Shown: positions 1 to 64,000 of the stretch, piece after piece
Numbering within the stretch: position 1 is the first letter of the stretch
Layout of the letters: every line of letters begins with the position of its first letter
Notes under the pieces: generated by a model
Database searches by the model: none
Told to the model about the DNA's origin: nothing
Seen by the model: only the letters and a program-made list of their open reading frames with translations
Position numbers and translations under genes: made by a program
Assembly: GCA_017694755.1 (NCBI GenBank)
Contig: JADIMO010000016.1
Coordinates: 18,647 to 82,646 of the forward strand
Direction of reading: 5' to 3'
Length of the DNA: 64,000 bases
Source: Candidatus Cryptobacteroides merdavium
GTDB lineage: Bacteria; Bacteroidota; Bacteroidia; Bacteroidales; UBA932

Positions 1-1069
1 AGAACGGGCTATAGCCATCAGGAGAATCCATGGGCCGCTCCTCAGACATATTGCATACATAATATATTCCACCTGCCTTCTCCGGACATTGTCTGATTTC
101 TTCCTCAGGGCCTGACGGCTCAGATTTCCGTTCCGGCAAAGATAGCCGCCAGATACAGGGAACAGTTCCTGGACGCGTATTCGTATTGACATACAACCAT
201 CCATCCGAAATGGCAAGATCTTCCATTTCATTCGGGATCTCCTCCTGAAGTTCATACCGTGCAGCAATGCTTCGTGTGTCAGTGTCATATACCCTGATTC
301 GTGAAGGCCGTAACGGGTCCAGTTTTCCCACTCCGAAACAATAATATATCTTGCCGTCATGTACACATCCTGCCTGAGTAAACCACGTTTCAAAAGGGAA
401 CACAACCTGATCAAGAATATCATTCGCTCCAAGTATAACTTTCTTTCCTTCATTGACTGTCGGCACACGGAACTTAGTAGCAACATACTGATTCTCCCAA
501 GCGTGACACGTAACTTTTCCTGTTGTCCGCTTCCTGGCAGAGAAAACCCACAAATCTCCACGTTCCCGGTCCACCATCCAGCTCGGAGCACCGAATATCG
601 GAACATATCCTGCGTCCTTCCATCCTGCAATGTCAAGAGTTATAGTCTGAAGCAATTCAGAATGCATCCGCCCATTCCGTCTGATTATACCCTCTACAAA
701 ACATGTCCATTCGATTTCACTTCCTACCTTGCCATTGGAAACATACAGCAATGGAAAATTCGATCCTTCAGGCACTTCAATTCCAAAACTTGCATTATTG
801 GCATGATTGTCAGGACATGATGAAGCCAGTTCAAATTCATAGACAGGCTCCGGGTTTGCCTTTTCGAAATCATAGACATTCACATGACCGCCGTCTTCCA
901 GACAAAACACATATCCTCCATATATGTCCATCCCCTGCTGTGACCCTGCCCTCCTTTCTTTGGGGATGAAGACAGAGCAGTCCACATCCTTTTCCGGCTC
1001 TACATACAACTGGGCATGGGCACTGACTGACATGCAAGCCAAGACAGTAAACAATATATACTTTCTCAT
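1..1069 (-). CDS. Secreted protein, partial (3' end outside window): probable beta-propeller-like N-terminal region followed by what looks like the start of a histidine acid phosphatase domain
   Basis: Not in the ORF track. Hand translation from ATG 1069 (overlaps the symporter stop, ATGA) is open to base 1: MRKYILFTVLACMSVSAHAQLYVEP...SQQGMDIYGGYVF...EEEIRQCPEKAGGIYYVCNMSEERPMDSPDGYSPF. Signal-peptide-like start. The last ~35 aa resemble the segment that precedes the RHG motif in Bacteroidales histidine-type phosphatases (recalled similarity). Confidence 0.7.
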   Translation of the reverse strand, partial: MRKYILFTVLACMSVSAHAQLYVEPEKDVDCSVFIPKERRAGSQQGMDIYGGYVFCLEDGGHVNVYDFEKANPEPVYEFELASSCPDNHANNASFGIEVPEGSNFPLLYVSNGKVGSEIEWTCFVEGIIRRNGRMHSELLQTITLDIAGWKDAGYVPIFGAPSWMVDRERGDLWVFSARKRTTGKVTCHAWENQYVATKFRVPTVNEGKKVILGANDILDQVVFPFETWFTQAGCVHDGKIYYCFGVGKLDPLRPSRIRVYDTDTRSIAARYELQEEIPNEMEDLAISDGWLYVNTNTRPGTVPCIWRLSLPERKSEPSGPEEEIRQCPEKAGGIYYVCNMSEERPMDSPDGYSPF

Positions 1070-2850
1070 GACCTGAGTTTTTTATGATCAACATATAACC
1101 AGACAAGATACGCAGCGATCACAATAAATATCGAGATTACGAATCCCAACACAATATCCTTGACAACCAATGTCTTTGGATCACCGGTAACGACAAGTAT
1201 AATCAGCATCACTGCGATTGCACCTATTGTCCAACAGAAACAATTGACGGCCAGTTTTGAATATTCCTTTGTAGCCGCCTTCATCTTTGTATCAGGCTCA
1301 ATATCTGCATCAGAATCCAAATATGCCTTCATTCTGCCATATCCGACATCTTCCTCTCCCTTCAGTTTCGAACGTATTTCCATCACAAGCAGGATCAGTA
1401 CAGGAAGGACACAGCCGGACAAAGACTCTATCATACTCTGACCTATCACGTGTTCCGGGACAACCAATTTTGCAGTTATCCCCAATACCCAGGTAATTAT
1501 CATAGCCAGAATCAGTTGATTTCCTGTAAGACGCTTAGAAAAGAGCCCCCAGATGGACGGTATATAAAGAGGACACATTATCATTGTAAGCAAGGTGACC
1601 ACAACTTTTTCCGCTCCTCCGGCAAATGGGACAAGCATGGAAAGAGCTATTATGACAAGGCCGAATACAAGTGTAAATAGACGTCCCACCCTGATTCTTT
1701 TCTTTTCATCCGCACTGGTATTTTCATCCTTTCGTCCCCAAATTTCATAAGTATACACATTAGCATATACATTAAGAATCCCGGATACGCTGCTCAATGT
1801 TGCCGAAAGCATTGCCGCCAGCATCATTCCTACCATCCCGCTCATAAGGACAAGCTTGCTCATGTTGACGTAGGCGTGCTCTCCGTTATAAGTCATCATG
1901 GCCGCATCTGCATCCATAGCCATGCCCGGCTCCAGCACTCTGTATATCATTGTCGGGAGATACCAGACCAGTGGTGTCACCAGATAAAGAATACCTATCA
2001 GATATGTACTCCATCTTGCATCCTTGACCGTTGGAACACTTATATACCTTTGGACAAACGGCCAATCCCCGCCAATCATTGCAACATTGAGAAAAGTCCA
2101 AAGCACCAGCCATAACCATGTATATGTTTCAGACGCTCCTGACAGGAAACCGGGAATCTGTGATGCCCTGTCAACAAATTCTCCGATTCCTCCGACAGCA
2201 TGAAAAGAAAGCGGAATCATGAAAATCACCACACTTATAAGGACTCCGAACTGGATGACATCAGTCATCAATACTGCGAGGAATCCACCGGCAACGGTAT
2301 AAATCAAAGTAATGGCACCAAGAATCAGCAATGCCCACCAGATACTGAGATATCCTGCCGGAGAGTCACCTGCAAAACCTGTTGATGCAAAGATGCTTCC
2401 GTCCGGGACCTTGACCAATGCACACATCACCACGGCAACGGCATACAATGATACAGCAGTATGGACAGACCGCGCAATTATTCCTGATATCGTATAGAAC
2501 CCCACACTTCTGCGCCCGAATCTGACTGTCAGAAATTCTCCGGGAGATTTGATGCGAAGCTGTCTCCATTTTCCGGAAATCCATCGTCCCACAATCAACG
2601 ATGCAATACCAAGACACATCCCGACAACAACCGCCACAAGACCTGATTTATAAGCCACACCTCCCCATACGACAAAAGTACTTGCTGAAAATATAGTCAT
2701 GTAAGATGACACCCCAGAAAGCCACCATGAAGAATTTCTGCCCGCAATGAACATATCCTCAGAGCTTTTGATCCGACGGGACATCATGATGCTCACGGCA
2801 ATGAGTCCTAAAAAGTAGAACAATATTACAAAATAATCAAGTGTTGTCAT
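1066..2850 (-). CDS. Sodium:solute symporter (SSS family)
   Basis: 594 aa, many TM helices; SSS-like motifs DMFIAGR-WWLSG-S, TDVIQF, VQRY, AAMLSATLSS. Confidence 0.9.
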   Translation of the reverse strand: MTTLDYFVILFYFLGLIAVSIMMSRRIKSSEDMFIAGRNSSWWLSGVSSYMTIFSASTFVVWGGVAYKSGLVAVVVGMCLGIASLIVGRWISGKWRQLRIKSPGEFLTVRFGRRSVGFYTISGIIARSVHTAVSLYAVAVVMCALVKVPDGSIFASTGFAGDSPAGYLSIWWALLILGAITLIYTVAGGFLAVLMTDVIQFGVLISVVIFMIPLSFHAVGGIGEFVDRASQIPGFLSGASETYTWLWLVLWTFLNVAMIGGDWPFVQRYISVPTVKDARWSTYLIGILYLVTPLVWYLPTMIYRVLEPGMAMDADAAMMTYNGEHAYVNMSKLVLMSGMVGMMLAAMLSATLSSVSGILNVYANVYTYEIWGRKDENTSADEKKRIRVGRLFTLVFGLVIIALSMLVPFAGGAEKVVVTLLTMIMCPLYIPSIWGLFSKRLTGNQLILAMIITWVLGITAKLVVPEHVIGQSMIESLSGCVLPVLILLVMEIRSKLKGEEDVGYGRMKAYLDSDADIEPDTKMKAATKEYSKLAVNCFCWTIGAIAVMLIILVVTGDPKTLVVKDIVLGFVISIFIVIAAYLVWLYVDHKKLRS

Positions 2851-2857
2851 CTTAACA

Positions 2858-4195
2858 TCATATAATTGATCCTATTTTACGAAGCCTTTCCGTCAATTCC
2901 GGAATATCTACATCCTGAACAGCCTTTCCTGCGGCAGCACATTGTGCCGCTGCCACTCCTGCCGCCTGCCCCATATCCATACAACTCGCCTGCACGCGGA
3001 GTGAAGCAAAAGCTGTCCTGTCTGCACTGAGGCATCTTCCGGCAACAATCAGATTTGGAAAACCGGCGGCTATAAGAGCTCTATATGGCACATAACCCGG
3101 TGATTTCAGGAATGATATATCCTGTTTCTCTCCGTCGGCGATATGGATATCCACAGGATGCGCCCCCCTCGCAATGCTGTCCTCATATCGGAAGGCATTA
3201 AGATATTCATCTGCCGTCACAGTATGAATGCCCTTGATCCTCCTTGTTTCACGGATGCCGGCCTGAACAGAGACTGCAATCAGAAAGCTGTCCTTGAACT
3301 CTTCCACATGTCTTTTCAGAATATCGGCCATCTTAAACGCATCTTTTCTCAGTTTTGATTCCGCCTTCACATACTCACGGTTGTCGCATCCATTCCCATA
3401 TGTTCTGGTCATATTCACAGTGACGACACCCGGAAGAAGGACTGTACAGAACCAAGGTCCGCCAAATTCAGGGATTCCAAGTTCCTCCTTCATTGCAATG
3501 AACTTTTCCCTGACAGGCAGACAATGACAATTTTCACCCTGCCTATTATGATGGATAGCTTTCTGCATCATAGGAGTATCAGTATTTACCCCGCCAAGGA
3601 TAAAATATGATGAAAGAGGCTGAAGCTTTCCGTCGTTTCCCTGCATCGGAACACCGGCCATGAAAGCAAGATCCGCATCTCCGGTACAATCAATGAATAT
3701 TTTTGAGCATATCGCTTCACTGCCGTTCTTGTTCTCAATGATGACATGGCTTATTTTCTCATTTTCCTTTATGCAATGGCTCAAATATGAATGCATATAA
3801 AGGTCAACACCGGCTTCCTCCACTATCTCCTGACTTACAAGTTTATAATGCTCCGGCTCAAAAGCAACATTCCCCAAGGGCTCTTCCAACAGACCTCCTC
3901 CACTTTCTTCAAGACGCTTGACAAATTCCCACGGGATACCGCCGACAACTTTCTTTCCATTGTATGTGAACACACTGACAGGATTCACATATCCGGCCGT
4001 AGCCATTCCGCCCAAAAATCCATATTGTTCTATCAGCGCCGTTTTGGCCCCCTCTCTTGCAGCTGCAACAGCAGCTATGAAACCAGCCGGTCCTCCGCCA
4101 CACACAACAACGTCATATTTTCCTGTGACACATGCTGTTTTGGTAAATTCAACTTTTTCAGAACAATTCATATCCAAAGCATTTGAAAGCAACAT
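2858..4195 (-). CDS. FAD-dependent oxidoreductase (PF12831-like)
   Basis: DVVVCGGGPAG Rossmann motif, FIDCTGDAD, GIRETRRI, NLIVAGRCLS, ASLRVQ. Confidence 0.88.
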   Translation of the reverse strand: MLLSNALDMNCSEKVEFTKTACVTGKYDVVVCGGGPAGFIAAVAAAREGAKTALIEQYGFLGGMATAGYVNPVSVFTYNGKKVVGGIPWEFVKRLEESGGGLLEEPLGNVAFEPEHYKLVSQEIVEEAGVDLYMHSYLSHCIKENEKISHVIIENKNGSEAICSKIFIDCTGDADLAFMAGVPMQGNDGKLQPLSSYFILGGVNTDTPMMQKAIHHNRQGENCHCLPVREKFIAMKEELGIPEFGGPWFCTVLLPGVVTVNMTRTYGNGCDNREYVKAESKLRKDAFKMADILKRHVEEFKDSFLIAVSVQAGIRETRRIKGIHTVTADEYLNAFRYEDSIARGAHPVDIHIADGEKQDISFLKSPGYVPYRALIAAGFPNLIVAGRCLSADRTAFASLRVQASCMDMGQAAGVAAAQCAAAGKAVQDVDIPELTERLRKIGSII

Positions 4196-4200
4196 AATTT

Positions 4201-4258
4201 TATTTGAAACGATTCAAATACACTGCAAATATATAAATATTTTGAAACGATTCAAATT
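4201..4258. promoter_or_regulatory. Two LacI-type operators (TTTGAAACGATTCAAA at 4203-4218 and 4241-4256) around the minus-strand promoter (-7 TATATTTG 4226-4233; -33 TTTG 4253-4256)
   Basis: Identical 16-bp imperfect palindrome with central CG, twice, between divergent lacI and its likely target operon; Bacteroidota promoter consensus with 19-nt spacer. Confidence 0.8.
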
Positions 4259-4319
4259 AAATTTTTTTTACATATATTTGTAGAGGATTTATTTTGGTAT
4301 GCATTAAAAAATCTTGTTC

Positions 4320-5318
4320 ATGAGAAAACCCACAATAAAAGATGTTGCAGAAAAAGCAGGCGTGTCGGTTGGACTGGTATCAATGGTACTCAACAACAAG
4401 AAAGGCGTAAACAAAGAAACCGCCGAAAAAGTAATGAAAGTTGTCAAAGCCATGAAATATACTCCCAACAAAACAGCTTCAGCTTTACGTGCAGGATATA
4501 ACAAGACAATAGGAGTCATAACTCCGGACCTTGCCAATCATTATTTTTCAGATATTTCAAGACATATAGAAAACATCGCATTCGACAACGGATACACTGT
4601 CCTTTTCGGGAGTTCAGACGACAGGCCAGATAAAATCGGCAAGTTGATAGAAATATTTTATGCCAATGGCGTGAAAGGTATACTTCTGAGTCCGTGTGAC
4701 GAGTGCACAGCAGAAATCAAAAGGGCCCTCAGACTTGGCATGTCAATAGTGATGATGAACAGGGATCCGTTGGAGAACAACAATACCGGGCATGTGCTTC
4801 TGGACAATGAAAAAGCCGTCAGGATGGGACTTGTCCATCTGCTTGACAACGGTTACAGGCATATCGAAATGATATCCAACAACATCATGCTCTCAACATT
4901 GAAAATGAGAGAAAACAGCTACCTCGCAGCAATCGCTGAACTCGGTCTTCAAGATACAGCCAAAATAAATTTTGCCGATGAACGGAAACCGGATGAACTT
5001 GACTCAATCCTTAAAGGGATATCGGAACGGGGAGTGGACGCAATAATGGTACCAAGAGGTTATCTGGCACTGCATGTTGCCAATTCAATAAAGAGAATCG
5101 GGCTGCATATTCCCGATGATATTGCCTTGATTGGATTTGACGGAGGTGAAACTTACAAGATAGTGACACCGACCATCACACAACTGGTACAAAACACCAG
5201 AAAAACTGCAGAAATCTCATACAACATGCTATATGAAATGATGCATGGCGGACAGGCTGGCTATGTTCTGATTGAACCCGAACTGGTCATCGGTGAATCA
5301 ACCAGAAGAAAATACTGA
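4320..5318 (+). CDS. LacI-family transcriptional regulator
   Basis: TIKDVAEKAGVSVGLVSMVLN HTH, YTPNKTASALR hinge, periplasmic-binding-type C-terminal domain (IPDDIALIGFD). Confidence 0.93.
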   Translation: MRKPTIKDVAEKAGVSVGLVSMVLNNKKGVNKETAEKVMKVVKAMKYTPNKTASALRAGYNKTIGVITPDLANHYFSDISRHIENIAFDNGYTVLFGSSDDRPDKIGKLIEIFYANGVKGILLSPCDECTAEIKRALRLGMSIVMMNRDPLENNNTGHVLLDNEKAVRMGLVHLLDNGYRHIEMISNNIMLSTLKMRENSYLAAIAELGLQDTAKINFADERKPDELDSILKGISERGVDAIMVPRGYLALHVANSIKRIGLHIPDDIALIGFDGGETYKIVTPTITQLVQNTRKTAEISYNMLYEMMHGGQAGYVLIEPELVIGESTRRKY

Positions 5319-5417
5319 TGCACCACAGAATGACTGAAACTTGGGAATACTGAATATGAACAAATATCCAAACAGGATAAATCCTGTATGCCTTCTGCCG
5401 GAAATTCCATCTGCGTA

Positions 5418-5651
5418 TCAGAAAAGTGTCGGATGGTTGTCCTGGAGTTCGGAGAGGACTTTTTCCATGACGGCTTCGCGGTAGAGGACGGCCCTGGTGT
5501 GGACATTGAAGCGGCTGCAATATTGGTCTATGGCGGCCATTTCGCTGTCGTTGAGATAGATGACCTGCCTGTGACGGCGCACGAGGGAGGCCTTCTGCTT
5601 TTTGAGATATTCGGGATCGACTCCTGATATGGTGCTTTTCTTCTTTTTCAT
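5418..5651 (-). CDS. Small hypothetical protein, possible ribbon-helix-helix fold
   Basis: RHRQVIYLNDSEMAAIDQYC...LYREAVMEKVL...HPTLF resembles a small conserved Bacteroidales protein (recalled); start placed at ATG 5651. Confidence 0.65.
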   Translation of the reverse strand: MKKKKSTISGVDPEYLKKQKASLVRRHRQVIYLNDSEMAAIDQYCSRFNVHTRAVLYREAVMEKVLSELQDNHPTLF

Positions 5652-5839
5652 CCTGCGCTTGAATCCGTATTTTCCGGAAAATTTCACAAAAATAGCAATT
5701 TATGCGGATTCACACGGACAATATTCAGACTTTGCACAAATCTCAAAATGTTTTCATCGGATTTCTGCATTAATCTCAAAATTCAACGAATCTGAAAATT
5801 GACACAGCAATGACATTTTCATTAAATTTTATTCCGATA

Positions 5840-5872
5840 TTGCAGGATATTCGGAAAAAGGTACTACATTTG
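5840..5872 (+). promoter_or_regulatory. Bacteroidota primary-sigma promoter for the arg leader/operon
   Basis: TACATTTG at 5865-5872 matches -7 TAnnTTTG; weaker TTG at 5840-5842; lies 9 nt before the leader ATG. Confidence 0.65.
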
Positions 5873-5881
5873 CCGACAATT

Positions 5882-5977
5882 ATGAAAAATATGGGCGAAA
5901 TACAGGTTTTCAATTTTCAGCTGTGGATGGTCAGATGCCACGGCAATCTCGCCTATAATCTTGTCCGACGACGATAA
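5882..5977 (+). CDS. Putative arginine-sensing leader peptide (31 aa, ends Arg-Arg-Arg-stop)
   Basis: MKNMGEIQVFNFQLWMVRCHGNLAYNLVRRR*; last three codons are CGA CGA CGA, then TAA; lies between the promoter and argA. Confidence 0.7.
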   Translation: MKNMGEIQVFNFQLWMVRCHGNLAYNLVRRR

Positions 5978-6113
5978 GACCGGACACTCCGGGTGCCGGG
6001 AAAGGCACAATTCCCTTTAAAATACATGCATAGTGGATTGCAATGGACAATCGAGGTTTGTCTTGCCGTTAGGGGACTTGTATGTCATACAGAAAAAGAA
6101 AATAAATCACAAG

Positions 6114-6686
6114 ATGAAGATTGATGTAATGGTGGCAGACGGAAGCCACGCGATTTATGCCCGGGAAATATGCGACGAAATGTTCATATCGGCGCAGGAG
6201 AGAGGCACGGGCATAGCCAGGAGAACTCCCGAATATGTAATCGGGAAAATGAAGGCGGGAAAGGCTGTGATAGCCGTTTCCGAAGACGGGCAGTTCGCAG
6301 GATTCTCCTACATCGAGACATGGGGAGGGAAGAAATATGTCGCCAATTCAGGACTGATTGTGGCGCATCCTTTCAGGGGGCTCGGGCTGGCTAAAAGAAT
6401 CAAGGAGCGCATATTCAGGCTTTCGCGCGAACTGTTCCCCGATGCAAAGATATTCAGCATCACCACAGGGGCTGCCGTGATGAAGATGAACTATGAATTC
6501 GGGTTCAGGCCGGTGCCCTTTTCGGAACTGACTGACGATCCGGAATTCTGGAAAGGATGTCAGGGATGCAGGAATTTCCAGATACTGCAGAACAACAATT
6601 ACCGGATGTGCCTCTGCACGGGGCTGCTCTACGACCCGAAGGAGCATATAGCGATACAGGAAATAGAAATCCGCAAGGCACAATAG
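6114..6686 (+). CDS. argA: GNAT-family N-acylglutamate synthase (Bacteroidota ArgA-type)
   Basis: RGTGIARRTPEY, YVANSGLIV, IFSITTG, DDPEFWKGC..C; first gene of the arg cluster; start moved to ATG 6114. Confidence 0.75.
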   Translation: MKIDVMVADGSHAIYAREICDEMFISAQERGTGIARRTPEYVIGKMKAGKAVIAVSEDGQFAGFSYIETWGGKKYVANSGLIVAHPFRGLGLAKRIKERIFRLSRELFPDAKIFSITTGAAVMKMNYEFGFRPVPFSELTDDPEFWKGCQGCRNFQILQNNNYRMCLCTGLLYDPKEHIAIQEIEIRKAQ

Positions 6687-6736
6687 ATGCCGGAGGCAAA
6701 CTACACTGACAATAAAATATCCATACACAAAAATAT

Positions 6737-6830
6737 CCCCAAGGAGTCATCCCGAGCGCAGTCGAGTGATCTGTGGAATAAAACTGACAACATGGGGAAT
6801 TATTCCAGACAATAATAAAAACAATGCATA
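6737..6830 (+). repeat. Dispersed repeat, copy 1 (upstream of argG)
   Basis: CCCCAAGGAGTCATCCCGAGCGC (6737-6759) matches 11350-11372 at 22/23; a second similar block lies nearer the start codon. Confidence 0.7.
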
Positions 6831-8047
6831 TGAACAACAAGGTGGTGCTTGCATTCAGCGGCGGTCTGGACACTTCATTCTGTGTCCCTTATCTGAAAAA
6901 TGAAAAAGGACTTGAAGTCCATACGATAATGGTCAATACGGGAGGCTTCTCCAAAGAGGAGGAGGAACGGATTGAAAAACGAGCACTGGAACTGGGTGCA
7001 GCCTCCCATGTGAATGTCAATGCTGTGGACACATACTACAGCAAGGGACTCAAATACCTGATATTCGGGAATGTGCTGAAAAATGCGACCTATCCGCTCT
7101 CGGTAAGTTCCGAAAGGATATTCCAGGCTCTTGAAGTCCTGAAACATGTGAAGAAGCTCGGGGCCGCCTGCGTTGCCCACGGCAGCACAGGGGCAGGCAA
7201 TGACCAGGTGCGCTTCGACATAGTCTTCAACATCCTGGCTCCGGAAGTGAAGATAATAGCCCCTATCAGGGAACTGTCCATCACCCGCAAGGAAGAGATT
7301 GACTATCTGCAGAAACACGGCTTCGACTGGTCGTGGGAAAAGGCAAAATATTCCATCAACCAGGGACTCTGGGGCACGAGCATCGGAGGTGTCGAAACCC
7401 TTTCGTCAGACGGATGGCTGCCTGAGGAGGCATATCCGACCAAGGTCACGAAATCCGGACAGGAACACATCAGAATCGGCTTCGAGAAAGGCGAGCCGGT
7501 GTCATTCAACGGCAAGAAGATGTCTCCTGTGGATGTGATTCTTGCAGTGCGTGAGGCGGCTGCCCCATACGGAATCGGAAGGGACATCCATGTGGGCGAC
7601 ACCATCATAGGCATCAAGGGACGCGTGGCATTTGAAGCCGCAGCCCCGCTCATCCTCATCAAGGCCCATCACCTCCTCGAAAAGCATGTGCTCACAAAGG
7701 GCCAGCTCTACTGGAAGGACATGATTTCCGGATGGTACGGCCAGCAGATGCACGAGGCCATGTACCTCGATCCGGTGATGAGGGACATGGAAGCCATGAT
7801 GGACAGCATGGAGCAGAATGTGAGCGGAGAAGTGGAAGTGGCGCTGATGCCTTATCATTTCTCGGTGCTCGGATGCAAGAGCAGCCATGACCTGATGAAT
7901 TCATCATTCGGTGCCTACGGAGAGATAAACAAGTCATATTCCGGGGAAGATGTGGTCGGATTCACGAAAGTGCTTGCCAATCCGCTGAAGATATATTATA
8001 AGGTGAATGGAGTTGACGCGGCAAGGTCCGTGGAAGGAAAGGAATAA
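6824..8047 (+). CDS. argG: Argininosuccinate synthase
   Basis: VVLAFSGGLDTS, AHGSTGAGNDQVRF, IIGIKGRVAFEA. Confidence 0.97.
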   Translation: MHMNNKVVLAFSGGLDTSFCVPYLKNEKGLEVHTIMVNTGGFSKEEEERIEKRALELGAASHVNVNAVDTYYSKGLKYLIFGNVLKNATYPLSVSSERIFQALEVLKHVKKLGAACVAHGSTGAGNDQVRFDIVFNILAPEVKIIAPIRELSITRKEEIDYLQKHGFDWSWEKAKYSINQGLWGTSIGGVETLSSDGWLPEEAYPTKVTKSGQEHIRIGFEKGEPVSFNGKKMSPVDVILAVREAAAPYGIGRDIHVGDTIIGIKGRVAFEAAAPLILIKAHHLLEKHVLTKGQLYWKDMISGWYGQQMHEAMYLDPVMRDMEAMMDSMEQNVSGEVEVALMPYHFSVLGCKSSHDLMNSSFGAYGEINKSYSGEDVVGFTKVLANPLKIYYKVNGVDAARSVEGKE

Positions 8048-8098
8048 GACCATCCTGAAAAAGGAAGGATTACTACGGACAACCAATAAAATCAGACA

Positions 8099-9070
8099 AT
8101 GATAAGAGCAGCAATAGCAGGAGGCACTGGCTATACCGGAGGGGAACTTTTCAGGATACTCCTGAACCATCCGGAGGTGGAAATAGTCGCGGCGACCACC
8201 ACTTCTTCCGAGGGTACGCCCGTATGTGAAGTGCACAGGGACCTCATAGGAGAGACATCACTGAAATTCGGGACGGAACTGAACGACCCGGATGTGCTTT
8301 TCCTATGCCTCGGGCACGGGATCTCAAGGGAGTTCCTGGACAGCCATGACATCAGCCCCGACTGCAGGATAATAGACCTCGGGAATGACTTCAGAATCGA
8401 CGGGGACCATGCAGGAAGGCATTTTGTCTACGGACTGTGCGAAGCCGTCAGGGACAGGATACGCAATGCGCACGACATCGCCAACCCGGGATGCTTCGCC
8501 ACAGCCATACAGCTCGCCCTGCTGCCACTTGCAGGCTCCAGTCTGATAAATGACGAAATACATGTGACAGCCATAACCGGCTCGACAGGTGCGGGGAAAA
8601 AGCCCGGAGAAACGACCCATTTCAGCTACAGGGACAACAACATCTCGATCTACAAACTTTTCAGGCATCAGCATCTGGCTGAAATCAGGAAAAACATCGG
8701 GGCCGTCTCCGGGGCAGAACCCGTCATCAACTTCGTGCCGATGCGCGGGGATTTCACACGTGGAATATTCGCAAGCGTCTACACAAGGGCTGCCGCAGGA
8801 ATCACCGAAACGGAATACAGGGAACTGTATGAAAAATATTACGAAGATTCGCCTTTCGTGTTCGTGTCCGACGACGGGATATCGCTCAAGGAGGTGGTGA
8901 ACACCAACAAAGGGCTCCTGCACATTGAACTCCACGACGGATATGTGCACATCAGCTCCATCATCGACAACCTCGTGAAAGGGGCATCCGGACAGGCGGT
9001 GCAGAACATGAACCTGATGTTCGGGCTGGATGAAAGTGCAGGACTGAAACTGAAGGGCTCGGCATTCTGA
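8099..9070 (+). CDS. argC: N-acetyl-gamma-glutamyl-phosphate reductase
   Basis: GGTGYTGGEL, IANPGCFATA, IDNLVKGASGQAVQNMN. Confidence 0.97.
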   Translation: MIRAAIAGGTGYTGGELFRILLNHPEVEIVAATTTSSEGTPVCEVHRDLIGETSLKFGTELNDPDVLFLCLGHGISREFLDSHDISPDCRIIDLGNDFRIDGDHAGRHFVYGLCEAVRDRIRNAHDIANPGCFATAIQLALLPLAGSSLINDEIHVTAITGSTGAGKKPGETTHFSYRDNNISIYKLFRHQHLAEIRKNIGAVSGAEPVINFVPMRGDFTRGIFASVYTRAAAGITETEYRELYEKYYEDSPFVFVSDDGISLKEVVNTNKGLLHIELHDGYVHISSIIDNLVKGASGQAVQNMNLMFGLDESAGLKLKGSAF

Positions 9071-9086
9071 GATTGTAAAAGATTTG

Positions 9087-10250
9087 ATGAAAATGGAACT
9101 TTTCAAGACATACAAACTTTGGGACATAGAACCTGTCAGGGGACTTGGCACGACTCTGTGGGACAGGGACGGAAAGGAATACACAGACCTCTACGGGGGC
9201 CATGCCGTCATTTCCGTCGGGCATTCGCATCCGCATTATGTGAAGATGCTGACTGAACAGCTCGGCAGGCTCGGATTCTATTCCAATGCCGTGCAGAACT
9301 CCCTGCAGAAGGAGCTTGCCTCACGGCTCGGGAAAATCAGCGGTTATGACGACTATTCCCTTTTCCTGTGCAACTCAGGAGCGGAAGCCAATGAGAACGC
9401 GATGAAACTCGCCTCCTTCCACACCGGGAAAGGCAAGATCCTGGCTTTCAGGAAGGCTTTCCACGGCAGGACATCCGGAGCGGTCGCAGCCACTGACAAC
9501 CCGGAGCTCCGCTCCCCTTTCAACGGATGCGGCAACGTGACTTTTGCAGAGCTCGGTGACCGTGACGGGGTGGAAAAAGCCCTTGCCACAGGAGAATATG
9601 CAGGAGTGATTGTAGAGGGGATACAGGGGGTCGCCGGAATATATGAGCCGGGGGATGACTTCCTCAGATGGCTGCGCACGGCCTGCGACAAGTACGGGAC
9701 AATGCTGATACTGGACGAAATACAGTCAGGATACGGCAGGACCGGGAAATTCTTCGCCCACCAGTTTCCCGGCATCCGTGCAGACATCATCACCACAGCA
9801 AAAGGCATGGGAAACGGCTTCCCTATAGGCGGAGTGCTCATTTCCCCGGTGATAAAGGCTGAATACGGAATGCTCGGCACCACTTTCGGAGGCAATCACC
9901 TTGCATGCACGGCGGCACTTGCCGTGCTGGACATCATCGAAGACGAGCGTCTGATGGAAAATGCGGCGAAAGTCGGGGAATATTTCCGCAGGGCGTTCTG
10001 CGGTGAAGGTACCGGCACGAAACAAAATGCACCCGACCCGGCGCTGAAGGAATACCGCGGACGGGGACTTATGATAGGCCTTGAAATAAAGGAGGAATAC
10101 AAGGGGCTGCGCGACAGGCTGCTGTTTGAGAGGCATTTCTTCACCGGAGCCGCCGGAGCCGATGTGATAAGGCTGCTGCCGTCACTCACGATTTCCGAAG
10201 AAACGGCAGGAAAGTTCGTGAAGGCATGGAAAGAGCTGACAGGACAATGA
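9087..10250 (+). CDS. argD: Acetyl/succinyl-ornithine aminotransferase
   Basis: CNSGAEANE, FHGRT, LDEIQSG.GRTG, TAKGMGNGFP, GTTFGGN. Confidence 0.95.
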   Translation: MKMELFKTYKLWDIEPVRGLGTTLWDRDGKEYTDLYGGHAVISVGHSHPHYVKMLTEQLGRLGFYSNAVQNSLQKELASRLGKISGYDDYSLFLCNSGAEANENAMKLASFHTGKGKILAFRKAFHGRTSGAVAATDNPELRSPFNGCGNVTFAELGDRDGVEKALATGEYAGVIVEGIQGVAGIYEPGDDFLRWLRTACDKYGTMLILDEIQSGYGRTGKFFAHQFPGIRADIITTAKGMGNGFPIGGVLISPVIKAEYGMLGTTFGGNHLACTAALAVLDIIEDERLMENAAKVGEYFRRAFCGEGTGTKQNAPDPALKEYRGRGLMIGLEIKEEYKGLRDRLLFERHFFTGAAGADVIRLLPSLTISEETAGKFVKAWKELTGQ

Positions 10251-10251
10251 T

Positions 10252-11241
10252 TCATTCAATGCCCCCGGATGCCAATCTCCGTTTCTCATTTTTCCTTGAT
10301 TCACGGCCCTCACGTTCAACATCGGCCCTTGACTTGCTCCTGTTGACAAGGAGGACTCCCGAAAATACAAGGATAACGGCAACAAGCTTGATGATGTTGA
10401 ATGAATCCATGCCCCAGAGCACGGCAATGAAGGTGGCGACCACAGGCTGGACATAATTGTACATAGCCACAAGGGTCGGGCGCAAAGTCTTCTGTCCCAC
10501 AGGGACAAGAAGGTAACAGATGAATGTTCCGCAGAAAAGGATGAAGGCAAGCCCGGCATACTGCTCCACAGGGACTGAAGCCCATGGCTCCGACACGAAC
10601 TGCACTATGGTCAGAGGCAGCATAACGGCGGAAGCGAAGGTGAACATCCATTTCATGAGCGTAAGCGGGGAATATTTGGCAATGAGATCTTTGAAAAGAA
10701 CGAGATATGTGGCATAGGAGCATTGGGCGAACAGGCAGAGCAGGTCACCCCAGATATTGGAAGATGCCCCTTGCGCCGCAACGGACTGCCCGGCTCCAGG
10801 CATAAGACGGTTGCCGAAAACGAGAAGGATGGCTCCGCCCATGCCGAGAAGCACTCCGGCGGCTTTTCTGGAAGTTATCGGCTCCTTCAGGAATATGGCA
10901 GCCAGAACCATGGTGACGATAGGCATGGAAGTGGTGATAATGGAGGCATCGACAGGAGAGGTCATCGAAACTCCGGTAATGAAGACTCCCTGGTTGAGGA
11001 TTATTGCAAACATGGCGGCACCGAAAAGCTTGACATAGTCTTTTCTGTCCACCTTTTCCTTGGGTGCGAAAGGAGAGAAAAGCCAGAAAAGCAGGGCTGC
11101 ACCGAAAATCCTCACATCAGTGACGGCAACGGAACCGAGCAGACCGGCTGACATCACAAACTTTGAAATGGGCGCCATCGCACCCCACATCATACTCGCC
11201 ACCAGCATCGAAAGATGCCCTTTCCTCTGATCTTTTGTCAT
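10252..11241 (-). CDS. EamA/DMT-family transporter, antisense within the arg cluster
   Basis: About 10 TM helices in two EamA-like repeats; own -7 element TATTTTTG at 11264-11271 (minus), so start moved to ATG 11241. Confidence 0.88.
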   Translation of the reverse strand: MTKDQRKGHLSMLVASMMWGAMAPISKFVMSAGLLGSVAVTDVRIFGAALLFWLFSPFAPKEKVDRKDYVKLFGAAMFAIILNQGVFITGVSMTSPVDASIITTSMPIVTMVLAAIFLKEPITSRKAAGVLLGMGGAILLVFGNRLMPGAGQSVAAQGASSNIWGDLLCLFAQCSYATYLVLFKDLIAKYSPLTLMKWMFTFASAVMLPLTIVQFVSEPWASVPVEQYAGLAFILFCGTFICYLLVPVGQKTLRPTLVAMYNYVQPVVATFIAVLWGMDSFNIIKLVAVILVFSGVLLVNRSKSRADVEREGRESRKNEKRRLASGGIE

Positions 11242-11349
11242 GGTCTTGAATCTTTTGAGCCGGCAAAAATACAACAAAAAACAATTCATTGTCCTGACAG
11301 ACTGAAAAACAAAAAAGGAATAATAACATGATTATCCGCAAAGTACCTA

Positions 11350-11457
11350 CCCCAAGGAGTCATCCGGAGCGCGGTAGGACTACGCTCTACGGGCGGAACG
11401 ACGGCAACAAGAGGGATTGTTGCGGACAATCATAATAAAAAACATTTGATGCAGATA
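11350..11457 (+). repeat. Dispersed repeat, copy 2 (upstream of argF')
   Basis: CCCCAAGGAGTCATCCGGAGCGC 11350-11372; hairpin GCAACAA-gaggga-TTGTTGC 11404-11423. Confidence 0.7.
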
Positions 11458-12410
11458 TGAAACATTTTACGTCAGTCACGCAGCTCGGCGACCTCACCGC
11501 CGCATTTGAAAAGGCAAGGTATGTGAAAGAAAATCCTTTCGCCGACCAGAATCTGGGCAGGAACAGGACCCTGCTGATGATATTCTTCAATTCCAGCCTG
11601 CGCACAAGGCTCAGCACACAGAAAGCCGCGATGAACCTCGGCATGAATGTGATAGTCCTCGACATCAACCAGGGCGCATGGAAACTTGAGACGGAAAGAG
11701 GCGTTGTGATGGACGGCGACAAGCCTGAACACCTGCTCGAAGCCATTCCGGTAATGGGATGTTACTGCGATGTGATAGGCGTCAGGTCATTTGCAAGGTT
11801 CGAGAGCAGGGAATATGACTACAACGAAACCATCCTAGAGCAGTTCATAAGATACTCCGGCAAGCCGGTGTTCAGCATGGAGGCGGCGACAAGGCACCCG
11901 CTCCAGACCTTTGCGGACATGATCACCATAGAAGAATACAAGACCAAGGCAAGGCCGAAAATCGTGATGACATGGGCACCTCATCCGAAAGCCCTCCCGC
12001 AGGCCGTGCCTAACTCATTTGCCGAAGGCATCAACATGACGGGATATGAATTCGTCATCACACATCCGCACGGATATGAGCTTGACCCGGCATTTGTGGG
12101 GAATGCAAAAGTGGAATATGACCAGGACAAGGCCCTCGAAGGGGCGGATTTCGTCTATGCCAAGAACTGGGCGGCATACAGCGGCGACAACTACGGCAAG
12201 GTGCTGAGCACTGACCGCTCCTGGACAGTGGACAGCAGGAAAATGGCACTTACTGACAACGCATATTTCATGCACTGCCTTCCGGTGCGAAGGAACATGA
12301 TAGTCACAGATGACGTGATCGAAAGTGAAAGGTCCCTTGTCATCCCCGAGGCGGCAAACAGGGTCGTTTCTGCCCAGGTGATACTGAAAGAAATTCTCCA
12401 GGGGCTATGA
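11457..12410 (+). CDS. argF: N-succinyl-L-ornithine carbamoyltransferase (ArgF')
   Basis: FNSSLRTR, HCLPVRRN; MDGDKPEH has Pro where N-acetylornithine-type enzymes have Glu. Confidence 0.9.
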   Translation: MKHFTSVTQLGDLTAAFEKARYVKENPFADQNLGRNRTLLMIFFNSSLRTRLSTQKAAMNLGMNVIVLDINQGAWKLETERGVVMDGDKPEHLLEAIPVMGCYCDVIGVRSFARFESREYDYNETILEQFIRYSGKPVFSMEAATRHPLQTFADMITIEEYKTKARPKIVMTWAPHPKALPQAVPNSFAEGINMTGYEFVITHPHGYELDPAFVGNAKVEYDQDKALEGADFVYAKNWAAYSGDNYGKVLSTDRSWTVDSRKMALTDNAYFMHCLPVRRNMIVTDDVIESERSLVIPEAANRVVSAQVILKEILQGL

Positions 12411-13318
12411 AAATAAAAGTAATAAAGATCGGCGGGAATGTGGTGGACAACGAAGTCCTGCTGGAACAGTTTGCAAAAGACTTCGCGGCACTGGAAGGGC
12501 CAAAGATACTCGTCCACGGAGGCGGTGTAGCGGCAAGCCGCATGCAGAAGCAGCTTGGCATGGAGCCGCAGATGGTCGCAGGGAGAAGGGTGACCGATGA
12601 CGGCACCCTGCAGATCGTGACAATGGTCTATGCCGGCTGGTGCAACAAGCACATCACCGCCCTGCTGCAGAAGAACGGATGCAATGCCATCGGGATGACA
12701 GGAGCCGACGGGAATGCCATCTGCGCATCAAGAAGACCACCGATGATGATTGAGGGCCATGGCACTGTGGATTTCGGCCATGTCGGGGATGTCACACCGG
12801 AAAGCATAAACCCGGGATTCCTGATGCAGCTGCTCTCCGCCGGACTCACTCCGGTGTTCTGTGCCATAAACCACGACGGAAATGGGCACCTGCTGAACAC
12901 TAATGCCGATACGGTGGCCTCGTCAATAGCCGTAGCCTTCGCCAATTTTCCGGCACCGGACGGAAACGGTGCCGAAACATCCTCGATAAAAGATCCGGGA
13001 CAAGCATCGGACAGCCGTGAGAAGACAGACAAAGGCACCGGCCCGACAAAGAACAGCCGACATGAAGTGGAACTCATATACTGTTTTGAAAAGGACGGGG
13101 TCCTCCACGACAAGGACGATGACAGCAGTCTGATTCCTGTGCTCACACATGAATCATACATGGAACTCAGGCAGGAAGGCCGCATCGCCGACGGGATGAT
13201 CCCGAAATTGGACAATTCATTCCAGGCCATGGATGCCGGAGTCGCAAAAGTAATAATAAAACATGCCGGGAACCTCAACTCGGACAAAGGGACAGTCCTC
13301 ACAAAGGACAGACAATAA
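12407..13318 (+). CDS. argB: Acylglutamate kinase
   Basis: VIKIGG, LVHGGG, RVTD, LLNTNAD, GMIPKL. Confidence 0.95.
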   Translation: MKIKVIKIGGNVVDNEVLLEQFAKDFAALEGPKILVHGGGVAASRMQKQLGMEPQMVAGRRVTDDGTLQIVTMVYAGWCNKHITALLQKNGCNAIGMTGADGNAICASRRPPMMIEGHGTVDFGHVGDVTPESINPGFLMQLLSAGLTPVFCAINHDGNGHLLNTNADTVASSIAVAFANFPAPDGNGAETSSIKDPGQASDSREKTDKGTGPTKNSRHEVELIYCFEKDGVLHDKDDDSSLIPVLTHESYMELRQEGRIADGMIPKLDNSFQAMDAGVAKVIIKHAGNLNSDKGTVLTKDRQ

Positions 13319-13363
13319 CAATAACAGACTCCGGACCTGACCCGGAACAATTCCCTTGATGAC

Positions 13364-14593
13364 ATGAAGACTTGGCACAAATACACCGGAGATGCAGCCG
13401 GGCTGCTGAAGGAAATGGTGGCAATCCCCTCCCCCTCTTTTCATGAGGAGGATGTCTGCCGTCACATTTCAGCAAGGCTGACGGAATTCGGAATCGGACA
13501 TAAAGTGGCGGGAAACAACATCGTGGCATACAACAGACATTTCAAGCCCGGGAAAAGGACGCTGATGCTGAATGCCCATATCGACACCGTAGGCCCTTCA
13601 GAGGGATATTCCTTTGACCCGTACAGGCCGGATTATGAAACTGCTGTCCGTCCGGTAATGACCTCCCTTGAAGAAGAGATGAAAGGCTGCACCATGACGG
13701 ACAAAGACGCAGACTCTGAATATACGGTGCCGCTGAGCAGCAATGATTTCATCTGCGGATTGGGCAGCAACGATGACGGAGGCTCCGTGGTGGCCATGAT
13801 TTCCGCATTCAGGCATTTCTACGAAATGGAACTGCCGGTAAACCTGATGCTTGCCCTCACTTGCGAAGAAGAGAGGTCCGGGAACGGAGGCATGACATGG
13901 CTCTGGGACCATTTCCCATATCCTGCAGGAGAGGCGGACTACGGAACTTCCAATACGGACAGCAGCACTTTCCATCCGGACTGGGCCATAATCGGAGAAC
14001 CGACAGGGATGAAGGCTGCGATTGCCGAAAGGGGACTTCTCGTGCTGGACGGGGAAGCACGAGGGGTCAGCGGACATGCGGCCCGGGAAGAGGGTGTGAA
14101 TGCCCTTTATATTGCCATTGAAGACATTGAAAGGCTCAGGAAACATGAATTTGCCAAGATATCCCCGGCAATGGGCAAGGTAAAACTGACTGTCACACAG
14201 ATAAACGCCGGGACTGCACACAATGTGGTGCCGGACAGCTGCAGGTTCGTCGTGGACATAAGGCCGACAGAAATGTACGGCAATGAAGAAATTCTCCGCG
14301 AGCTGCAGGCGGAATGCCGCAGCACCCTCACCCCGCGCAATCTCCTGAACAGGTCATCCGCCACAGCTGCAAACTCTCCTCTCGCCGGATGCGCCAAGGC
14401 CCTCGGATTGGAAACATTCTCCTCACCCACCACTTCAGACTGGATGAGAGTACATTGCGATGCAATGAAGATGGGGCCAGGAGAATCCTCCCGTTCGCAC
14501 AGGAAAGACGAGTTCATCCTTGTCAGCGAAATCAGCCATGCCATCGGCACATATATAAAATTCATTGAAACATTCATTGAAAACCGACTCTGA
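13364..14593 (+). CDS. argE: M20-family acylornithine deacylase (ArgE-like)
   Basis: LNAHIDTV, GLGSNDDGGS, CEEE, IIGEPT, HRKDE; located in the arg cluster. Confidence 0.85.
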   Translation: MKTWHKYTGDAAGLLKEMVAIPSPSFHEEDVCRHISARLTEFGIGHKVAGNNIVAYNRHFKPGKRTLMLNAHIDTVGPSEGYSFDPYRPDYETAVRPVMTSLEEEMKGCTMTDKDADSEYTVPLSSNDFICGLGSNDDGGSVVAMISAFRHFYEMELPVNLMLALTCEEERSGNGGMTWLWDHFPYPAGEADYGTSNTDSSTFHPDWAIIGEPTGMKAAIAERGLLVLDGEARGVSGHAAREEGVNALYIAIEDIERLRKHEFAKISPAMGKVKLTVTQINAGTAHNVVPDSCRFVVDIRPTEMYGNEEILRELQAECRSTLTPRNLLNRSSATAANSPLAGCAKALGLETFSSPTTSDWMRVHCDAMKMGPGESSRSHRKDEFILVSEISHAIGTYIKFIETFIENRL

Positions 14594-14648
14594 AATTTTC
14601 AAAAACGAATTTTAAGAAGTATTTTCGGGAAGAAATAATTCATCATTT

Positions 14649-15107
14649 ATGATACGGAACATTGCTCTTGTGGCGCATGACGCCAGAAAATCAGAACTTG
14701 TGGACTGGGTGAGATTCAACGCAGGCTCCCTTGAATCCTGCACATTATACTGCACCGGCACCACCGGAAGGCTCATCCGGGAAGCCTTGAAAGAAACTCT
14801 TGGAGAAGAAAACATGCCTGAGGTGAACTGCCTTCTCAGCGGCCCTCTCGGAGGGGACGCACAGATCGGGGCCATGATTGCCGAAGGGAAGGTGGACATG
14901 CTCGTGTTCTTCTGCGACAACCTCATAATGCAGGGACACCAGAACGACGTGATGGGCCTTGTGAGGCTTGCATCCCTCTACAATGTGCCTTTCGCCACCA
15001 ACAGGAGCACAGCGGACTTCATCATTTCATCCCCGCTCTATCAAAGCTCGGAATACGAAAGGATAATCCCGGCCTGCATAGAGTCCTACAAGAACAGAAA
15101 ACTTTAA
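14649..15107 (+). CDS. mgsA: Methylglyoxal synthase
   Basis: IALVAHD, TGTTG, SGPLGGDAQIGA, ATNRSTAD. Confidence 0.95.
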   Translation: MIRNIALVAHDARKSELVDWVRFNAGSLESCTLYCTGTTGRLIREALKETLGEENMPEVNCLLSGPLGGDAQIGAMIAEGKVDMLVFFCDNLIMQGHQNDVMGLVRLASLYNVPFATNRSTADFIISSPLYQSSEYERIIPACIESYKNRKL

Positions 15108-15111
15108 TAAA

Positions 15112-16518
15112 ATGGCTGAAACACTCTGGAACAAGGGAAAAGGAGCAACAGACCTTGTGGAAGAATTCACTGTGGGGAACGACAGGACCCTGGACATGAG
15201 GCTGGCAGAATACGATGTGAAAGGCTCGATGGCCCATATAAAGATGCTCGAATCAATAGGCCTTCTGGAAAAGGAGGAACTTGAAAGGCTGCTGACAGGG
15301 CTTGAAGAAATCCTGGATGAGATAAGGTCAGGGAAGTTCTGGCTTGAGGATGACGTGGAGGACATACATTCACAGGTGGAACTGCTGCTCACACGCAGGC
15401 TCGGAGAAATCGGCAAGAAGATACACTCCGGACGCTCGCGCAACGACCAGGTCCTCGTTGACATAAAACTGTTTCTGAAAGACGAGGTGAAGAAGTTCAG
15501 GGATGAGGTTCTCGACCTTTTCTACCTGCTCCAGAACCTGAGTGAGAAATACAAAGATGTGCTTCTGCCCGGCTATACCCACGGACAGATAGCCATGCCG
15601 TCATCCTTCGGACTGTGGCTCGGGGCGTATGCCGAAGCTCTTGCAGATGACATGTACCTGCTCCACGGGGCATATATGGTCACTGACCAAAATCCTCTCG
15701 GCTCGGCGGCAGGATACGGAAGTTCCTTCCCCCTTGACAGGGAAATGACGACGGAACTGCTCGGCTTCGGCTCCATGGAATACAATTCAGTCGCAGCCCA
15801 GCTCAGCCGTGGCAGGACAGAAAGGGCAGTGGCCTCGGCAATGGGAGCCATAGCCTTGACCATCAATAAATTTGCCTCAGACTGCTGCATGTACATGTGC
15901 CCGAACTACGGCTTTATCTCGTTTCCTGACGAGCTGACCACCGGCTCCAGTATCATGCCGCACAAGAAGAACCCGGATGTCTGGGAAATGATCAGGGGCA
16001 ACTGCAACCGCATCCTAAGCACCGAAAACGAAATCTCTCTTCTCTGCAGCAACATGCCGCACGGCTATCACCGTGACTTCCAGCTGCTGAAGGACATCCT
16101 CTTCCCTGCCATTGAAATGCTGCACAAATGCATATTCATGACCGGCTACATGGCTGAAAACATGAAGGTCAATGAGCACATCCTTGACTCTCCGCTTTAC
16201 GAATATCTCTTCACCGTGGAGGAAGTCAACCGCCGTGTCCTCTCAGGAATGCCGTTCAGGGACGCCTACAAGGCCGTCGGCATCGAAGTCAACAACGGCA
16301 CCTTCCGCTACCGCAGAGGCATGACCGTCACTACCGGCTCCGCAGATGCTGCAGAGGCGACGGATGCTGCCGCCACCACAGTTACTGCAGATGACACACA
16401 CACCGCAGGCAACACTCCAGAAGCCAAGGACCTGCACCACACCCACACCGGCAGCATCGGGAATCTCGCCACCGGAAAGATAAGAGGAAAAATGCTGAAA
16501 GCGGCTGAATGGCAATGA
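15112..16518 (+). CDS. argH: Argininosuccinate lyase
   Basis: HSGRSRNDQV, PGYTH, GSSIMPHKKNPD. Confidence 0.96.
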   Translation: MAETLWNKGKGATDLVEEFTVGNDRTLDMRLAEYDVKGSMAHIKMLESIGLLEKEELERLLTGLEEILDEIRSGKFWLEDDVEDIHSQVELLLTRRLGEIGKKIHSGRSRNDQVLVDIKLFLKDEVKKFRDEVLDLFYLLQNLSEKYKDVLLPGYTHGQIAMPSSFGLWLGAYAEALADDMYLLHGAYMVTDQNPLGSAAGYGSSFPLDREMTTELLGFGSMEYNSVAAQLSRGRTERAVASAMGAIALTINKFASDCCMYMCPNYGFISFPDELTTGSSIMPHKKNPDVWEMIRGNCNRILSTENEISLLCSNMPHGYHRDFQLLKDILFPAIEMLHKCIFMTGYMAENMKVNEHILDSPLYEYLFTVEEVNRRVLSGMPFRDAYKAVGIEVNNGTFRYRRGMTVTTGSADAAEATDAAATTVTADDTHTAGNTPEAKDLHHTHTGSIGNLATGKIRGKMLKAAEWQ

Positions 16519-16552
16519 TGCTGAAAGCGGCTGAATGGCAATGATGCTGAAA
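16492..16552 (+). repeat. 26-bp tandem repeat (~2.3 copies) spanning the argH stop codon
   Basis: ATGCTGAAAGCGGCTGAATGGCAATG at 16492 and 16518, partial third copy at 16544. Confidence 0.9.
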
Positions 16553-16582
16553 ACGGACATATGACAATAAGAAAAACGGGGA

Positions 16583-18142
16583 TCAGCTGTCAAGCTTTTC
16601 CCCGTTTTCAGTAAAGAATTCATTCTGCAGGACCGTAAAATCTGTGACTTCAACGAGCCTGATCTTACATCTGTACTTTGATTTCCATTTTCCCAGTATG
16701 GAAGAAAACACTCCCCTGCTGAGATATGACCCCAGAATCGGACTTACCTTCAGAACGAATGACCTGATATTCTTCTCTGCGGCATAATATGCAAGACGAC
16801 GTTCTATGGCTTCGTCTATCACCACGCTGGATGTAATCTTTCCCGTGCCATGGCAGACCGGACAAACCTCCGTCGTATTGATCTCCGTGGCTGGTCTCAC
16901 ACGCTGCCTTGTTATCTGCATAAGGCCGAACTTGGTCAGAGGCAGCACATTGTGCTTTGCCCTGTCGGTCTGCATCAGTTCCTGCATGCGCTTGAAGAGC
17001 ATATTCCTGTGCTCATTGCTCTCCATATCTATGAAATCAACGACCACGATGCCGCCCATATCCCTCAGCCTGAGCTGACGGGCAATCTCTTCCGCGGCAT
17101 AGCAGTTGATGTCATAGGTATTCTGCTCCTGTTCCTTGTTCTTGGAACGCGTGCCGCTGTTGACATCTATCACATGCAGTGCTTCCGTGTGTTCTATGAC
17201 CAGATATGCTCCCTGCCTGATGGGAACCACTTTCCCGAAAGAACTCTTTATCTGCCTTGTGACCTCGAAATGGTCAAAGATAGGAGTGTTGTCCTTATAT
17301 AACCTGACTATCTTCTCCTGTTCCGGCGATATGAGGGAGATATACTTCCTCGCTTCCTCATAGACAGCCTCATCATTGACATATATATTTGAAAATGAGT
17401 CATTGAGAAGGTCTCTCAGGATAGTGGTGGTCTTGCTGTATTCTGTAAAAAGCAGCTGGACAGCCTTGGATTTGGCCAGTTTTTCCCATGAACTCTCCCA
17501 CTTTCCGATCAGGGACATCAGTTCGGCATCAAGCACCGCCGCATTCTTGCCTTCGGCTGCCGTACGTATGATGGCTCCGTAATTCCTGGGGAGGATATTC
17601 TTCACTAGGGCTTCAAGTCTCCGTTTCTCTTCCTTGGAAGAGATTTTCTGGGATACGCTCACCCTTTCTGCAAAGGGGAGGAGTACGATATTGCGTCCTG
17701 CCAATGAAATTTCCGCAGTCAGTCGTGATCCTTTCGTCGAAATCGGCTCTTTTACAATCTGTACCACTATCATCTGCCCGGGGACAAGGACATTTTCTAT
17801 GCGCCCCTCCTTTTCAAGAATCGGCCCGAGCTTTATGCCGGAAAATATCCCTCCGGCATCGGCATTGGGATTCAGCCGTTTCACGAATTCGTCGAAAGCC
17901 CTGAAATTCAGGCCGAGGTCAAGATAATGTACAAATGCTTCCTTTTCGTCGCCGATGTCAACAAAAGCAGCATTCAGGGCAGGAAGAATCTTCTTCACCT
18001 TTCCAAGGTAGACATCCCCTACGGAAAAGGAGTGCCCGTGGCTGGACTCTTTGTTAAGCTCGATAAGCCGATGATTCTCCATCAATGCTATCGAAACTTC
18101 TGTCGAATTGACATCAACAATCAGATCTTTAACAGATTCCAT
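16583..18142 (-). CDS. rng: Ribonuclease E/G family
   Basis: S1 domain (AAFVDIG), KEPISTKG, IDVNSG, RLRDMGGIVVVDFIDM, CPVCHG. Confidence 0.93.
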   Translation of the reverse strand: MESVKDLIVDVNSTEVSIALMENHRLIELNKESSHGHSFSVGDVYLGKVKKILPALNAAFVDIGDEKEAFVHYLDLGLNFRAFDEFVKRLNPNADAGGIFSGIKLGPILEKEGRIENVLVPGQMIVVQIVKEPISTKGSRLTAEISLAGRNIVLLPFAERVSVSQKISSKEEKRRLEALVKNILPRNYGAIIRTAAEGKNAAVLDAELMSLIGKWESSWEKLAKSKAVQLLFTEYSKTTTILRDLLNDSFSNIYVNDEAVYEEARKYISLISPEQEKIVRLYKDNTPIFDHFEVTRQIKSSFGKVVPIRQGAYLVIEHTEALHVIDVNSGTRSKNKEQEQNTYDINCYAAEEIARQLRLRDMGGIVVVDFIDMESNEHRNMLFKRMQELMQTDRAKHNVLPLTKFGLMQITRQRVRPATEINTTEVCPVCHGTGKITSSVVIDEAIERRLAYYAAEKNIRSFVLKVSPILGSYLSRGVFSSILGKWKSKYRCKIRLVEVTDFTVLQNEFFTENGEKLDS

Positions 18143-18267
18143 CAAGAAAGTTCATTTTCAAGAACGATGAATAGAGGAGACCTCCGTCTCCTTAACCACA
18201 AAAGGGCGACCAAATTCCCGGTCACCCTTTTAACTTAGCAGACTGCTAAAATGGCAGACACCAGAGA

Positions 18268-18360
18268 TTACTTTCTCTTCTTATGTCTATTCTTGCGCAA
18301 GCGTTTTTTACGCTTGTGCGTTGCCATCTTATGTCTCTTACGTTTCTTACCGCTTGGCAT
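18268..18360 (-). CDS. 30S ribosomal protein bS22 (AURKAIP1/COX24-domain small basic protein)
   Basis: Below the ORF-track cutoff; hand translation MPSGKKRKRHKMATHKRKKRLRKNRHKKRK*. Confidence 0.88.
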   Translation of the reverse strand: MPSGKKRKRHKMATHKRKKRLRKNRHKKRK

Positions 18361-18379
18361 AATCTTAAAAATTTAACAA

Positions 18380-18655
18380 TTATTTCTTTACTACGTTCAC
18401 AAATACCTTTGCCGGTTTGAATGCCGGGATATCGTGAGCAGGAATAGTCATAGTGGTGTTTTTGGTGATGTTCCTTGCAGCCTTCTCAGCCCTGTGCTTG
18501 ATGATGAAGCTGCCGAACCCGCGGAGATAAACGGCGTTACCCTTTGCAAGGGATCCTTTCACGCTCTCCATAAATGACTCGACTACTGTCTGTACAGTAA
18601 TCTTTTCGATACCGGTTGCCTTCGCAATCTCGTTTACTATCTCTGCCTTTGTCAT
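18380..18655 (-). CDS. hup: HU/IHF-family DNA-binding protein
   Basis: MTKAEIV, LRGFGSF, ARNI, PAFKP; start at ATG 18655. Confidence 0.92.
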   Translation of the reverse strand: MTKAEIVNEIAKATGIEKITVQTVVESFMESVKGSLAKGNAVYLRGFGSFIIKHRAEKAARNITKNTTMTIPAHDIPAFKPAKVFVNVVKK

Positions 18656-18870
18656 AACAATTATAGAATTAAAAACCCAATTTTTTTTCGTCATTAGGGC
18701 GCAAAATTAGGTTTATTTTTTTAATATTCAAAATCGTAACCGTCATTATTTTCATTTTTTTAATTTGGCACAGAGATTGACCATAGAGCGGCACGGTTTT
18801 CCGGAATGGCATCTTCTGCCATTTTGGCAGTGTCATGCCGGAAACACCATATATAATATAAGGAATAAGT

Positions 18871-21273
18871 ATGAAAGACATTATCAAAGACATTTTATCT
18901 CCGTCAGGGACAGAGGTCAACATAATACCTGTCATGCAGGGTGAGGGGTTCATGAAGGTGGATGAGGCCGAACTTCCGGACTCGCTCCCTATCCTTGCGC
19001 TGCGGAATGCCGTAATGTTTCCGGGGACCGTGTACCCCATAACCATAGGCCGGGAAAAATCCATCCGGCTCATTGAAGATGCAGAAAAGAACAACAGATA
19101 TATAGGTGCAGTACCTCAGACGGACATTTCAATTGAGGACCCGAAGAAGGAAGACCTTTACAGATACGGCACTGTCTCCAAGATTCTCAAGACATTGGAG
19201 ATGCCGGACGGCACCATCACTGCCATCCTGCAGGGGTTCAAGAGGTTTGAAATCGAAAGCATCACAGAGTACGAACCGTACATGCTGGGAATGGTGCACT
19301 ATATGAACGACATCATTCCTGATGCGACAGATAAGAATGTGAAGATGATCGGCGAAGCCCTCAAGGAAAAGGCGGTGACGGCGATCAAGATGTCAACCTA
19401 CATGCCGAGAGAGGCCGCCTCTGCCCTCAAGTCAATCGACAATTTCGAATTTCTCGTGAACTTCATAGGGTCGACCCTGGAAGTGGAGAACTTCATGGAC
19501 AAGGTGGAACTTCTGCAGTACGGAGACCTGAAGGAAAGGGCGATGAAGCTGCTCGCCGTGCTTGACACGCAGATCGAGCTGCTGAAAATCAAGCAGGACA
19601 TAAACCAGAAAGTCAAGACGGAAATCGACCAGCAGCAGAGGGAATACTATCTGAACAGCCAGCTCCGGACCATCCAGGAAGAACTCGGAATGGACGAGAT
19701 GGAGGATTTTGAGAGGCTCAGGGCAAAGGCGGAGGAAAAGATATGGCCGGAATCCGTAAAGGAAATCTTCGAAAAGGAGATGGCCAAGCTGGAAAGGTAC
19801 AACCCGAGCTCTCCGGAATACAGCATACAGTTCAACTACATCCAATTCATGCTGGACCTGCCATGGGGAGAGATGTCGCAGGACAACCTGGACCTGAAAC
19901 ATGCCCAAAAGGTGCTGGATGAGGACCATTTCGGACTGGAGACGGTCAAGGAGAGGATAATCGAATACCTTGCGGTGCTGAAGCTCAAGGGCAACATGAA
20001 ATCCCCTATACTATGTCTGTACGGTCCTCCGGGAGTCGGCAAGACCAGCCTCGGCAAGTCCATAGCAAGGGCACTCGGCAGAAAATATGTCAGGATAGCA
20101 CTCGGAGGCGTTCATGATGAATCAGAAATCCGGGGGCACAGGAAGACATATGTAGGAGCATTGCCGGGAAGGATACTGAACGGAATCAACCGTGCGGGCA
20201 CTTCCAATCCGGTGATAGTCCTGGACGAGGTGGACAAGATCAACAGCGACATAAAGGGGGACCCGTCCTCCGCATTGCTGGAAGCACTCGACCCGGAACA
20301 GAACACTACCTTCCATGACAACTATCTTGACATTGACTACGACCTGTCACATGTGCTGTTCATAACCACGGCCAACAACACCTCCACCATCCAGCCCGCC
20401 CTGCGAGACAGGATGGAAATGATACCCGTAAGCGGCTACCTGGCCGAAGAGAAGATGAGCATAGCCAAGGACTACCTGATACCTCGCCAGCTGGAGGAGC
20501 ACGGGCTGGACAAGAAGCAGCTAAGAATAGACAAGGCTGCTCTTGCCGCCATCATAGACCAGTACACGAGGGAATCAGGAGTGCGCGGGCTTGAAAAGCA
20601 GATTGCCAAGATAGCAAGAGTGACGGCCAAGAAAATAGCCCTCGAAGAGGACTATCCAAAGGTGATAAAGAAGGAGCACCTGAAGGAATACCTCGGCCTG
20701 CCGACCAATTTCCACGATGTGCAGAAAGGCAATGAGGCCCCGGGAGTGGTGACCGGCCTTGCTTGGACAGAAATGGGAGGGGAAATCCTTTTCATCGAAA
20801 GCTCCATCAGCAACGGCAAGGGAGTCCAGACCATGACCGGAAACCTCGGCGACGTGATGAAAGAATCCGCCACCATTGCATACCAATATATAAAGGCGCA
20901 TCCGGAAATGGCAAACATGACCTCAGAGGAATTCGCCAAGAAAGACATCCATGTCCATGTGCCTGAAGGTGCCGTGCCAAAGGACGGTCCGTCTGCAGGT
21001 ATCACGATGGTAAGTTCCATGGTATCAGCCCTCAGAGGACAGCAGGTCAGGAGCGGAATAGCCATGACAGGCGAAATGACTCTCAGAGGCCGTGTGCTGC
21101 CGGTGGGAGGCATCAAGGAAAAGATTCTTGCCGCCAAACGCTCCGGCATCCACACCATCATCATTTCCGAGGACAACCGCAAGGATGTCGAGGACATCAA
21201 GGAAATCTATGTCAAAGGCCTGTCATTCATCTACGTGAAGACTATCGACGACGTGATGAAGGCCATCTTCTGA
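18871..21273 (+). CDS. lon: Lon protease (endopeptidase La)
   Basis: [31 protein letters not shown]. Confidence 0.98.
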
Positions 21274-21320
21274 CAAGACCTGAATTTCAGAAAATTGCAG
21301 ATTGCAAGCAATAGACATTG

Positions 21321-21370
21321 AAGTCCGCTGTCCAACTCCTGCCGGGGTGATGACAGCGGACTTTCCTTTA
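21321..21370 (+). terminator. Probable intrinsic terminator after lon
   Basis: AAGTCCGCTGTC...GACAGCGGACTT stem followed by T-rich tail. Confidence 0.7.
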
Positions 21371-21581
21371 ATATATGCTCATTTGCAGATATACCCTTGG
21401 AGTCCGTCATGCCGTAAAAGTTTCACGACAACCCTGCCCCATTGATTTTCACAGAAACATGCAGATTCTGTTGTCAGGTACGGAATTTTTTTTGAAATTT
21501 GTCAGGATATTGCCGGATGTGGAACGGATCTTATGGAGAGGGCGTTATGCCGGCAGAAAAACGCAACAGGATAATTCAGAA

Positions 21582-22250
21582 ATGGAAGTAAAGATAGAGC
21601 AGAGCTGGAAAGAGGCTCTGAAAGACGAATTCGACAAGCCATATTTTGTCCAGCTGGTGAAATTCCTGCATGAGGAAAAGGCGGAAGGAAAGACGGTCTA
21701 CCCTCCGGGCAGGCAGATATTCAGGGCATTCGAACTCACGCCTGTGCCGCAGGTCAAGGTGGTGATCCTCGGACAGGACCCGTATCACGGCTACGGGCAG
21801 GCCATGGGACTTTCCTTTTCAGTGCCGGACAATGTGCAGGCTCCTCCGTCACTCCAGAACATCTTCAAGGAAATCCACGACGACCTCGGCATAACCATGA
21901 GCGGCAGACCCAACCTTGAGAATTGGGCAAGGCAGGGAGTACTGCTGCTCAATGCGATACTTACCGTAAGGGCAGGCGAACCCACATCGCACAGCAAGAT
22001 AGGATGGACCGACTTCACGGATGCCGTGATAAGATACATTTCGGACAATCTGGACGGGATAGTCTTCCTCCTGTGGGGAAACTTCGCAAGAAGCAAGAGG
22101 GCGCTCATCGACACTTCCAGGCACCATGTCCTCGAAGCGGCCCACCCCTCCCCTCTCGCCCGCGGGGCATTCTTCGGCTGCAGACATTTTTCAAAGACGA
22201 ACGAAATCCTCGCCGCCGAAGGTAAAACTCCGATAAACTGGCAGCTATAG
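21582..22250 (+). CDS. ung: Uracil-DNA glycosylase
   Basis: ILGQDPYHG, GVLLLN, HPSPL; start at ATG 21582. Confidence 0.96.
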   Translation: MEVKIEQSWKEALKDEFDKPYFVQLVKFLHEEKAEGKTVYPPGRQIFRAFELTPVPQVKVVILGQDPYHGYGQAMGLSFSVPDNVQAPPSLQNIFKEIHDDLGITMSGRPNLENWARQGVLLLNAILTVRAGEPTSHSKIGWTDFTDAVIRYISDNLDGIVFLLWGNFARSKRALIDTSRHHVLEAAHPSPLARGAFFGCRHFSKTNEILAAEGKTPINWQL

Positions 22251-22277
22251 CAGTGCGTAATCCACAAAAGAAAAAAG

Positions 22278-22757
22278 ATGAAAAAGAAAGCATTGTTCCC
22301 GGGGTCTTTCGACCCGTTTACGGCAGGACACCTCAACATACTCAGGCGGGCCCTCACCATGTTCGATGAAGTGGTGGTGGCCATCGGCGTCAACATCGAC
22401 AAAAAGGGATTCTTTCCGACTGAAGTGAAGATGGAGATAATAAGGGAAGCCACCAGAGGGATGCAGGGAGTGGAGGTGACATATTATGACAACCTTACTG
22501 TAGACAAATGCAGGGAACTTGGTATCAGGCACATAGTCCGCGGTGTCCGCAACATGATAGACTTCGAGACCGAAAGGTCGATAGCAGATGCCAACAGGAA
22601 GCTCGCCCCGGAAATCGAAACCATCATCATCCCCACCGCCCAGGAATTCGCACACATATCTTCCACGGCGGTCAGGGACATACTGAAACATCACGGGGAC
22701 CTGTCCCTGTTCATTCCGGAAGGAGTGGACCTTCACAGGCTGATGCATGAAAAATAA
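22278..22757 (+). CDS. coaD: Pantetheine-phosphate adenylyltransferase
   Basis: FPGSFDPFT.GH, RGVR...DFE.E, ISSTAVR. Confidence 0.96.
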   Translation: MKKKALFPGSFDPFTAGHLNILRRALTMFDEVVVAIGVNIDKKGFFPTEVKMEIIREATRGMQGVEVTYYDNLTVDKCRELGIRHIVRGVRNMIDFETERSIADANRKLAPEIETIIIPTAQEFAHISSTAVRDILKHHGDLSLFIPEGVDLHRLMHEK

Positions 22758-24495
22758 TTGCAGAAAAATGTCGGTACGGAAAATCATATATGCCGCATTG
22801 TCCTTTATAATGCCTGTCTTCTGCAATATACAGGAGGCGGCAGGACAGGAAATAAATGGAGGACAGACAGTCCAGTCAGAAGAGAATGCCGCCGTCCCAA
22901 GGCAGGATTCCCTGCTCACTTCGATACTCACGGACAAGCTTGAAGAATATCTTGATGTACTGAAAACCGAACCGATTGATGTGCAGGTCAGGGAGGCGGA
23001 TTTTCTCATCGGCAGCTGCAACGACTCGCTTGTAAGGCAGACAGTGGCCTTGAAGATATTTGACCATTACCTCAATTCAAACATAATGGGCGCTGAAGCC
23101 GTAGCGGTGCATCTGTGCGACAACTGGTTCATTCCCGGAAAGATAGCCATGCGCAGTCCGGAAGAACTTATGGCGGCAAGAATATATGCAGAGTTCAACA
23201 GGAGTTCACTGATAGGGATGAAAGCTCCGGAACTTGCACTGAAAGACACGACGGATGCAGATGTAATCCTGTTCCCAGACAATCCGGCAAACATGGGATA
23301 TGAGAATCCGGATGACTGCCGGACAGCATCAGGACAAGACGCCACAGAGGCACATGAACAAGGGAAAGCCTCCGGTAAAAGATATTCGATATTGTATTTC
23401 TACGACACTGACTGCGCAAAATGCAGACTTGAAACAGTCATGCTGCGCAACACCCTTGAAAACGGCAATTTCCCCGTCGACATTTATGCAATCTACACGA
23501 AGGATGACAGAAGAAAATGGATGGACTGGGTACACGGGAATTTCAACATCGACGCCCCTGCCACCACGGTCCGCCACCTGTGGGATCCGGACTTCAGTTC
23601 CGGCTTCCTGCTGAAATACGGCATTCTGGAGACTCCCGCCATATTCCTCATATCGCCTGACGGGACCATAGCCGGACGCAGGCTTGACAGCATGGCATTG
23701 GAACAGCTGCTGAAAATGCTGCTGGCACCGCCTGCTCCTGCAGAATACGGTTCGGAGAAATCGGCAGCATTTTACGGAAAGCTGTTCGGAGACCTTGGTC
23801 CGGAAACAAAGTGCGGCGATGTGAAGGCCCTTATCAACCACATGGCGGCAAAGACACTTGAAGACGCCCATGACACACTGCTTTTCAAGCAGATGACAGG
23901 CGACCTGCTTTACTGGCTCTCCGGAAAGAGGGGCGAAACAGCCAAATGCGGGACAGATTATCTCATCCACAGCCAGATACTGCCCCGACACGACATCTGG
24001 AACACATCTGACGACTCACTGAAAGTGGTACAGTTCGCTGAAGTGATGCAGGAACTGCTGGAAAGGGCACAAACCGGCAGCCGCATGCCGGAGATAAAGG
24101 TCCATGCCATATTGAAAAGCAGCAAAGGCGAAAGATACGGACAATACAGACTTGACAGGCTGCATCATTACCGTACAATCTTCATCTTCCATACGGAAGG
24201 CTGCAACATCTGCAAGGCCGAACTCGCCGCAGCAGACTCCCTATTGGAATCCGGCACAAAGGAAAGCCGCAGTACAAGAGTGCTGCTCATCGACATGGAT
24301 GAAATATTCAGTTCCTGGCCGGAGACTGCCGAAGCACTTTTCAATGCATTCGACCTTACCGCCCTGCCGTACATCACTGAAACTGACCGCAATGGAATTA
24401 TAATCAGGAAATATATGACCCTCGCGGTGAGCGGGGAATCCACCACGGAACCGCATCCGGCCCTTAAAAATTTGTCCGATGAAATTCAGCATTAA
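22747..24495 (+). CDS. Exported protein with two helical + thioredoxin-like modules
   Basis: Signal-like N-terminus; two CxxC motifs (FYDTDCAKC, FHTEGCNIC), each preceded by a helical segment. Confidence 0.7.
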   Translation: MKNNCRKMSVRKIIYAALSFIMPVFCNIQEAAGQEINGGQTVQSEENAAVPRQDSLLTSILTDKLEEYLDVLKTEPIDVQVREADFLIGSCNDSLVRQTVALKIFDHYLNSNIMGAEAVAVHLCDNWFIPGKIAMRSPEELMAARIYAEFNRSSLIGMKAPELALKDTTDADVILFPDNPANMGYENPDDCRTASGQDATEAHEQGKASGKRYSILYFYDTDCAKCRLETVMLRNTLENGNFPVDIYAIYTKDDRRKWMDWVHGNFNIDAPATTVRHLWDPDFSSGFLLKYGILETPAIFLISPDGTIAGRRLDSMALEQLLKMLLAPPAPAEYGSEKSAAFYGKLFGDLGPETKCGDVKALINHMAAKTLEDAHDTLLFKQMTGDLLYWLSGKRGETAKCGTDYLIHSQILPRHDIWNTSDDSLKVVQFAEVMQELLERAQTGSRMPEIKVHAILKSSKGERYGQYRLDRLHHYRTIFIFHTEGCNICKAELAAADSLLESGTKESRSTRVLLIDMDEIFSSWPETAEALFNAFDLTALPYITETDRNGIIIRKYMTLAVSGESTTEPHPALKNLSDEIQH

Positions 24496-24512
24496 ATTTC
24501 ATCGGACTCATG

Positions 24513-25139
24513 TCATTTAAGTCTTAACGTGATGAATGCGCGGAAACCGGATTTGTCGAAATTTCCGAGCAGAGCGCTGTTACCGACAAGATTCCCGTAG
24601 TTGCAATTTCCAAAGAGGTATTCTGCACCTATACCGATCACGCCCCATGAGACCATGCCTCCTGTGACGAACATCGTCGCATAATTTCCGGACAGAGCGA
24701 ATCCGTCATTTGCGGTAAGGAGAGCAGAGAATGTCGGAGCATAACGGAAATATGCATTGATATTCAATTTCCCGACAGGATTCAAGGCTATAGAAGGCCC
24801 TACATGAAGAGAGTATTCCACCTGATGGACAAGAGATGTCTGCAAACCGTTTTCACCGATGAAATCATACGGATAATTGTTGTAGTTCAGGTCCACCCAA
24901 GTCGCATCAATACCTATCTTGATCATGCCGAGAATCGGCTTTCCGTGCAGAAAATAGGTACGTCCGCTGACAAAGGAGCCGCCTCCCCTTGACTCAAGTG
25001 CAGTTTCACCAGAAGGAGCAGAAAGAGACATGGATGACCAGTTGAAATTCCGGTATTTCCTGCGGAAATCATCACCCCTCGCATCCGTGAGGGCCACAAT
25101 GCAAAAAAGCACCGGCAACAAAAACATAATCTTCTTCAT
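24513..25139 (-). CDS. Hypothetical outer-membrane beta-barrel protein
   Basis: Signal peptide, alternating aromatic/Gly strands, C-terminal GFRAFITLRLK. Confidence 0.6.
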   Translation of the reverse strand: MKKIMFLLPVLFCIVALTDARGDDFRRKYRNFNWSSMSLSAPSGETALESRGGGSFVSGRTYFLHGKPILGMIKIGIDATWVDLNYNNYPYDFIGENGLQTSLVHQVEYSLHVGPSIALNPVGKLNINAYFRYAPTFSALLTANDGFALSGNYATMFVTGGMVSWGVIGIGAEYLFGNCNYGNLVGNSALLGNFDKSGFRAFITLRLK

Positions 25140-25264
25140 ATACTAATGATTTTTAGTTAAACTTCACACAATCAACTCATCCCCCCTCATCTCTCTCATC
25201 CTGCAAAGATATGAAGGAGCAGAAAACGGAGCAAATAAAATTGACTGCCAAAGCCGATATGATT

Positions 25265-27109
25265 TTATCTGCGTCTGGCAGGGATAAGGAGGCGGACAAA
25301 GAGAGCTGCAAAGAGAAGGATGAAGACAAAGGACGAGACACGGCCGGCAATGTCACCGTGCTCAACAAAAAATGTCACCTTGTCATTGCGGTTGAGCGTG
25401 CCACGGATTACGGCCGGTTCCCACCACGCGGTGCGCTCGACTATCTCTCCGCGCTGGTTGACTATGGCCGAAATGCCGGTATTGGCACTGCGGGCTATGC
25501 TCCTTCTTGTCTCGATGGCCCGGAGAGAAGCATATGAAAGGTGCTGCCGGTAGCCTGGGGTGTCCTTCCACCAGGCATCGTTGGTGATTACAGTCATCAC
25601 TTCAGCACCGGCACGGACATAACCGGTATAGTAGTCTCCATAAACGGATTCATAGCAGACTGCACAGCCGACGGGAATGGACTCAGTCAAATACGAAGCA
25701 TTCACACTGTCATTTCCCGGCTGGACGTCACCGGCTGCAAGATTCCCGGCTGCCTGTCCTGATACATCCGGTGGTGTGACAGCAGAATCCACGGCAGGAC
25801 GGAAGCCGTATGCGACGCAATGCAGCACCGTTATGGAATCCTGTCCTACACAGCGGCCCATCACTCCACCGAGCAGGTCGTCAATCTTGCAGAAGAAGTC
25901 CGGATACGGAGTCATTTCCACTGCCGGGACAAGCTTACTCTTATGGAAAATCTCATTGCGGCCGGTCCCGTCCATCATCAGGGCCGAATTGTGGGACTCC
26001 ACCCACCTTCCTTCACGCACTTTGCGGGCAGTGTACGACGGAGGCTCCGGGCTGTCAATGTATGTATAGGAGGAAGCTCCGAAAAGCATATTCACTCCGG
26101 GATAATCCTTGAGGAAAGACACAAAGCGGCGGAAAGTCCGGCCGGAGGATATATTATTGGTGACTACATCGTTGGTGAATGTCTCAGGGGCGACTATCAG
26201 CAGAGGCTCCGGAGTATCCGGGACGGAAGACTGAACAGAAGTGTCTGAATGCATGGCAGTTCCGGCAACGGCCTCCACCTTCCTGTCCGGAATTGCACGG
26301 CGGATCTGGTCGAGAAGGATGACATTCTGCTGGTCCTGGCTCATGGCCTGGAACTTATTGTAAGGGTCTATGTTCGGCTGCAGGATCAGCACTTCGAGAG
26401 GGTCCTCCTTTTCCTGATAAGAATCGAACATCACCTTGGAAATGACAAGCGGAGCCGCTATCACAAGCACCACTGAAGAAACCATCGCAATCTTGGCCTT
26501 GATGTTCCAGCGGAACTGCCAGCTGCCGTCTGAAAGGGCCACCATAAGGCCGAATATCAGCAGGTTGGATGTCCATATCCACAACGACCCGCCGAGATGG
26601 CCGGTGAACTCGTACCACTGGATGGACTCTATGCTCCTGGCAAAGGAATTGCCGAGCACAAGCCACGGCCATGATATCTGGGCATCGAAATAGACATGTT
26701 CCCATGCTATCCATCCGGCCGCAAGGAAAATATATGGAAGGATGCCCTTGAAATATTTCTTGCTGAAACGGAACAGGCCGAAGATCAGCGACATCTGAAA
26801 GGCATTGGCAAAAACGGCGAAAAACCCGCCCCCGACAGTGGCATTGCACACCCAGAAAGTGGTGGCGGCATTCCAGAGCACGAACGCGCTGTAATGGTAT
26901 ATCCATCCCCTGCGCATTCCCGACAGAGACACAATCCTCTCCATCATGAGCAGAGGGACAATCCCGAAAAGCGAAAAGAAGCCGCAATGCGGTACAAGGA
27001 ACGGGACAGACATCAGCCCTGCAAAAAGCAGGACAAGCACCCACACAAGCAAAACAGGCCCCCGCTCATGCTCCCGCACGGAGGACATCTTTTTCTTTTT
27101 GTATTTCAT
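25265..27109 (-). CDS. lnt: Apolipoprotein N-acyltransferase
   Basis: TM N-terminus with WPWLVLGN; nitrilase triad contexts APET, HKSKLVP, VCYES; ITNDAW, RAIETRR, ANTGIS. Confidence 0.92.
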   Translation of the reverse strand: MKYKKKKMSSVREHERGPVLLVWVLVLLFAGLMSVPFLVPHCGFFSLFGIVPLLMMERIVSLSGMRRGWIYHYSAFVLWNAATTFWVCNATVGGGFFAVFANAFQMSLIFGLFRFSKKYFKGILPYIFLAAGWIAWEHVYFDAQISWPWLVLGNSFARSIESIQWYEFTGHLGGSLWIWTSNLLIFGLMVALSDGSWQFRWNIKAKIAMVSSVVLVIAAPLVISKVMFDSYQEKEDPLEVLILQPNIDPYNKFQAMSQDQQNVILLDQIRRAIPDRKVEAVAGTAMHSDTSVQSSVPDTPEPLLIVAPETFTNDVVTNNISSGRTFRRFVSFLKDYPGVNMLFGASSYTYIDSPEPPSYTARKVREGRWVESHNSALMMDGTGRNEIFHKSKLVPAVEMTPYPDFFCKIDDLLGGVMGRCVGQDSITVLHCVAYGFRPAVDSAVTPPDVSGQAAGNLAAGDVQPGNDSVNASYLTESIPVGCAVCYESVYGDYYTGYVRAGAEVMTVITNDAWWKDTPGYRQHLSYASLRAIETRRSIARSANTGISAIVNQRGEIVERTAWWEPAVIRGTLNRNDKVTFFVEHGDIAGRVSSFVFILLFAALFVRLLIPARRR

Positions 27110-27112
27110 ACC

Positions 27113-27297
27113 AAAATCATACTCTGAAATCGTACTCTGAGAATCGTAAAATCATACTCTGAAATCGTTGCTGCAGTCTTTCCAACACACTCATAAATTG
27201 ACATATCATTTTGTCCATCAATCACTTCAACTACAAATCCCTCAAAAGACACGATGTTCAAAATCGAACTCAGATCATACTCAAAAAAAATCATACT
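27113..27297. repeat. Cluster of short direct repeats in the lnt/lysE divergent intergenic region
   Basis: AAAATCATACTCTGAAATCGT exact at 27113-27133 and 27148-27168; ATCATACT again at 27274 and 27290. Confidence 0.75.
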
Positions 27298-27358
27298 TGT
27301 TGCAAATATAAATCATATTATGATAAATTTTCTTATGTTTGCGTGGATTTTGGATTTT

Positions 27359-28009
27359 ATGCTGACAGATATATTGAAGGCCTTCCTCATCGGGATATGC
27401 GCATCCGCTCCGATAGGCCCCATAGCCATATTTGTGATACAGAAGTCTTTGAGCAAAGGGCACAAGGCAGGATTCATAGCCGGGATGGGCGCCTGTCTGG
27501 TGGATACTTTCTTTTCTGTGATAGCCATATTCTTCCTTGCGATAGCCCAGAAGTTCCTTAACGACTACAGGGAACTGATAATGATTGCCGGCGGCATTGT
27601 GGTGGCCGTGATCGGATGGTTCATGATGAAGTCGGACCCGTTCAGGAAGCTGAAGGCGGACAAAGGCGGAAAAACTGCCATGATGAAAGACTTCATGCAG
27701 GCTGTAGTCATGGGGCTGTCCAATCCTGGGGCCATTCTCGTGATATTCGGACTGTTCGCCTTTTTCGGGATCGGTCCTGACGGGCAGAACGACTGGAAAA
27801 TGACCCCGATCATAATTTCCGTCAGCCTCGGGGCCGCGATATACTGGTTCACATTCACAGCCATACTGAGCCATTTCCGGAAAAGATTCAAAATGTCCTC
27901 GATAGCCTGGATCAGCAAAATCACGGGGGCGGCAGTCATCATCATAGGCATTGTCCTCCTCGGAGAAGGGCTGTACAGAGTCATTTTTTTGGGAATGCCA
28001 TTGCCATAG
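27359..28009 (+). CDS. LysE-family transporter
   Basis: APIGPIAIFVIQKSLSKG..AGF, LSNPG; about 6 TM; start uncertain (27320-27359). Confidence 0.85.
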   Translation: MLTDILKAFLIGICASAPIGPIAIFVIQKSLSKGHKAGFIAGMGACLVDTFFSVIAIFFLAIAQKFLNDYRELIMIAGGIVVAVIGWFMMKSDPFRKLKADKGGKTAMMKDFMQAVVMGLSNPGAILVIFGLFAFFGIGPDGQNDWKMTPIIISVSLGAAIYWFTFTAILSHFRKRFKMSSIAWISKITGAAVIIIGIVLLGEGLYRVIFLGMPLP

Positions 28010-28063
28010 AAATTGAAAATTTTCAAAACAGTTTCTAAATTTGCACGTTAAAAATCTCAATCA

Positions 28064-29200
28064 ATGGAAAGCAAAGTATATTTCACCGATCTCAGGACTA
28101 CTCCGGGCAATGATCTGATGACAAAACTGGTACGCCTCGTGAAACGCGCCGGGATCGAAGACATTGCATTCAAGGACAAATTCACTGCGATAAAGATACA
28201 TTTCGGGGAGCCGGGCAACCTCGCCTACATCAGGCCGAACTATGCCGCCAGGCTCGTCGACCTGATAAGAAGCCTCGGCAGCAAGGTATTCCTCACGGAC
28301 AGCAACACGCTCTATTCCGGAGGCAGGTCCAACGCCGTGGACCATCTCCATGCAGCCATGGACAACGGCTTCAACCCGATTTCCGCCCATGCCGACGTGA
28401 TCATCGCGGACGGCCTCAAGGGAACCGACTGCAGGGAAATCCCGCTCAACGGGGAATATTGCAAGGCCCCGAAGATCGGTGCAGCCATTGCTGACGCCGA
28501 CATCATCATTTCCATGAACCATTTCAAGGGGCATGAGCAGACAGGCTTCGGCGGTGCGCTGAAGAATCTCGGAATGGGCTCTGCAAGTGTAGGGGGCAAG
28601 CTTGAACTGCATTCCTCATCCCAGCCGGTGATCAATGCCGAAAGCTGCATAGGATGCCGCATCTGCGAGAAATATTGCCGTCACGAGGCCGTGAAGGTGG
28701 TAGACAAAAAGGCACAGATAGACTACTCGAAATGCGTGGGATGCGGACAGTGTGTGGCCGTATGCCAGCACGGAGGCGCAGTGATAAAGGACTGGGACTC
28801 ATCCGAAACATTGAATTACAAGATTGCAGAATATGCACTTGCAGTGGTGAAGGACAAGCCATCATTCCACATAAATTTCATTATGAACGTGTCACCGAAC
28901 TGCGACTGCTGGAACCACAATGACGCCGCCATCATTCCGGATCTCGGCATTGCGGCATCATTCGATCCTGTAGCCCTCGACTGTGCATGTGCAGACCTCG
29001 TGAAAGCGGCACCGGCTCTTGACAGGAATGTGATTTCAGACATGGACAGCAAAGCCGGGACTGACTGCGGACACCATCATCATGAAGGCGAGGACAAGTT
29101 CCACATAGTACATCCTGACACCAAATGGGAAGCCGGAGTGGAACACGGGGAAAAGATCGGCCTCGGAAACAGGAACTATGAACTGGTCATTGTCAAGTAA
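28064..29200 (+). CDS. DUF362-family Fe-S protein with 2[4Fe-4S] ferredoxin domain
   Basis: KIHFGEPGN, HFKGHE, CIGCRICEKYC, CVGCGQCVAVC, PNCDC, DPVALD. Confidence 0.88.
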   Translation: MESKVYFTDLRTTPGNDLMTKLVRLVKRAGIEDIAFKDKFTAIKIHFGEPGNLAYIRPNYAARLVDLIRSLGSKVFLTDSNTLYSGGRSNAVDHLHAAMDNGFNPISAHADVIIADGLKGTDCREIPLNGEYCKAPKIGAAIADADIIISMNHFKGHEQTGFGGALKNLGMGSASVGGKLELHSSSQPVINAESCIGCRICEKYCRHEAVKVVDKKAQIDYSKCVGCGQCVAVCQHGGAVIKDWDSSETLNYKIAEYALAVVKDKPSFHINFIMNVSPNCDCWNHNDAAIIPDLGIAASFDPVALDCACADLVKAAPALDRNVISDMDSKAGTDCGHHHHEGEDKFHIVHPDTKWEAGVEHGEKIGLGNRNYELVIVK

Positions 29201-29231
29201 ATAAAACACAAAAACAACGGATGCAGTAAAG

Positions 29232-30056
29232 ATGGGAGCAAAGAAATTTTTCGGGAACTGGATTGTGGTGAACATATTGGGGGCTGCAGTATTCTTCGCC
29301 GTCATCATCTTGGGAGCCAATCTGCTTCTGAAAGGGGTGACCAGACACAATGAAGAGATCAGGGTACCTGACCTTTCCGGGATGACAACGGCGGAAGCAG
29401 AAAAATATCTTGCCGAAAGAGGAATGCGGTCCGAAGTCACCGACTCTGTATATATCAAACGGATGGAACGTGGCGTGATATACCGGCAGAATCCGGAAGC
29501 AGGCAGCCATGTAAAGAAAAGCAGGCGCATCCTGCTGACCATCAATGCTGTCAATCCGAAGAAAGTCACCATGCCCAACCTTGTGGGCTACTCTCTCAGA
29601 CAGGCCAAGGCCGAACTTCTGTCACGCGGGCTGAATCTCGGAACCCTGATATATGTGGAGGACATAGCCACCAACAATGTCCTGAAACAGCTTTACGGGA
29701 ACAGGGAGATCAAGCCGGGAATGCCCGTAGAGAGCGAATCGAGAATAGATCTGGTCGTAGGACTCAACGAAATGGACAACATGACCTATGTCCCGTATGT
29801 AACCGGACTCAAATACATGAGTGCAGTGAGTGCCGTACAGGACAATTCCCTCAACATCCAGGACCTGATATTCGACAATACCGTCAGGGACTATTCCGAC
29901 TCCCTTGATGCGGTCGTCTACAGGCAGATGCCGGAAATATCCGAAGAACCGCTTCTGATGGGTTCCCCTGTGACCCTGTATCTCACCAAGGACATCACCA
30001 AGGTTCCTGAAAAACCGGTGCCGTCAGACTCCACCGCCATTGCGGAATCTTTCTGA
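29232..30056 (+). CDS. PASTA domain-containing protein
   Basis: N-terminal TM, then three PASTA-like repeats (VPDLSG, MPNLVG, VPYVTG). Confidence 0.88.
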   Translation: MGAKKFFGNWIVVNILGAAVFFAVIILGANLLLKGVTRHNEEIRVPDLSGMTTAEAEKYLAERGMRSEVTDSVYIKRMERGVIYRQNPEAGSHVKKSRRILLTINAVNPKKVTMPNLVGYSLRQAKAELLSRGLNLGTLIYVEDIATNNVLKQLYGNREIKPGMPVESESRIDLVVGLNEMDNMTYVPYVTGLKYMSAVSAVQDNSLNIQDLIFDNTVRDYSDSLDAVVYRQMPEISEEPLLMGSPVTLYLTKDITKVPEKPVPSDSTAIAESF

Positions 30057-30061
30057 CATTT

Positions 30062-31243
30062 ATGAACAATCATTCTGATTTCGACATGAAGAAAATGCCA
30101 GACCCGAATGACTGGTTGCAGAGGGATGTGCTTTCCCTGGCTGAAATGCCGGCGGAAGATGAAACGGCCGGAAACACGGCCTTCGCCGACTGTGACACGG
30201 CAGACGAAGAAAACTACGAGGATGAGGAACAGGAAATGTTCGAGCATTTCCGCTTTGAACTTGACAAGGGCCAGGCGCCGATGCGGGTGGACAAATATCT
30301 CGCCACCCATATGGAAAACACCTCCCGCCACCGTATCCAGCTTGCCATAAAGGAAGACTACATCCGCGTCAACGGCAAGGTCGCCAAGGCCAACTGCATA
30401 GTGCGGCCTGGAGATGTGATAACATTCGTGATGCCGTACCAGAGGCGCGGGCTGGAAATACTGCCGGAAAACATTCCGCTTGACATAGTATATGAGGATG
30501 ACGACCTGCTTGTGCTCAACAAGCCGGCAGGACTTGTGGTGCATCCCGGCCACGGACATTTTTCCGGGACACTGGTAAACGCATTGGCATATCATTTGGG
30601 AATCAGCCAGGGACCGGATGCCGAAGATGAAAGGATGGGAGTGCTTGTGCACCGCATAGACAAGGACACCTCCGGCCTGCTCGTAGTTGCAAAGACAGAA
30701 GAGGCCCAGCTCGATCTTGCCAAACAGTTTTTCGTACACTCCATAGACCGCCGTTATGTCGCCATAGTCTGGGGAAACCTGAAGGAAGACGAGGGCACAA
30801 TCACCGGAAATATCGGCAGGGACCCTTCAGACAGGATGCGGTTCAAGGTGTTCCCGGAAGGGGACCACGGGAAGCATGCCGTCACTCACTACAGGGTCAT
30901 AGAAAGATTCGGATATGTCACTGTGGTGGAATGCAGGCTCGAAACCGGAAGGACACATCAGATAAGGGTGCATTTCAACTGGATAGGTCATCCGCTCTTC
31001 AATGACGAAAGGTATGACGGAGCCGAAATCAGAAAGGGCACCATATATGCCAAATACAGGCAGTTCATCGAAAACTGCTTCAAGCTGCTCCCGCGCCAGG
31101 CTCTCCATGCAAAGACTCTCGGGTTCGTGCATCCACGCACAAAGGAATACATGTCATTCGACTCCCCCATTCCTGACGACATGCAGGCTCTCATAGACAA
31201 ATGGCGCAAATACGCTGAGCATCTTACTCCTGAACTGGAATAA
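30062..31243 (+). CDS. rluD: RluA/RluD-family pseudouridine synthase
   Basis: S4 domain, NKPAGLVVHP, HRIDKDTSGLL, LETGRTHQIRVH, QALHA. Confidence 0.92.
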   Translation: MNNHSDFDMKKMPDPNDWLQRDVLSLAEMPAEDETAGNTAFADCDTADEENYEDEEQEMFEHFRFELDKGQAPMRVDKYLATHMENTSRHRIQLAIKEDYIRVNGKVAKANCIVRPGDVITFVMPYQRRGLEILPENIPLDIVYEDDDLLVLNKPAGLVVHPGHGHFSGTLVNALAYHLGISQGPDAEDERMGVLVHRIDKDTSGLLVVAKTEEAQLDLAKQFFVHSIDRRYVAIVWGNLKEDEGTITGNIGRDPSDRMRFKVFPEGDHGKHAVTHYRVIERFGYVTVVECRLETGRTHQIRVHFNWIGHPLFNDERYDGAEIRKGTIYAKYRQFIENCFKLLPRQALHAKTLGFVHPRTKEYMSFDSPIPDDMQALIDKWRKYAEHLTPELE

Positions 31244-31270
31244 AGAATTGTCCGGACTTGAAATGAAACA

Positions 31271-31301
31271 GCCCCGTTCCGGATATTACCGGGGACGGAG
31301 C
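31271..31301. terminator. Hairpin between convergent genes
   Basis: GCCCCGTTCCGG-atatta-CCGGGGACGGAGC imperfect stem. Confidence 0.55.
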
Positions 31302-31311
31302 TGTGATTTTA

Positions 31312-34275
31312 TCAGCGTCTGTGTGGAGGTCCCATAGGGCCGCCCGGACCGCGGTGTCCGCCGCCGGCCTGGCCGAAATTGCCGAAACGGTAAGTCAGCG
31401 AAACCATTATGTATCTTCCGAGCGTATTGTTGCGTGTCTCAAGGTGATAGTTGGACTCGTCAGTCACGGAAAGGTTCTTGGACTGGTTGAATATGTCATA
31501 AGCCTTCACTGCAAGGGTGAACTTGTCCTTGAACAGAAGTTTGTTGATCTCCGCATTGAATACAAACTCATCATCCTGAGGAGTGGTGTATCCGCGATAC
31601 CAGTTGTAGTCACAGTCCGCAATGAGGCTCACCCCTCCGGGGATGGTCCAGTTCATTGAAGCGTCAATCTGGTTGTTCCATGTGGCATTCTGGCTATAGG
31701 AAGCAATGGTGTACCACGATTTCGATATTCTCATCCTCCCCCCTACATTCAACTCAAGAAAATCATTCCTGAACGTGAAGCGCAGCCTCTGGGTGAAATT
31801 GAGGCTCTGGGTCCTGTTTTCCGTGAACATCTCGTCACGCCTTTCGTCAAAATGCTTATGGAAGAGGTCATAATTGAATTCGGCCGTCTCGCTGTCATAA
31901 TAGTCTTCAGTATTGAATCCGTCAGTCTTCCCGATGTAGGAAGCTGATTCATTGTACCTGGCATATGTCATCGAGAATATCGAGAACTTGGAATTCTTCC
32001 CGAACGGGGAATTGATCATCACGCGCCCGTCCACCGAACCTGATGTCGGACCGTTCACCGGGATTGAATACTGCGCCCCGTTGCTGTCATACCACTGGGC
32101 ATTCACTATCGGGTCCTGCACGATGCTTCCGCCGAAACGGCCATGTATGGACATGAATGTATTCTTGTCGGTATATCCGAACATTGACCTGATATTGTGG
32201 CTGAAATAAGGTATGAGATATGGATTTCCGAGGGAGACGTTCAGCGGGTCCGAATTGTCCGGGACAGGCATGAGCTGGGAAGTCGACGGCTGGGAAGAGC
32301 GGCCGAAATAGAACATCCTTATGTTCGTGTTGTCGTCTATGTCATACCCGAACATTGCCTGCGGGGACCAGTTTATCACCTTGCTGTCGTAGTTCTCCCC
32401 GTTTGTCTCGTTATGGGTGTCCGTAGGGCGGATGGCGGCACCGAGCTGTGCCCTGAGTTTGTCTTTCTGGTACATGAAGTTGAGCCCGGCGCTCTGGTTG
32501 ATGTACCTGTTCAGTATATTGCTGGAATATGTGCCGTCATATGTCTCTCCCGAAGGATCGTATGTCATGTGCCTGCCGTCGCTGTCAATCAGGTCAGAGG
32601 CATTGCCTCCGCTGTTGTATGCATCCTTTATGGAAGTGCTTCTGTTCCAGCTGTAGGAATAGTTTGCTTCAACATAGAAGTCATGTCCGAGCGGCTCGGT
32701 GTACACGACTCTTCCTGTCATGGAAGTGCTTTTGGAATTCTGGTCGTATCTCTGGTTGACAATGTCGTCGACTGCGGCATCGTTCTCAAAGGTCCTCGTC
32801 AGGGACTGGTTGAACCCCCAGAGGTCATTGTTGCTGAAATTATAATTGAACATCACTGACACCGTCCTTCCCGGCTTTCCGAGACGCTGGCGGAAGAGGA
32901 GGAAACCGTTTGCGGTCCAGTTTCTGTTGATACCTGTATTTTCATTGAAGCCCCTGTTGGTTGTATCCCGGATGGAATTGCTTTCACTCAAGGTAAGGAA
33001 GTCGGAATACTCGGTATAGCTTCCGTTACCGAAATTGAACTGCGGCTCAAACAGGATGGAAGTGTTCTCGCTGAACTTGTGGTCGAGGCGCACACCGAAC
33101 CTGTGCCCGTCACTGGTCGAGGTGTTATATCCGTCATTGTCATATATCAGGACACTGCCGTCATCCATGTATGTGGTCCTGGAGCTCTGCTCCTCCACAT
33201 ATCTCTGCGACCCTCCGTACATGTAGTTGCCATTGAGCTCCATGTTGTTGTCCAGCAGATTGAATGCCCCGTTGGCACCTGCCATCCAGGATGTCGTGAT
33301 GCCGTTCCGTCCCCAGCCTCCGGTGCCGCGGCCCATTCCGCGGGATCCTCTCATAGTCTGCATCATGCTCCCCGCAATGTCATTGAAGCCCCTGTTGTTG
33401 GTATTGTTCCCGTTCAGGATGATGCTGATCTGGCTGTTGTTCGTAAAACGCCCGGCCATTCCGGCTGCCTGATAGCGCCAGTCGCCTGCATCTCCGGTAT
33501 TTTTCTGCAGCATGTCATGACCGCCGCCGGCCATCACATTGCCGAACCATCCATCCATCATTCCAGGCTTCACGGACAGGTCTATAACAGTCTCCTCGTC
33601 ACCGTCATCTATTCCGGTGAACTCGGCCTGCTCGGATTTCTTCTCCACTACACGGACCTTCTCGATTATCTTGGCCGGGATGTTCTTGGTGGCAAGCTGG
33701 GGGTCGTCAAGGAAGAATTCCTTTCCGTCAATCATCACTTTAGTTATGGTCTCCCCGTTGGCGGTGATAGATCCGTCAGAGCCGATCTCCACACCCGGCA
33801 ACTTCTTGAGCAGTTCCTCCAGCATGTCATTGTCGGATGTCTTGAAGGAAGATGCGCTGTATTCTATGGTGTCCTTTTTGACTATGATGGGGTTGCCGAC
33901 AGCTTCCACTTTTGCAGCCTCAAGGACTTCCACATCAGGCAACAGCTTCACCTCTCCAAGGTCGATGAGCCTGTCAACCGTCAGTTCCTGCTCATACGGC
34001 TTGTAGCCCATCAGCTCCGCCTTCAGTATGTATGTGCCGCGGACAATGCCTTCGAAGACAGCCTCGCCTGTCTCCGTGCTCATTATGTATTTCAACGGCT
34101 CCTTGGCCCCCTTCAAGGTCATGGACACTGTGGCAAAGCCGACAGGCTCCCCGGTGACTTTGTCAGAAAGCTTCATTTTCACAGGAAATCCCACCTGCGC
34201 ATATACATCGGCACACAAGAAAGCTACGGCAAGGCTCACAAGTAATTTCAAAAGGAATATTCCTCGGCAGTTCAT
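31312..34275 (-). CDS. TonB-dependent-receptor-like outer-membrane beta-barrel protein
   Basis: Signal peptide, carboxypeptidase-regulatory-like N-domain, plug (ELLKKLPGVE), barrel ending YIMVSLTYRFG. Confidence 0.88.
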   Translation of the reverse strand: MNCRGIFLLKLLVSLAVAFLCADVYAQVGFPVKMKLSDKVTGEPVGFATVSMTLKGAKEPLKYIMSTETGEAVFEGIVRGTYILKAELMGYKPYEQELTVDRLIDLGEVKLLPDVEVLEAAKVEAVGNPIIVKKDTIEYSASSFKTSDNDMLEELLKKLPGVEIGSDGSITANGETITKVMIDGKEFFLDDPQLATKNIPAKIIEKVRVVEKKSEQAEFTGIDDGDEETVIDLSVKPGMMDGWFGNVMAGGGHDMLQKNTGDAGDWRYQAAGMAGRFTNNSQISIILNGNNTNNRGFNDIAGSMMQTMRGSRGMGRGTGGWGRNGITTSWMAGANGAFNLLDNNMELNGNYMYGGSQRYVEEQSSRTTYMDDGSVLIYDNDGYNTSTSDGHRFGVRLDHKFSENTSILFEPQFNFGNGSYTEYSDFLTLSESNSIRDTTNRGFNENTGINRNWTANGFLLFRQRLGKPGRTVSVMFNYNFSNNDLWGFNQSLTRTFENDAAVDDIVNQRYDQNSKSTSMTGRVVYTEPLGHDFYVEANYSYSWNRSTSIKDAYNSGGNASDLIDSDGRHMTYDPSGETYDGTYSSNILNRYINQSAGLNFMYQKDKLRAQLGAAIRPTDTHNETNGENYDSKVINWSPQAMFGYDIDDNTNIRMFYFGRSSQPSTSQLMPVPDNSDPLNVSLGNPYLIPYFSHNIRSMFGYTDKNTFMSIHGRFGGSIVQDPIVNAQWYDSNGAQYSIPVNGPTSGSVDGRVMINSPFGKNSKFSIFSMTYARYNESASYIGKTDGFNTEDYYDSETAEFNYDLFHKHFDERRDEMFTENRTQSLNFTQRLRFTFRNDFLELNVGGRMRISKSWYTIASYSQNATWNNQIDASMNWTIPGGVSLIADCDYNWYRGYTTPQDDEFVFNAEINKLLFKDKFTLAVKAYDIFNQSKNLSVTDESNYHLETRNNTLGRYIMVSLTYRFGNFGQAGGGHRGPGGPMGPPHRR

Positions 34276-34405
34276 CTTTACAACAAAATGATTATGACAT
34301 GCTTAATAACATCACCGGCATCCGCCGGACAAAAACACACGAATATTAGACACCAATGTTCATACAAGGTTTAACGGACAGCCGAAAATTTTACGGGACA
34401 GGACT

Positions 34406-34966
34406 TCATTTCACCCTGTCAGGATGCGCTTCTATAAATTTCTTCCAATCCGAACCTGCTCCTGCAGCCGCAAACGGATTTGTCATCTGGTAATAATGGC
34501 ATAAGGCTATCGCGAGTGCATCGGTGGCGTCAAGATGCTCAGGTCTGAAGCTGACATCCAGTATCTTCTGGCTCATGATGCACACCTGCTCCTTGGATGC
34601 CGCCCCGTTGCCCGTAATGGCAATCTTCGCCTTCCTCGGAGCATATTCAAAAACAGGGATACCTGCATTTACGGCAGCCGTTATCGCCGCCCCCTGTGCC
34701 CTGCCCAATTTCAGGGTCACCTGCACATTCTTCCCATAGAAAGGAGACTCGATGGACATTACATCAGGAGAATAGATGTCTATGAGACGCGACACTTCAC
34801 GGAATATGCATGCAATCTTCTCGAAATGCTCCGGAATCTTCCGCATGTCCAGCACTCCCATATCCACATATTCCGGATGCCTCTTTCCAACACGAATGAC
34901 CCCGTAACCTAAGATATAAGTTCCGGGGTCAATTCCCATTATTATCTGCGGCTTCGTACCGTCCAT
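34406..34966 (-). CDS. ruvC: Holliday junction resolvase
   Basis: MGIDPG, IESPF, GNGAASKEQV, DATDALAIA; start uncertain. Confidence 0.95.
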   Translation of the reverse strand: MDGTKPQIIMGIDPGTYILGYGVIRVGKRHPEYVDMGVLDMRKIPEHFEKIACIFREVSRLIDIYSPDVMSIESPFYGKNVQVTLKLGRAQGAAITAAVNAGIPVFEYAPRKAKIAITGNGAASKEQVCIMSQKILDVSFRPEHLDATDALAIALCHYYQMTNPFAAAGAGSDWKKFIEAHPDRVK

Positions 34967-34973
34967 GACAGTG

Positions 34974-36245
34974 TCAGCCGATGAAGTCAAATCCTGTGTA
35001 AGGCCTGAGAGCCTCAGGAATCACGATGCGTCCGTCCCTGTAATTGTTTTCCAAAAGAGCGGCCACCACCCGAGGCAGGGCGAGTGAACTTCCGTTGAGG
35101 GTATGGGCAAGCTGTGTCTTTCCTGCCTCGTCCCTGTATCTGAGCTTCAGCCTGTTGGCCTGGTACGACTCGAAGTTGGACACGGAACTGATTTCCAGCC
35201 ATCTGCCCTGTGCAGCAGAGTACACCTCGAAATCGTAAGTGATGGCGGAAGTGAAGCTGAGGTCTCCGCCGCAAAGGCGAAGTATCCTGTAAGGCAGTCC
35301 GAGCCTGTTCACTATCCCCTCCACATGGGCTATCATCTCGTCAAGGGCCTTGTACGAATTCTCAGGCTTCTCGATGCGCACGATCTCCACCTTGTCGAAC
35401 TGGTGAAGCCTGTTCAGTCCGCGCACATCCTTGCCGTATGACCCGGCCTCGCGGCGGAAGCATGGGGTATATGCCGTCATCTTCACAGGGAAGTCGCTGT
35501 CATTGAGGATGACATCCCTGTAGATGTTGGTCACGGGCACCTCTGCAGTCGGCACGAGATAGAAATTGTCAAGATTGGCATGGTACATCTGCCCCTCCTT
35601 GTCCGGAAGCTGGCCTGTACCGAAGCCGGAAGCCTCATTGACCATTACAGGCGGCTCCACTTCAAGATAGCCGGCTGCGGTGTTGATGTCAAGGAACATG
35701 TTGATGAGGGCGCGCTGAAGCCTTGCACCCTTGCCCTTGTACACAGGGAAACCGGCTCCTGTCAGCTTCACGCCGAGGTCGAAGTCTATTATGTCGAACT
35801 TCTTTGCAAGTTCCCAGTGAGGAAGTGCATCAGGACCGAGGTCAGGGATTTCATTCCCCATCTTCACCACCACATTGTCATTGGAGTCCTTCCCTTCCGG
35901 AACGAGGTCGCAAGGTATGTTCGGAAGAAGGACAAGAAGCGAATTGAGCTCCGTATTGTTCTCCTCTGACTGCCTTTCCAGCTCTTTCGAATGCTCCTTC
36001 AGGGCAGCGACTTCCGCCTTCACGGACTCGGCCTCATCCTTCTTTCCCTCTTTCATCAGCCCCCCTATCATGGCGGCCTTCTGCTTCTGCTGTGCGAGGC
36101 AGCCGTCCAGCTCTGTCTGGAGGCGGCGTCTGTTCCCGTCCAGGTCAACTATTTTCCCGACAATCTCGCGGGCATCGAAATTCTTGACTGCAAGCTTCCT
36201 GATCACATATTCCGGATCATCACGAAGCAATTTGAGTGTCAGCAT
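34974..36245 (-). CDS. serS: Serine--tRNA ligase
   Basis: PTAEVP, CFRREAG, HQFDKVE, EISSVSN, HTLNGS. Confidence 0.97.
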   Translation of the reverse strand: MLTLKLLRDDPEYVIRKLAVKNFDAREIVGKIVDLDGNRRRLQTELDGCLAQQKQKAAMIGGLMKEGKKDEAESVKAEVAALKEHSKELERQSEENNTELNSLLVLLPNIPCDLVPEGKDSNDNVVVKMGNEIPDLGPDALPHWELAKKFDIIDFDLGVKLTGAGFPVYKGKGARLQRALINMFLDINTAAGYLEVEPPVMVNEASGFGTGQLPDKEGQMYHANLDNFYLVPTAEVPVTNIYRDVILNDSDFPVKMTAYTPCFRREAGSYGKDVRGLNRLHQFDKVEIVRIEKPENSYKALDEMIAHVEGIVNRLGLPYRILRLCGGDLSFTSAITYDFEVYSAAQGRWLEISSVSNFESYQANRLKLRYRDEAGKTQLAHTLNGSSLALPRVVAALLENNYRDGRIVIPEALRPYTGFDFIG

Positions 36246-36327
36246 GATATCTTTGTTTTAAAAAAGAAAAGAGGACTGAACCCTCACGGAGTACCAATCC
36301 TCTTTATTGTTCTTCTTTCACTCCGCC

Positions 36328-36588
36328 TCAGTTCTCAAAAGGGATAACCGAAACGAATGACTTGTTGTCTGCTTTCTTGCGGAAACATACGGTCCCGTCC
36401 ACAAGAGCATAGAGAGTGTGGTCCCTTCCCATTCCGACATTCTGCCCAGGGTTGTGCACCGTACCTCTCTGGCGGACGAGGATGTTGCCGGCTTTTACCG
36501 CCTGGCTGCCGAATTTCTTTACGCCAAGTCGTTTGCTTTCTGATTCACGGCCGTTCTTGGAACTGCCGACACCTTTTTTATGTGCCAT
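36328..36588 (-). CDS. rpmA: 50S ribosomal protein L27
   Basis: [24 protein letters not shown]. Confidence 0.98.
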
Positions 36589-36613
36589 AATCCTTTTCCT
36601 CCCGTTGCGTTAA

Positions 36614-36925
36614 TTAAGCGATCTCTTTGATCTGGATTTTTGTAAGATTCTGACGGTGACCTGTCAGCTTCTGATAGCCTTTGCGGCGTTTCTTCTTGAA
36701 CACCAGGACTTTCTTTGCCCTGCAGGTGTCATCCAGCACGGTAGCCTTCACGACTGTACCGTCAACATAAGGAGAACCTACCTTCACTGCCCCGTCTGCA
36801 TCCACCAGAAGCACCTTGTCGAACTCGACATCCTCCCCTTTCTTTGCTGCAAGACGCTGAACGAAAATCTCCATGCCAGCCTCAACCTTAAACTGCTGGC
36901 CTGCAATATCCACGATTGCGTACAT
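36614..36925 (-). CDS. rplU: 50S ribosomal protein L21
   Basis: MYAIVDIAGQQFKV...KKKRRKGY...GHRQ. Confidence 0.98.
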   Translation of the reverse strand: MYAIVDIAGQQFKVEAGMEIFVQRLAAKKGEDVEFDKVLLVDADGAVKVGSPYVDGTVVKATVLDDTCRAKKVLVFKKKRRKGYQKLTGHRQNLTKIQIKEIA

Positions 36926-37021
36926 AAATGTAAAAAACTTAAAAGTTCCGGCTGCAAGCGGCCGCCATCATAAACGGCTCTTTTTCAACGGCTTGACAAC
37001 CCTGTCAATAATTTTGGTCTG

Positions 37022-37052
37022 CAAAGATAACACTTTTCCCAAAATCTGCAAA
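37022..37052 (-). promoter_or_regulatory. Promoter of rplU-rpmA
   Basis: TTTG-N19-TATCTTTG on the minus strand. Confidence 0.7.
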
Positions 37053-37155
37053 ACAAATGCATCACATCTATTCATCAAATTTGCCCCGTTCTCTGTCAGA
37101 CACGGAACAAAAGACCGGATACAATAAGCACGGCAAGCCATTAAGCAGACCCGGC

Positions 37156-37563
37156 TCAGATCCTGAGCAGCCAGAATGTCATCTGCATGGACACGCCGTC
37201 CTCAGTGACAGAAGTTGAAAGCGACATCTCATTCCCCGAAAGAGCATTTACAGTAAAGACAAGCGTTTCAAGGGGTTGCTCCACGACAAGAACATTGCCG
37301 TCCAGACTGTAGGCAAATGATTCTTCGGAGATGTCTGTACCCCAAGTCGCCCCTGTCCCGTCATCATCGAACCTGAAACACAGGCTCATGCCAGTTTGCG
37401 ACAGGTCAATGTCGATTTCAGAGCCGCCGGATACCAATGTGGCCCTCTGGATTTCCCAGTTACCGACAATGTCCGATGCGTCGAATGAATCATTTTCCTT
37501 GTTGCAGGATGAGAAAAACACCAGTGACAGAAGCGTCACCAAAAGCGTAAATAATCGTTTCAT
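37156..37563 (-). CDS. Lipocalin-like lipoprotein
   Basis: Lipobox FSSC, IVGNW motif. Confidence 0.75.
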   Translation of the reverse strand: MKRLFTLLVTLLSLVFFSSCNKENDSFDASDIVGNWEIQRATLVSGGSEIDIDLSQTGMSLCFRFDDDGTGATWGTDISEESFAYSLDGNVLVVEQPLETLVFTVNALSGNEMSLSTSVTEDGVSMQMTFWLLRI

Positions 37564-37744
37564 AATGGCAAAATCAAGTTATCAATTATGAGGTTAACAG
37601 TAAATGTCCCTCAAATTTAGTCTTTTCAGGACAATATGCAAACTTCTTTGGCATCGGTACCGGTTCTTTCATATTTTTCATTTTTCAGATATAACTCTTT
37701 TGTTATTTTTATAAATTTGTGTGCCTAACGGAAATTTTCAAGAC

Positions 37745-38896
37745 ATGGACACGCCTTTCATATATGACAAATATGTCATTGACAGGAATTTCATAGGCAG
37801 GAAGACCGACTGCAACACGCTGAGGAACCTGCTTTCGGGGAAAGAGGATGTGGCAATATACGAGCCTCCGAAGAGCGGAAAGATGTCGCTGATCCAGCAG
37901 GCCCTTTTCAACATGAGGATTTCGGGGCTGAGGTTCGCCGTGGGCCAGACGGACATATTCAACATCAGGGAAAAGGACAGGTTTCTGATAAGGTTCGGCA
38001 CGTCCGTGCTCAGGGCCGTGGCGACCACTCCGGCCGAATATGAGGACCTCGTGGCCAGACACCTTGCCGGGACACATTTCGTCTTTGACCCCCAGAGGTT
38101 TGCCGACTGCGAGGAGGTGGTGTCGCTTAACTGGGATACGGACAGGGATGACATGCTGGCAATGCTGAGATTCCCGCAGAAGATCGCGGAGGAGAAACAG
38201 ACGCAGATATACATGATAGTGGAGGAATTCCAGAACCTTATGATGATTCCTGAATATGAGGAGATCTTCAGCGCATGGGAGACAGTGCTTTCCGAAAAGG
38301 ACAAGGGCAAGGAGTTCTGCTGCACATTCATCCTGACAGGCTCCCTGCTCAATGCGATGAAATACATATTCGAAGAAAAGAAATATTTCTGGCGCATGGT
38401 GGAGCATCTTCCTCTGCAGCCCGTAGATGACCGGGAAATCATTGAGCATATAGTCAAAGGCTTCCTTTCAAGCGGGAAGGTCATCGACAGGGAGCTTGCC
38501 GCAGGTGCGGTAAGCCTGTTCCGGTCCAACCTGTGGTATCTCAACCACTTCATATCCATCTGCGACTCTCTATCAAAGGGATTCATCAATGAAGGGGTGC
38601 TTATGGAGGCGTTGAAGATAATACTGTCCATCCATGAGCCGAGGTTCTTCGCCATGACCAACAGCCTGACAGACCACCAGATGAGCCTGATGAAGGCAAT
38701 TCTCGACGGGGAGACGAAATTCAGCGCGACCGATGTGATAGAAAAATACAGGCTGAACTCTTCCGCCAATGTGCGGAGGGTGAAGGACGCCCTGAAGAAA
38801 AAGGAGATCATAACATTCAACGACAGGGATGAGCCTGTAATCCTCGACCCGCTCTTCCAGTACTGGCTGGAGAAAAAATATTTTGAAATGAAATGA
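37745..38896 (+). CDS. AAA/archaeal-ATPase-like protein with degenerate Walker motifs
   Basis: NFIGR, YEPPKSGKMS (Walker A-like), IVEEFQ (Walker B-like), LTGS, DPLFQYW. Confidence 0.8.
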   Translation: MDTPFIYDKYVIDRNFIGRKTDCNTLRNLLSGKEDVAIYEPPKSGKMSLIQQALFNMRISGLRFAVGQTDIFNIREKDRFLIRFGTSVLRAVATTPAEYEDLVARHLAGTHFVFDPQRFADCEEVVSLNWDTDRDDMLAMLRFPQKIAEEKQTQIYMIVEEFQNLMMIPEYEEIFSAWETVLSEKDKGKEFCCTFILTGSLLNAMKYIFEEKKYFWRMVEHLPLQPVDDREIIEHIVKGFLSSGKVIDRELAAGAVSLFRSNLWYLNHFISICDSLSKGFINEGVLMEALKIILSIHEPRFFAMTNSLTDHQMSLMKAILDGETKFSATDVIEKYRLNSSANVRRVKDALKKKEIITFNDRDEPVILDPLFQYWLEKKYFEMK

Positions 38897-39615
38897 CATC
38901 ATATATGAAAAGGAAGATAGCGGTGCTCACAGGTGCCGGAGTGAGCGCAGAAAGCGGAATCAGCACATTCAGGGACAGCAACGGGCTCTGGGAGAACTAC
39001 AATGTGGAAGATGTGGCCAGCATAGAAGGCTGGTACAGGAATCCGGGGCTGATGCTGGACTTCTACAATGCCCGGCGCAGGCAGCTCGCCGAGGTGAAGC
39101 CCAATGCCGCCCACCTTGCAATAGCTGCCCTGGAAAATGACTATGACGTGACAGTTATCACCCAGAATGTGGACAACCTGCACGAAAGGGCAGGCAGCAC
39201 CCGCATCATCCACCTCCACGGAGAACTGACCAAGGTGCGTCCGGAAGACTGCTGCAATGAGCAGGACGGCTTCTCGGAGGAAAGCGTCTTCGACATCGGC
39301 TACGATGAAATACACCTGGGCGACAAGGCTCCGGACGGGGCACAGCTCCGGCCCCACATAGTATGGTTCGGGGAAGCCGTGCCGAAGATGGAGCAGGCCA
39401 TCAACGCCGTTGAAAAGGCCGACATCATGCTCATCGTGGGCACATCCCTGCAGGTGTACCCTGCCGCCGGCCTGTACAGGTACGCAGGGATAGACACTCC
39501 GATATACATCATAGACCCGAAAGATGTCCCCGTCCACGACAAAAGGATCACCCATATAAAGGATGTCGCCACCTCAGGAATGGAAAAATTCATCGGAATG
39601 CTCAAAAAATTTTGA
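38893..39615 (+). CDS. cobB: NAD-dependent protein deacylase (sirtuin)
   Basis: TGAGVSAESGI, TQNVDNLHERAG, HLHG, RPHIVWFGE, GTSLQVYPA. Confidence 0.93.
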   Translation: MTSYMKRKIAVLTGAGVSAESGISTFRDSNGLWENYNVEDVASIEGWYRNPGLMLDFYNARRRQLAEVKPNAAHLAIAALENDYDVTVITQNVDNLHERAGSTRIIHLHGELTKVRPEDCCNEQDGFSEESVFDIGYDEIHLGDKAPDGAQLRPHIVWFGEAVPKMEQAINAVEKADIMLIVGTSLQVYPAAGLYRYAGIDTPIYIIDPKDVPVHDKRITHIKDVATSGMEKFIGMLKKF

Positions 39616-39665
39616 AACTCCGGGAAAATGACTACCTTTGCAGCCGCAAATAAAAAGGAGGTGAT
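39611..39665 (+). promoter_or_regulatory. rpsU promoter and extended Shine-Dalgarno
   Basis: TTTG(39611)-N18-TACCTTTG(39633); AAAGGAGGTGAT at 39654-39665, 6 nt before the ATG. Confidence 0.85.
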
Positions 39666-39671
39666 TAAGCG

Positions 39672-39866
39672 ATGATTATAGTTCCTATCAAGGAGGGCGA
39701 GAACATAGAAAAAGCTCTTAAGAAATTCAAAAGGAAATTCGAGAAGACCGGCGCAATCCGCGAGCTTCGTGCAAGAAAGGCTTTTGTGAAGCCGTCAGTG
39801 AAGAGAAGAGAGGAGATCAAGAAGGCCATCTATGTTCAGCACATGCAGCTTATGGACGAGAAGTAG
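39672..39866 (+). CDS. rpsU: 30S ribosomal protein S21
   Basis: KEGENIEKALKKFKRK...FVKPSVKRR. Confidence 0.97.
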   Translation: MIIVPIKEGENIEKALKKFKRKFEKTGAIRELRARKAFVKPSVKRREEIKKAIYVQHMQLMDEK

Positions 39867-39904
39867 TCCGTCACCACTGCAGATGAAAATAAGATTCAAC
39901 AGAT

Positions 39905-39934
39905 AGCGGTTGCCGATGACGGCAGCCGTTTTTT
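39905..39934 (+). terminator. Intrinsic terminator after rpsU
   Basis: GCGGTTGCCG-atga-CGGCAGCCGT followed by T-run. Confidence 0.75.
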
Positions 39935-40047
39935 CATAAATTCGGACGGCACTGGCCATCCTTTTTCCGTTTCACCAATTGGTGCAGGCATGTGCATAAT
40001 GTCTTGATATTTTTCCTAAATTTGTGGGATTGTCAATTTTTCAGACC

Positions 40048-43000
40048 ATGAGCGGGAAAAAGAGAAAAACGAGAACAATATGGAAGGTGCTCCTGTGGAT
40101 TGCGGGCATCTGGGCCATATTGCTGATTGTCATTCAGATAGCACTGTCTCCGGCAGTGCTCACAAGGCTCGCAAACAAATATGCAAACAAATACATCGAC
40201 GGGGATGTTTCGTTCGGAGAGGTGAAGATGTCAGTATTCAAGAGTTTTCCATATCTCAATGTGGGATTTTCTGACGTATCTGTGACCTATCCTTCGGACA
40301 GGTTCAATTTTCCGGATGAAAATTTCTACTCCCGCCAGGGAAAAGGAGAAACCGCAGACACGCTGGCATCATTCAAGAACCTTTATGCTTCAATCGATGT
40401 GGCGGCACTGGCATTCGGGACCGTAAAGGTGCCGGGGATAATGCTCAACAGCCCGAGGATATTTGCCAAAAGTTATCCGGACGGAAGGGCCAACTGGGAG
40501 ATATTCAAGACATCCTCTGACTCCACAGACACCGGAACCGCTGCTGAGGACACCGCAGAATCGCAGATGCCGAAAATCGTGCTGGGCAGGATCATGCTCA
40601 GGAACAACCCGCACATAGTCTACTCAAGTCCGGAAGATACGGTCTTTGCCATGCTGAACCTGAAGAAGCTGCGCTTCAACGGAAGACTGGCCACCGGCAG
40701 AAACGGCAGAAACCGCGTGGGATTTGAAATCGACAGCATGTTCGTGGCAGGAAGGCTCCCGTCCGACACCCTTGCACTCAAGTTGGACAGGTTCAGCGTA
40801 AGGGAACACCGCAGACATATCGACCTTGACGCCTCAGCCACAACATGGCTTGCAATGAACTCATACGGCAGGATGAAGGTGCCGGTCGACATAAGTTCCG
40901 AAATAAGTTTCCCTAAAGACTCGGTCTTTGCCATCGAAGTCAAGGACCTCAAGGCCACGGTGGCCGCAATACCGTTGGAAGCGGACGCTTATGTCAGATA
41001 CGGGGACAGGCTATATGTGAAAGGGACGGCGGCAATCAACGGATGCAAGGTCAACGATGTCATCAACTATTTCGGCAAGAACCTGTGGAAGCCTGCCGGG
41101 GACATCAGCACCGATGCAGAGATTTCGATGTCCGCCGCTTTCGACGGCTTCTATGACTCTTCCACAGGAGAAATACCGGACATCACAGCCCACATTGAAA
41201 TTCCGGACTCATGGATAGGCAACAAGAAAGTGGACATCCGGCACGAAATAGCACTTGACACGGACATTTCCGGAAAAAGCGACGGAAAACTTAATGTAAG
41301 GCTCAATGACTTCCACATAAGAGGCAAGGCACTGCAGATCATGGCATGCGGTTCAGTTTCCGACCTCCTCGGCAAAGACCCTCTGCTGGATGTGGAAGCG
41401 GGAATTGACATGAGTCTCGACACCCTGTCCCGATATTTGAAGAAGAAAAGCGGTATAAGTGCATCAGGCTATCTCACCGCCGGTGTCAAAGGTCAGGTGA
41501 CATTGTCTCAGCTCGACCCGTATCAGCTTGCCCAGGCAGACCTGTCCGGCAAGATAAAGACCACCGGGCTCAACTTCATGTCCGAAAAGGATTCACTGAG
41601 CCTCTACGCCGACAGCCTCGACGTATGGCTCGGAGCCGTGGGCAATACACGGGATTCAAGCATAACACAGGGAGAAAGGATGCTTGCCCTGGTGGCATCC
41701 GTGGACAGCACCCGCTTCTCGTACAAGAACGGCATGCTTATCATCGGCAAGAATCTGTCCCTCAAGGCCCAGAACTCCGCCGCCATTCTCAATGCCGCCG
41801 ACTCATCAAAATTCTATCCGTTCGGAGGAAAACTTGACATAGGCTTCCTTTCAATGATAGGGACAGATACATCCTTCGTGTCCGTGGCCAAATCAAGCAG
41901 CATATTCAAGATTTCTCCGAAACAGGGCAATCCGAAGATACCTGTCCTGACGCTCGACAGCTCCAACGGAGGACTGTTCTTGCGCGGGCCCGTCAACCGC
42001 ATTGCAGTGCGGAATCTGAAGATGGATGCTGTTGCCGCCATGAACTCGATAGAAAGACGGCAGAAGGCCAAGGCCTTTGTAGATTCTCTTTCAAGGAAAT
42101 ATCCGGACATTCCGCGTGATTCCCTTTTCGGACATCTGAGAAAAATGCGGGGTGCAAGGCCGATTCCTGACTGGCTGAGTGAAAAGGACTTCATGAAAAG
42201 CGACCTGAACCTGAAGCTGAGCGACAGCATGGCGAAATACTTCCGTGAATGGGATGCGGAAGGCTCCCTCTCATTCTCCAGGGCACACATAATGAGCCCG
42301 TATTTTCCTCTGCGCAACAGACTCTCCGATGTCAAGGCCGGATTCAACAACAACGAAATCCGGTTCGACAGTTTCAACCTCAATAGCGGAAGATCCAATC
42401 TCTCCGCCAGCGGCCGGCTGACCGGACTCAAAAGGGCCCTTCTCGGCAGAGGCTTCCTGAACCTCACCATGGACATACGCTCGGACAGCCTCAATGTCAA
42501 CGAGCTGCTCGGAGCATATACCGTAGGGTCAAAATTCGTCCCTGCAAACACATCGTCCGCCTCCCTCAATATCGAGGATGAAGATTATATGGACATGATA
42601 GTCACCGATACGCTTGCTGAAGCCGAGGTTCCCGCTCCCGCCCTGCTGGTGGTACCGGCCAACATCATGGCCGACCTTTCACTTGAAGCGAAGAATGTAA
42701 AATACAGCACCCTGGACATAGAGAAGATGACCACCGACCTCACCATAAAGGAAAGATGCGTACAGCTGACCAACACGGTGGCAAATTCCAACATCGGGGA
42801 CATCGAATTTGAAGGTTTCTATTCCACAAGGACAAAACAGGATCTCAAAACAGGATTCGACCTCGCCCTGAAAGACATCACTGCCGAGAAAGTGGTGGAA
42901 ATGATGCCTGCAGTGGACAGCGTGATGCCTCTGCTGAAGACATTCAAAGGGATGCTCAACTGCACCCTCTCTGCCACTGCCGAGCTCGACACGACAATGA

Positions 43001-43575
43001 ACATCGTGATGCCTTCCATCAACGGTGTGCTCAGAATCTCCGGCGATGACCTCACATTCACCGAGAGCCAGGCATTCAGCCAGATAGCCAAGACCCTGAA
43101 GTTCAAGGACAGGACAAGCGGCCACATCAACCACATGTCCGTGGAGGGCCTCATATCAGACAACAGGCTCGAAATCTTCCCGTTCGTGCTTAAGCTTGAC
43201 AGGTACACCTTAGCCATGAGCGGCATCCAGAATTTAGACACAAGTTTCAAATACCATGTGTCCGTGATAGACTCCCCTATCCCGTTCCGCCTCGGCATCG
43301 ACCTCTCCGGCAACTTCGAGGACTTCAGGTTCAGGATAGGAAAGGCAAAATACAAGAGTGCAGATATTCCTGTATTTTCAAGCGTGATAGACCAGACAAG
43401 GGTCAACCTCCGCGAATCAATCCAGAACATCTTCCAGCATGGAGTGGACAAGGCCGTGCGTGAGAACGAGCAGCAGAAGCTCATCGAAGACTACAAGAAG
43501 AAGATCGACTACAAACAGGTGGTGGACCAGCAGCTTGATTCACTCTCGGCAGAAGAAAAAGCCCAGATTGAATAA
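40048..43575 (+). CDS. AsmA-like envelope protein
   Basis: N-terminal TM anchor, long beta-rich body, G.ANWEIF motif; start at ATG 40048 after -7 TAAATTTG. Confidence 0.8.
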   Translation: MSGKKRKTRTIWKVLLWIAGIWAILLIVIQIALSPAVLTRLANKYANKYIDGDVSFGEVKMSVFKSFPYLNVGFSDVSVTYPSDRFNFPDENFYSRQGKGETADTLASFKNLYASIDVAALAFGTVKVPGIMLNSPRIFAKSYPDGRANWEIFKTSSDSTDTGTAAEDTAESQMPKIVLGRIMLRNNPHIVYSSPEDTVFAMLNLKKLRFNGRLATGRNGRNRVGFEIDSMFVAGRLPSDTLALKLDRFSVREHRRHIDLDASATTWLAMNSYGRMKVPVDISSEISFPKDSVFAIEVKDLKATVAAIPLEADAYVRYGDRLYVKGTAAINGCKVNDVINYFGKNLWKPAGDISTDAEISMSAAFDGFYDSSTGEIPDITAHIEIPDSWIGNKKVDIRHEIALDTDISGKSDGKLNVRLNDFHIRGKALQIMACGSVSDLLGKDPLLDVEAGIDMSLDTLSRYLKKKSGISASGYLTAGVKGQVTLSQLDPYQLAQADLSGKIKTTGLNFMSEKDSLSLYADSLDVWLGAVGNTRDSSITQGERMLALVASVDSTRFSYKNGMLIIGKNLSLKAQNSAAILNAADSSKFYPFGGKLDIGFLSMIGTDTSFVSVAKSSSIFKISPKQGNPKIPVLTLDSSNGGLFLRGPVNRIAVRNLKMDAVAAMNSIERRQKAKAFVDSLSRKYPDIPRDSLFGHLRKMRGARPIPDWLSEKDFMKSDLNLKLSDSMAKYFREWDAEGSLSFSRAHIMSPYFPLRNRLSDVKAGFNNNEIRFDSFNLNSGRSNLSASGRLTGLKRALLGRGFLNLTMDIRSDSLNVNELLGAYTVGSKFVPANTSSASLNIEDEDYMDMIVTDTLAEAEVPAPALLVVPANIMADLSLEAKNVKYSTLDIEKMTTDLTIKERCVQLTNTVANSNIGDIEFEGFYSTRTKQDLKTGFDLALKDITAEKVVEMMPAVDSVMPLLKTFKGMLNCTLSATAELDTTMNIVMPSINGVLRISGDDLTFTESQAFSQIAKTLKFKDRTSGHINHMSVEGLISDNRLEIFPFVLKLDRYTLAMSGIQNLDTSFKYHVSVIDSPIPFRLGIDLSGNFEDFRFRIGKAKYKSADIPVFSSVIDQTRVNLRESIQNIFQHGVDKAVRENEQQKLIEDYKKKIDYKQVVDQQLDSLSAEEKAQIE

Positions 43576-43619
43576 GCCAGAGTGTATTCTGCATGAAAAC
43601 CAGATAAGGATTTGCCTTT

Positions 43620-44210
43620 ATGCCAGAAGCATATTCAAAAGCGAGGAGACTTTCAGAAGAAGAATTCGGGAGGATTTTCACAAGATGCCGCCCGATGTTC
43701 ATCCGCATTGCCGATTCATATGTACATGACAGGCATGCGGCCGAAGACATCACTGACGACAGTTTCATAAAGCTGTGGGAAAAGCGTGACGAAATAGTGA
43801 CAGGCAACTGGGAATCCTATGCATTCAGGTCCGTCATCAACAGGTGTCTGGACCACATGAAATCCAAGACGGTACAGACATCCGTCCAACAGGACATGCA
43901 CGAGACCGGCAACAGGATGCAGATGTATGAGATAAACTCCCTCAAAAGCTGCGACCCCGACAGACTATTTGCCTCGGAATTGGAATCACTGTTCTGGGAA
44001 TGCGTTGACAAAATGCCTGAAATCACAAGAAAGATATTCATTGCCAGCAGGTTTGAAAACAGCACCTATAATGAAATAGCGGACAGGTTCGGCATCCCGG
44101 TCCGCCAAGTGACTTCCCATATACAATATGCCCTGAAGCTGCTGCGAATAGATCTCCAGGACTATCTTGTGCTCATCCTTATCCTGATGATGTTCAAGCC
44201 ATTGCAATAG
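43620..44210 (+). CDS. ECF RNA polymerase sigma-70 factor
   Basis: AEDITDDSFIKLWEKR (region 2), IFIASRF..TYNEIA (region 4). Confidence 0.9.
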   Translation: MPEAYSKARRLSEEEFGRIFTRCRPMFIRIADSYVHDRHAAEDITDDSFIKLWEKRDEIVTGNWESYAFRSVINRCLDHMKSKTVQTSVQQDMHETGNRMQMYEINSLKSCDPDRLFASELESLFWECVDKMPEITRKIFIASRFENSTYNEIADRFGIPVRQVTSHIQYALKLLRIDLQDYLVLILILMMFKPLQ

Positions 44211-44261
44211 GCAGCCCAGGATATATCCGAAACAAGGCTTCATTACGGAGAGATACAAATG

Positions 44262-44298
44262 AAAATGGGGTGAATCAAATTTATGACTCACCCCATTT
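44262..44298. terminator. Hairpin between convergent sigma and groEL genes
   Basis: AAATGGGGTGA...TCACCCCATTT inverted repeat. Confidence 0.7.
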
Positions 44299-44366
44299 AG
44301 CACTTCCGGAGGGAGCTGGCACCCCCTGCCGTATTCCAAGTCAGGCATCGGAAGCCTTCATGCATA

Positions 44367-46010
<1,644 letters not shown>

Positions 46011-46013
46011 TCA

Positions 46014-46280
46014 TTAAAGTATTGCAAAAATGTCCGTCTGCTTCATTATGAGATATTTCTTGTCATCGACTGTCACCTCTGTCCCGGCATATTTCCCGTA
46101 CAGCACCTCATCTCCGACCTTAACCTCCATAGGCTCATCCTTCTTGCCCGGGCCGACAGCTACAACTGTCCCCTGCTGAGGTTTTTCCTTTGCCGTGTCA
46201 GGAATATAAAGACCTGCCGCTGTTTTGGTCTCAGCCTCCTTAGGCTCAACCAATACTCTGTCTGCTAATGGTTTGATCAT
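46014..46280 (-). CDS. groS: Co-chaperonin GroES
   Basis: [11 protein letters not shown]...IPDTAKEKP; start at ATG 46280. Confidence 0.98.
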
Positions 46281-46513
46281 AATTCTATAAAATTTAAATT
46301 CTATCTTTGATTCCAGGCTTCCCCGCTTTCCATCCCATGATGCGCTCCGGAAGCCGGGAACTCGAGACACAAAAGAAATGCCAGCCCGCAGGGGCTGACA
46401 TTTTGTCATTTCACATAAGGATGCCTGAAAGGAACAGAAGCCTTTTTGGCATCCCGACAGGTCCAAGCCGCTAAAATGTCACATCATCCGGGCACGGACA
46501 TGACGCCACGACA

Positions 46514-47002
46514 CTACAGGAAACGTTTCCCTCCTGCCATGCCAGCTGACGTCCTTGTCCCGAAGTCCCCGGAAGTGATTTCATCAGGTATTTCAGACCT
46601 CGTGAAGACAGAAGTATCTGAAGAGTCACCGTTCAGGACAAGCTGCATCCTGTCGCCGTCTCCGCTGAAAGACACCGAATACGTCCCGGCCCATGCGGTG
46701 CCGTCACTGTATGTGCCTCCCAAGGTATTGCCATCCAGATGCCATGTCCCGTCATAATGCTCGTAATAAGGGCTGTATATTCTCTGATAAAGATCAAAGG
46801 TGCCGTCATTTTCCAATGACAGATAGACATCGGCAGCCTGCAGGCTGTTCCAGCCGGCAAGATGCCATGTCCCAGTAACGCTGCCCTCGCCTGTCCAGCC
46901 GCCATCACCTCCGCCAGGATTATCCTTCCCGCAGGAAGAGAAAGCCAATGCGGTGACAAGCACCGCAAACATCAGTCTTATATGTTTCATCATTTTTCCC
47001 AT
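46514..47002 (-). CDS. Lipocalin-like lipoprotein (last gene of the left SusC/D operon)
   Basis: Lipobox FSSC, VTGTW motif. Confidence 0.75.
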   Translation of the reverse strand: MGKMMKHIRLMFAVLVTALAFSSCGKDNPGGGDGGWTGEGSVTGTWHLAGWNSLQAADVYLSLENDGTFDLYQRIYSPYYEHYDGTWHLDGNTLGGTYSDGTAWAGTYSVSFSGDGDRMQLVLNGDSSDTSVFTRSEIPDEITSGDFGTRTSAGMAGGKRFL

Positions 47003-47015
47003 TCTATGTCATTTG

Positions 47016-49043
47016 TCATAGCCATCCGCCGTTATCCGAATGCGAAGCCCTGGACACAAGCGCAAATTCTTTTGTCACTGTCTTTCCGAACATGCCTGAG
47101 CCGCTGTTGGTGCCGGCCCTGAATGTCACGGTCATGATGCCGGAACCGACCTTGCTGCAGGAGACGAGGATATTGTCACCGAATATGACCGGATCGGAAG
47201 TGATGCCGAGATTGGCCTTGTCCGCAGCCGATATTTCTGCAGATGTCAGCGAAATCTGTGCATTTCCGTCACCGATATAGTCTGCCACCCTTATCTGTGA
47301 CTGTGAAGAAGCCGAAACAGGAATGCATGTGGTCCCGCGGATGTTCATGAGCACCTGATAAGCATCTATGGCTCCGGTCCCCATGAGTCCCCTGAAACGG
47401 GACAGGGTGAGCGTTGTGAGCTGGCCGAAGTCATTGACATATCTTTTCGACCCCGTACAATATTCATTGATTCCGTACACGGATGACAGAAGGATGCTGT
47501 TGAACTGCTCCCTTGTGAATGTCTTGCCGGTCTGGAGGGCATAAGACAGGCCGAGGGCTGCCACTCCCGACACATGCGGACAGGCCATTGAAGTGCCATG
47601 CAGATAGCCGTATCTCCCGGAAGTTATGGTAGACAGGACACCGGAAGCCGAGGAATTATAGTTCGTCTCAAGAAGAGACTGGTACTGGTCACCGCCCGGT
47701 GCGGCGATGTTGCATCCCGGACCGTAATTGGTATAACAGGCCGGAGTGTAGTCACAGGAAATGGCGGTGACAGATATATAGTCCTGATATGCACCAGGAT
47801 AGGCAGACATGCCAGTCAGGTCATTGCCGGCAGCGAAAATCACTATGCCGCCGTTAACTGCATCACAGTTCCTCGTACCGATGAAATAGTCAATCGCCTG
47901 CTTTTCCGCACTCACCCCCTGCTCGAATGCCGTATCGGAAGTGATCCCTCCGGCAGCACCGGCCGTATATCCGAAGCTGCACTGTATGATCGCTGCACCG
48001 TTGTCCGCAGCATACTTGATGGCGCGCGCAGTCGCGGCTGTAGAGCCGCCTGTCTCGCCCTGGAATATCTGGCAGGACATTATCCTGACACCGTCCCCGT
48101 TGCCCGAACCGCCGGCGACACCGCAAACGCCTGTCCCGTTGTTGTTGACCGCGGCTACTGTTCCGGCAACATGTGTCCCGTGGACACCTTCGTCACCAGA
48201 CGTTATGGTCAGAACGGTATTGTTGACAAAATTATAGCCGTGCACATCATCTATGAAGCCGTTGCCGTCATCATCAATGCCGTTGCCGGCTATCTCGCCG
48301 CTGTTGGTCCACATGTTTGCAGCAAGATCAGGATGGTCCCACTGCACACAGTCATCCACCACCGCCACAACGACTCTCGGATCGCCTGTACAAAGTTTCC
48401 ATGCTTCTTCACACCTCACATCGGCCCCTTCACGGATACCTGAATAAATGTCAGTATCTCCGGTATTGATGTAATGCCACTGGTTTCCAAGCATCGGGTC
48501 ATTGAAGTCAGCACCGTCTGTCCTGGTGACTGCTCCCCCTTCCGAAAAAGGAACGACCTTTCCTGTGCCTTCCATTTCCACCTTTTGGCAGAACTCCACA
48601 TTGCTCACTTCGGAAAACCCGGCCACGGCCCTGGCAACCTTGTCCAGATCTGCAGATTCATCGAACTTGACCATGTACCATCTGTGCAGTCCGGCTGCAC
48701 GCGTACGTTTCTCATTCCTCTCATCCACAGGGAAAAGCCTCTCCACTGATGTCACACCGGCACCGGCAAGAACCGCATCAAGTCCTGATATGCCCGAACG
48801 GGTGGACGGGCCTTCATCCGAACGGGTCATTGCAGAATTCTCCACGTGAGAAACCGCTTCGGCACTGAAATAGACCAGAAGGCTGCCCCGGGCTGCATTT
48901 TCCGATGTAAAGATCAGTTTGGACTCCACCACCGGGTCCGCTCCTGACTCCGCTCCCGGGCCGGGCATCAGTTCCTTCTCCGCACATGAAGCCATTATCA
49001 TGGCAGGGAACATAATTCCGGCAAAGATTTTCAAAATTTTCAT
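47016..49043 (-). CDS. S8 (subtilisin-family) serine peptidase lipoprotein
   Basis: Lipobox MASC; triad contexts VAVVDD, HGTHVAG, GTSMACPHVSG; oxyanion AAGN. Confidence 0.93.
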   Translation of the reverse strand: MKILKIFAGIMFPAMIMASCAEKELMPGPGAESGADPVVESKLIFTSENAARGSLLVYFSAEAVSHVENSAMTRSDEGPSTRSGISGLDAVLAGAGVTSVERLFPVDERNEKRTRAAGLHRWYMVKFDESADLDKVARAVAGFSEVSNVEFCQKVEMEGTGKVVPFSEGGAVTRTDGADFNDPMLGNQWHYINTGDTDIYSGIREGADVRCEEAWKLCTGDPRVVVAVVDDCVQWDHPDLAANMWTNSGEIAGNGIDDDGNGFIDDVHGYNFVNNTVLTITSGDEGVHGTHVAGTVAAVNNNGTGVCGVAGGSGNGDGVRIMSCQIFQGETGGSTAATARAIKYAADNGAAIIQCSFGYTAGAAGGITSDTAFEQGVSAEKQAIDYFIGTRNCDAVNGGIVIFAAGNDLTGMSAYPGAYQDYISVTAISCDYTPACYTNYGPGCNIAAPGGDQYQSLLETNYNSSASGVLSTITSGRYGYLHGTSMACPHVSGVAALGLSYALQTGKTFTREQFNSILLSSVYGINEYCTGSKRYVNDFGQLTTLTLSRFRGLMGTGAIDAYQVLMNIRGTTCIPVSASSQSQIRVADYIGDGNAQISLTSAEISAADKANLGITSDPVIFGDNILVSCSKVGSGIMTVTFRAGTNSGSGMFGKTVTKEFALVSRASHSDNGGWL

Positions 49044-49134
49044 TTTATTATCCGATTGTTGTTGATTGTCATAAGCAACATAAGCCGGATGTCCCGAAAG
49101 AGACTCCGGCCAAGTTGACGTTAACGGCAGGCCG

Positions 49135-51528
49135 TCATCTGACAGATGTGCATTTTCCCGATGCTCCGGCTACCCTGATCCTGAAAACTCCATCTGACGG
49201 AAGCGGCTCACATACCCGAGTCTTTACAGGAAGTGTCCTGAGTCCCGCCGCAACCGGCTCCGGAAAGACATTTGCTGTCTTGAAGACCGGCTCCTGACGG
49301 AAGATGCTGCAGCCGTTTCCTGCTGAAGGCACAGACATGTAGCCGGAAGAAAGTCTCTGCATGGTCTGTACGGCTGAAGTTTCCGATGCCGCAGCCTGTG
49401 ATATTTCCGTGCTTCCGGCAAAGAATACCGCAATCGTTGCCGCATTTGAAACCTGGTTTCCGTTCACGATGCCGACACCGGCCTCTATATTCGTATTGAG
49501 GGATGTCAGTCTGCCTGAAGCATCAACTCCGAACACTACAGGATCATCCACTACGGTTTCATCCGAATCACTGAAATATGTAAACAGCACATAAGCAGAG
49601 AGATTGTCACCGGTAACCCAGCCTCCGAAGAAACTGCCGCGGTCCTCCTGTCCCGGGAATGTCCCGTCAAGTGTCAGAGTGGAAGCTTCCGGATCATACA
49701 CCGCATTCCAGGACATCCCGTTTGCGACACCAAGATCACTTACTACAAAATTCGTGCTGCTTCCTTCCGTCGGAGACACTTTGAATGTGTTCCTGGAAGT
49801 AAAGTCACTGCCGTCCTGCGAACCGCCCGGCACGGTGCATGTCATGGTGTAGTTGCCGGCTGCAAGTGAACCGGAATATGCATAATCACTTGTCAAAAGG
49901 TCAGCGCGTGCAACAGCACTCTTGCCGTAGCTGTTCGAGGCCTGCAAAAGCAGGGTATAGGATGTTCCGGAATCAAGCCGAATGAAGATATCCCAATATT
50001 TTTCTCCGGAATTTATCGCTTCCAGATAATCAGACATGTCGCTGCCGTTGGCGGCAATGATCTCCTCTGCAGTAAATCCGAGTGCAAGGGCAGCGTCTAC
50101 TGCCGAAGTATTCATTAAGGTACCGCTTAGGAAACTCAGTTCGCTTCCGGTGATTTCATATACAAGGGATGTCTCATCCGGACATTGCGATACATATTCT
50201 GCGGCCTCAGAATACTCGCTGACCTTGTACAGCTTGGCCTGGATGTCACACTCAGGGACAGCCCCTTCCATGGCCGGGAAGTAGAATGAATCGGATGCGG
50301 CGGATGCGGCGACAAGTTCTCCGGAAGTGCCTGCAGGCACAGCCACTACGGTATACAGGCCCGCTGCCAATTCAGCTTCAACTGAAACGGATTCAGCACC
50401 CTGCTCAAATCCGTTCACCTCATATACATTTTCCAGGGTCCCGTTGACAATGCCGTTTACATATTCCTGAAGTGCAGCACCTGAAATCTCACCGTTTACA
50501 AAGGCATAGCTGATGCCCGTGACATCCGCTCCGTATGAGAAGTCAATGACTGCGGTTGCAGTCTCGTTATCAGATCCGACTCTCATGCCGCCATAGCTTG
50601 CAGTCAATGAGTAGTCTGTAGCCTCATAGCCCGGAAGGACAATGCGGAACAGCCCGTTGGCATTTGCCGGAGCCCCGTTTGGAACGAGGTCGCAGATAAA
50701 GGCCAGGCCACCTGTCGGGAATGTGATGATTCCGTCAACCAATGTCCCCAGTCCGTTCTGATAAGTGGCAATGATATGGTCTCCGGCTCCCTCGCTCGAC
50801 TCGGAAATTCCGACAAACTGCTGGGGGATGAATACGGCCTGCGGGTCGCTGCAGTTAATGGTAATATTGGTAGGAGTGTAACTGAACTGGCCGGAAAGTT
50901 CCTCTTGAGTGGCACCGAAGAATTCCGTAAGGAATGGCCAGCCGTACATGTCCTCTATCATATATATCCCTTCCTGGGTCTTGTGCCTGTGGACAGTGAC
51001 ATCCAGTTCGACATTTCCGCCGCCCCAGGCGGTATTGAACCAGTCATCGCGGAACTGCCCCGTCCCCATCTCTTCCCATGGCCATGGGGTGACTGTCACA
51101 TAAAGGCTGCTGATTCCATAAGGGCTTGTATTGTTCTCGTCATTCAGCAGGAGCCCTATTGTGTAGTCTGTATCTTCGACAAGTTCTTCCCTCTCGAATG
51201 ATATTACAAGCGAAGCTTCGTCTTCACCGTCAGCGAAGGTGACACTGTTCGGCACAGTGAACAGGCTTCTGTCAGCCTCATTTTCAATTCCGGACAGGTC
51301 GGAAAGTATGTTCACGGTCAGTTCGCCGTCAGTCTGCAGCCTCATCACAGGGACAGTCACGGAAGTCACTCCGTCCTCTATGTCATACTGCGTCTGTGTC
51401 GTTGTCGGGAAGTAGACCTGGGCCCCGTCCACCTGCGGCCCCGGCTGGAATTCCTCCTCGGTGCAGGACACGAGGCCTCCGGCCAGAACAGCAAGGGCTG
51501 AAAACAAAATCGTTCTTATCTTTTTCAT
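49135..51528 (-). CDS. Large acidic surface lipoprotein, multi beta-domain
   Basis: Lipobox LVSC followed by acidic TEEE; beta-rich; no catalytic motif recognised. Confidence 0.75.
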   Translation of the reverse strand: MKKIRTILFSALAVLAGGLVSCTEEEFQPGPQVDGAQVYFPTTTQTQYDIEDGVTSVTVPVMRLQTDGELTVNILSDLSGIENEADRSLFTVPNSVTFADGEDEASLVISFEREELVEDTDYTIGLLLNDENNTSPYGISSLYVTVTPWPWEEMGTGQFRDDWFNTAWGGGNVELDVTVHRHKTQEGIYMIEDMYGWPFLTEFFGATQEELSGQFSYTPTNITINCSDPQAVFIPQQFVGISESSEGAGDHIIATYQNGLGTLVDGIITFPTGGLAFICDLVPNGAPANANGLFRIVLPGYEATDYSLTASYGGMRVGSDNETATAVIDFSYGADVTGISYAFVNGEISGAALQEYVNGIVNGTLENVYEVNGFEQGAESVSVEAELAAGLYTVVAVPAGTSGELVAASAASDSFYFPAMEGAVPECDIQAKLYKVSEYSEAAEYVSQCPDETSLVYEITGSELSFLSGTLMNTSAVDAALALGFTAEEIIAANGSDMSDYLEAINSGEKYWDIFIRLDSGTSYTLLLQASNSYGKSAVARADLLTSDYAYSGSLAAGNYTMTCTVPGGSQDGSDFTSRNTFKVSPTEGSSTNFVVSDLGVANGMSWNAVYDPEASTLTLDGTFPGQEDRGSFFGGWVTGDNLSAYVLFTYFSDSDETVVDDPVVFGVDASGRLTSLNTNIEAGVGIVNGNQVSNAATIAVFFAGSTEISQAAASETSAVQTMQRLSSGYMSVPSAGNGCSIFRQEPVFKTANVFPEPVAAGLRTLPVKTRVCEPLPSDGVFRIRVAGASGKCTSVR

Positions 51529-51543
51529 AAGGATCTATCTTAA

Positions 51544-53205
51544 TTATTGCACATTATAGGACATACAAGGATCCGGATTGTTGGTGGTCAGCAGGATGGT
51601 ATTCCTCTGGGCTACAGAAATAGGAATGGTCTGGTTCCACCAAGGTGCTCTTCCGTCCGTGTCAAGCTTTGCTCCGGATGGTGCGTTGTTGGAAGCATTC
51701 TGGATGCTCATGTTCAGCCTCTTCATGTCAAACAGGATAAGTCCTTCGCCCCAGAGTTCTATCCTTTTCTGGAAAATAATCTCATCAATGAGGGCATCGC
51801 CTGAAGAGCTGGCGGCAGGAACGGTATAGCCCGGAGCCCTGTTGGACATGAAGTTCTCAAGAAGAGTCCTTCCGGTGCCTTCATCATAATGGGCAGTGGC
51901 CTCGGCCTCGATCAGATACATTTCCTCAACTCTCATTAGAGGGATACTCGTTACATTTGCAGTTGAATAGTCAGACTTCTCACCGCCTGCAGTATGGAAC
52001 TTGGTGGAAGCATAAGCAGCCACAGTCTCAAATTCGTCTTCAGTGAGATTGGTATATGGCTCGAACGCGGACCAGTCACGATCAGGGTTGACGAATGAAA
52101 GCCTTCTGAAGTCGTTGGCGCTGATGCGGGCGTAAAGGTTGGACGGGATGCCAGGCTGAGCCAAATATCCATATCCGTACATAGCGTCTAGACTCATGTG
52201 GGCACTCCATGACAGAAGGTTGTTGAGGACAGTGTCAGTGGACTGGATCATCGCCCACATCCATGCCGCATTCACGGTGTTGAATCCTGTGGCAGGGTCA
52301 AGCCACTGTGCTGATGTCATGATTGTGCATCCTGAAGCATCTATAGCCTTGCGAGCATATTCGGCTGCAAGCCTGTATGCCTCCACTCCAGTCGGCACAT
52401 TTGCATAGTTCAGATTGTCGAAGCCTCCGAGCCACAGATATGCCCTTGCCTTCAGTCCGTACACGACAGCCAGTGAAGGCATGTTCTTCCTTGCAGGAGT
52501 ATAGTCGGCAAGGCATGCCTCTGCATCGTCGAGGTCAGAGAAGATGAATTCAAATGCCTGCTCGCGGGTCATGCGCGGATTGTTGCGCAGCTGGTCCACT
52601 TCAGATGCCTCTGTAACAAGAGGCACGGTCAGCCCTTCCACGGCAGCCCTCTGGCTTTCATAGCCGGTGAGCAGAGGAGCATTTGCCGGAAGCGGGTCGT
52701 AATGACGGACAAGGTCCAGATAGAAAAGGGCGCGGAAAGCCTTCGCTATACCTCTTGACTCCTTTGTGTCCTCATCATTGCCCACAGTGGCAAGCACATC
52801 ATTGGCAGCCTTGATGAACTGGTAATAGTTCAGATAGTGCATGGATGACCAGCCCATTGAGGCATTGAGGGCATTCGATGCACACGGATACAGCCATGGC
52901 TGCCAGCGGTCATAATACTGGTTACCTCCAGGAAGGTTCTGTGCTACAGGGAACACATCTCCGGCAAGCCGGTCATTGGCTCCAAGGATTCCCGGATAGC
53001 CGAAATCTACATGTTCTCCCAAATCAAGATAGTTGGTGATCATTATGGTCGGGATGGAAGAAATCATTCCTTCCAGAGCCATAGAAGATTCGGCAATCTG
53101 ATCTGCCGTGGCATAGCCGCCTTCAGGGAAGGTCTCCTCGATACATCCCGGAAGGAGCATGACGGCTCCGGCAAAAAAGCAGGTCTTTCTAAGTATACTG
53201 TTCAT
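51544..53205 (-). CDS. SusD/RagB-family lipoprotein (left)
   Basis: Lipobox LPGC; RALFYLDLV, LMRVEEMYLIEAEA, RIELWGEG. Confidence 0.93.
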   Translation of the reverse strand: MNSILRKTCFFAGAVMLLPGCIEETFPEGGYATADQIAESSMALEGMISSIPTIMITNYLDLGEHVDFGYPGILGANDRLAGDVFPVAQNLPGGNQYYDRWQPWLYPCASNALNASMGWSSMHYLNYYQFIKAANDVLATVGNDEDTKESRGIAKAFRALFYLDLVRHYDPLPANAPLLTGYESQRAAVEGLTVPLVTEASEVDQLRNNPRMTREQAFEFIFSDLDDAEACLADYTPARKNMPSLAVVYGLKARAYLWLGGFDNLNYANVPTGVEAYRLAAEYARKAIDASGCTIMTSAQWLDPATGFNTVNAAWMWAMIQSTDTVLNNLLSWSAHMSLDAMYGYGYLAQPGIPSNLYARISANDFRRLSFVNPDRDWSAFEPYTNLTEDEFETVAAYASTKFHTAGGEKSDYSTANVTSIPLMRVEEMYLIEAEATAHYDEGTGRTLLENFMSNRAPGYTVPAASSSGDALIDEIIFQKRIELWGEGLILFDMKRLNMSIQNASNNAPSGAKLDTDGRAPWWNQTIPISVAQRNTILLTTNNPDPCMSYNVQ

Positions 53206-53222
53206 TTTGATCTGTCTTTAAA

Positions 53223-56200
53223 TTAGAATGTAATGGATATACCGCCTGATATGGTACGTACAGGTGCATAATAGAAAGGATTCGTAGAGCCGGAGATTGA
53301 CTGTCTCGGATCAAGACCCTTGCGGTGTGACCAGTACCACACGTTGTCGCAGGTTGCATAAACGCGGAGGCTCTCAACGAGGAACTTGCGCGTAATGCGC
53401 TGAGGAAGCGTATAACCGATGGTTATGTTCTGGATATTCAGATATGACGCGCTTGTAAGGAATCGGCTGGATGCTCTGTTGGAATCTGTATCCCCATAGG
53501 CCAGACGCGGGATGTCCGTGCCAGTATTGGTCGGAGTCCATGAATTCCAGAGGTCACGGTGATATGTGGAGCCTGTGGATGTTCCTGTAGGAGACGACAT
53601 GAAGAAAGCATATCCGCTGTCATATACGAGACCGCCTATCTGATAGGTGCAGTTGACAGAGAAGTCAAGGCCTTTCCATGAAAGCGAGGTACCGAAACCT
53701 CCGTAGAGGTCAGGAATGGCATCCCCCTGGATCTCACGGCCATTGGCAAGTGCTGCAGAATAGTCGGTGGTAGTCACTCTTTCCCTTTCCTGCGTCTGTT
53801 CATTTGTCTGGTACGTGTACCACATTGAAAGACCTGTTTCCTGATCTACGCCTGCATAAGTCGGAAGATAGAAGGAGAAAAATGAATTGCCTTCACTGCG
53901 GAAATAGTTCCCGTCAAGAAGACCGGTCAGGGAGCCGTCGGAAGTGGTGTTGGTCTTATACTCGTCAGGCAGCCTGAGGAGCTTGTTGCGGTAGTGCGTC
54001 ATGTTGAGGTTGAAGCTCCACACAAGGTCCCTGGTCCGGATGAGGTCTGCATTCAGTTCTATTTCCACACCTCTGTTGGCCATGTCACCGATATTGGTAT
54101 AATAGTAGTTGTAGCCGGCCTCAACAGGCACAGGAAGGGAGAAGAGCATGTCTGAAGTCTTGCGGTTGAAGAAATCCACGCTACCGGAAAGACGGCTGTT
54201 CCAGAATCCGAATTCAACTCCCACATTCAGGTTTGCGTTGGTCTCCCATGTGATGTTCTCATTTCCTTTCCTCTCGAATACGGTAGTGATGCCGCCGCTT
54301 CCGTCATTGGAAATGGAATAATAGTCCACATAGAGGTAATCGGCAATATTGTCATTACCCTGGGAACCATAGGATGCCTTTACTTTCAGCATATCCACCC
54401 ACGGTGCCTTGAACCAGCTCTCGTCGCTGAGAATCCAGGCTGCACCGACAGACCAGAAGTTTCCCCAGCGGTGATCCGGATGGAAACGGGAAGAAGCGTC
54501 ACGACGGTATGAAGCAGATGCGTAGATACGGTTGTCATAGTCATACTGGCCTCTGAAGAAGTATCCTTCGTTGTTATACTCGGCCACGGATGATCCTGAT
54601 CTTGAATTGTCGACCACTGCACCGCTGAGCTCCCAGTTGTCATATGAGAACATTCCGCTTCTGGAGGCATAGAGGCCGTACTCCTTGTTGTTATACATCT
54701 CATGACCAAGGAGCAGGTCCATATTGTGCTTGCCGGCAAAAGTCCTGTTGTAGGAGATAAGCTGCTGGAGGTTGTATGCAATCTGCCTTCCATGCTGCTT
54801 TGTGACAACTCCGCCGGACTCCGCAAACTGTCCGTAATAAGGGTTGAGCATAGTGGTGGAACGTATCTCGTCAATGGTCACATTTCCGTTGATGGTCACC
54901 TTGAGACCTTCATAAAGGTTAAAGTCAGCAAATCCGCTTGCGGAGAATGCATTTCCTTCATTTATGTATTTGTTGAGCTGGATGTCCTGAAGGTCGTTGC
55001 TTGTGCCTCCGTTCGTACGCACGGATCCTCCGTTACGGCCGTCACCGGTATCATAAAGCTTGTAGCCGTATTCGTCATACATGATGTTCCCGTTCCCGTC
55101 ACGGATGTAGACCGGATATATAGGAGCCATCATATAGGCTGTGGCAAAGGCATTCCCTCCGTCTGAAGCACCTTCGGAATCGATGTCATTTCCGTTTTCC
55201 CAAAGGAAATGGGTATATGACATGTTAGCTCCCACCTTCAGCCATTTCTTGGCCTGATAGTCAGCGCGCAGACGGGCCGTAAGACGCTCGTTGGCAGATC
55301 CGGCGATGATTCCCGTATTGTCGAGATAGCCGAGAGACGCATAGAAGTTGGATTTTTCGGTGGCACCGGCCACGCTGAGATTATATTCCTGACGGAAAGA
55401 ATTCTTGTAGATTTCATCCATCCAGTTGTCCGGGTAAAGGAGATATTCCTGGCCCTGATACTCCACGAGACGGCCGAGGGTGGCATTCGGATTGAGACGT
55501 CCGTTGCTTCCGATGAGCGTCTGGCCATTTGGAACGGTATATACATTATAGCCTACACCGCCGGCATTGTTGGAAATAAGAAGCGAGTTGGCTGCCACAT
55601 AGGCGTCAGTGGCACTCATGCCCTGCTTGAGAGTATAGTCGTTGTACAGAGCCTTGTATGCCATCTCATAGAACTCGCCGGCATTGTCCACCAGGTCATA
55701 TGACTGGAGCGCCTTGTTGTTGAGTCCCCATTTTGCATCAAATTTCACCGTTGCCTGACCAGCCTTTGCCTTCTTGGTTGTGACCATTATCACACCGTTG
55801 GCACCTCTCGCACCATAAAGGGCATTGGAGGCGGCGTCCTTCAGCACGCTTATGCTTTCGATATCCGCAGTATTGATGTTGTTGATGTCCCCCTCATACG
55901 GTACGCCGTCCACTACCCACAGCGGCTTGTTGTCAGCGTTCACCGAACCGTATCCACGCACATAAATGGTCTGGTCCGAACCCGGACGGCCTGATGAAGA
56001 GGCGAACTGCACACCGGCAATCTTTCCTACGAGAGCATCCGAAACATTGGTGGACTGTGTCTTTATGAGATCATCGGTCTTCAGGACCTTGGCTGAACCT
56101 GTGAACGCCTCCTTCGTAGTCGTTCCGAAAGCGACCACAATCGTCTCATCCAGCATTTCAGCGTCAGGAAGCATGGAGACATTGATGAGCGCCCTGCCGG

Positions 56201-56459
56201 CCACCTCGATTTCCTGGCTCTGATATCCTATTGACGAGAATATGAGGGTTGCGTCAGAAGCCACGAGAATAGAATACTTTCCGTCGCTGTCAGCAGTTCC
56301 TCCTGTCAGAGTCCCTTTGACCTGGATGTTCGCACCCGGGACAGGCTCTCCCGAATCAGCATCCAAAACTATTCCCGAGACCGTCACATCCTGGCCAAAG
56401 GCCAGTCCGGCAGTCATCAGAATAGCCAACATAGTAAGAAAAAGTCTGATTTTTCCCAT
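53223..56459 (-). CDS. SusC/RagA-family TonB-linked outer-membrane protein (left)
   Basis: PLWVVDGVP, SVLKDAAS.ALYGARGANGVIMVTTK, ITWET, C-terminal Phe. Confidence 0.96.
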   Translation of the reverse strand: MGKIRLFLTMLAILMTAGLAFGQDVTVSGIVLDADSGEPVPGANIQVKGTLTGGTADSDGKYSILVASDATLIFSSIGYQSQEIEVAGRALINVSMLPDAEMLDETIVVAFGTTTKEAFTGSAKVLKTDDLIKTQSTNVSDALVGKIAGVQFASSSGRPGSDQTIYVRGYGSVNADNKPLWVVDGVPYEGDINNINTADIESISVLKDAASNALYGARGANGVIMVTTKKAKAGQATVKFDAKWGLNNKALQSYDLVDNAGEFYEMAYKALYNDYTLKQGMSATDAYVAANSLLISNNAGGVGYNVYTVPNGQTLIGSNGRLNPNATLGRLVEYQGQEYLLYPDNWMDEIYKNSFRQEYNLSVAGATEKSNFYASLGYLDNTGIIAGSANERLTARLRADYQAKKWLKVGANMSYTHFLWENGNDIDSEGASDGGNAFATAYMMAPIYPVYIRDGNGNIMYDEYGYKLYDTGDGRNGGSVRTNGGTSNDLQDIQLNKYINEGNAFSASGFADFNLYEGLKVTINGNVTIDEIRSTTMLNPYYGQFAESGGVVTKQHGRQIAYNLQQLISYNRTFAGKHNMDLLLGHEMYNNKEYGLYASRSGMFSYDNWELSGAVVDNSRSGSSVAEYNNEGYFFRGQYDYDNRIYASASYRRDASSRFHPDHRWGNFWSVGAAWILSDESWFKAPWVDMLKVKASYGSQGNDNIADYLYVDYYSISNDGSGGITTVFERKGNENITWETNANLNVGVEFGFWNSRLSGSVDFFNRKTSDMLFSLPVPVEAGYNYYYTNIGDMANRGVEIELNADLIRTRDLVWSFNLNMTHYRNKLLRLPDEYKTNTTSDGSLTGLLDGNYFRSEGNSFFSFYLPTYAGVDQETGLSMWYTYQTNEQTQERERVTTTDYSAALANGREIQGDAIPDLYGGFGTSLSWKGLDFSVNCTYQIGGLVYDSGYAFFMSSPTGTSTGSTYHRDLWNSWTPTNTGTDIPRLAYGDTDSNRASSRFLTSASYLNIQNITIGYTLPQRITRKFLVESLRVYATCDNVWYWSHRKGLDPRQSISGSTNPFYYAPVRTISGGISITF

Positions 56460-56494
56460 AAGTTGATTGATTAATTAAACATAAATATTGAATA
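56439..56494 (-). repeat. Outer inverted homology, left (shared susC 5'UTR and first codons)
   Basis: 24-bp TATTCAATATTTATGTTTAATTAA (56471-56494) and 22-bp TATGGGAAAAATCAGACTTTTT (56439-56460), identical to 57725-57748 and 57758-57779 in inverted orientation. Confidence 0.9.
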
Positions 56495-56544
56495 TTGTTG
56501 TGTCCCACTGTTCCGTATTTTTCCGCCGTATGGAATCCAGTCAA

Positions 56545-56572
56545 AATCCTGCGCCTTTAAAAGGGCGTTTTT
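56545..56572 (-). repeat. Left inverted repeat, candidate invertase crossover site
   Basis: Minus strand reads AAAAACGCCCTTTTAAAGGCGCAGGATT; 25/28 identical to 57500-57527. Confidence 0.85.
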
Positions 56573-56587
56573 CGCAGCAAAGTCTTA

Positions 56588-56619
56588 CAAAGTTTGCAAT
56601 AATAAATCAATATTCCAAA
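56588..56619 (-). promoter_or_regulatory. Candidate promoter inside the segment, pointing at the left susC
   Basis: TTTG-N20-AAACTTTG (one mismatch to TAnnTTTG); an alternative AGACTTTG lies 10 nt downstream. Confidence 0.4.
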
Positions 56620-56749
56620 CTTGTCTGAAAGTTTCAGAATGATTAACAATCAGTATTTTATAATATTTGGCTTTTAAATCATAAAAAATAATGCCTGAAA
56701 TGACGACATTTGTAATGTCCAAATTATAAAATATTCGCAAATAAAAATT

Positions 56750-57376
56750 TTAAACGAATTTATCACTTTTTTCATTTTTATCATTAATATGTGCTGTACA
56801 ATACTTTCTGAGCGTATTTCTATGTATTCCGTATTTCCTGGCCACCTTGGAAAGCGGTATTCCCAAATCAATCATTTCCGTGATTTTATCCCATTCCTTA
56901 TATATTGTAACCTTCTTTTTAGAACTTCCGGGAGGCCTTCCCAGCCTTATGCCTGATTGTTTTTTCAATGCAAGTGCCTCTTTTGTGCGTTCAGAAATAA
57001 GGATTCTTTCGATTTCTGCTGCCAAAGCAAAAGCGAATGCAATGATTTTGGAATTGATATTGTCCGAAAGGTCAAAATTGTCCTTTATGGAATGGATGGA
57101 AATGCCCTTGCTTGAGCAGATGTTGAGTATTGACATGATCATAAGCATGTTGCGGCCAAGTCTCGATATTTCGGTGCAGATGAGCATGTCGCCATTTCGC
57201 ATTTTCCGTATCATCCGTCCAAGCGTGCGCTTTTCAAAAGATTTTGTCCCGGAGACCGATTCCGATACCCATTTGTCTATCACAATATTGTGACTTTTAC
57301 AATATTTCCTGATCTCAAACTCCTGGCTTGAGTATGTCTGCATCTCTGTGCTGACCCTGATGTAAGCATAAACCAT
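56750..57376 (-). CDS. Serine site-specific recombinase, resolvase/invertase type (Mpi-like)
   Basis: YAYIRVST with catalytic Ser, SVSGTK, EISRLGR, AEIERILISERTKEAL, LGRP, C-terminal HTH. Confidence 0.93.
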   Translation of the reverse strand: MVYAYIRVSTEMQTYSSQEFEIRKYCKSHNIVIDKWVSESVSGTKSFEKRTLGRMIRKMRNGDMLICTEISRLGRNMLMIMSILNICSSKGISIHSIKDNFDLSDNINSKIIAFAFALAAEIERILISERTKEALALKKQSGIRLGRPPGSSKKKVTIYKEWDKITEMIDLGIPLSKVARKYGIHRNTLRKYCTAHINDKNEKSDKFV

Positions 57377-57499
57377 TTTTGTGTGGATTAGAATATTATC
57401 AATTTACTGTCTATCATAGATTTGATGCATACAAACATTATATGTTCCGTTATAATACACTTAAATTCAAAGTATTGCAAATGGAGTTCTGATGTCCAT

Positions 57500-57527
57500 A
57501 AAAACGCCCCTTTAAAAGTGCAGGATT
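57500..57527 (+). repeat. Right inverted repeat, candidate invertase crossover site
   Basis: AAAAACGCCCCTTTAAAAGTGCAGGATT. Confidence 0.85.
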
Positions 57528-57724
57528 CAGGCCAGGGTAAGACAGATCGGGGAATGCAGGTCAGCCGCCGCGGGAAACGGACGGGAGAGACAGCAGAAGG
57601 ACCTGAAAGGCGTGTACGGGCACACACACGCAAAGACCGGAAGAGATGCAGGACATAAACCGGGACGGGACAAGGCAGGACCTGACACGGCAAGAGGCGG
57701 CAAAGGAGCGGTTGGATACAATGC

Positions 57725-57779
57725 TATTCAATATTTATGTTTAATTAAAAGTTTCACTATGGGAAAAATCAGACTTTTT
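57725..57779 (+). repeat. Outer inverted homology, right
   Basis: Same 24-bp and 22-bp blocks as 56439-56494. Confidence 0.9.
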
Positions 57780-60700
57780 TTCACATTGGTGCTGATTTCT
57801 CTGTCGCTTTCCATGACAGCACAGAATCTGACTGTGTCAGGACAGGTTACAGATGATGGAACAGGGGAAGGAATCCCTTTTGCATCTGTAATCGTAAAAG
57901 GCACCACACATGGTGTCGCCACCAATGCAGACGGTTTTTATTCCATCTCTGTTTCTGATGGGGCAATTCTGGAATTCAGTTCCATAGGCTATGTCAAGGT
58001 TGAACTTCCCGTCAACGGAAGCTCCGTCCTGGATGTCGCACTGAAAACAGACTCCGAATTCATCGACGAAACAATTGTGGTCGCCTATGGAGTACAGAAG
58101 AAATCTTCATTTGTAGGAGCCGCAGAACAGATCAGCGGAGAAAAGCTGGAAACACTGAGTTCCACAAACATCTCCAAATCCCTTGAAGGCGCCGTTGCCG
58201 GACTCCAGACATCAAGCTCATCCGGAACACCGGGCTCATCCGCCAGCATCAGGATCAGGGGTCTCGGTTCCGTATCAGCTTCACAGGAGCCTCTGCTCAT
58301 TGTAGACGGAGTGCCGTATGAAGGCAGCCTCAACTCAATTTCATCCAATGACATAGAATCTCTTACCGTATTGAAGGACGCAGCCGCGAACTCAATGTAC
58401 GGAGCGAGAGGATCCAACGGTGTGATAATCATAACCACCAAACGCGGTACTTCAGACCGCGTAAGTGTCACATTTGACGCAAAAGTCGGCGTGAATTCAC
58501 GCGGTGTGCCGACATACGATGTCATAACCAACCCGGCCGACTATTATGAAATGACATGGGAGGCTGTAAGAAACTCCCTGTATTACGGCGGGCAGATGTC
58601 CCTCGGACAGGCAAACGCCTATGCATCCGGAGCGCTCATCGACAATTATCTCCGCTACAACATATACAAAGGTATATCTAACACGGAAGTGATTGATCCG
58701 GCCACAGGAAAAATCAACCCATACGCATATGATCTCAAATGGAACGACAACTGGAACAAGGATGTGTTCCGCAACGGCGTAAGACAGGAATACAACCTTT
58801 CTGCAAGCGGCGGTTCGGAGAAGACGCAGGCATACATGTCAGTGTCTTACCTCAATGACAAAGGCTACGTGCCAAGTTCCGGATTCCAGAGAATCTCAGT
58901 GAGAGGCAAGATTGACCAGTCCATCGGCAAATACATCAAGGTGGGCCTCAATGTAGCGTACTCGAATACTGTCCAGAATCTGTATAACTCCTCCGAAAGC
59001 CAAGGTTCATATTCCAATCTGTTCATGTTCGGACAGATGATAGCTCCGATATATCCTATTTTCCAGTATGACCTCGAAACAGGCGAGCGCCTTTACGGAA
59101 GCAACGGAGAGGATCTCTACGACTGGGGAGAAAACCGCGCCTATGGACAGTTGTCAAACCCGTATGGCCAGCTCATGACATCAAAGAATGAAGTCATATC
59201 CGACAACATTTCTTCAAGAGGTTACATAGACATCCAGATTCTCAAGGATCTCAAGTTTACCGCAAATGTGGCTTACGACACATTCATCGACAAGTACGAC
59301 TATTATACTACACCTGTCGGAGGAGACGCAGCCACTGTCAACGGACGCGGAACACAGCAGACCTCAAGACATTCAGCACTGAATGCCAACCAGCTCCTCA
59401 GCTATACCCCGACTTTCGGAGACCACAGCCTGAGCATACTCCTCGGTCATGAAACGAAGAGCGATACGGAATATTATCTGTCCGGGCAGATGACCAACTT
59501 CGTGGACCCGAACAACACGGATTTCGCCAACGGCGTAACATATCAGAACCTCACATCCCAGACATCCGAGTATTTCCTGCAGGGTGCATTCGTCAGGGCT
59601 GAATACAGCTATGCGAACAAATATTATGTGTCAGGCTCATACCGTATGGACGCATCTTCAAGATTCGCTCCGGACAAAAGGTGGGGAAGCTTCTGGTCCG
59701 TGGGAGCATCCTGGAACATGAAGCAGGAGAACTTCCTTCTCGGTGTGGAAAATGTCAACGCCCTCAAGATCAAGGCCAGCTATGGCACACAGGGAAATGA
59801 CAACATCGGTGTGACCAAGGTATATGAAGATCTGTATGCCATCAACAGGGTGGACGGAGAAGCTTCCATTGTCAGGACCTTCCGTGCGGCTCCGGACGTG
59901 ACATGGGAGAAATCCAACAACTTCAACGCCGGCATAGAATCAAGATTCTTCGACAGGCTCTCGGTAAATGCGGATTTCTTCATCAAGGAGACCAAAGACA
60001 TGATCTACTACCGTCCTCTCGCGCCGAGCCAGGGTTCCCCTGCAACGCAGCTTGTAAACGACATGGACATGAAGAATACGGGTATCGAATTTGAAATCAG
60101 TGCAGACATCATCAAGACGCCGAATGTCCTCTGGAATGTCACGGTGAACGGTACCCATTACAAGAACGCCATCACAAAACTTCCTTCAGACCAGCCGCAG
60201 GACGGATACAACAGCGGCAGCTACTGGAGAGAACTTGGAGGCTCACTCTATGACTTCTACATTTATGAATGGGCAGGAGTTGACAGGGAGACCGGACTTC
60301 CGTTGTACAACAGGTACTCACAGGAAGGCAAGGGAGGAGAATTCCTCGGTACGACAAGTGTCGCAACCAATGCAACCAACAGGGCCGTGGGCAAGAGCGC
60401 GATTCCGGATCTTTACGGAGGCTTCTCCACATATCTCACTTTCTACGGTTTCGATGTCAGCGCATCTTTCGCCTACCAGATAGGAGGATGGACCCTTGAC
60501 TCCAACTACCAGTCGCTCATGAGTGCGGGATCAGTCGGAACAAACTGGCACAAGGACATTTTCCAGAGATGGACTCCGCAGAATACTGATACGGACGTGC
60601 CGCGTCTCCAGAATGCCGACCTCAATGCGGCCCAGACTTCAACACGCTTCCTGACAAAGGCTTCATATCTGAGTCTCAGAAACGTGACCATAGGGTATAC

Positions 60701-60884
60701 ACTTCCGAAGAGAATCACTGACAAGATCGCCATGCAGAATCTCAGAATCTATCTCACAGGAGACAACCTCTGGTATACATCCAAAAGAAAAGGACTTGAT
60801 GTGCGCCAGTCCTTCAGCGGAGAGACAGGGTTCACATACTCAGCCCTCAGAACCATATCTGCAGGCATATCCTTCACCTTTTAA
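57759..60884 (+). CDS. SusC/RagA-family TonB-linked outer-membrane protein (right)
   Basis: Start MGKIRLF at ATG 57759, same as the left paralogue; TVLKDAAANSMYGARGSNGVIIITTK, VTWEK, C-terminal Phe. Confidence 0.96.
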   Translation: MGKIRLFFTLVLISLSLSMTAQNLTVSGQVTDDGTGEGIPFASVIVKGTTHGVATNADGFYSISVSDGAILEFSSIGYVKVELPVNGSSVLDVALKTDSEFIDETIVVAYGVQKKSSFVGAAEQISGEKLETLSSTNISKSLEGAVAGLQTSSSSGTPGSSASIRIRGLGSVSASQEPLLIVDGVPYEGSLNSISSNDIESLTVLKDAAANSMYGARGSNGVIIITTKRGTSDRVSVTFDAKVGVNSRGVPTYDVITNPADYYEMTWEAVRNSLYYGGQMSLGQANAYASGALIDNYLRYNIYKGISNTEVIDPATGKINPYAYDLKWNDNWNKDVFRNGVRQEYNLSASGGSEKTQAYMSVSYLNDKGYVPSSGFQRISVRGKIDQSIGKYIKVGLNVAYSNTVQNLYNSSESQGSYSNLFMFGQMIAPIYPIFQYDLETGERLYGSNGEDLYDWGENRAYGQLSNPYGQLMTSKNEVISDNISSRGYIDIQILKDLKFTANVAYDTFIDKYDYYTTPVGGDAATVNGRGTQQTSRHSALNANQLLSYTPTFGDHSLSILLGHETKSDTEYYLSGQMTNFVDPNNTDFANGVTYQNLTSQTSEYFLQGAFVRAEYSYANKYYVSGSYRMDASSRFAPDKRWGSFWSVGASWNMKQENFLLGVENVNALKIKASYGTQGNDNIGVTKVYEDLYAINRVDGEASIVRTFRAAPDVTWEKSNNFNAGIESRFFDRLSVNADFFIKETKDMIYYRPLAPSQGSPATQLVNDMDMKNTGIEFEISADIIKTPNVLWNVTVNGTHYKNAITKLPSDQPQDGYNSGSYWRELGGSLYDFYIYEWAGVDRETGLPLYNRYSQEGKGGEFLGTTSVATNATNRAVGKSAIPDLYGGFSTYLTFYGFDVSASFAYQIGGWTLDSNYQSLMSAGSVGTNWHKDIFQRWTPQNTDTDVPRLQNADLNAAQTSTRFLTKASYLSLRNVTIGYTLPKRITDKIAMQNLRIYLTGDNLWYTSKRKGLDVRQSFSGETGFTYSALRTISAGISFTF

Positions 60885-60893
60885 ACGACGGAG

Positions 60894-62414
60894 ATGATAA
60901 AGATGAAAAAATTTCTGATATTGATTACTGCCGGACTTCTGGCCGCAGTATCCTGCGAAGACAGTTTTGATGTAAAATATACGGGATACCTCACAGGTTC
61001 CAGCGCATCAGATATGGTGGAAGAGGATCCTACATTCCTCAACTCGTATGTCCAGGGTCTCTATACCTGGATGGTAACTCCCGGCATTTCCTATGACGGA
61101 CATGACGATTTCGGTTTCCTTTCCTGCACCATGTGCACTGACTTCATGGGAGTCGACATAGCACTGAACGGTACGCAGAACTGGGGATATTTCGATTACA
61201 TGTTCCAGTACGGAGGAGCCATTTACGTACGTTCATACCAGATGTGGAGTGAATTCTTCACACTCATCAACAATGCCAACACGATAATCGACTTCTTCGG
61301 GACAAGCGAGCCCGGCGATGCGACTGCGAGAGGATATCTCGGACAGGCATATGCCATCAGGGCATTCGCCTACACTTACCTGATACAGCTTTTCCAGGAC
61401 CCGGTGACGACATCCGGAGAACTGAATGCCAATGCCCCAACGGTTCCTCTTGTCTACGCCTCAAGAGACGGCATGTCTGCTGATGAAGTGTCGGCAAGAC
61501 AGGGAAGGGTGCCGATGAACCTGGTAATGGAACACATAGAGTACAACATCACCCAGGCACTGAATTATCTCAACGGCTACAGCCGTTCCTCGAAAAATGA
61601 AATCGACTATTCGGTGGCACAGGGCATTGCGGCAAGATACTACCTTCTCACACAGCAATGGGAAAATGCCGCCGCTGCAGCAAATGCAGCAAAGCAGGGA
61701 TACCAGCTCATGGACCAGGCCAGACTTCAGTCCGGCTTCATGGATGTGGAGGATGCGGAAGTCATGTGGGGCTTCAACCAGACAACAGAAACGCAGACCA
61801 CATACGCATCATTCTTTTCACAGATGTCAAATGATTCACCTGGCTATGCCGGACTTGACCAGATGTCAAAATGCATAGACAGGGGGCTCTATGACCAGAT
61901 ACCGAATTCAGACTGGCGCAAGAGCCTGTTCAACGGTGCTGACGGTGACCCTTCTGCAAGTGCCGACACTCCGGGCGCCCAGAGGCCTTATGCCGCAAGA
62001 AAATTCGGATACATGGACCAGTGGCTCCAGGACTATATATACATGAGAGCTGCCGAAATGTATCTCATCGAAGCCGAAGCATATGCAAGACTCGGAGACG
62101 GCAGGGCATCAACGGTGATGAGCGAACTCATGGCACAGCGCAACCCTGCATGGAGCGCCTCTGCCACGGTCGATGAAATCCTGCTTCAGAGGAGGATAGA
62201 GCTTTGGGGAGAGGGATTCTCATACTTTGACCTCCGCAGGACCGGCACAGGGATCAACCGTTCATACACCGGCACGAACCATACAGCTGAATCAAGGATA
62301 TCGGTAGAAGCCCACAGCAACCTGTGGTGGTTCCAGATTCCTCAGACTGAAATGGACAACAACGACTTCATCAATGATGATGAACAGAATCCATACGAAG
62401 ATCCTAACGCATAA
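60894..62414 (+). CDS. SusD/RagB-family lipoprotein (right)
   Basis: Lipobox AVSC; IRAFAY, MRAAEMYLIEAEA, RRIELWGEG. Confidence 0.93.
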   Translation: MIKMKKFLILITAGLLAAVSCEDSFDVKYTGYLTGSSASDMVEEDPTFLNSYVQGLYTWMVTPGISYDGHDDFGFLSCTMCTDFMGVDIALNGTQNWGYFDYMFQYGGAIYVRSYQMWSEFFTLINNANTIIDFFGTSEPGDATARGYLGQAYAIRAFAYTYLIQLFQDPVTTSGELNANAPTVPLVYASRDGMSADEVSARQGRVPMNLVMEHIEYNITQALNYLNGYSRSSKNEIDYSVAQGIAARYYLLTQQWENAAAAANAAKQGYQLMDQARLQSGFMDVEDAEVMWGFNQTTETQTTYASFFSQMSNDSPGYAGLDQMSKCIDRGLYDQIPNSDWRKSLFNGADGDPSASADTPGAQRPYAARKFGYMDQWLQDYIYMRAAEMYLIEAEAYARLGDGRASTVMSELMAQRNPAWSASATVDEILLQRRIELWGEGFSYFDLRRTGTGINRSYTGTNHTAESRISVEAHSNLWWFQIPQTEMDNNDFINDDEQNPYEDPNA

Positions 62415-62426
62415 AGCAGGAAAAAC

Positions 62427-63308
62427 ATGAAAAGAAAAATAACATATACCATCGCATTGGCATCTCTGCTCTTGGTTTCATGCAACAAGGCTCTGGAAAA
62501 AAGCGAAATTGAGGATGGGTTCGCCCCTCTTGGGGATCTCCCGACCGTCAGCATCAACGCATCGGCCATCGAAGTGGACCAATACGCACAGACAGTAACG
62601 CTTGATGTCACATTCAGCGGAGTGGCATCCGGCATGGAAAACCTTGAGCTCGGACTGCTTTCGGCTACAGACCCGGGATTCGTAGAATCAAACGTAACCC
62701 TCGTGGATACTCCGGCCGACGGCACATACAGACTTACAGTGCAAGTATCTGCCGGAAACACCAATTACATCAAGGCAATGGCGGCATGCACAAACGGAGG
62801 AGCCGTCTATTCGGACAGGATTACAGTGGATGTACCTGACATACCTTGGTACTATAAGATTGCCGATGAATATATCGGCACATACGGCCCTGACGAGAAT
62901 ACGGCAAGCAACGGCGCCACTCCATACGAAAACCATGTAGTGACAGTCGAAGTGGCCGAAGATTTCTCAACTCTGACACTGTATGACATTGACCCGTATC
63001 TCGAGAATGAGACCAACGGCTATGTAAGCAGGCAGATGAACTATGTAACCGGCACAATTGACCTGGAGGCAAGAACCGTGACATTCACAGTATCGGGACA
63101 GGGAGTTGACCCTCATCTTTCGCCTTATCTTCTTTCTCCTATCAGCGGATACTCTTCAGACGGCTACTCGCTCGCAAAGGAATTCGTCCTGCAGTTCAAC
63201 GAAGATGCTACGGAACTCCATTTTCCATGGTATGCAGTACTTAACCAGCAGGAAAGTACACTGTCATATGTCTATGCTGAAGACGGGGTGACACTCACGG
63301 CGAACTGA
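62427..63308 (+). CDS. Hypothetical surface lipoprotein
   Basis: Lipobox LVSC; beta-rich and acidic. Confidence 0.75.
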   Translation: MKRKITYTIALASLLLVSCNKALEKSEIEDGFAPLGDLPTVSINASAIEVDQYAQTVTLDVTFSGVASGMENLELGLLSATDPGFVESNVTLVDTPADGTYRLTVQVSAGNTNYIKAMAACTNGGAVYSDRITVDVPDIPWYYKIADEYIGTYGPDENTASNGATPYENHVVTVEVAEDFSTLTLYDIDPYLENETNGYVSRQMNYVTGTIDLEARTVTFTVSGQGVDPHLSPYLLSPISGYSSDGYSLAKEFVLQFNEDATELHFPWYAVLNQQESTLSYVYAEDGVTLTAN

Positions 63309-63378
63309 TGTGCACAGAAAACGGACCGGCCTGCACAGGACCGGTCCAAAATTAAAACAACAGATAAAGATGCATGAT

Positions 63379-64000
63379 ATGAAAAACGCAATTCGGAATC
63401 TGGCATTGATGGCCATGCCTGCAGCAATGGTCTTCGGACTATCTGCCTGCCAGGAAGATGAAACCAGGCCTGAAAGACCTGAAGTCAACCAGAATGACAT
63501 AGTGTTTGAAGCAAAGGCCGGGGCGCTCACGTCCGAAAGTGCCACAATTACCATAAAGCACAACGGGACTGACAATGAGACTTATTACGGCTTCTGCTAT
63601 ACCGACCTTGAAACGACCATGGCCAATGCCATCAACAGGGTTGTAGCCTCATTTACAGAGAACGGGACTGACATCAGCACCGTAGTGACGACGGGGACCA
63701 CCCACGTGACTGTCGTTACAGACCTTTCTCCGCTCACATCATACAGATATGTCGTATTCGGACTCAACGATGACGGCACTGTATACGGTACTCCGGCATC
63801 AGTGGATTTCACGACTCTCAAGGGTGAAGTCGCATTCACGGTGTCAGTGGCAAACATAACCGAAACCACGGCGAATGCCACCGTCACAAGCACCGGGGAT
63901 GACACCGACACATGGTACTGCTTCGCCACAACCGATCTTACTTCCCCGCTTGCCGATGTGGTAAGCGCAGAAGTAGAAAGACTTGGAAGCAATGTCTCAT
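63379..64000 (+). CDS. Surface lipoprotein with Fn3-like repeats, partial (runs off the right edge)
   Basis: Not in the ORF track; hand translation MKNAIRNLALMAMPAAMVFGLSACQEDE...DLSPLTSYRYVVFGL...FTT; open to the window end. Confidence 0.75.
   Translation, partial: MKNAIRNLALMAMPAAMVFGLSACQEDETRPERPEVNQNDIVFEAKAGALTSESATITIKHNGTDNETYYGFCYTDLETTMANAINRVVASFTENGTDISTVVTTGTTHVTVVTDLSPLTSYRYVVFGLNDDGTVYGTPASVDFTTLKGEVAFTVSVANITETTANATVTSTGDDTDTWYCFATTDLTSPLADVVSAEVERLGSNVS

Follow-up and report, generated by a model that had tools for sequence, protein, structure and literature searches.

The leader-peptide attenuators of the Proteobacteria (trpL, hisL, leuL, thrL, pheL and ilvL) are the classical instances of their kind, and the Bacteroidetes have an attenuator of their own in the Bacteroid-trp leader. 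Arginine biosynthesis, in contrast, is the standard example of a pathway under the control of a protein repressor and not of an attenuator: argR usually heads the arg cluster in Bacteroides, and it does so in half of the genus considered below. Metabolite-sensing arrest peptides (the fungal arginine attenuator peptide; TnaC, which senses tryptophan; SpeFL, which senses ornithine) are also familiar. Ribosome pausing at consecutive Arg codons has been described for orf34 (speFL), upstream of speF in Salmonella and E. coli, where it selects the mRNA structure according to arginine supply (PMC6386406). The target in that case is ornithine decarboxylase, and hence polyamine synthesis, and the output consists of sensitivity to RNase G together with Rho and RBS effects.

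The stretch of DNA analysed here (the window: 64,000 nucleotides of Candidatus Cryptobacteroides merdavium, contig JADIMO010000016.1) contains an arginine biosynthesis operon with a translatable leader of its own (Table 1). A -7 promoter box of the Bacteroidetes type (TAnnTTTG), TACATTTG, is followed 10 nt downstream by the ATG of a uORF whose 3' end reads CGA-CGA-CGA-TAA (CGA codons at 5966-5974, stop codon at 5975-5977); in related leaders the box lies 14-19 nt 5' of the uORF ATG. An attenuator calls for just this, a short ORF placed behind the promoter and ahead of the structural genes of an amino-acid biosynthesis operon. The preliminary description of this DNA had read the box and the 31-aa uORF in the same way, and both are borne out. 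Its 136-nt gap between the uORF stop and the argA-like gene also stands, but that gene starts with the ATG at 6114 and not at 6115. (The span that it assigned to the leader, 5865-6116, begins at the promoter box, while the uORF itself begins at 5882.) Downstream, an antisense EamA transporter gene (10252-11289) separates argD from the remaining arginine genes.

Table 1. Features of the arginine leader and its surroundings, numbered from the first nucleotide of the window.
Feature	Position	Strand	Basis and remarks
Conserved 77-aa protein gene	5418-5651	divergent to leader	considered as regulator and rejected
-7 promoter box, TACATTTG	5865-5872	+	direct sequence reading
Leader peptide uORF, 31 codons + TAA, MKNMGEIQVFNFQLWMVRCHGNLAYNLVRRR	5882-5977	+	sequence reading; homologues in relatives
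Long helix inside uORF	5890-5957	+	fold; 5890-5898 with 5949-5957
Hairpin A, enclosed by long helix	within 5890-5957	+	fold; 5923-5926 with 5938-5941
Small hairpin UCUUGUC/GAUAAGA	5959-5979	+	fold
Local hairpins CCGGA/UCCGG (5980-5992) and GUGCC/GGCAC (5993-6008), then U-rich stretch	5980-6018	+	fold
Hairpin C and flanks; core 6040-6066, GCAA-(UG bulge)-GACAA-loop UCGAGGU-UUGUC-UUGC	6036-6076	+	conservation, pair counts, basal-stem permutation test
GNAT acetyltransferase (argA-like), first gene of operon	6114-6686	+	Pfam Acetyltransf_1/7; orthologues head arg cluster in relatives
argG	6824-8047	+	NCBIfam match
argC	8099-9070	+	NCBIfam match
argD	9084-10250	+	NCBIfam match
argF' (acetyl/succinyl-ornithine carbamoyltransferase type), argB, ArgE/DapE-type deacylase	11457-14593	+	NCBIfam matches

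The reading favoured here, at a probability of about 0.72, is that this leader is a leader-peptide attenuator: a ribosome-mediated arginine sensor through which a lineage, after losing ArgR, probably controls the GNAT-argGCD operon. The evidence comes from sequence comparison and folding, all of the leader-bearing organisms being uncultured and represented by metagenome-assembled genomes. Transcription would start a few bases past the promoter box, and the uORF would be translated at once. When charged tRNA-Arg is scarce, the ribosome would pause on the terminal CGA codons and its footprint would keep the stop-codon hairpin open; the C-rich strand would thereby be freed and the downstream leader re-paired, including the base of hairpin C, and transcription (or, alternatively, mRNA survival or translation) would proceed into the operon. 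With ample arginine the ribosome would terminate and leave, the stop-codon hairpin would close, and the off-state would form.

Such a leader resembles the classical attenuators in having a short uORF just after the promoter of a biosynthetic operon, codons for the end product clustered near the end of that uORF, a stop codon that lies within a hairpin, several downstream helices that may be mutually exclusive and, in most classes of related leaders, a U-rich stretch after a long stem. It differs from them in three respects: 1) the end product is arginine, whose synthesis is textbook repressor control; 2) sensing would depend mostly on one invariant rare codon, CGA, set at a constant distance from the stop codon, in place of a long run; 3) an invariant hairpin module is attached. 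With orf34 (speFL) it shares a uORF of about 30 codons, ribosome pausing (here proposed) at Arg codons and alternative mRNA structures, but the target here is an arginine biosynthesis operon in another phylum, and there is no sequence similarity. ArgR acting at ARG boxes serves the same operon and the same physiological signal; there, however, the agent is a protein repressor on DNA, while here it would be a cis-acting, translated RNA leader. A literature search found no paper on an arginine leader-peptide attenuator of this kind, and an Rfam cmscan of positions 5000-7000, at E up to 10, gave chance matches only, far below the gathering scores.

Alignment of the regions upstream of argA in relatives confirms that a uORF with near-terminal Arg codons is conserved: it is found, with its reading frame and with CGA, in 107 of 120 distinct related leaders, which come from four genera and more. 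Every one of these 107 uORFs contains CGA, and in 92 of them the last CGA is placed exactly two codons before the stop codon. Arginine accounts for 15% of their codons, and CGA for 187 of their 302 Arg codons (62%, compared with 2.6% genome-wide); the cognate codon is likewise enriched in the window, where the uORF has one AGA in addition to the terminal CGA triplet. The surrounding codons vary synonymously (Leu as CTT, CTC, TTA or CTA; Leu and Ile/Leu around the site), and the first Arg site is variously CGA, AGA or AGG. The variation of the Leu codon before GUC-CGA, taken with that of the first Arg codon, indicates that the uORF is read as codons. GUC-CGA itself is nearly invariant at the nucleotide level, which could also stem from a role of the RNA or of the peptide.

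Might the nascent peptide, rather than the codon, be the sensor? On that reading, abundant free arginine would cause a ribosome carrying the C-terminus ..L-V-R-I/L-stop to halt at the stop codon. The conserved C-terminal motif, the fixed distance between Arg and stop, the choice of UAG as stop codon in 101 of the 107 leaders (the window has UAA) and the synonymous variation of the Leu and Ile/Leu codons around the Arg are all compatible with it, but the reading is nevertheless improbable. A role of the peptide only should have allowed the Arg codon to vary synonymously as well; that the rarest codon is instead retained throughout argues for sensing at the level of the codon. The motif L-V-R-(I/L), moreover, is conserved in classes I and III and is missing from class II and from the window: class I peptides end in ..IFVRL and class II peptides in ..SRRDRR, sharing nothing beyond Arg, and the window ends in RRR-UAA. 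Finally, a stall at CGA (low arginine) and a stall at the stop codon (high arginine) would leave nearly the same footprint while conveying contradictory signals.

The preliminary description had the visual impression that CGA is uncommon in neighbouring genes, and the count agrees: among 1,209 long ORFs of this genome CGA supplies 860 of 33,072 Arg codons (2.6%) and is the rarest arginine codon. CGACGACGA occurs 13 times on the two strands of the 2.5-Mb assembly, and the copy in the leader is the only one that is followed by a stop codon. The assembly contains tRNA-Arg with anticodons ACG, CCG, CCT and TCT; tRNA-Arg(UCG) was not found in it, at a completeness of 89% that leaves such an absence (like that of ArgR, below) unproven for this single genome. 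CGA thus appears to be read only through wobble by tRNA-Arg(ACG), presumably with I34. [quoted passage not shown] AT-rich leaders often hold short ORFs, and a uORF arising by chance, with a functionless CGA run, has therefore to be considered; it can hardly be upheld against 107 conserved leaders with an invariant rare codon, the uniqueness of CGACGACGA plus stop in this genome, and the perfect partition between leader and ArgR that is described next.

The operon had been called argR-less in the preliminary description. A search of the genome found neither of the ArgR domains (PF01316, PF02863) in the 89%-complete assembly, and neither domain was found in any of the 23 hairpin-bearing genomes among the 401 genomes sampled from the family. 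Within the window's genus the division is complete: 41 of the sampled genomes have argC, and 18 of these have the leader hairpin and 23 have ArgR, every one of the 41 having exactly one of the two. The same exclusivity was seen in the first 10 orthologous loci compared. In the sister species argR occupies exactly the position of the leader, and in other genera of the family that lack ArgR the same operon is preceded by uORFs whose GUC-CGA-CGN sits in a hairpin loop. The conserved uORF with CGA near its stop, the synonymous variation of its neighbours and the partition of 18 against 23 support the earlier proposal that arginine supply is sensed by a ribosome on the leader in place of ArgR. A whole family of uncultured, abundant Bacteroidales of gut and rumen (Candidatus Cryptobacteroides and its relatives) has apparently exchanged ArgR for a translated leader, and the all-or-none swap within one genus amounts to a natural experiment on the replacement of one regulatory mechanism by another. 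There are practical consequences as well: annotation pipelines miss uORFs of this kind, and metabolic models of these organisms assume that arginine synthesis is either unregulated or regulated by ArgR.

How would a paused ribosome change the fold of the leader? Covariation is found in several helices. Inside the uORF a long helix encloses hairpin A, whose loop holds the first Val-Arg site (GUC AGA, 5930-5935); in class III the intra-uORF helix has an energy of -12.7 kcal/mol in cis, as against -10.0 +/- 0.5 kcal/mol with permuted partners (0 of 5000 permutations as good), and explicit compensatory pairs are found in it. The loop of the small hairpin that follows takes in the CGA run up to the first base of its third codon, and the 3' arm contains the stop codon. 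In most relatives the stop codon (UAG) begins the 5' arm of a GGAGG...CCUCC hairpin instead. In 92 of the 107 leaders the G-run of the stop-codon hairpin begins at +2 of the stop, so that a ribosome holding CGA in the A site would lie over precisely this arm.

The local hairpins proposed at about 5980-5999 and 5998-6015 do exist, in the form of GUGCC/GGCAC or, as an alternative to it, GGGAA/UUCCC (5998-6015) followed by UUU; AGGGGA (6071-6076) is a further possible partner of the C-rich strand UUCCCU (6012-6017). A local 1:2/2:3/3:4 attenuator confined to 5980-6018 was considered and rejected: with the footprint of the ribosome masked, GUGCC/GGCAC still has a probability of 0.62-0.76, down from 0.99, and the alternative rises no higher than 0.16. 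Folding with and without the footprint, one of the checks proposed in the preliminary description, brings out alternative pairings, but the local hairpins of the window shift only modestly. The terminator-like site formed by GUGCC/GGCAC and UUCCCUUU is weak and at chance level (1 found, 0.6 expected), in agreement with the earlier remark that no strong U-tract terminator is visible in the window. The nested long-range pairings that had been suggested (5940-46 with 6063-69, 5946-51 with 6052-57, 5961-66 with 6045-50) fared less well: they can be drawn, but they do not exceed chance and their partners are not conserved in relatives. Pairing of the uORF with hairpin C, evaluated by RNAduplex against 30 shuffles, has a mean z of -0.06 over the 107 leaders and was set aside; z is -0.85 for L039, a leader nearly identical to that of the window, and only class II reaches about -1 to -2.6. 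Among the alternative pairings the switch is clear in class II and weak in the window; no scheme fits all classes, and no convincing terminator-antiterminator pair could be defined across them.

One element of the leader is almost invariant, and the preliminary description did not recognise it as an element in its own right. The 26-nt core of hairpin C, CAATNGACAATCNNGGTTTGTCTTGC (6041-6066), is present in a single copy in 23 of the 401 family genomes, and its reversed control has 0 matches; the species collection has it on at least 119 contigs, and a 300-genome sample of the order yielded no copy outside the family. It is nearly invariant where the downstream protein is only 55-80% identical. 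The core has an inner extension GAU/GUU and the 3' flank CGUUAGGGGA, and its loop, UC-N-M-GG-U with M restricted to A or C, always holds AGG or CGG. Its base shows covariation in a cis/trans permutation test; fixed-register counting of basal-stem pairs is weak, the register differing between classes, and an energy test with shuffled 5' flanks gave no energy gain. MAFFT leaves the variable stems unaligned, so that whole-leader RNAalifold recovers nothing beyond hairpin C and a 5-bp stem.

The first choice for the output in classes II-V is an intrinsic terminator made of the extended hairpin C and the U-rich tail that follows it (about 60% U over 10 nt in these classes, a feature that class I does not have); a good U tract after hairpin C is absent from the window also. 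In class II, masking the end of the uORF moves the probability of hairpin C from 0.01 to 0.98, and stalling favours the extended hairpin C in class I, class II and the window alike, which fits an element of the on-state rather than a terminator. Hairpin C may serve as the upper portion of a terminator or as a separate sensor. At 9 of the 120 loci it occurs without any Arg uORF, and it must accordingly have a function of its own that the attenuator model does not explain; in three of these uORF-less leaders (L004, L054, L060) there is a downstream copy of its 5' arm, which could re-pair with the 3' arm.

One such function would be the binding of arginine. In the arginine sandwich motif, as it has been defined, a bulged pyrimidine can make a triple with a pair of the stem, a Watson-Crick pair comes before the bulge, and a G-C pair followed by an A-U pair lies above it; the HIV TAR bulge and 7SK ASM3 (A39-U40U41-G42A43) share a secondary structure (PMC6189040) that is also that of the hairpin C bulge: a Watson-Crick A-U pair, a bulge made up of U and one spacer base, a G-C pair and an A-U pair. 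The arrangement A-[U N]-G-A / U-C-U is found in all 120 leaders, the first bulge base always being U and the second U in 110, C in 6 and G in 4, a match at the level of sequence and secondary structure, with the window in the UG variant. By this analogy hairpin C would be a minimal arginine riboswitch in tandem with the uORF: free L-arginine, held in an "arginine sandwich", would stiffen the hairpin and favour the off-state, and the leader would read both free arginine and charged tRNA-Arg in series. The proposal is compatible with a working uORF, and the near-invariance of the hairpin, the constant AGG or CGG in its loop, its occurrence without a uORF at nine loci and the resemblance of the arm copies in L004, L054 and L060 to riboswitch expression platforms all point in its direction. 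It is still an unlikely one, for the match covers only about 5 positions, which a few in every hundred bulged hairpins would share by chance, the invariance extends beyond the bulge over the whole 26 nt, and in the window G6045 can pair with U6063, which alters the bulge. TAR, for its part, binds arginine at the millimolar level only; TAR and 7SK SL1 are, moreover, viral and eukaryotic RNAs bound by arginine-rich peptides, and the rest of hairpin C has no counterpart in them. Should it nonetheless bind arginine, hairpin C would become the first arginine riboswitch of natural origin. In either event the design is an unusual one: a rare codon, apparently read by wobble and kept at a constant distance from the stop codon, a stop codon within a hairpin, and a nearly invariant hairpin with a bulge that resembles an arginine-binding motif.

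An invariant stretch of 26 nt is also typical of protein-binding sites, and the conserved 77-aa protein encoded next to the leader could be imagined as a trans-acting, arginine-responsive replacement for ArgR that binds hairpin C as RNA or DNA, with the uORF in a secondary role. Of the 57 loci in classes I and III, 51 have its gene beside the leader, with identities of 60-96%, and its predicted helix-strand-helix-helix layout could conceivably be that of a ribbon-helix-helix DNA-binding protein. But the family is too widespread to be specific to ArgR-less genomes: it occurs in 224 of the 401 family genomes, ArgR-positive and argC-less ones included, with a second copy in the present genome, and it is missing from the neighbourhood of the leader in classes II, IV and V; nor has the protein any Pfam, PDB-sequence or fold match. 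The 77-aa protein was rejected as the missing regulator for these reasons, and a trans-acting regulator in general is very doubtful. As for a DNA operator, the asymmetry of the arms (the 2-nt bulge), the distance from the promoter, which varies between 12 and 190 nt, and the compensatory changes (C-G to U-A in hairpin C of L048, others in the basal stem) speak for RNA instead.

Two further readings of hairpin C were discarded. A kissing or pseudoknot contact between its loop and the uORF was hinted at by L037 and L041, but the complement of a given loop variant is no commoner in cis than alongside other variants. A T-box-like arrangement has no specifier/UGGN counterpart here, and a loop with AGG or CGG is readable by no single tRNA. 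As a separate observation, the tRNA gene that lies upstream of the GNAT gene at locus L007 is that of tRNA-Thr(CGU), not of a tRNA-Arg.

The arginine gene cluster of Candidatus Cryptobacteroides merdavium begins with a GNAT (argA-like) gene, followed by argG, argC, argD, an antisense EamA transporter gene, argF', argB and the gene of an ArgE-type deacylase. A preliminary description took its leader to replace the ArgR repressor: arginine would be sensed by ribosomes stalling on the Arg codons of a leader-peptide ORF (uORF). The parts list is sound: the box, the uORF with its terminal CGA run and the gap to the next gene are present as first described, and so is that gene, with its start at 6114 rather than 6115. 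The operon was also described as argR-less, and a search of the assembly, which is 89% complete, detected neither of the two ArgR domains. Rfam has no match in 5000-7000.

Features of the arginine leader and its surroundings (window positions)
Feature	Position	Strand	Remarks
LacI-family regulator	4314-5318	+	upstream of the 77-aa gene
Conserved 77-aa protein (MKKKKSTISGVDPEYLKKQKASLVRRHRQVIYLNDSEM...NHPTLF)	5418-5651	-	divergent from the arg leader
Promoter box TACATTTG	5865-5872		read from the sequence
uORF, 31 codons, MKNMGEIQVFNFQLWMVRCHGNLAYNLVRRR	ATG 5882		9 nt past the box; CGA CGA CGA 5966-5974, TAA 5975-5977
Intra-uORF helix	5890-5898 with 5949-5957		encloses hairpin A (5923-26 with 5938-41)
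Stop-codon hairpin	5959-65 with 5973-79		UCUUGUC / GAUAAGA; loop holds most of the CGA run
Copy of the ~35-nt motif TTGCAATTGACAATCTCGGTTTGTCTTGCCGTTAGGG	6038-6075		slight variant
GNAT acetyltransferase, 190 aa	start 6114		136 nt beyond the uORF
EamA/DMT-family transporter	10252-11289	-	on the opposite strand between argD and argF', interrupting the arg cluster

The GNAT orthologues of 40 relatives fall into two groups, split by identity: those below 62% have argR immediately upstream, while seven of the nine above 72% come from genomes without ArgR. Six of these seven ArgR-less relatives share the ~35-nt motif upstream of the gene; the remaining one (L007 1415-1488, genome G005) has a tRNA-Thr(CGU) gene in the leader's place, ending 3 nt upstream of the GNAT start. 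Exclusivity was examined in one 401-genome family sample searched for the motif, ArgR_C and argC. The partition is perfect: among the 41 argC-bearing genomes of the window's genus (of 56), 18 have the motif and the other 23 ArgR, each having exactly one of the two; across the family, ArgR is found in 48 genomes and the motif in 23, with no overlap (no p-value is attached, because related genomes are not independent). This is the pattern predicted by one regulator replacing another. The 26-nt core of the motif (6041-6066) occurs as a single copy per genome in 23 of the 401 genomes, in four genera, and its reversed control has no match there. At least 119 contigs of a species collection contain it; they come from rumen, caecum and faeces and bear the label Candidatus Cryptobacteroides or unclassified Bacteroidales. 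A sample of 300 genomes across the order has no occurrence outside the family, three matches with 3 mismatches being at chance level.

The upstream comparison bears out a conserved uORF with near-terminal Arg codons: 107 of 120 distinct leaders have an ATG-started uORF 14-19 nt past a TAnnTTTG box, every one of the 107 containing CGA, and four more have a uORF after a non-canonical box. The peptides sort into class I (11 aa, MxxxGxIFVRL), class II (14 aa, MLCVYYQSSRRDRR), class III (~30 aa, ..VRR......LVR(I/L)), which includes the window, class IV (..VR(I/L/V)(Q/P/E)EA) and class V, a mixed remainder. The last CGA lies two codons before the stop in 92 of 107, five before in 10 and one before in 5, including the window; 101 of the uORFs stop with TAG. 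Arg makes up 15% of all codons in these uORFs, and CGA 187 of the 302 Arg codons. The Leu codon preceding GUC-CGA varies (CTT, CTC, TTA, CTA) and the one following is replaced synonymously or conservatively (Ile/Leu/Met): synonymous sites around CGA are saturated, CGA itself is constant. Class III keeps Arg at its first site with differing codons (mostly CGA, AGA in the window, AGG in L033). These patterns of variation point to the uORF being decoded as codons.

Why CGA? The impression that it is uncommon holds up: it is the rarest Arg codon, at 860 of 33,072 (2.6%) in 1,209 long ORFs of the assembly. The nonamer CGACGACGA has 13 copies on both strands of the 2.5-Mb assembly, and a stop codon comes next only after the uORF copy. 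ARAGORN finds tRNA-Arg anticodons ACG, CCG, CCT and TCT and no TCG (in the 89% complete assembly), and CGA is therefore presumably read only through inosine wobble of tRNA-Arg(ACG). In a Salmonella his-leader assay, tRNA of this type reads CGA poorly and, among CGN codons, CGA pairs de-attenuate most strongly (PMC4046918).

The stop codon is itself embedded in a hairpin. From its second base onwards, 92 of 107 leaders have a run of the GGAGG type, which pairs with a downstream CCUCC. A ribosome with CGA in the A site and a ~13-nt footprint would cover just this arm. The evidence supports a mechanism in which, when charged tRNA-Arg is short, the ribosome would pause at CGA and thereby hold the stop-codon hairpin open. 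The class III uORF is, moreover, one long hairpin in itself, with the first Val-Arg site displayed in the loop of hairpin A. Complementarity of its helix in cis is -12.7 kcal/mol, vs -10.0 ± 0.5 for permuted partners (28 leaders; 0 of 5000 as good), with compensations ACAGGUA:UACCUGU, ACAGGUG:CACCUGU, GGCAAC:GUUGCC and GGAACAGAC:GUCUGUUC.

Downstream, over the 26-nt core, lies a near-invariant RNA hairpin, hairpin C: GCAA-[U N]-GACAA-[U C N M G G U]-UUGUC-UUGC. In the 120 leaders, a pattern-selected set, variation is confined to two loop bases and the second bulge base (U in 110, C in 6, G in 4); a mismatch-tolerant search of the family yields a sole variant, L048, with a compensatory C-G to U-A change. 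In the loop, UC-N-M-GG-U (6051-6057), M is A or C only, and all 8 N-M combinations occur; the loop therefore always shows an Arg codon, AGG or CGG. No single tRNA decodes both. About 90% of leaders also pair an inner extension, AAU with GUU/AUU. The basal GC stem covaries (GUCCC:GGGAC, GACCC:GGGUC, CACCC:GGGUG, CGCC:GGCG, CUCUC:GGGAG), its cis complementarity being -5.83 vs -4.99 ± 0.18 for permuted partners (0/2000); a cruder shuffle test gave no signal. The 10 nt that follow are ~60% U in classes II-V, not in class I. Three nested pairings proposed earlier between uORF and leader are no better than shuffles and not conserved. A kissing contact between the hairpin C loop and the uORF is likewise unsupported, and hairpin C as a DNA operator is disfavoured.

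How might pausing be read out? Extended hairpin C with its U-rich tail may be a terminator, which fits classes II-V, especially class IIIa, where GGAGG (at the stop), CCUCC, GAGG and CCUC make a 1:2 / 2:3 / 3:4 series. Or the extended hairpin may be the starvation-state structure: 1) in class I its 5' basal strand is also the 3' arm of the stop-codon hairpin, and is therefore free only with a ribosome at the uORF end; 2) the Arg codons of class II form a stretch complementary to hairpin C's loop and 3' arm, and when it is masked the folding probability of the hairpin rises from 0.01 to 0.98; 3) in the window, opening 5980-92 would release UUCCCU (6012-17) for AGGGGA (6071-76). These two schemes imply opposite directions, and thermodynamic folding alone does not choose between them. 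The output may also be RNase sensitivity, as in Salmonella orf34/speF (PMC6386406), or Rho-dependent termination.

The uORF and hairpin C are separable modules. Hairpin C stands without an Arg uORF at 9 of 120 loci: in L105, L146 and L121 immediately behind the stop codon of a gene upstream on the same strand; in L004, L054 and L060 a few bases past the promoter (~+6 of the transcript), where an AU-rich hairpin follows and the 5'-arm sequence is repeated (GCAAG..GACAAAC), so that the 3' arm could pair with the repeat instead, in the manner of a riboswitch expression platform. Conversely, the 26-nt motif is absent from other ArgR-less genera of the family, which have uORFs with GUC-CGA-CGN in a hairpin loop before the same operon. 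At these loci (L168-L184; e.g. L168 1440-1700, L183 1560-1780) Arg leader peptides, typically ..H-V-R-R-C.. with GUCCGACGA in the apical loop, precede the GNAT gene; that of L183 ends ..NLVRRR-stop, as in the window, and the downstream structures apparently differ from those of hairpin C leaders. The Arg-codon leader thus appears to be family-wide, the invariant hairpin an added module. (L047 and L140 combine hairpin C with an Arg uORF (MRRPYITQLLLRVRK/E), but their next GNAT-like start lies more than 220 nt downstream and the 3' flank (CGUUAGUCCCC) is off consensus.)

What might the hairpin contribute? Around its bulge, an A-U pair is followed by a bulged U with one free base, then by a G-C and an A-U pair, a secondary structure shared with the TAR bulge and 7SK ASM3. 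As in TAR, the first bulge base alone is fixed in hairpin C. The Arg side chain in TAR and 7SK lies in a sandwich formed by the bulged U, itself in a base triple with the A-U pair, and the base before it (PMC6189040). A possible arginine site in hairpin C is a testable lead, although the match involves few positions, the window's bulge is UG and the remaining invariant sequence is left unexplained.

In full-text literature searches, nothing relevant emerged on leader peptides for arginine or on attenuation of arg operons; the nearest experimental case is the speF leader, with its arginine-codon pausing. Newly brought out here are the perfect division of genomes between ArgR and the leader, the argument from codons and tRNAs, the sorting of leaders into classes, the helices that covary, the separability of uORF and hairpin, and the TAR-like bulge as an idea open to test.

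The neighbours deserve brief mention. The LacI-family regulator (best NCBIfam models RbsR/UriR/PurR, all below cut-off) has no apparent arginine link. Of 57 class I and III loci, 51 have the 77-aa gene next to the leader, at 60-96% identity, and its product has no Pfam, PDB or fold match. As an arg regulator it is a weak idea, its family being present in 224 of 401 family genomes, ArgR-positive ones included. A weak AF2 model (pLDDT 68) has the layout helix / extended / helix / helix, and the protein could be a ribbon-helix-helix; a second copy lies on contig C77 of the window's genome.

Follow-up and report, generated by a model that had tools for sequence, protein, structure and literature searches.

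The 983-bp segment at positions 56545-57527 is very probably a self-contained invertible promoter cassette, whose own serine invertase toggles one promoter between two SusC/SusD operons. It lies in a stretch of 64,000 nucleotides (the window) from the genome of a chicken-gut member of the Bacteroidales (2.5-Mb assembly in 140 contigs, 89% complete, 51% GC). A preliminary description of the window had proposed such a self-contained switch between the two operons. An either/or toggle is the best reading of the data because both orientations occur naturally, the promoter is kept in 17 of 19 related cassettes, and the leaders outside the recombination sites lack promoter boxes of this type.

An AT-rich segment with its own serine invertase

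The segment is defined by the following features:

56545-56572, left inverted repeat (IRL); inferred full recombination site approximately 56551-56578, putative crossover at GG 56564-56565
57500-57527, right inverted repeat (IRR); inferred full site approximately 57494-57521, putative crossover at CC 57507-57508
56750-57376, minus strand, Mpi-like serine DNA invertase P0001, 208 aa, catalytic Ser9; Pfam Resolvase and HTH_7

Compared as inverted repeats, IRL and IRR are identical at 25 of 28 positions, and the 983 bp that they enclose have a GC content of 35.6% compared with 51% for the genome. A search of the window with the 28-mer at up to three mismatches retrieved only the IRL/IRR pair, with none in 100 shuffles. 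The repeats and the AT-rich segment are thus as the preliminary description had reported them. A genome scan for additional copies of the 28-mer, which it had suggested, found none besides IRL and IRR; the pair is unique in the 2.5 Mb at up to five mismatches.

The invertase ORF is the sole gene within the segment. P0001 combines the two domains of small serine recombinases, an N-terminal catalytic domain (Resolvase PF00239, E 4e-34) and a C-terminal DNA-binding domain (HTH_7, 24.6 bits versus a cut-off of 23.8). Its best family model is NF009949 (Mpi master DNA invertase), with a score of 260.7 bits that stays under the family cut-off of 272. Among solved structures, the Gin invertase is the best match, and the catalytic Ser of Gin is aligned with Ser9. 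The ORF is intact and its catalytic residues are complete; R7, S9, D63, R72 and R75 are invariant across nine relatives. The domains, the minus-strand position and the best model agree with the earlier claim of an Mpi-like serine recombinase that points left inside the segment.

Two SusC/SusD operons face outward from the segment

Each repeat lies upstream of an outward-facing susC paralogue, as had been described, with a SusC/RagA gene followed by a susD gene on each side. The features outside the segment are:

53223-56459, minus strand, left SusC/RagA transporter P0002, 1078 aa (TIGR04056, 803 bits)
46514-53205, minus strand, left operon beyond susC
51544-53205, minus strand, left susD
49135-51528, minus strand, left operon, 797-aa protein of no known family
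47016-49043, minus strand, left operon, S8 subtilase
46514-47002, minus strand, left operon, lipocalin-like protein
57759-60884, plus strand, right SusC/RagA transporter P0003, 1041 aa
60894-63999, plus strand, right operon beyond susC: susD, a 293-aa protein without family match, and a further ORF leaving the window
60894-62414, plus strand, right susD
56427-56514, minus strand, left susC leader and first codons, inverted repeat of 57705-57791
57705-57791, plus strand, right susC leader and first codons, counterpart of 56427-56514
57528-57704, plus strand, GC- and purine-rich stretch of 177 nt (61% GC), right leader only, strain-variable

The left and right SusC proteins are 41% identical and the SusD proteins 27%. 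The start of the right susC, which had been placed at the GTG of an ORF at 57612, was corrected to the ATG at 57759. The accessory genes of the left operon encode an S8 subtilase and a lipocalin-like protein and no glycoside hydrolases, a hint that the substrate is a protein or peptide. For the accessory genes of the right operon, no family was matched.

The last approximately 44 nt of the two leaders together with the first codons form an outer inverted-repeat pair, with arms of 44 nt and 34 nt that are 84-85% complementary. With a near-identical leader and near-identical first codons in both operons, either operon would be equally served. The leaders share the motif AATATTTATGTTTAA (56471-56494 and 57725-57748), which is kept in most cassettes of the clade described below. 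The motif reads as a tiny ORF, ATG TTT AAY TAA, located 14-15 nt ahead of the susC start; in two relatives (L023 and L024) this ATG and susC share a reading frame. Elsewhere in the genome the motif recurs exactly once (C18:1155), with no adjoining susC. For the GC-rich stretch of the right leader, no left-side counterpart, no significant fold and no Rfam match was found. It is substituted by a different sequence of about 75 letters in one metagenome contig (X6), and in other contigs the same repeat is joined to the same leader via just 31 nt. A structured RNA in the leaders was considered and rejected, as Rfam gave no match and the fold z-scores were -0.64 and +0.78.

Both orientations of the segment occur in natural populations

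Logan contigs from four chicken-gut runs, which come from four studies, were aligned to positions 55500-58700. In X1, X6 and X7, from three of the studies, positions 56563-57518 are found on the opposite strand between near-identical flanks, with the joints within the repeats. The X1 contig, 30 kb long and with a depth of 34, is colinear with the window to 56553, continues on the opposite strand from 57518 to 56563, and is on the plus strand again at 57510. X6 is a 7-kb inverted contig, and X7 comprises two short contigs that span both inverted junctions. The fourth run (X5) and an independent ENA contig (L002) have the orientation of the window and bridge both repeats colinearly. Flanks of the metagenome contigs are about 99.9% identical to the window. 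A comparison of orientation across assemblies had been put forward as a check of the switch, and it shows both orientations to be present. The joints fall in the 28-bp repeats, at least 85 nt upstream of the susC start codons and outside the leader and coding repeats.

The two orientations could also be fixed differences between strains that go back to rare past inversions, with a switch that is no longer active. Each run showed one orientation only, and no sample showed both, as judged from contigs, which keep the majority form. We nevertheless consider this explanation very improbable. The inverted X1 and the non-inverted X5 share SNPs of the segment at 56626, at seven positions in 56757-56837 and at 57356. 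One haplotype in both orientations indicates that the flip is recent and not an old fixed rearrangement. A related cassette likewise occurs in both orientations: the invertase genes of L130 and L131 are 100% identical, and the flanks are 100% identical yet exchanged. Furthermore, no catalytic residue is missing from the invertase, whose ORF is intact, and matching core dinucleotides are kept in all 19 anchored cassettes (see below).

The inverted arrangement might alternatively be an artefact of assembly at the repeat. An assembly-graph artefact is unlikely, since we infer that the identical repeat stretches are much shorter than the word sizes of the assemblers. In addition, long contigs from independent studies agree on the inverted arrangement.

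Three further observations were made. Strain comparisons place more divergence in the invertible segment than in its flanks: X1 shows 11 differences in 956 nt of the segment versus one in approximately 1100 nt of each flank, and in one group of metagenome contigs (L146-L161) identity is 88-97% for the invertase genes and 95-99% for the flanks. Several metagenome contigs, and the locus L022 (G031:C16), often end just beside the invertase gene. Such ends would be expected if mixed orientations break assemblies. Finally, two metatranscriptome runs (X15 and X17) contain a small share of the stretch.

Related cassettes belong to a separate clade of Mpi-like invertases

Homologues at 41-70% identity were found in 14 of the 36 genomes searched from the genus of the window. 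The closest of these, where flanks are readable (four loci), sit between divergent susC genes. A scan with one genome per species yielded 591 relatives. The layout susD, susC, invertase, susC, susD was observed for 15 of the 17 closest relatives (53-76% identity), which belong to uncultured Bacteroidales and Muribaculaceae whose hosts include deer and horse. Among the more distant Mpi-family matches (Bacteroides, Prevotella, Phocaeicola and others), none showed this layout. In a maximum-likelihood tree, 20 toggle invertases and one further invertase on a too-short contig form a clade with support of 100/99, apart from the 59 other Mpi-family sequences in the tree. From one species to another, the same SusC orthogroup can be on one or the other side of the invertase, with varying partners.

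Terminal inverted repeats, low GC and a serine recombinase would also suit a mobile element, either a serine-transposase IS or a resolvase cassette, that was inserted at this position by chance, and P0001 gives a weak match to the IS607 model. Such an insertion, or an artefact of assembly as the source of the two orientations, is hardly credible as an explanation of the segment. The IS607 match of 26.5 bits is far under the cut-off of 110, the segment has a single genomic copy, and in more than 19 species the cassette lies at the same place, flanked by divergent susC pairs. The low score and the single copy set the segment apart from an IS607-type element.

The recombination site has a palindromic core around an asymmetric dinucleotide

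For the analysis of sites and promoters, 19 cassettes were anchored on the best mutual match between their two ends; since these cassettes are kin, the counts given for them are not independent trials and overstate independence. Across them, the site core is a palindromic AAACG-NN-CGTTT. Many sites are flanked on one side or both, at a distance of four bases, by GCAC or ACAC, which extends the site to about 28 bp. The central dinucleotide is equal at both ends in 19 of 19 cassettes. It varies among cassettes (CC, CT, GA, AC, TC, GT) and is palindromic in none of the 19. A matching, non-palindromic core fits a serine recombinase that makes 2-nt staggered cuts and needs an inversion outcome.

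In the window the cores read AAAAG-GG-CGTTT (56559-56570) and AAACG-CC-CCTTT (57502-57513). Crossover probably takes place at the GG of the left and the CC of the right core. The TTTAAA shared by both repeats, which the preliminary description had taken for their centre, was rejected as the crossover centre. The GG, located 6 bp further in, is favoured because of the family palindrome AAACG-NN-CGTTT and the dinucleotide that co-varies between the ends. The earlier impression that the repeat is unlike Mpi sites probably does not hold: the half-sites of AAACG-NN-CGTTT are of the invertase type, and the core of the clade appears to resemble hix sites and the Mpi repeat consensus.

Two single positions of the left site may be mentioned. 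In the left-flank piece of X6, no change at 56562 is among the differences listed (four more are unlisted), which is weakly in favour of a crossover further in. Window position 56555 (position 11 of the left repeat) is C and is T in L002, X5, X6 and X7. A T at this position would improve the palindrome of the left site, and the C may reflect a private SNP or an error in the assembly consensus.

A conserved candidate promoter points outward at one end of the segment

Two elements resembling promoter boxes are located inside the segment:

56588-56619, minus strand, predicted outward cassette promoter; -7 box AAACTTTG 56588-56595, -33 TTTG 56616-56619, 20-nt spacer
57417-57424, plus strand, perfect TAnnTTTG box TAGATTTG, pointing out of the invertase 5′ end

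The Bacteroidetes -7 box is given as TAnnTTTG in PMC3090145, which cites Bayley 2000; AAACTTTG is one mismatch from this sequence. The predicted promoter points across IRL into the left susC. At the invertase 3′ end, an nAnnTTTG on the outward strand, 22-26 nt inside the site centre, is found in 17 of the 19 related cassettes, and seven of the boxes are perfect. At the invertase 5′ end it is found in one of 19, and shuffles averaged 0.86 (maximum 5). A TTTG-type -33 element lies approximately 20 nt upstream of the conserved -7 box. The candidate promoter that had been marked at 56588-56619 therefore matches an element that is kept in position and direction.

No -7-type box was detected in the susC-sense leaders beyond the sites in 15 of 19 and 18 of 19 cassettes on the two sides, and in the window neither leader has one. 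As the leaders are without such a box, the cassette is the only recognisable promoter source. In the orientation of the window, the left operon is predicted to be ON and the right operon OFF. The right operon is predicted to be ON in the inverted form, as found in X1, X6 and X7.

The cassette might flip without a clean either/or result. A second promoter, such as TAGATTTG, or promoters in the leaders would then keep both operons on, and inversion would shift the relative level of the operons or the level of the invertase. This appears unlikely. The perfect TAnnTTTG box on the outward strand at the invertase 5′ end could partly express the right operon in the present orientation; promoters for ECF sigma factors are invisible to a scan for the -7 motif, and a sigma-70-family gene is located nearby (43620-44210). 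However, a -33 TTTG is missing upstream of the TAGATTTG box, and relatives do not share the box: only one of the 19 cassettes has one at this end. In most relatives such a promoter would have hardly any space or none at all, because the invertase start codon is only 19-80 nt away from the site. Chance alone would, by our estimate, yield about 0.3 perfect boxes in the non-coding, AT-rich part, and the leaders are without -7-like boxes. The preliminary description had allowed for TAGATTTG as an independent driver of the right operon. It cannot be an independent fixed promoter, because it lies inside the segment and would invert with it. As a candidate for the main promoter it was dropped after the family comparison, and it is probably a chance occurrence or a minor promoter. 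The conserved promoter at the invertase 3′ end would be the sole promoter that is handed from one operon to the other.

An extra TATTGCAAA inside each end of the segment had also been described and is present at 56593-56601 and 57473-57481. The left copy is part of the promoter (spacer and beginning of the -7 box). No counterpart of the right copy was found among related cassettes; it may be a remnant or due to chance.

For the invertase's own promoter, no consistent element was found across the related cassettes. This promoter may sit outside the segment, since just 19-40 nt separate the site centre from the invertase start codon in several relatives. Transcription of the invertase may then enter from the flank, the flank being alike on both sides.

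Proposed mechanism and comparison with known systems

Cutting, rotation and rejoining are the usual steps of serine recombinases. In the proposed mechanism, the invertase would bind the two sites of about 28 bp, whose half-sites resemble GCAC-N4-AAACG, cut both at the central dinucleotide (GG 56564-56565 and CC 57507-57508), rotate and rejoin the ends, leaving the segment flipped. In the orientation of the window, the promoter would read the left operon with susC, susD and the S8 peptidase. After inversion, it would read through the other site into the right susC/susD operon. It seems likely that P0001 itself does the flipping, and the two operons would be expressed in a mutually exclusive manner.

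The closest parallel in layout is the Hin/hix system of Salmonella. Its H segment of about 1 kb carries the invertase gene followed by one outward promoter between short inverted sites, and the hix sites have A-tract half-sites around a 2-bp core. The cassette described here shares the inverted sites, an internal serine invertase and an outward promoter downstream of the invertase gene near one end. The invertase gene lies inside the inverted sites and both orientations were found; the promoter near one site is conserved in 17 of 19 cassettes, and the half-sites enclose an asymmetric, matching 2-bp core in 19 of 19. The layout is Hin-like with two-sided output. The Hin promoter serves one side only, and the either/or result is achieved via the repressor FljA, whereas here a complete operon lies on each side of the cassette, so that no repressor would be needed for an either/or result. 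Hin also requires Fis and an enhancer, neither of which is expected in Bacteroidota. P0001 belongs to the Mpi branch, whereas Hin belongs to the Hin/Gin branch. The G segment of phage Mu with its invertase Gin is similar in that a serine invertase selects between alternative gene sets. In Mu, however, the genes are inside the segment and the promoter is outside, whereas here the promoter is inside and the genes are outside.

The closest protein family is Mpi of B. fragilis (NF009949), and in that system, too, Bacteroidetes-type promoters of surface components are flipped. The Mpi gene is located outside the 13 dispersed regions on which its product acts in trans (PMC4747536). In contrast, P0001 has one site pair in the 89%-complete genome, sits inside its own segment and belongs to a separate clade. 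Phase variation of SusC/SusD in B. fragilis is carried out by the tyrosine-recombinase shufflon Tsr0667, with multiple inversions that involve the 5′ ends of the genes (PMC4747536). The SusC/SusD shufflons (Tsr0667 of B. fragilis, and B. thetaiotaomicron) resemble the present cassette in that inversion picks the SusC/SusD set and the paralogous susC genes share their 5′ ends. They differ in that here a serine enzyme is the only recombinase between the susC genes, a single inversion is involved, and the joints lie in 28-bp repeats.

In a systematic survey, SusC genes were enriched as targets of inversion and Mpi-family recombinases were enriched as neighbours; the layout was not described there (PMC9881135). 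Our full-text literature search found no published description of a two-sided serine-invertase SusC/SusD layout, which is not proof of absence. At least one published survey based on PhaseFinder filters out invertible regions if they overlap coding sequence (PMC8748976). Such a filter would drop cassettes that hold their own recombinase gene, and the class would be hidden from surveys that use it.

Gut Bacteroidota take up nutrients mainly through SusC/SusD complexes, which also abound as surface antigens and include presumed phage receptors. If one promoter is handed to either of two complete transporter operons, a clonal population could hedge between two surface or nutrient states, and the switch might serve nutrient choice or the evasion of phages or immunity. 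Chickens, deer, horses and other hosts harbour many uncultured Bacteroidales and Muribaculaceae with the same module. We give an even chance to a broader reading, in which a dedicated Mpi-like clade provides a portable cis-acting toggle module, consisting of invertase, promoter, asymmetric sites and shared leader. The module would have been joined repeatedly to different SusC/SusD orthogroups and occasionally to other barrel pairs, would expose one of two transporter/lipoprotein sets at a time, and would have been missed by inverton catalogues that discard gene-containing regions. If this is true, the toggle module would be a general way for uncultured Bacteroidales of the animal gut to show one set, for example as a defence against phages or antibodies that target SusC. 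A small and apparently cofactor-light invertase with a defined 28-bp site could also be a genetic tool in Bacteroidota.

Variant cassettes

Some relatives deviate from the arrangement of the window. In one locus (L029, G034:C24), an invertase with 49-51% identity lies between divergent OMP_b-brl_4 barrel genes instead of SusC genes. The first approximately 150 nt of these barrel genes are identical (4287-4453 and 6671-6837). Perfect -7 boxes are found on both sides at the repeat boundary, and a -33 TTTG on one side only. The crossover in this cassette may separate the -33 from the -7 element, which would make it a split promoter. Other cassettes carry additional genes. In L051, L052 and L056, an extra gene lies within the invertible segment between site and invertase. 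In L026 (4861-5889), the extra gene at this place is PD-(D/E)XK transposase-like (PF12784), and the segment of L023, approximately 4 kb long, carries two AAA-ATPase genes.
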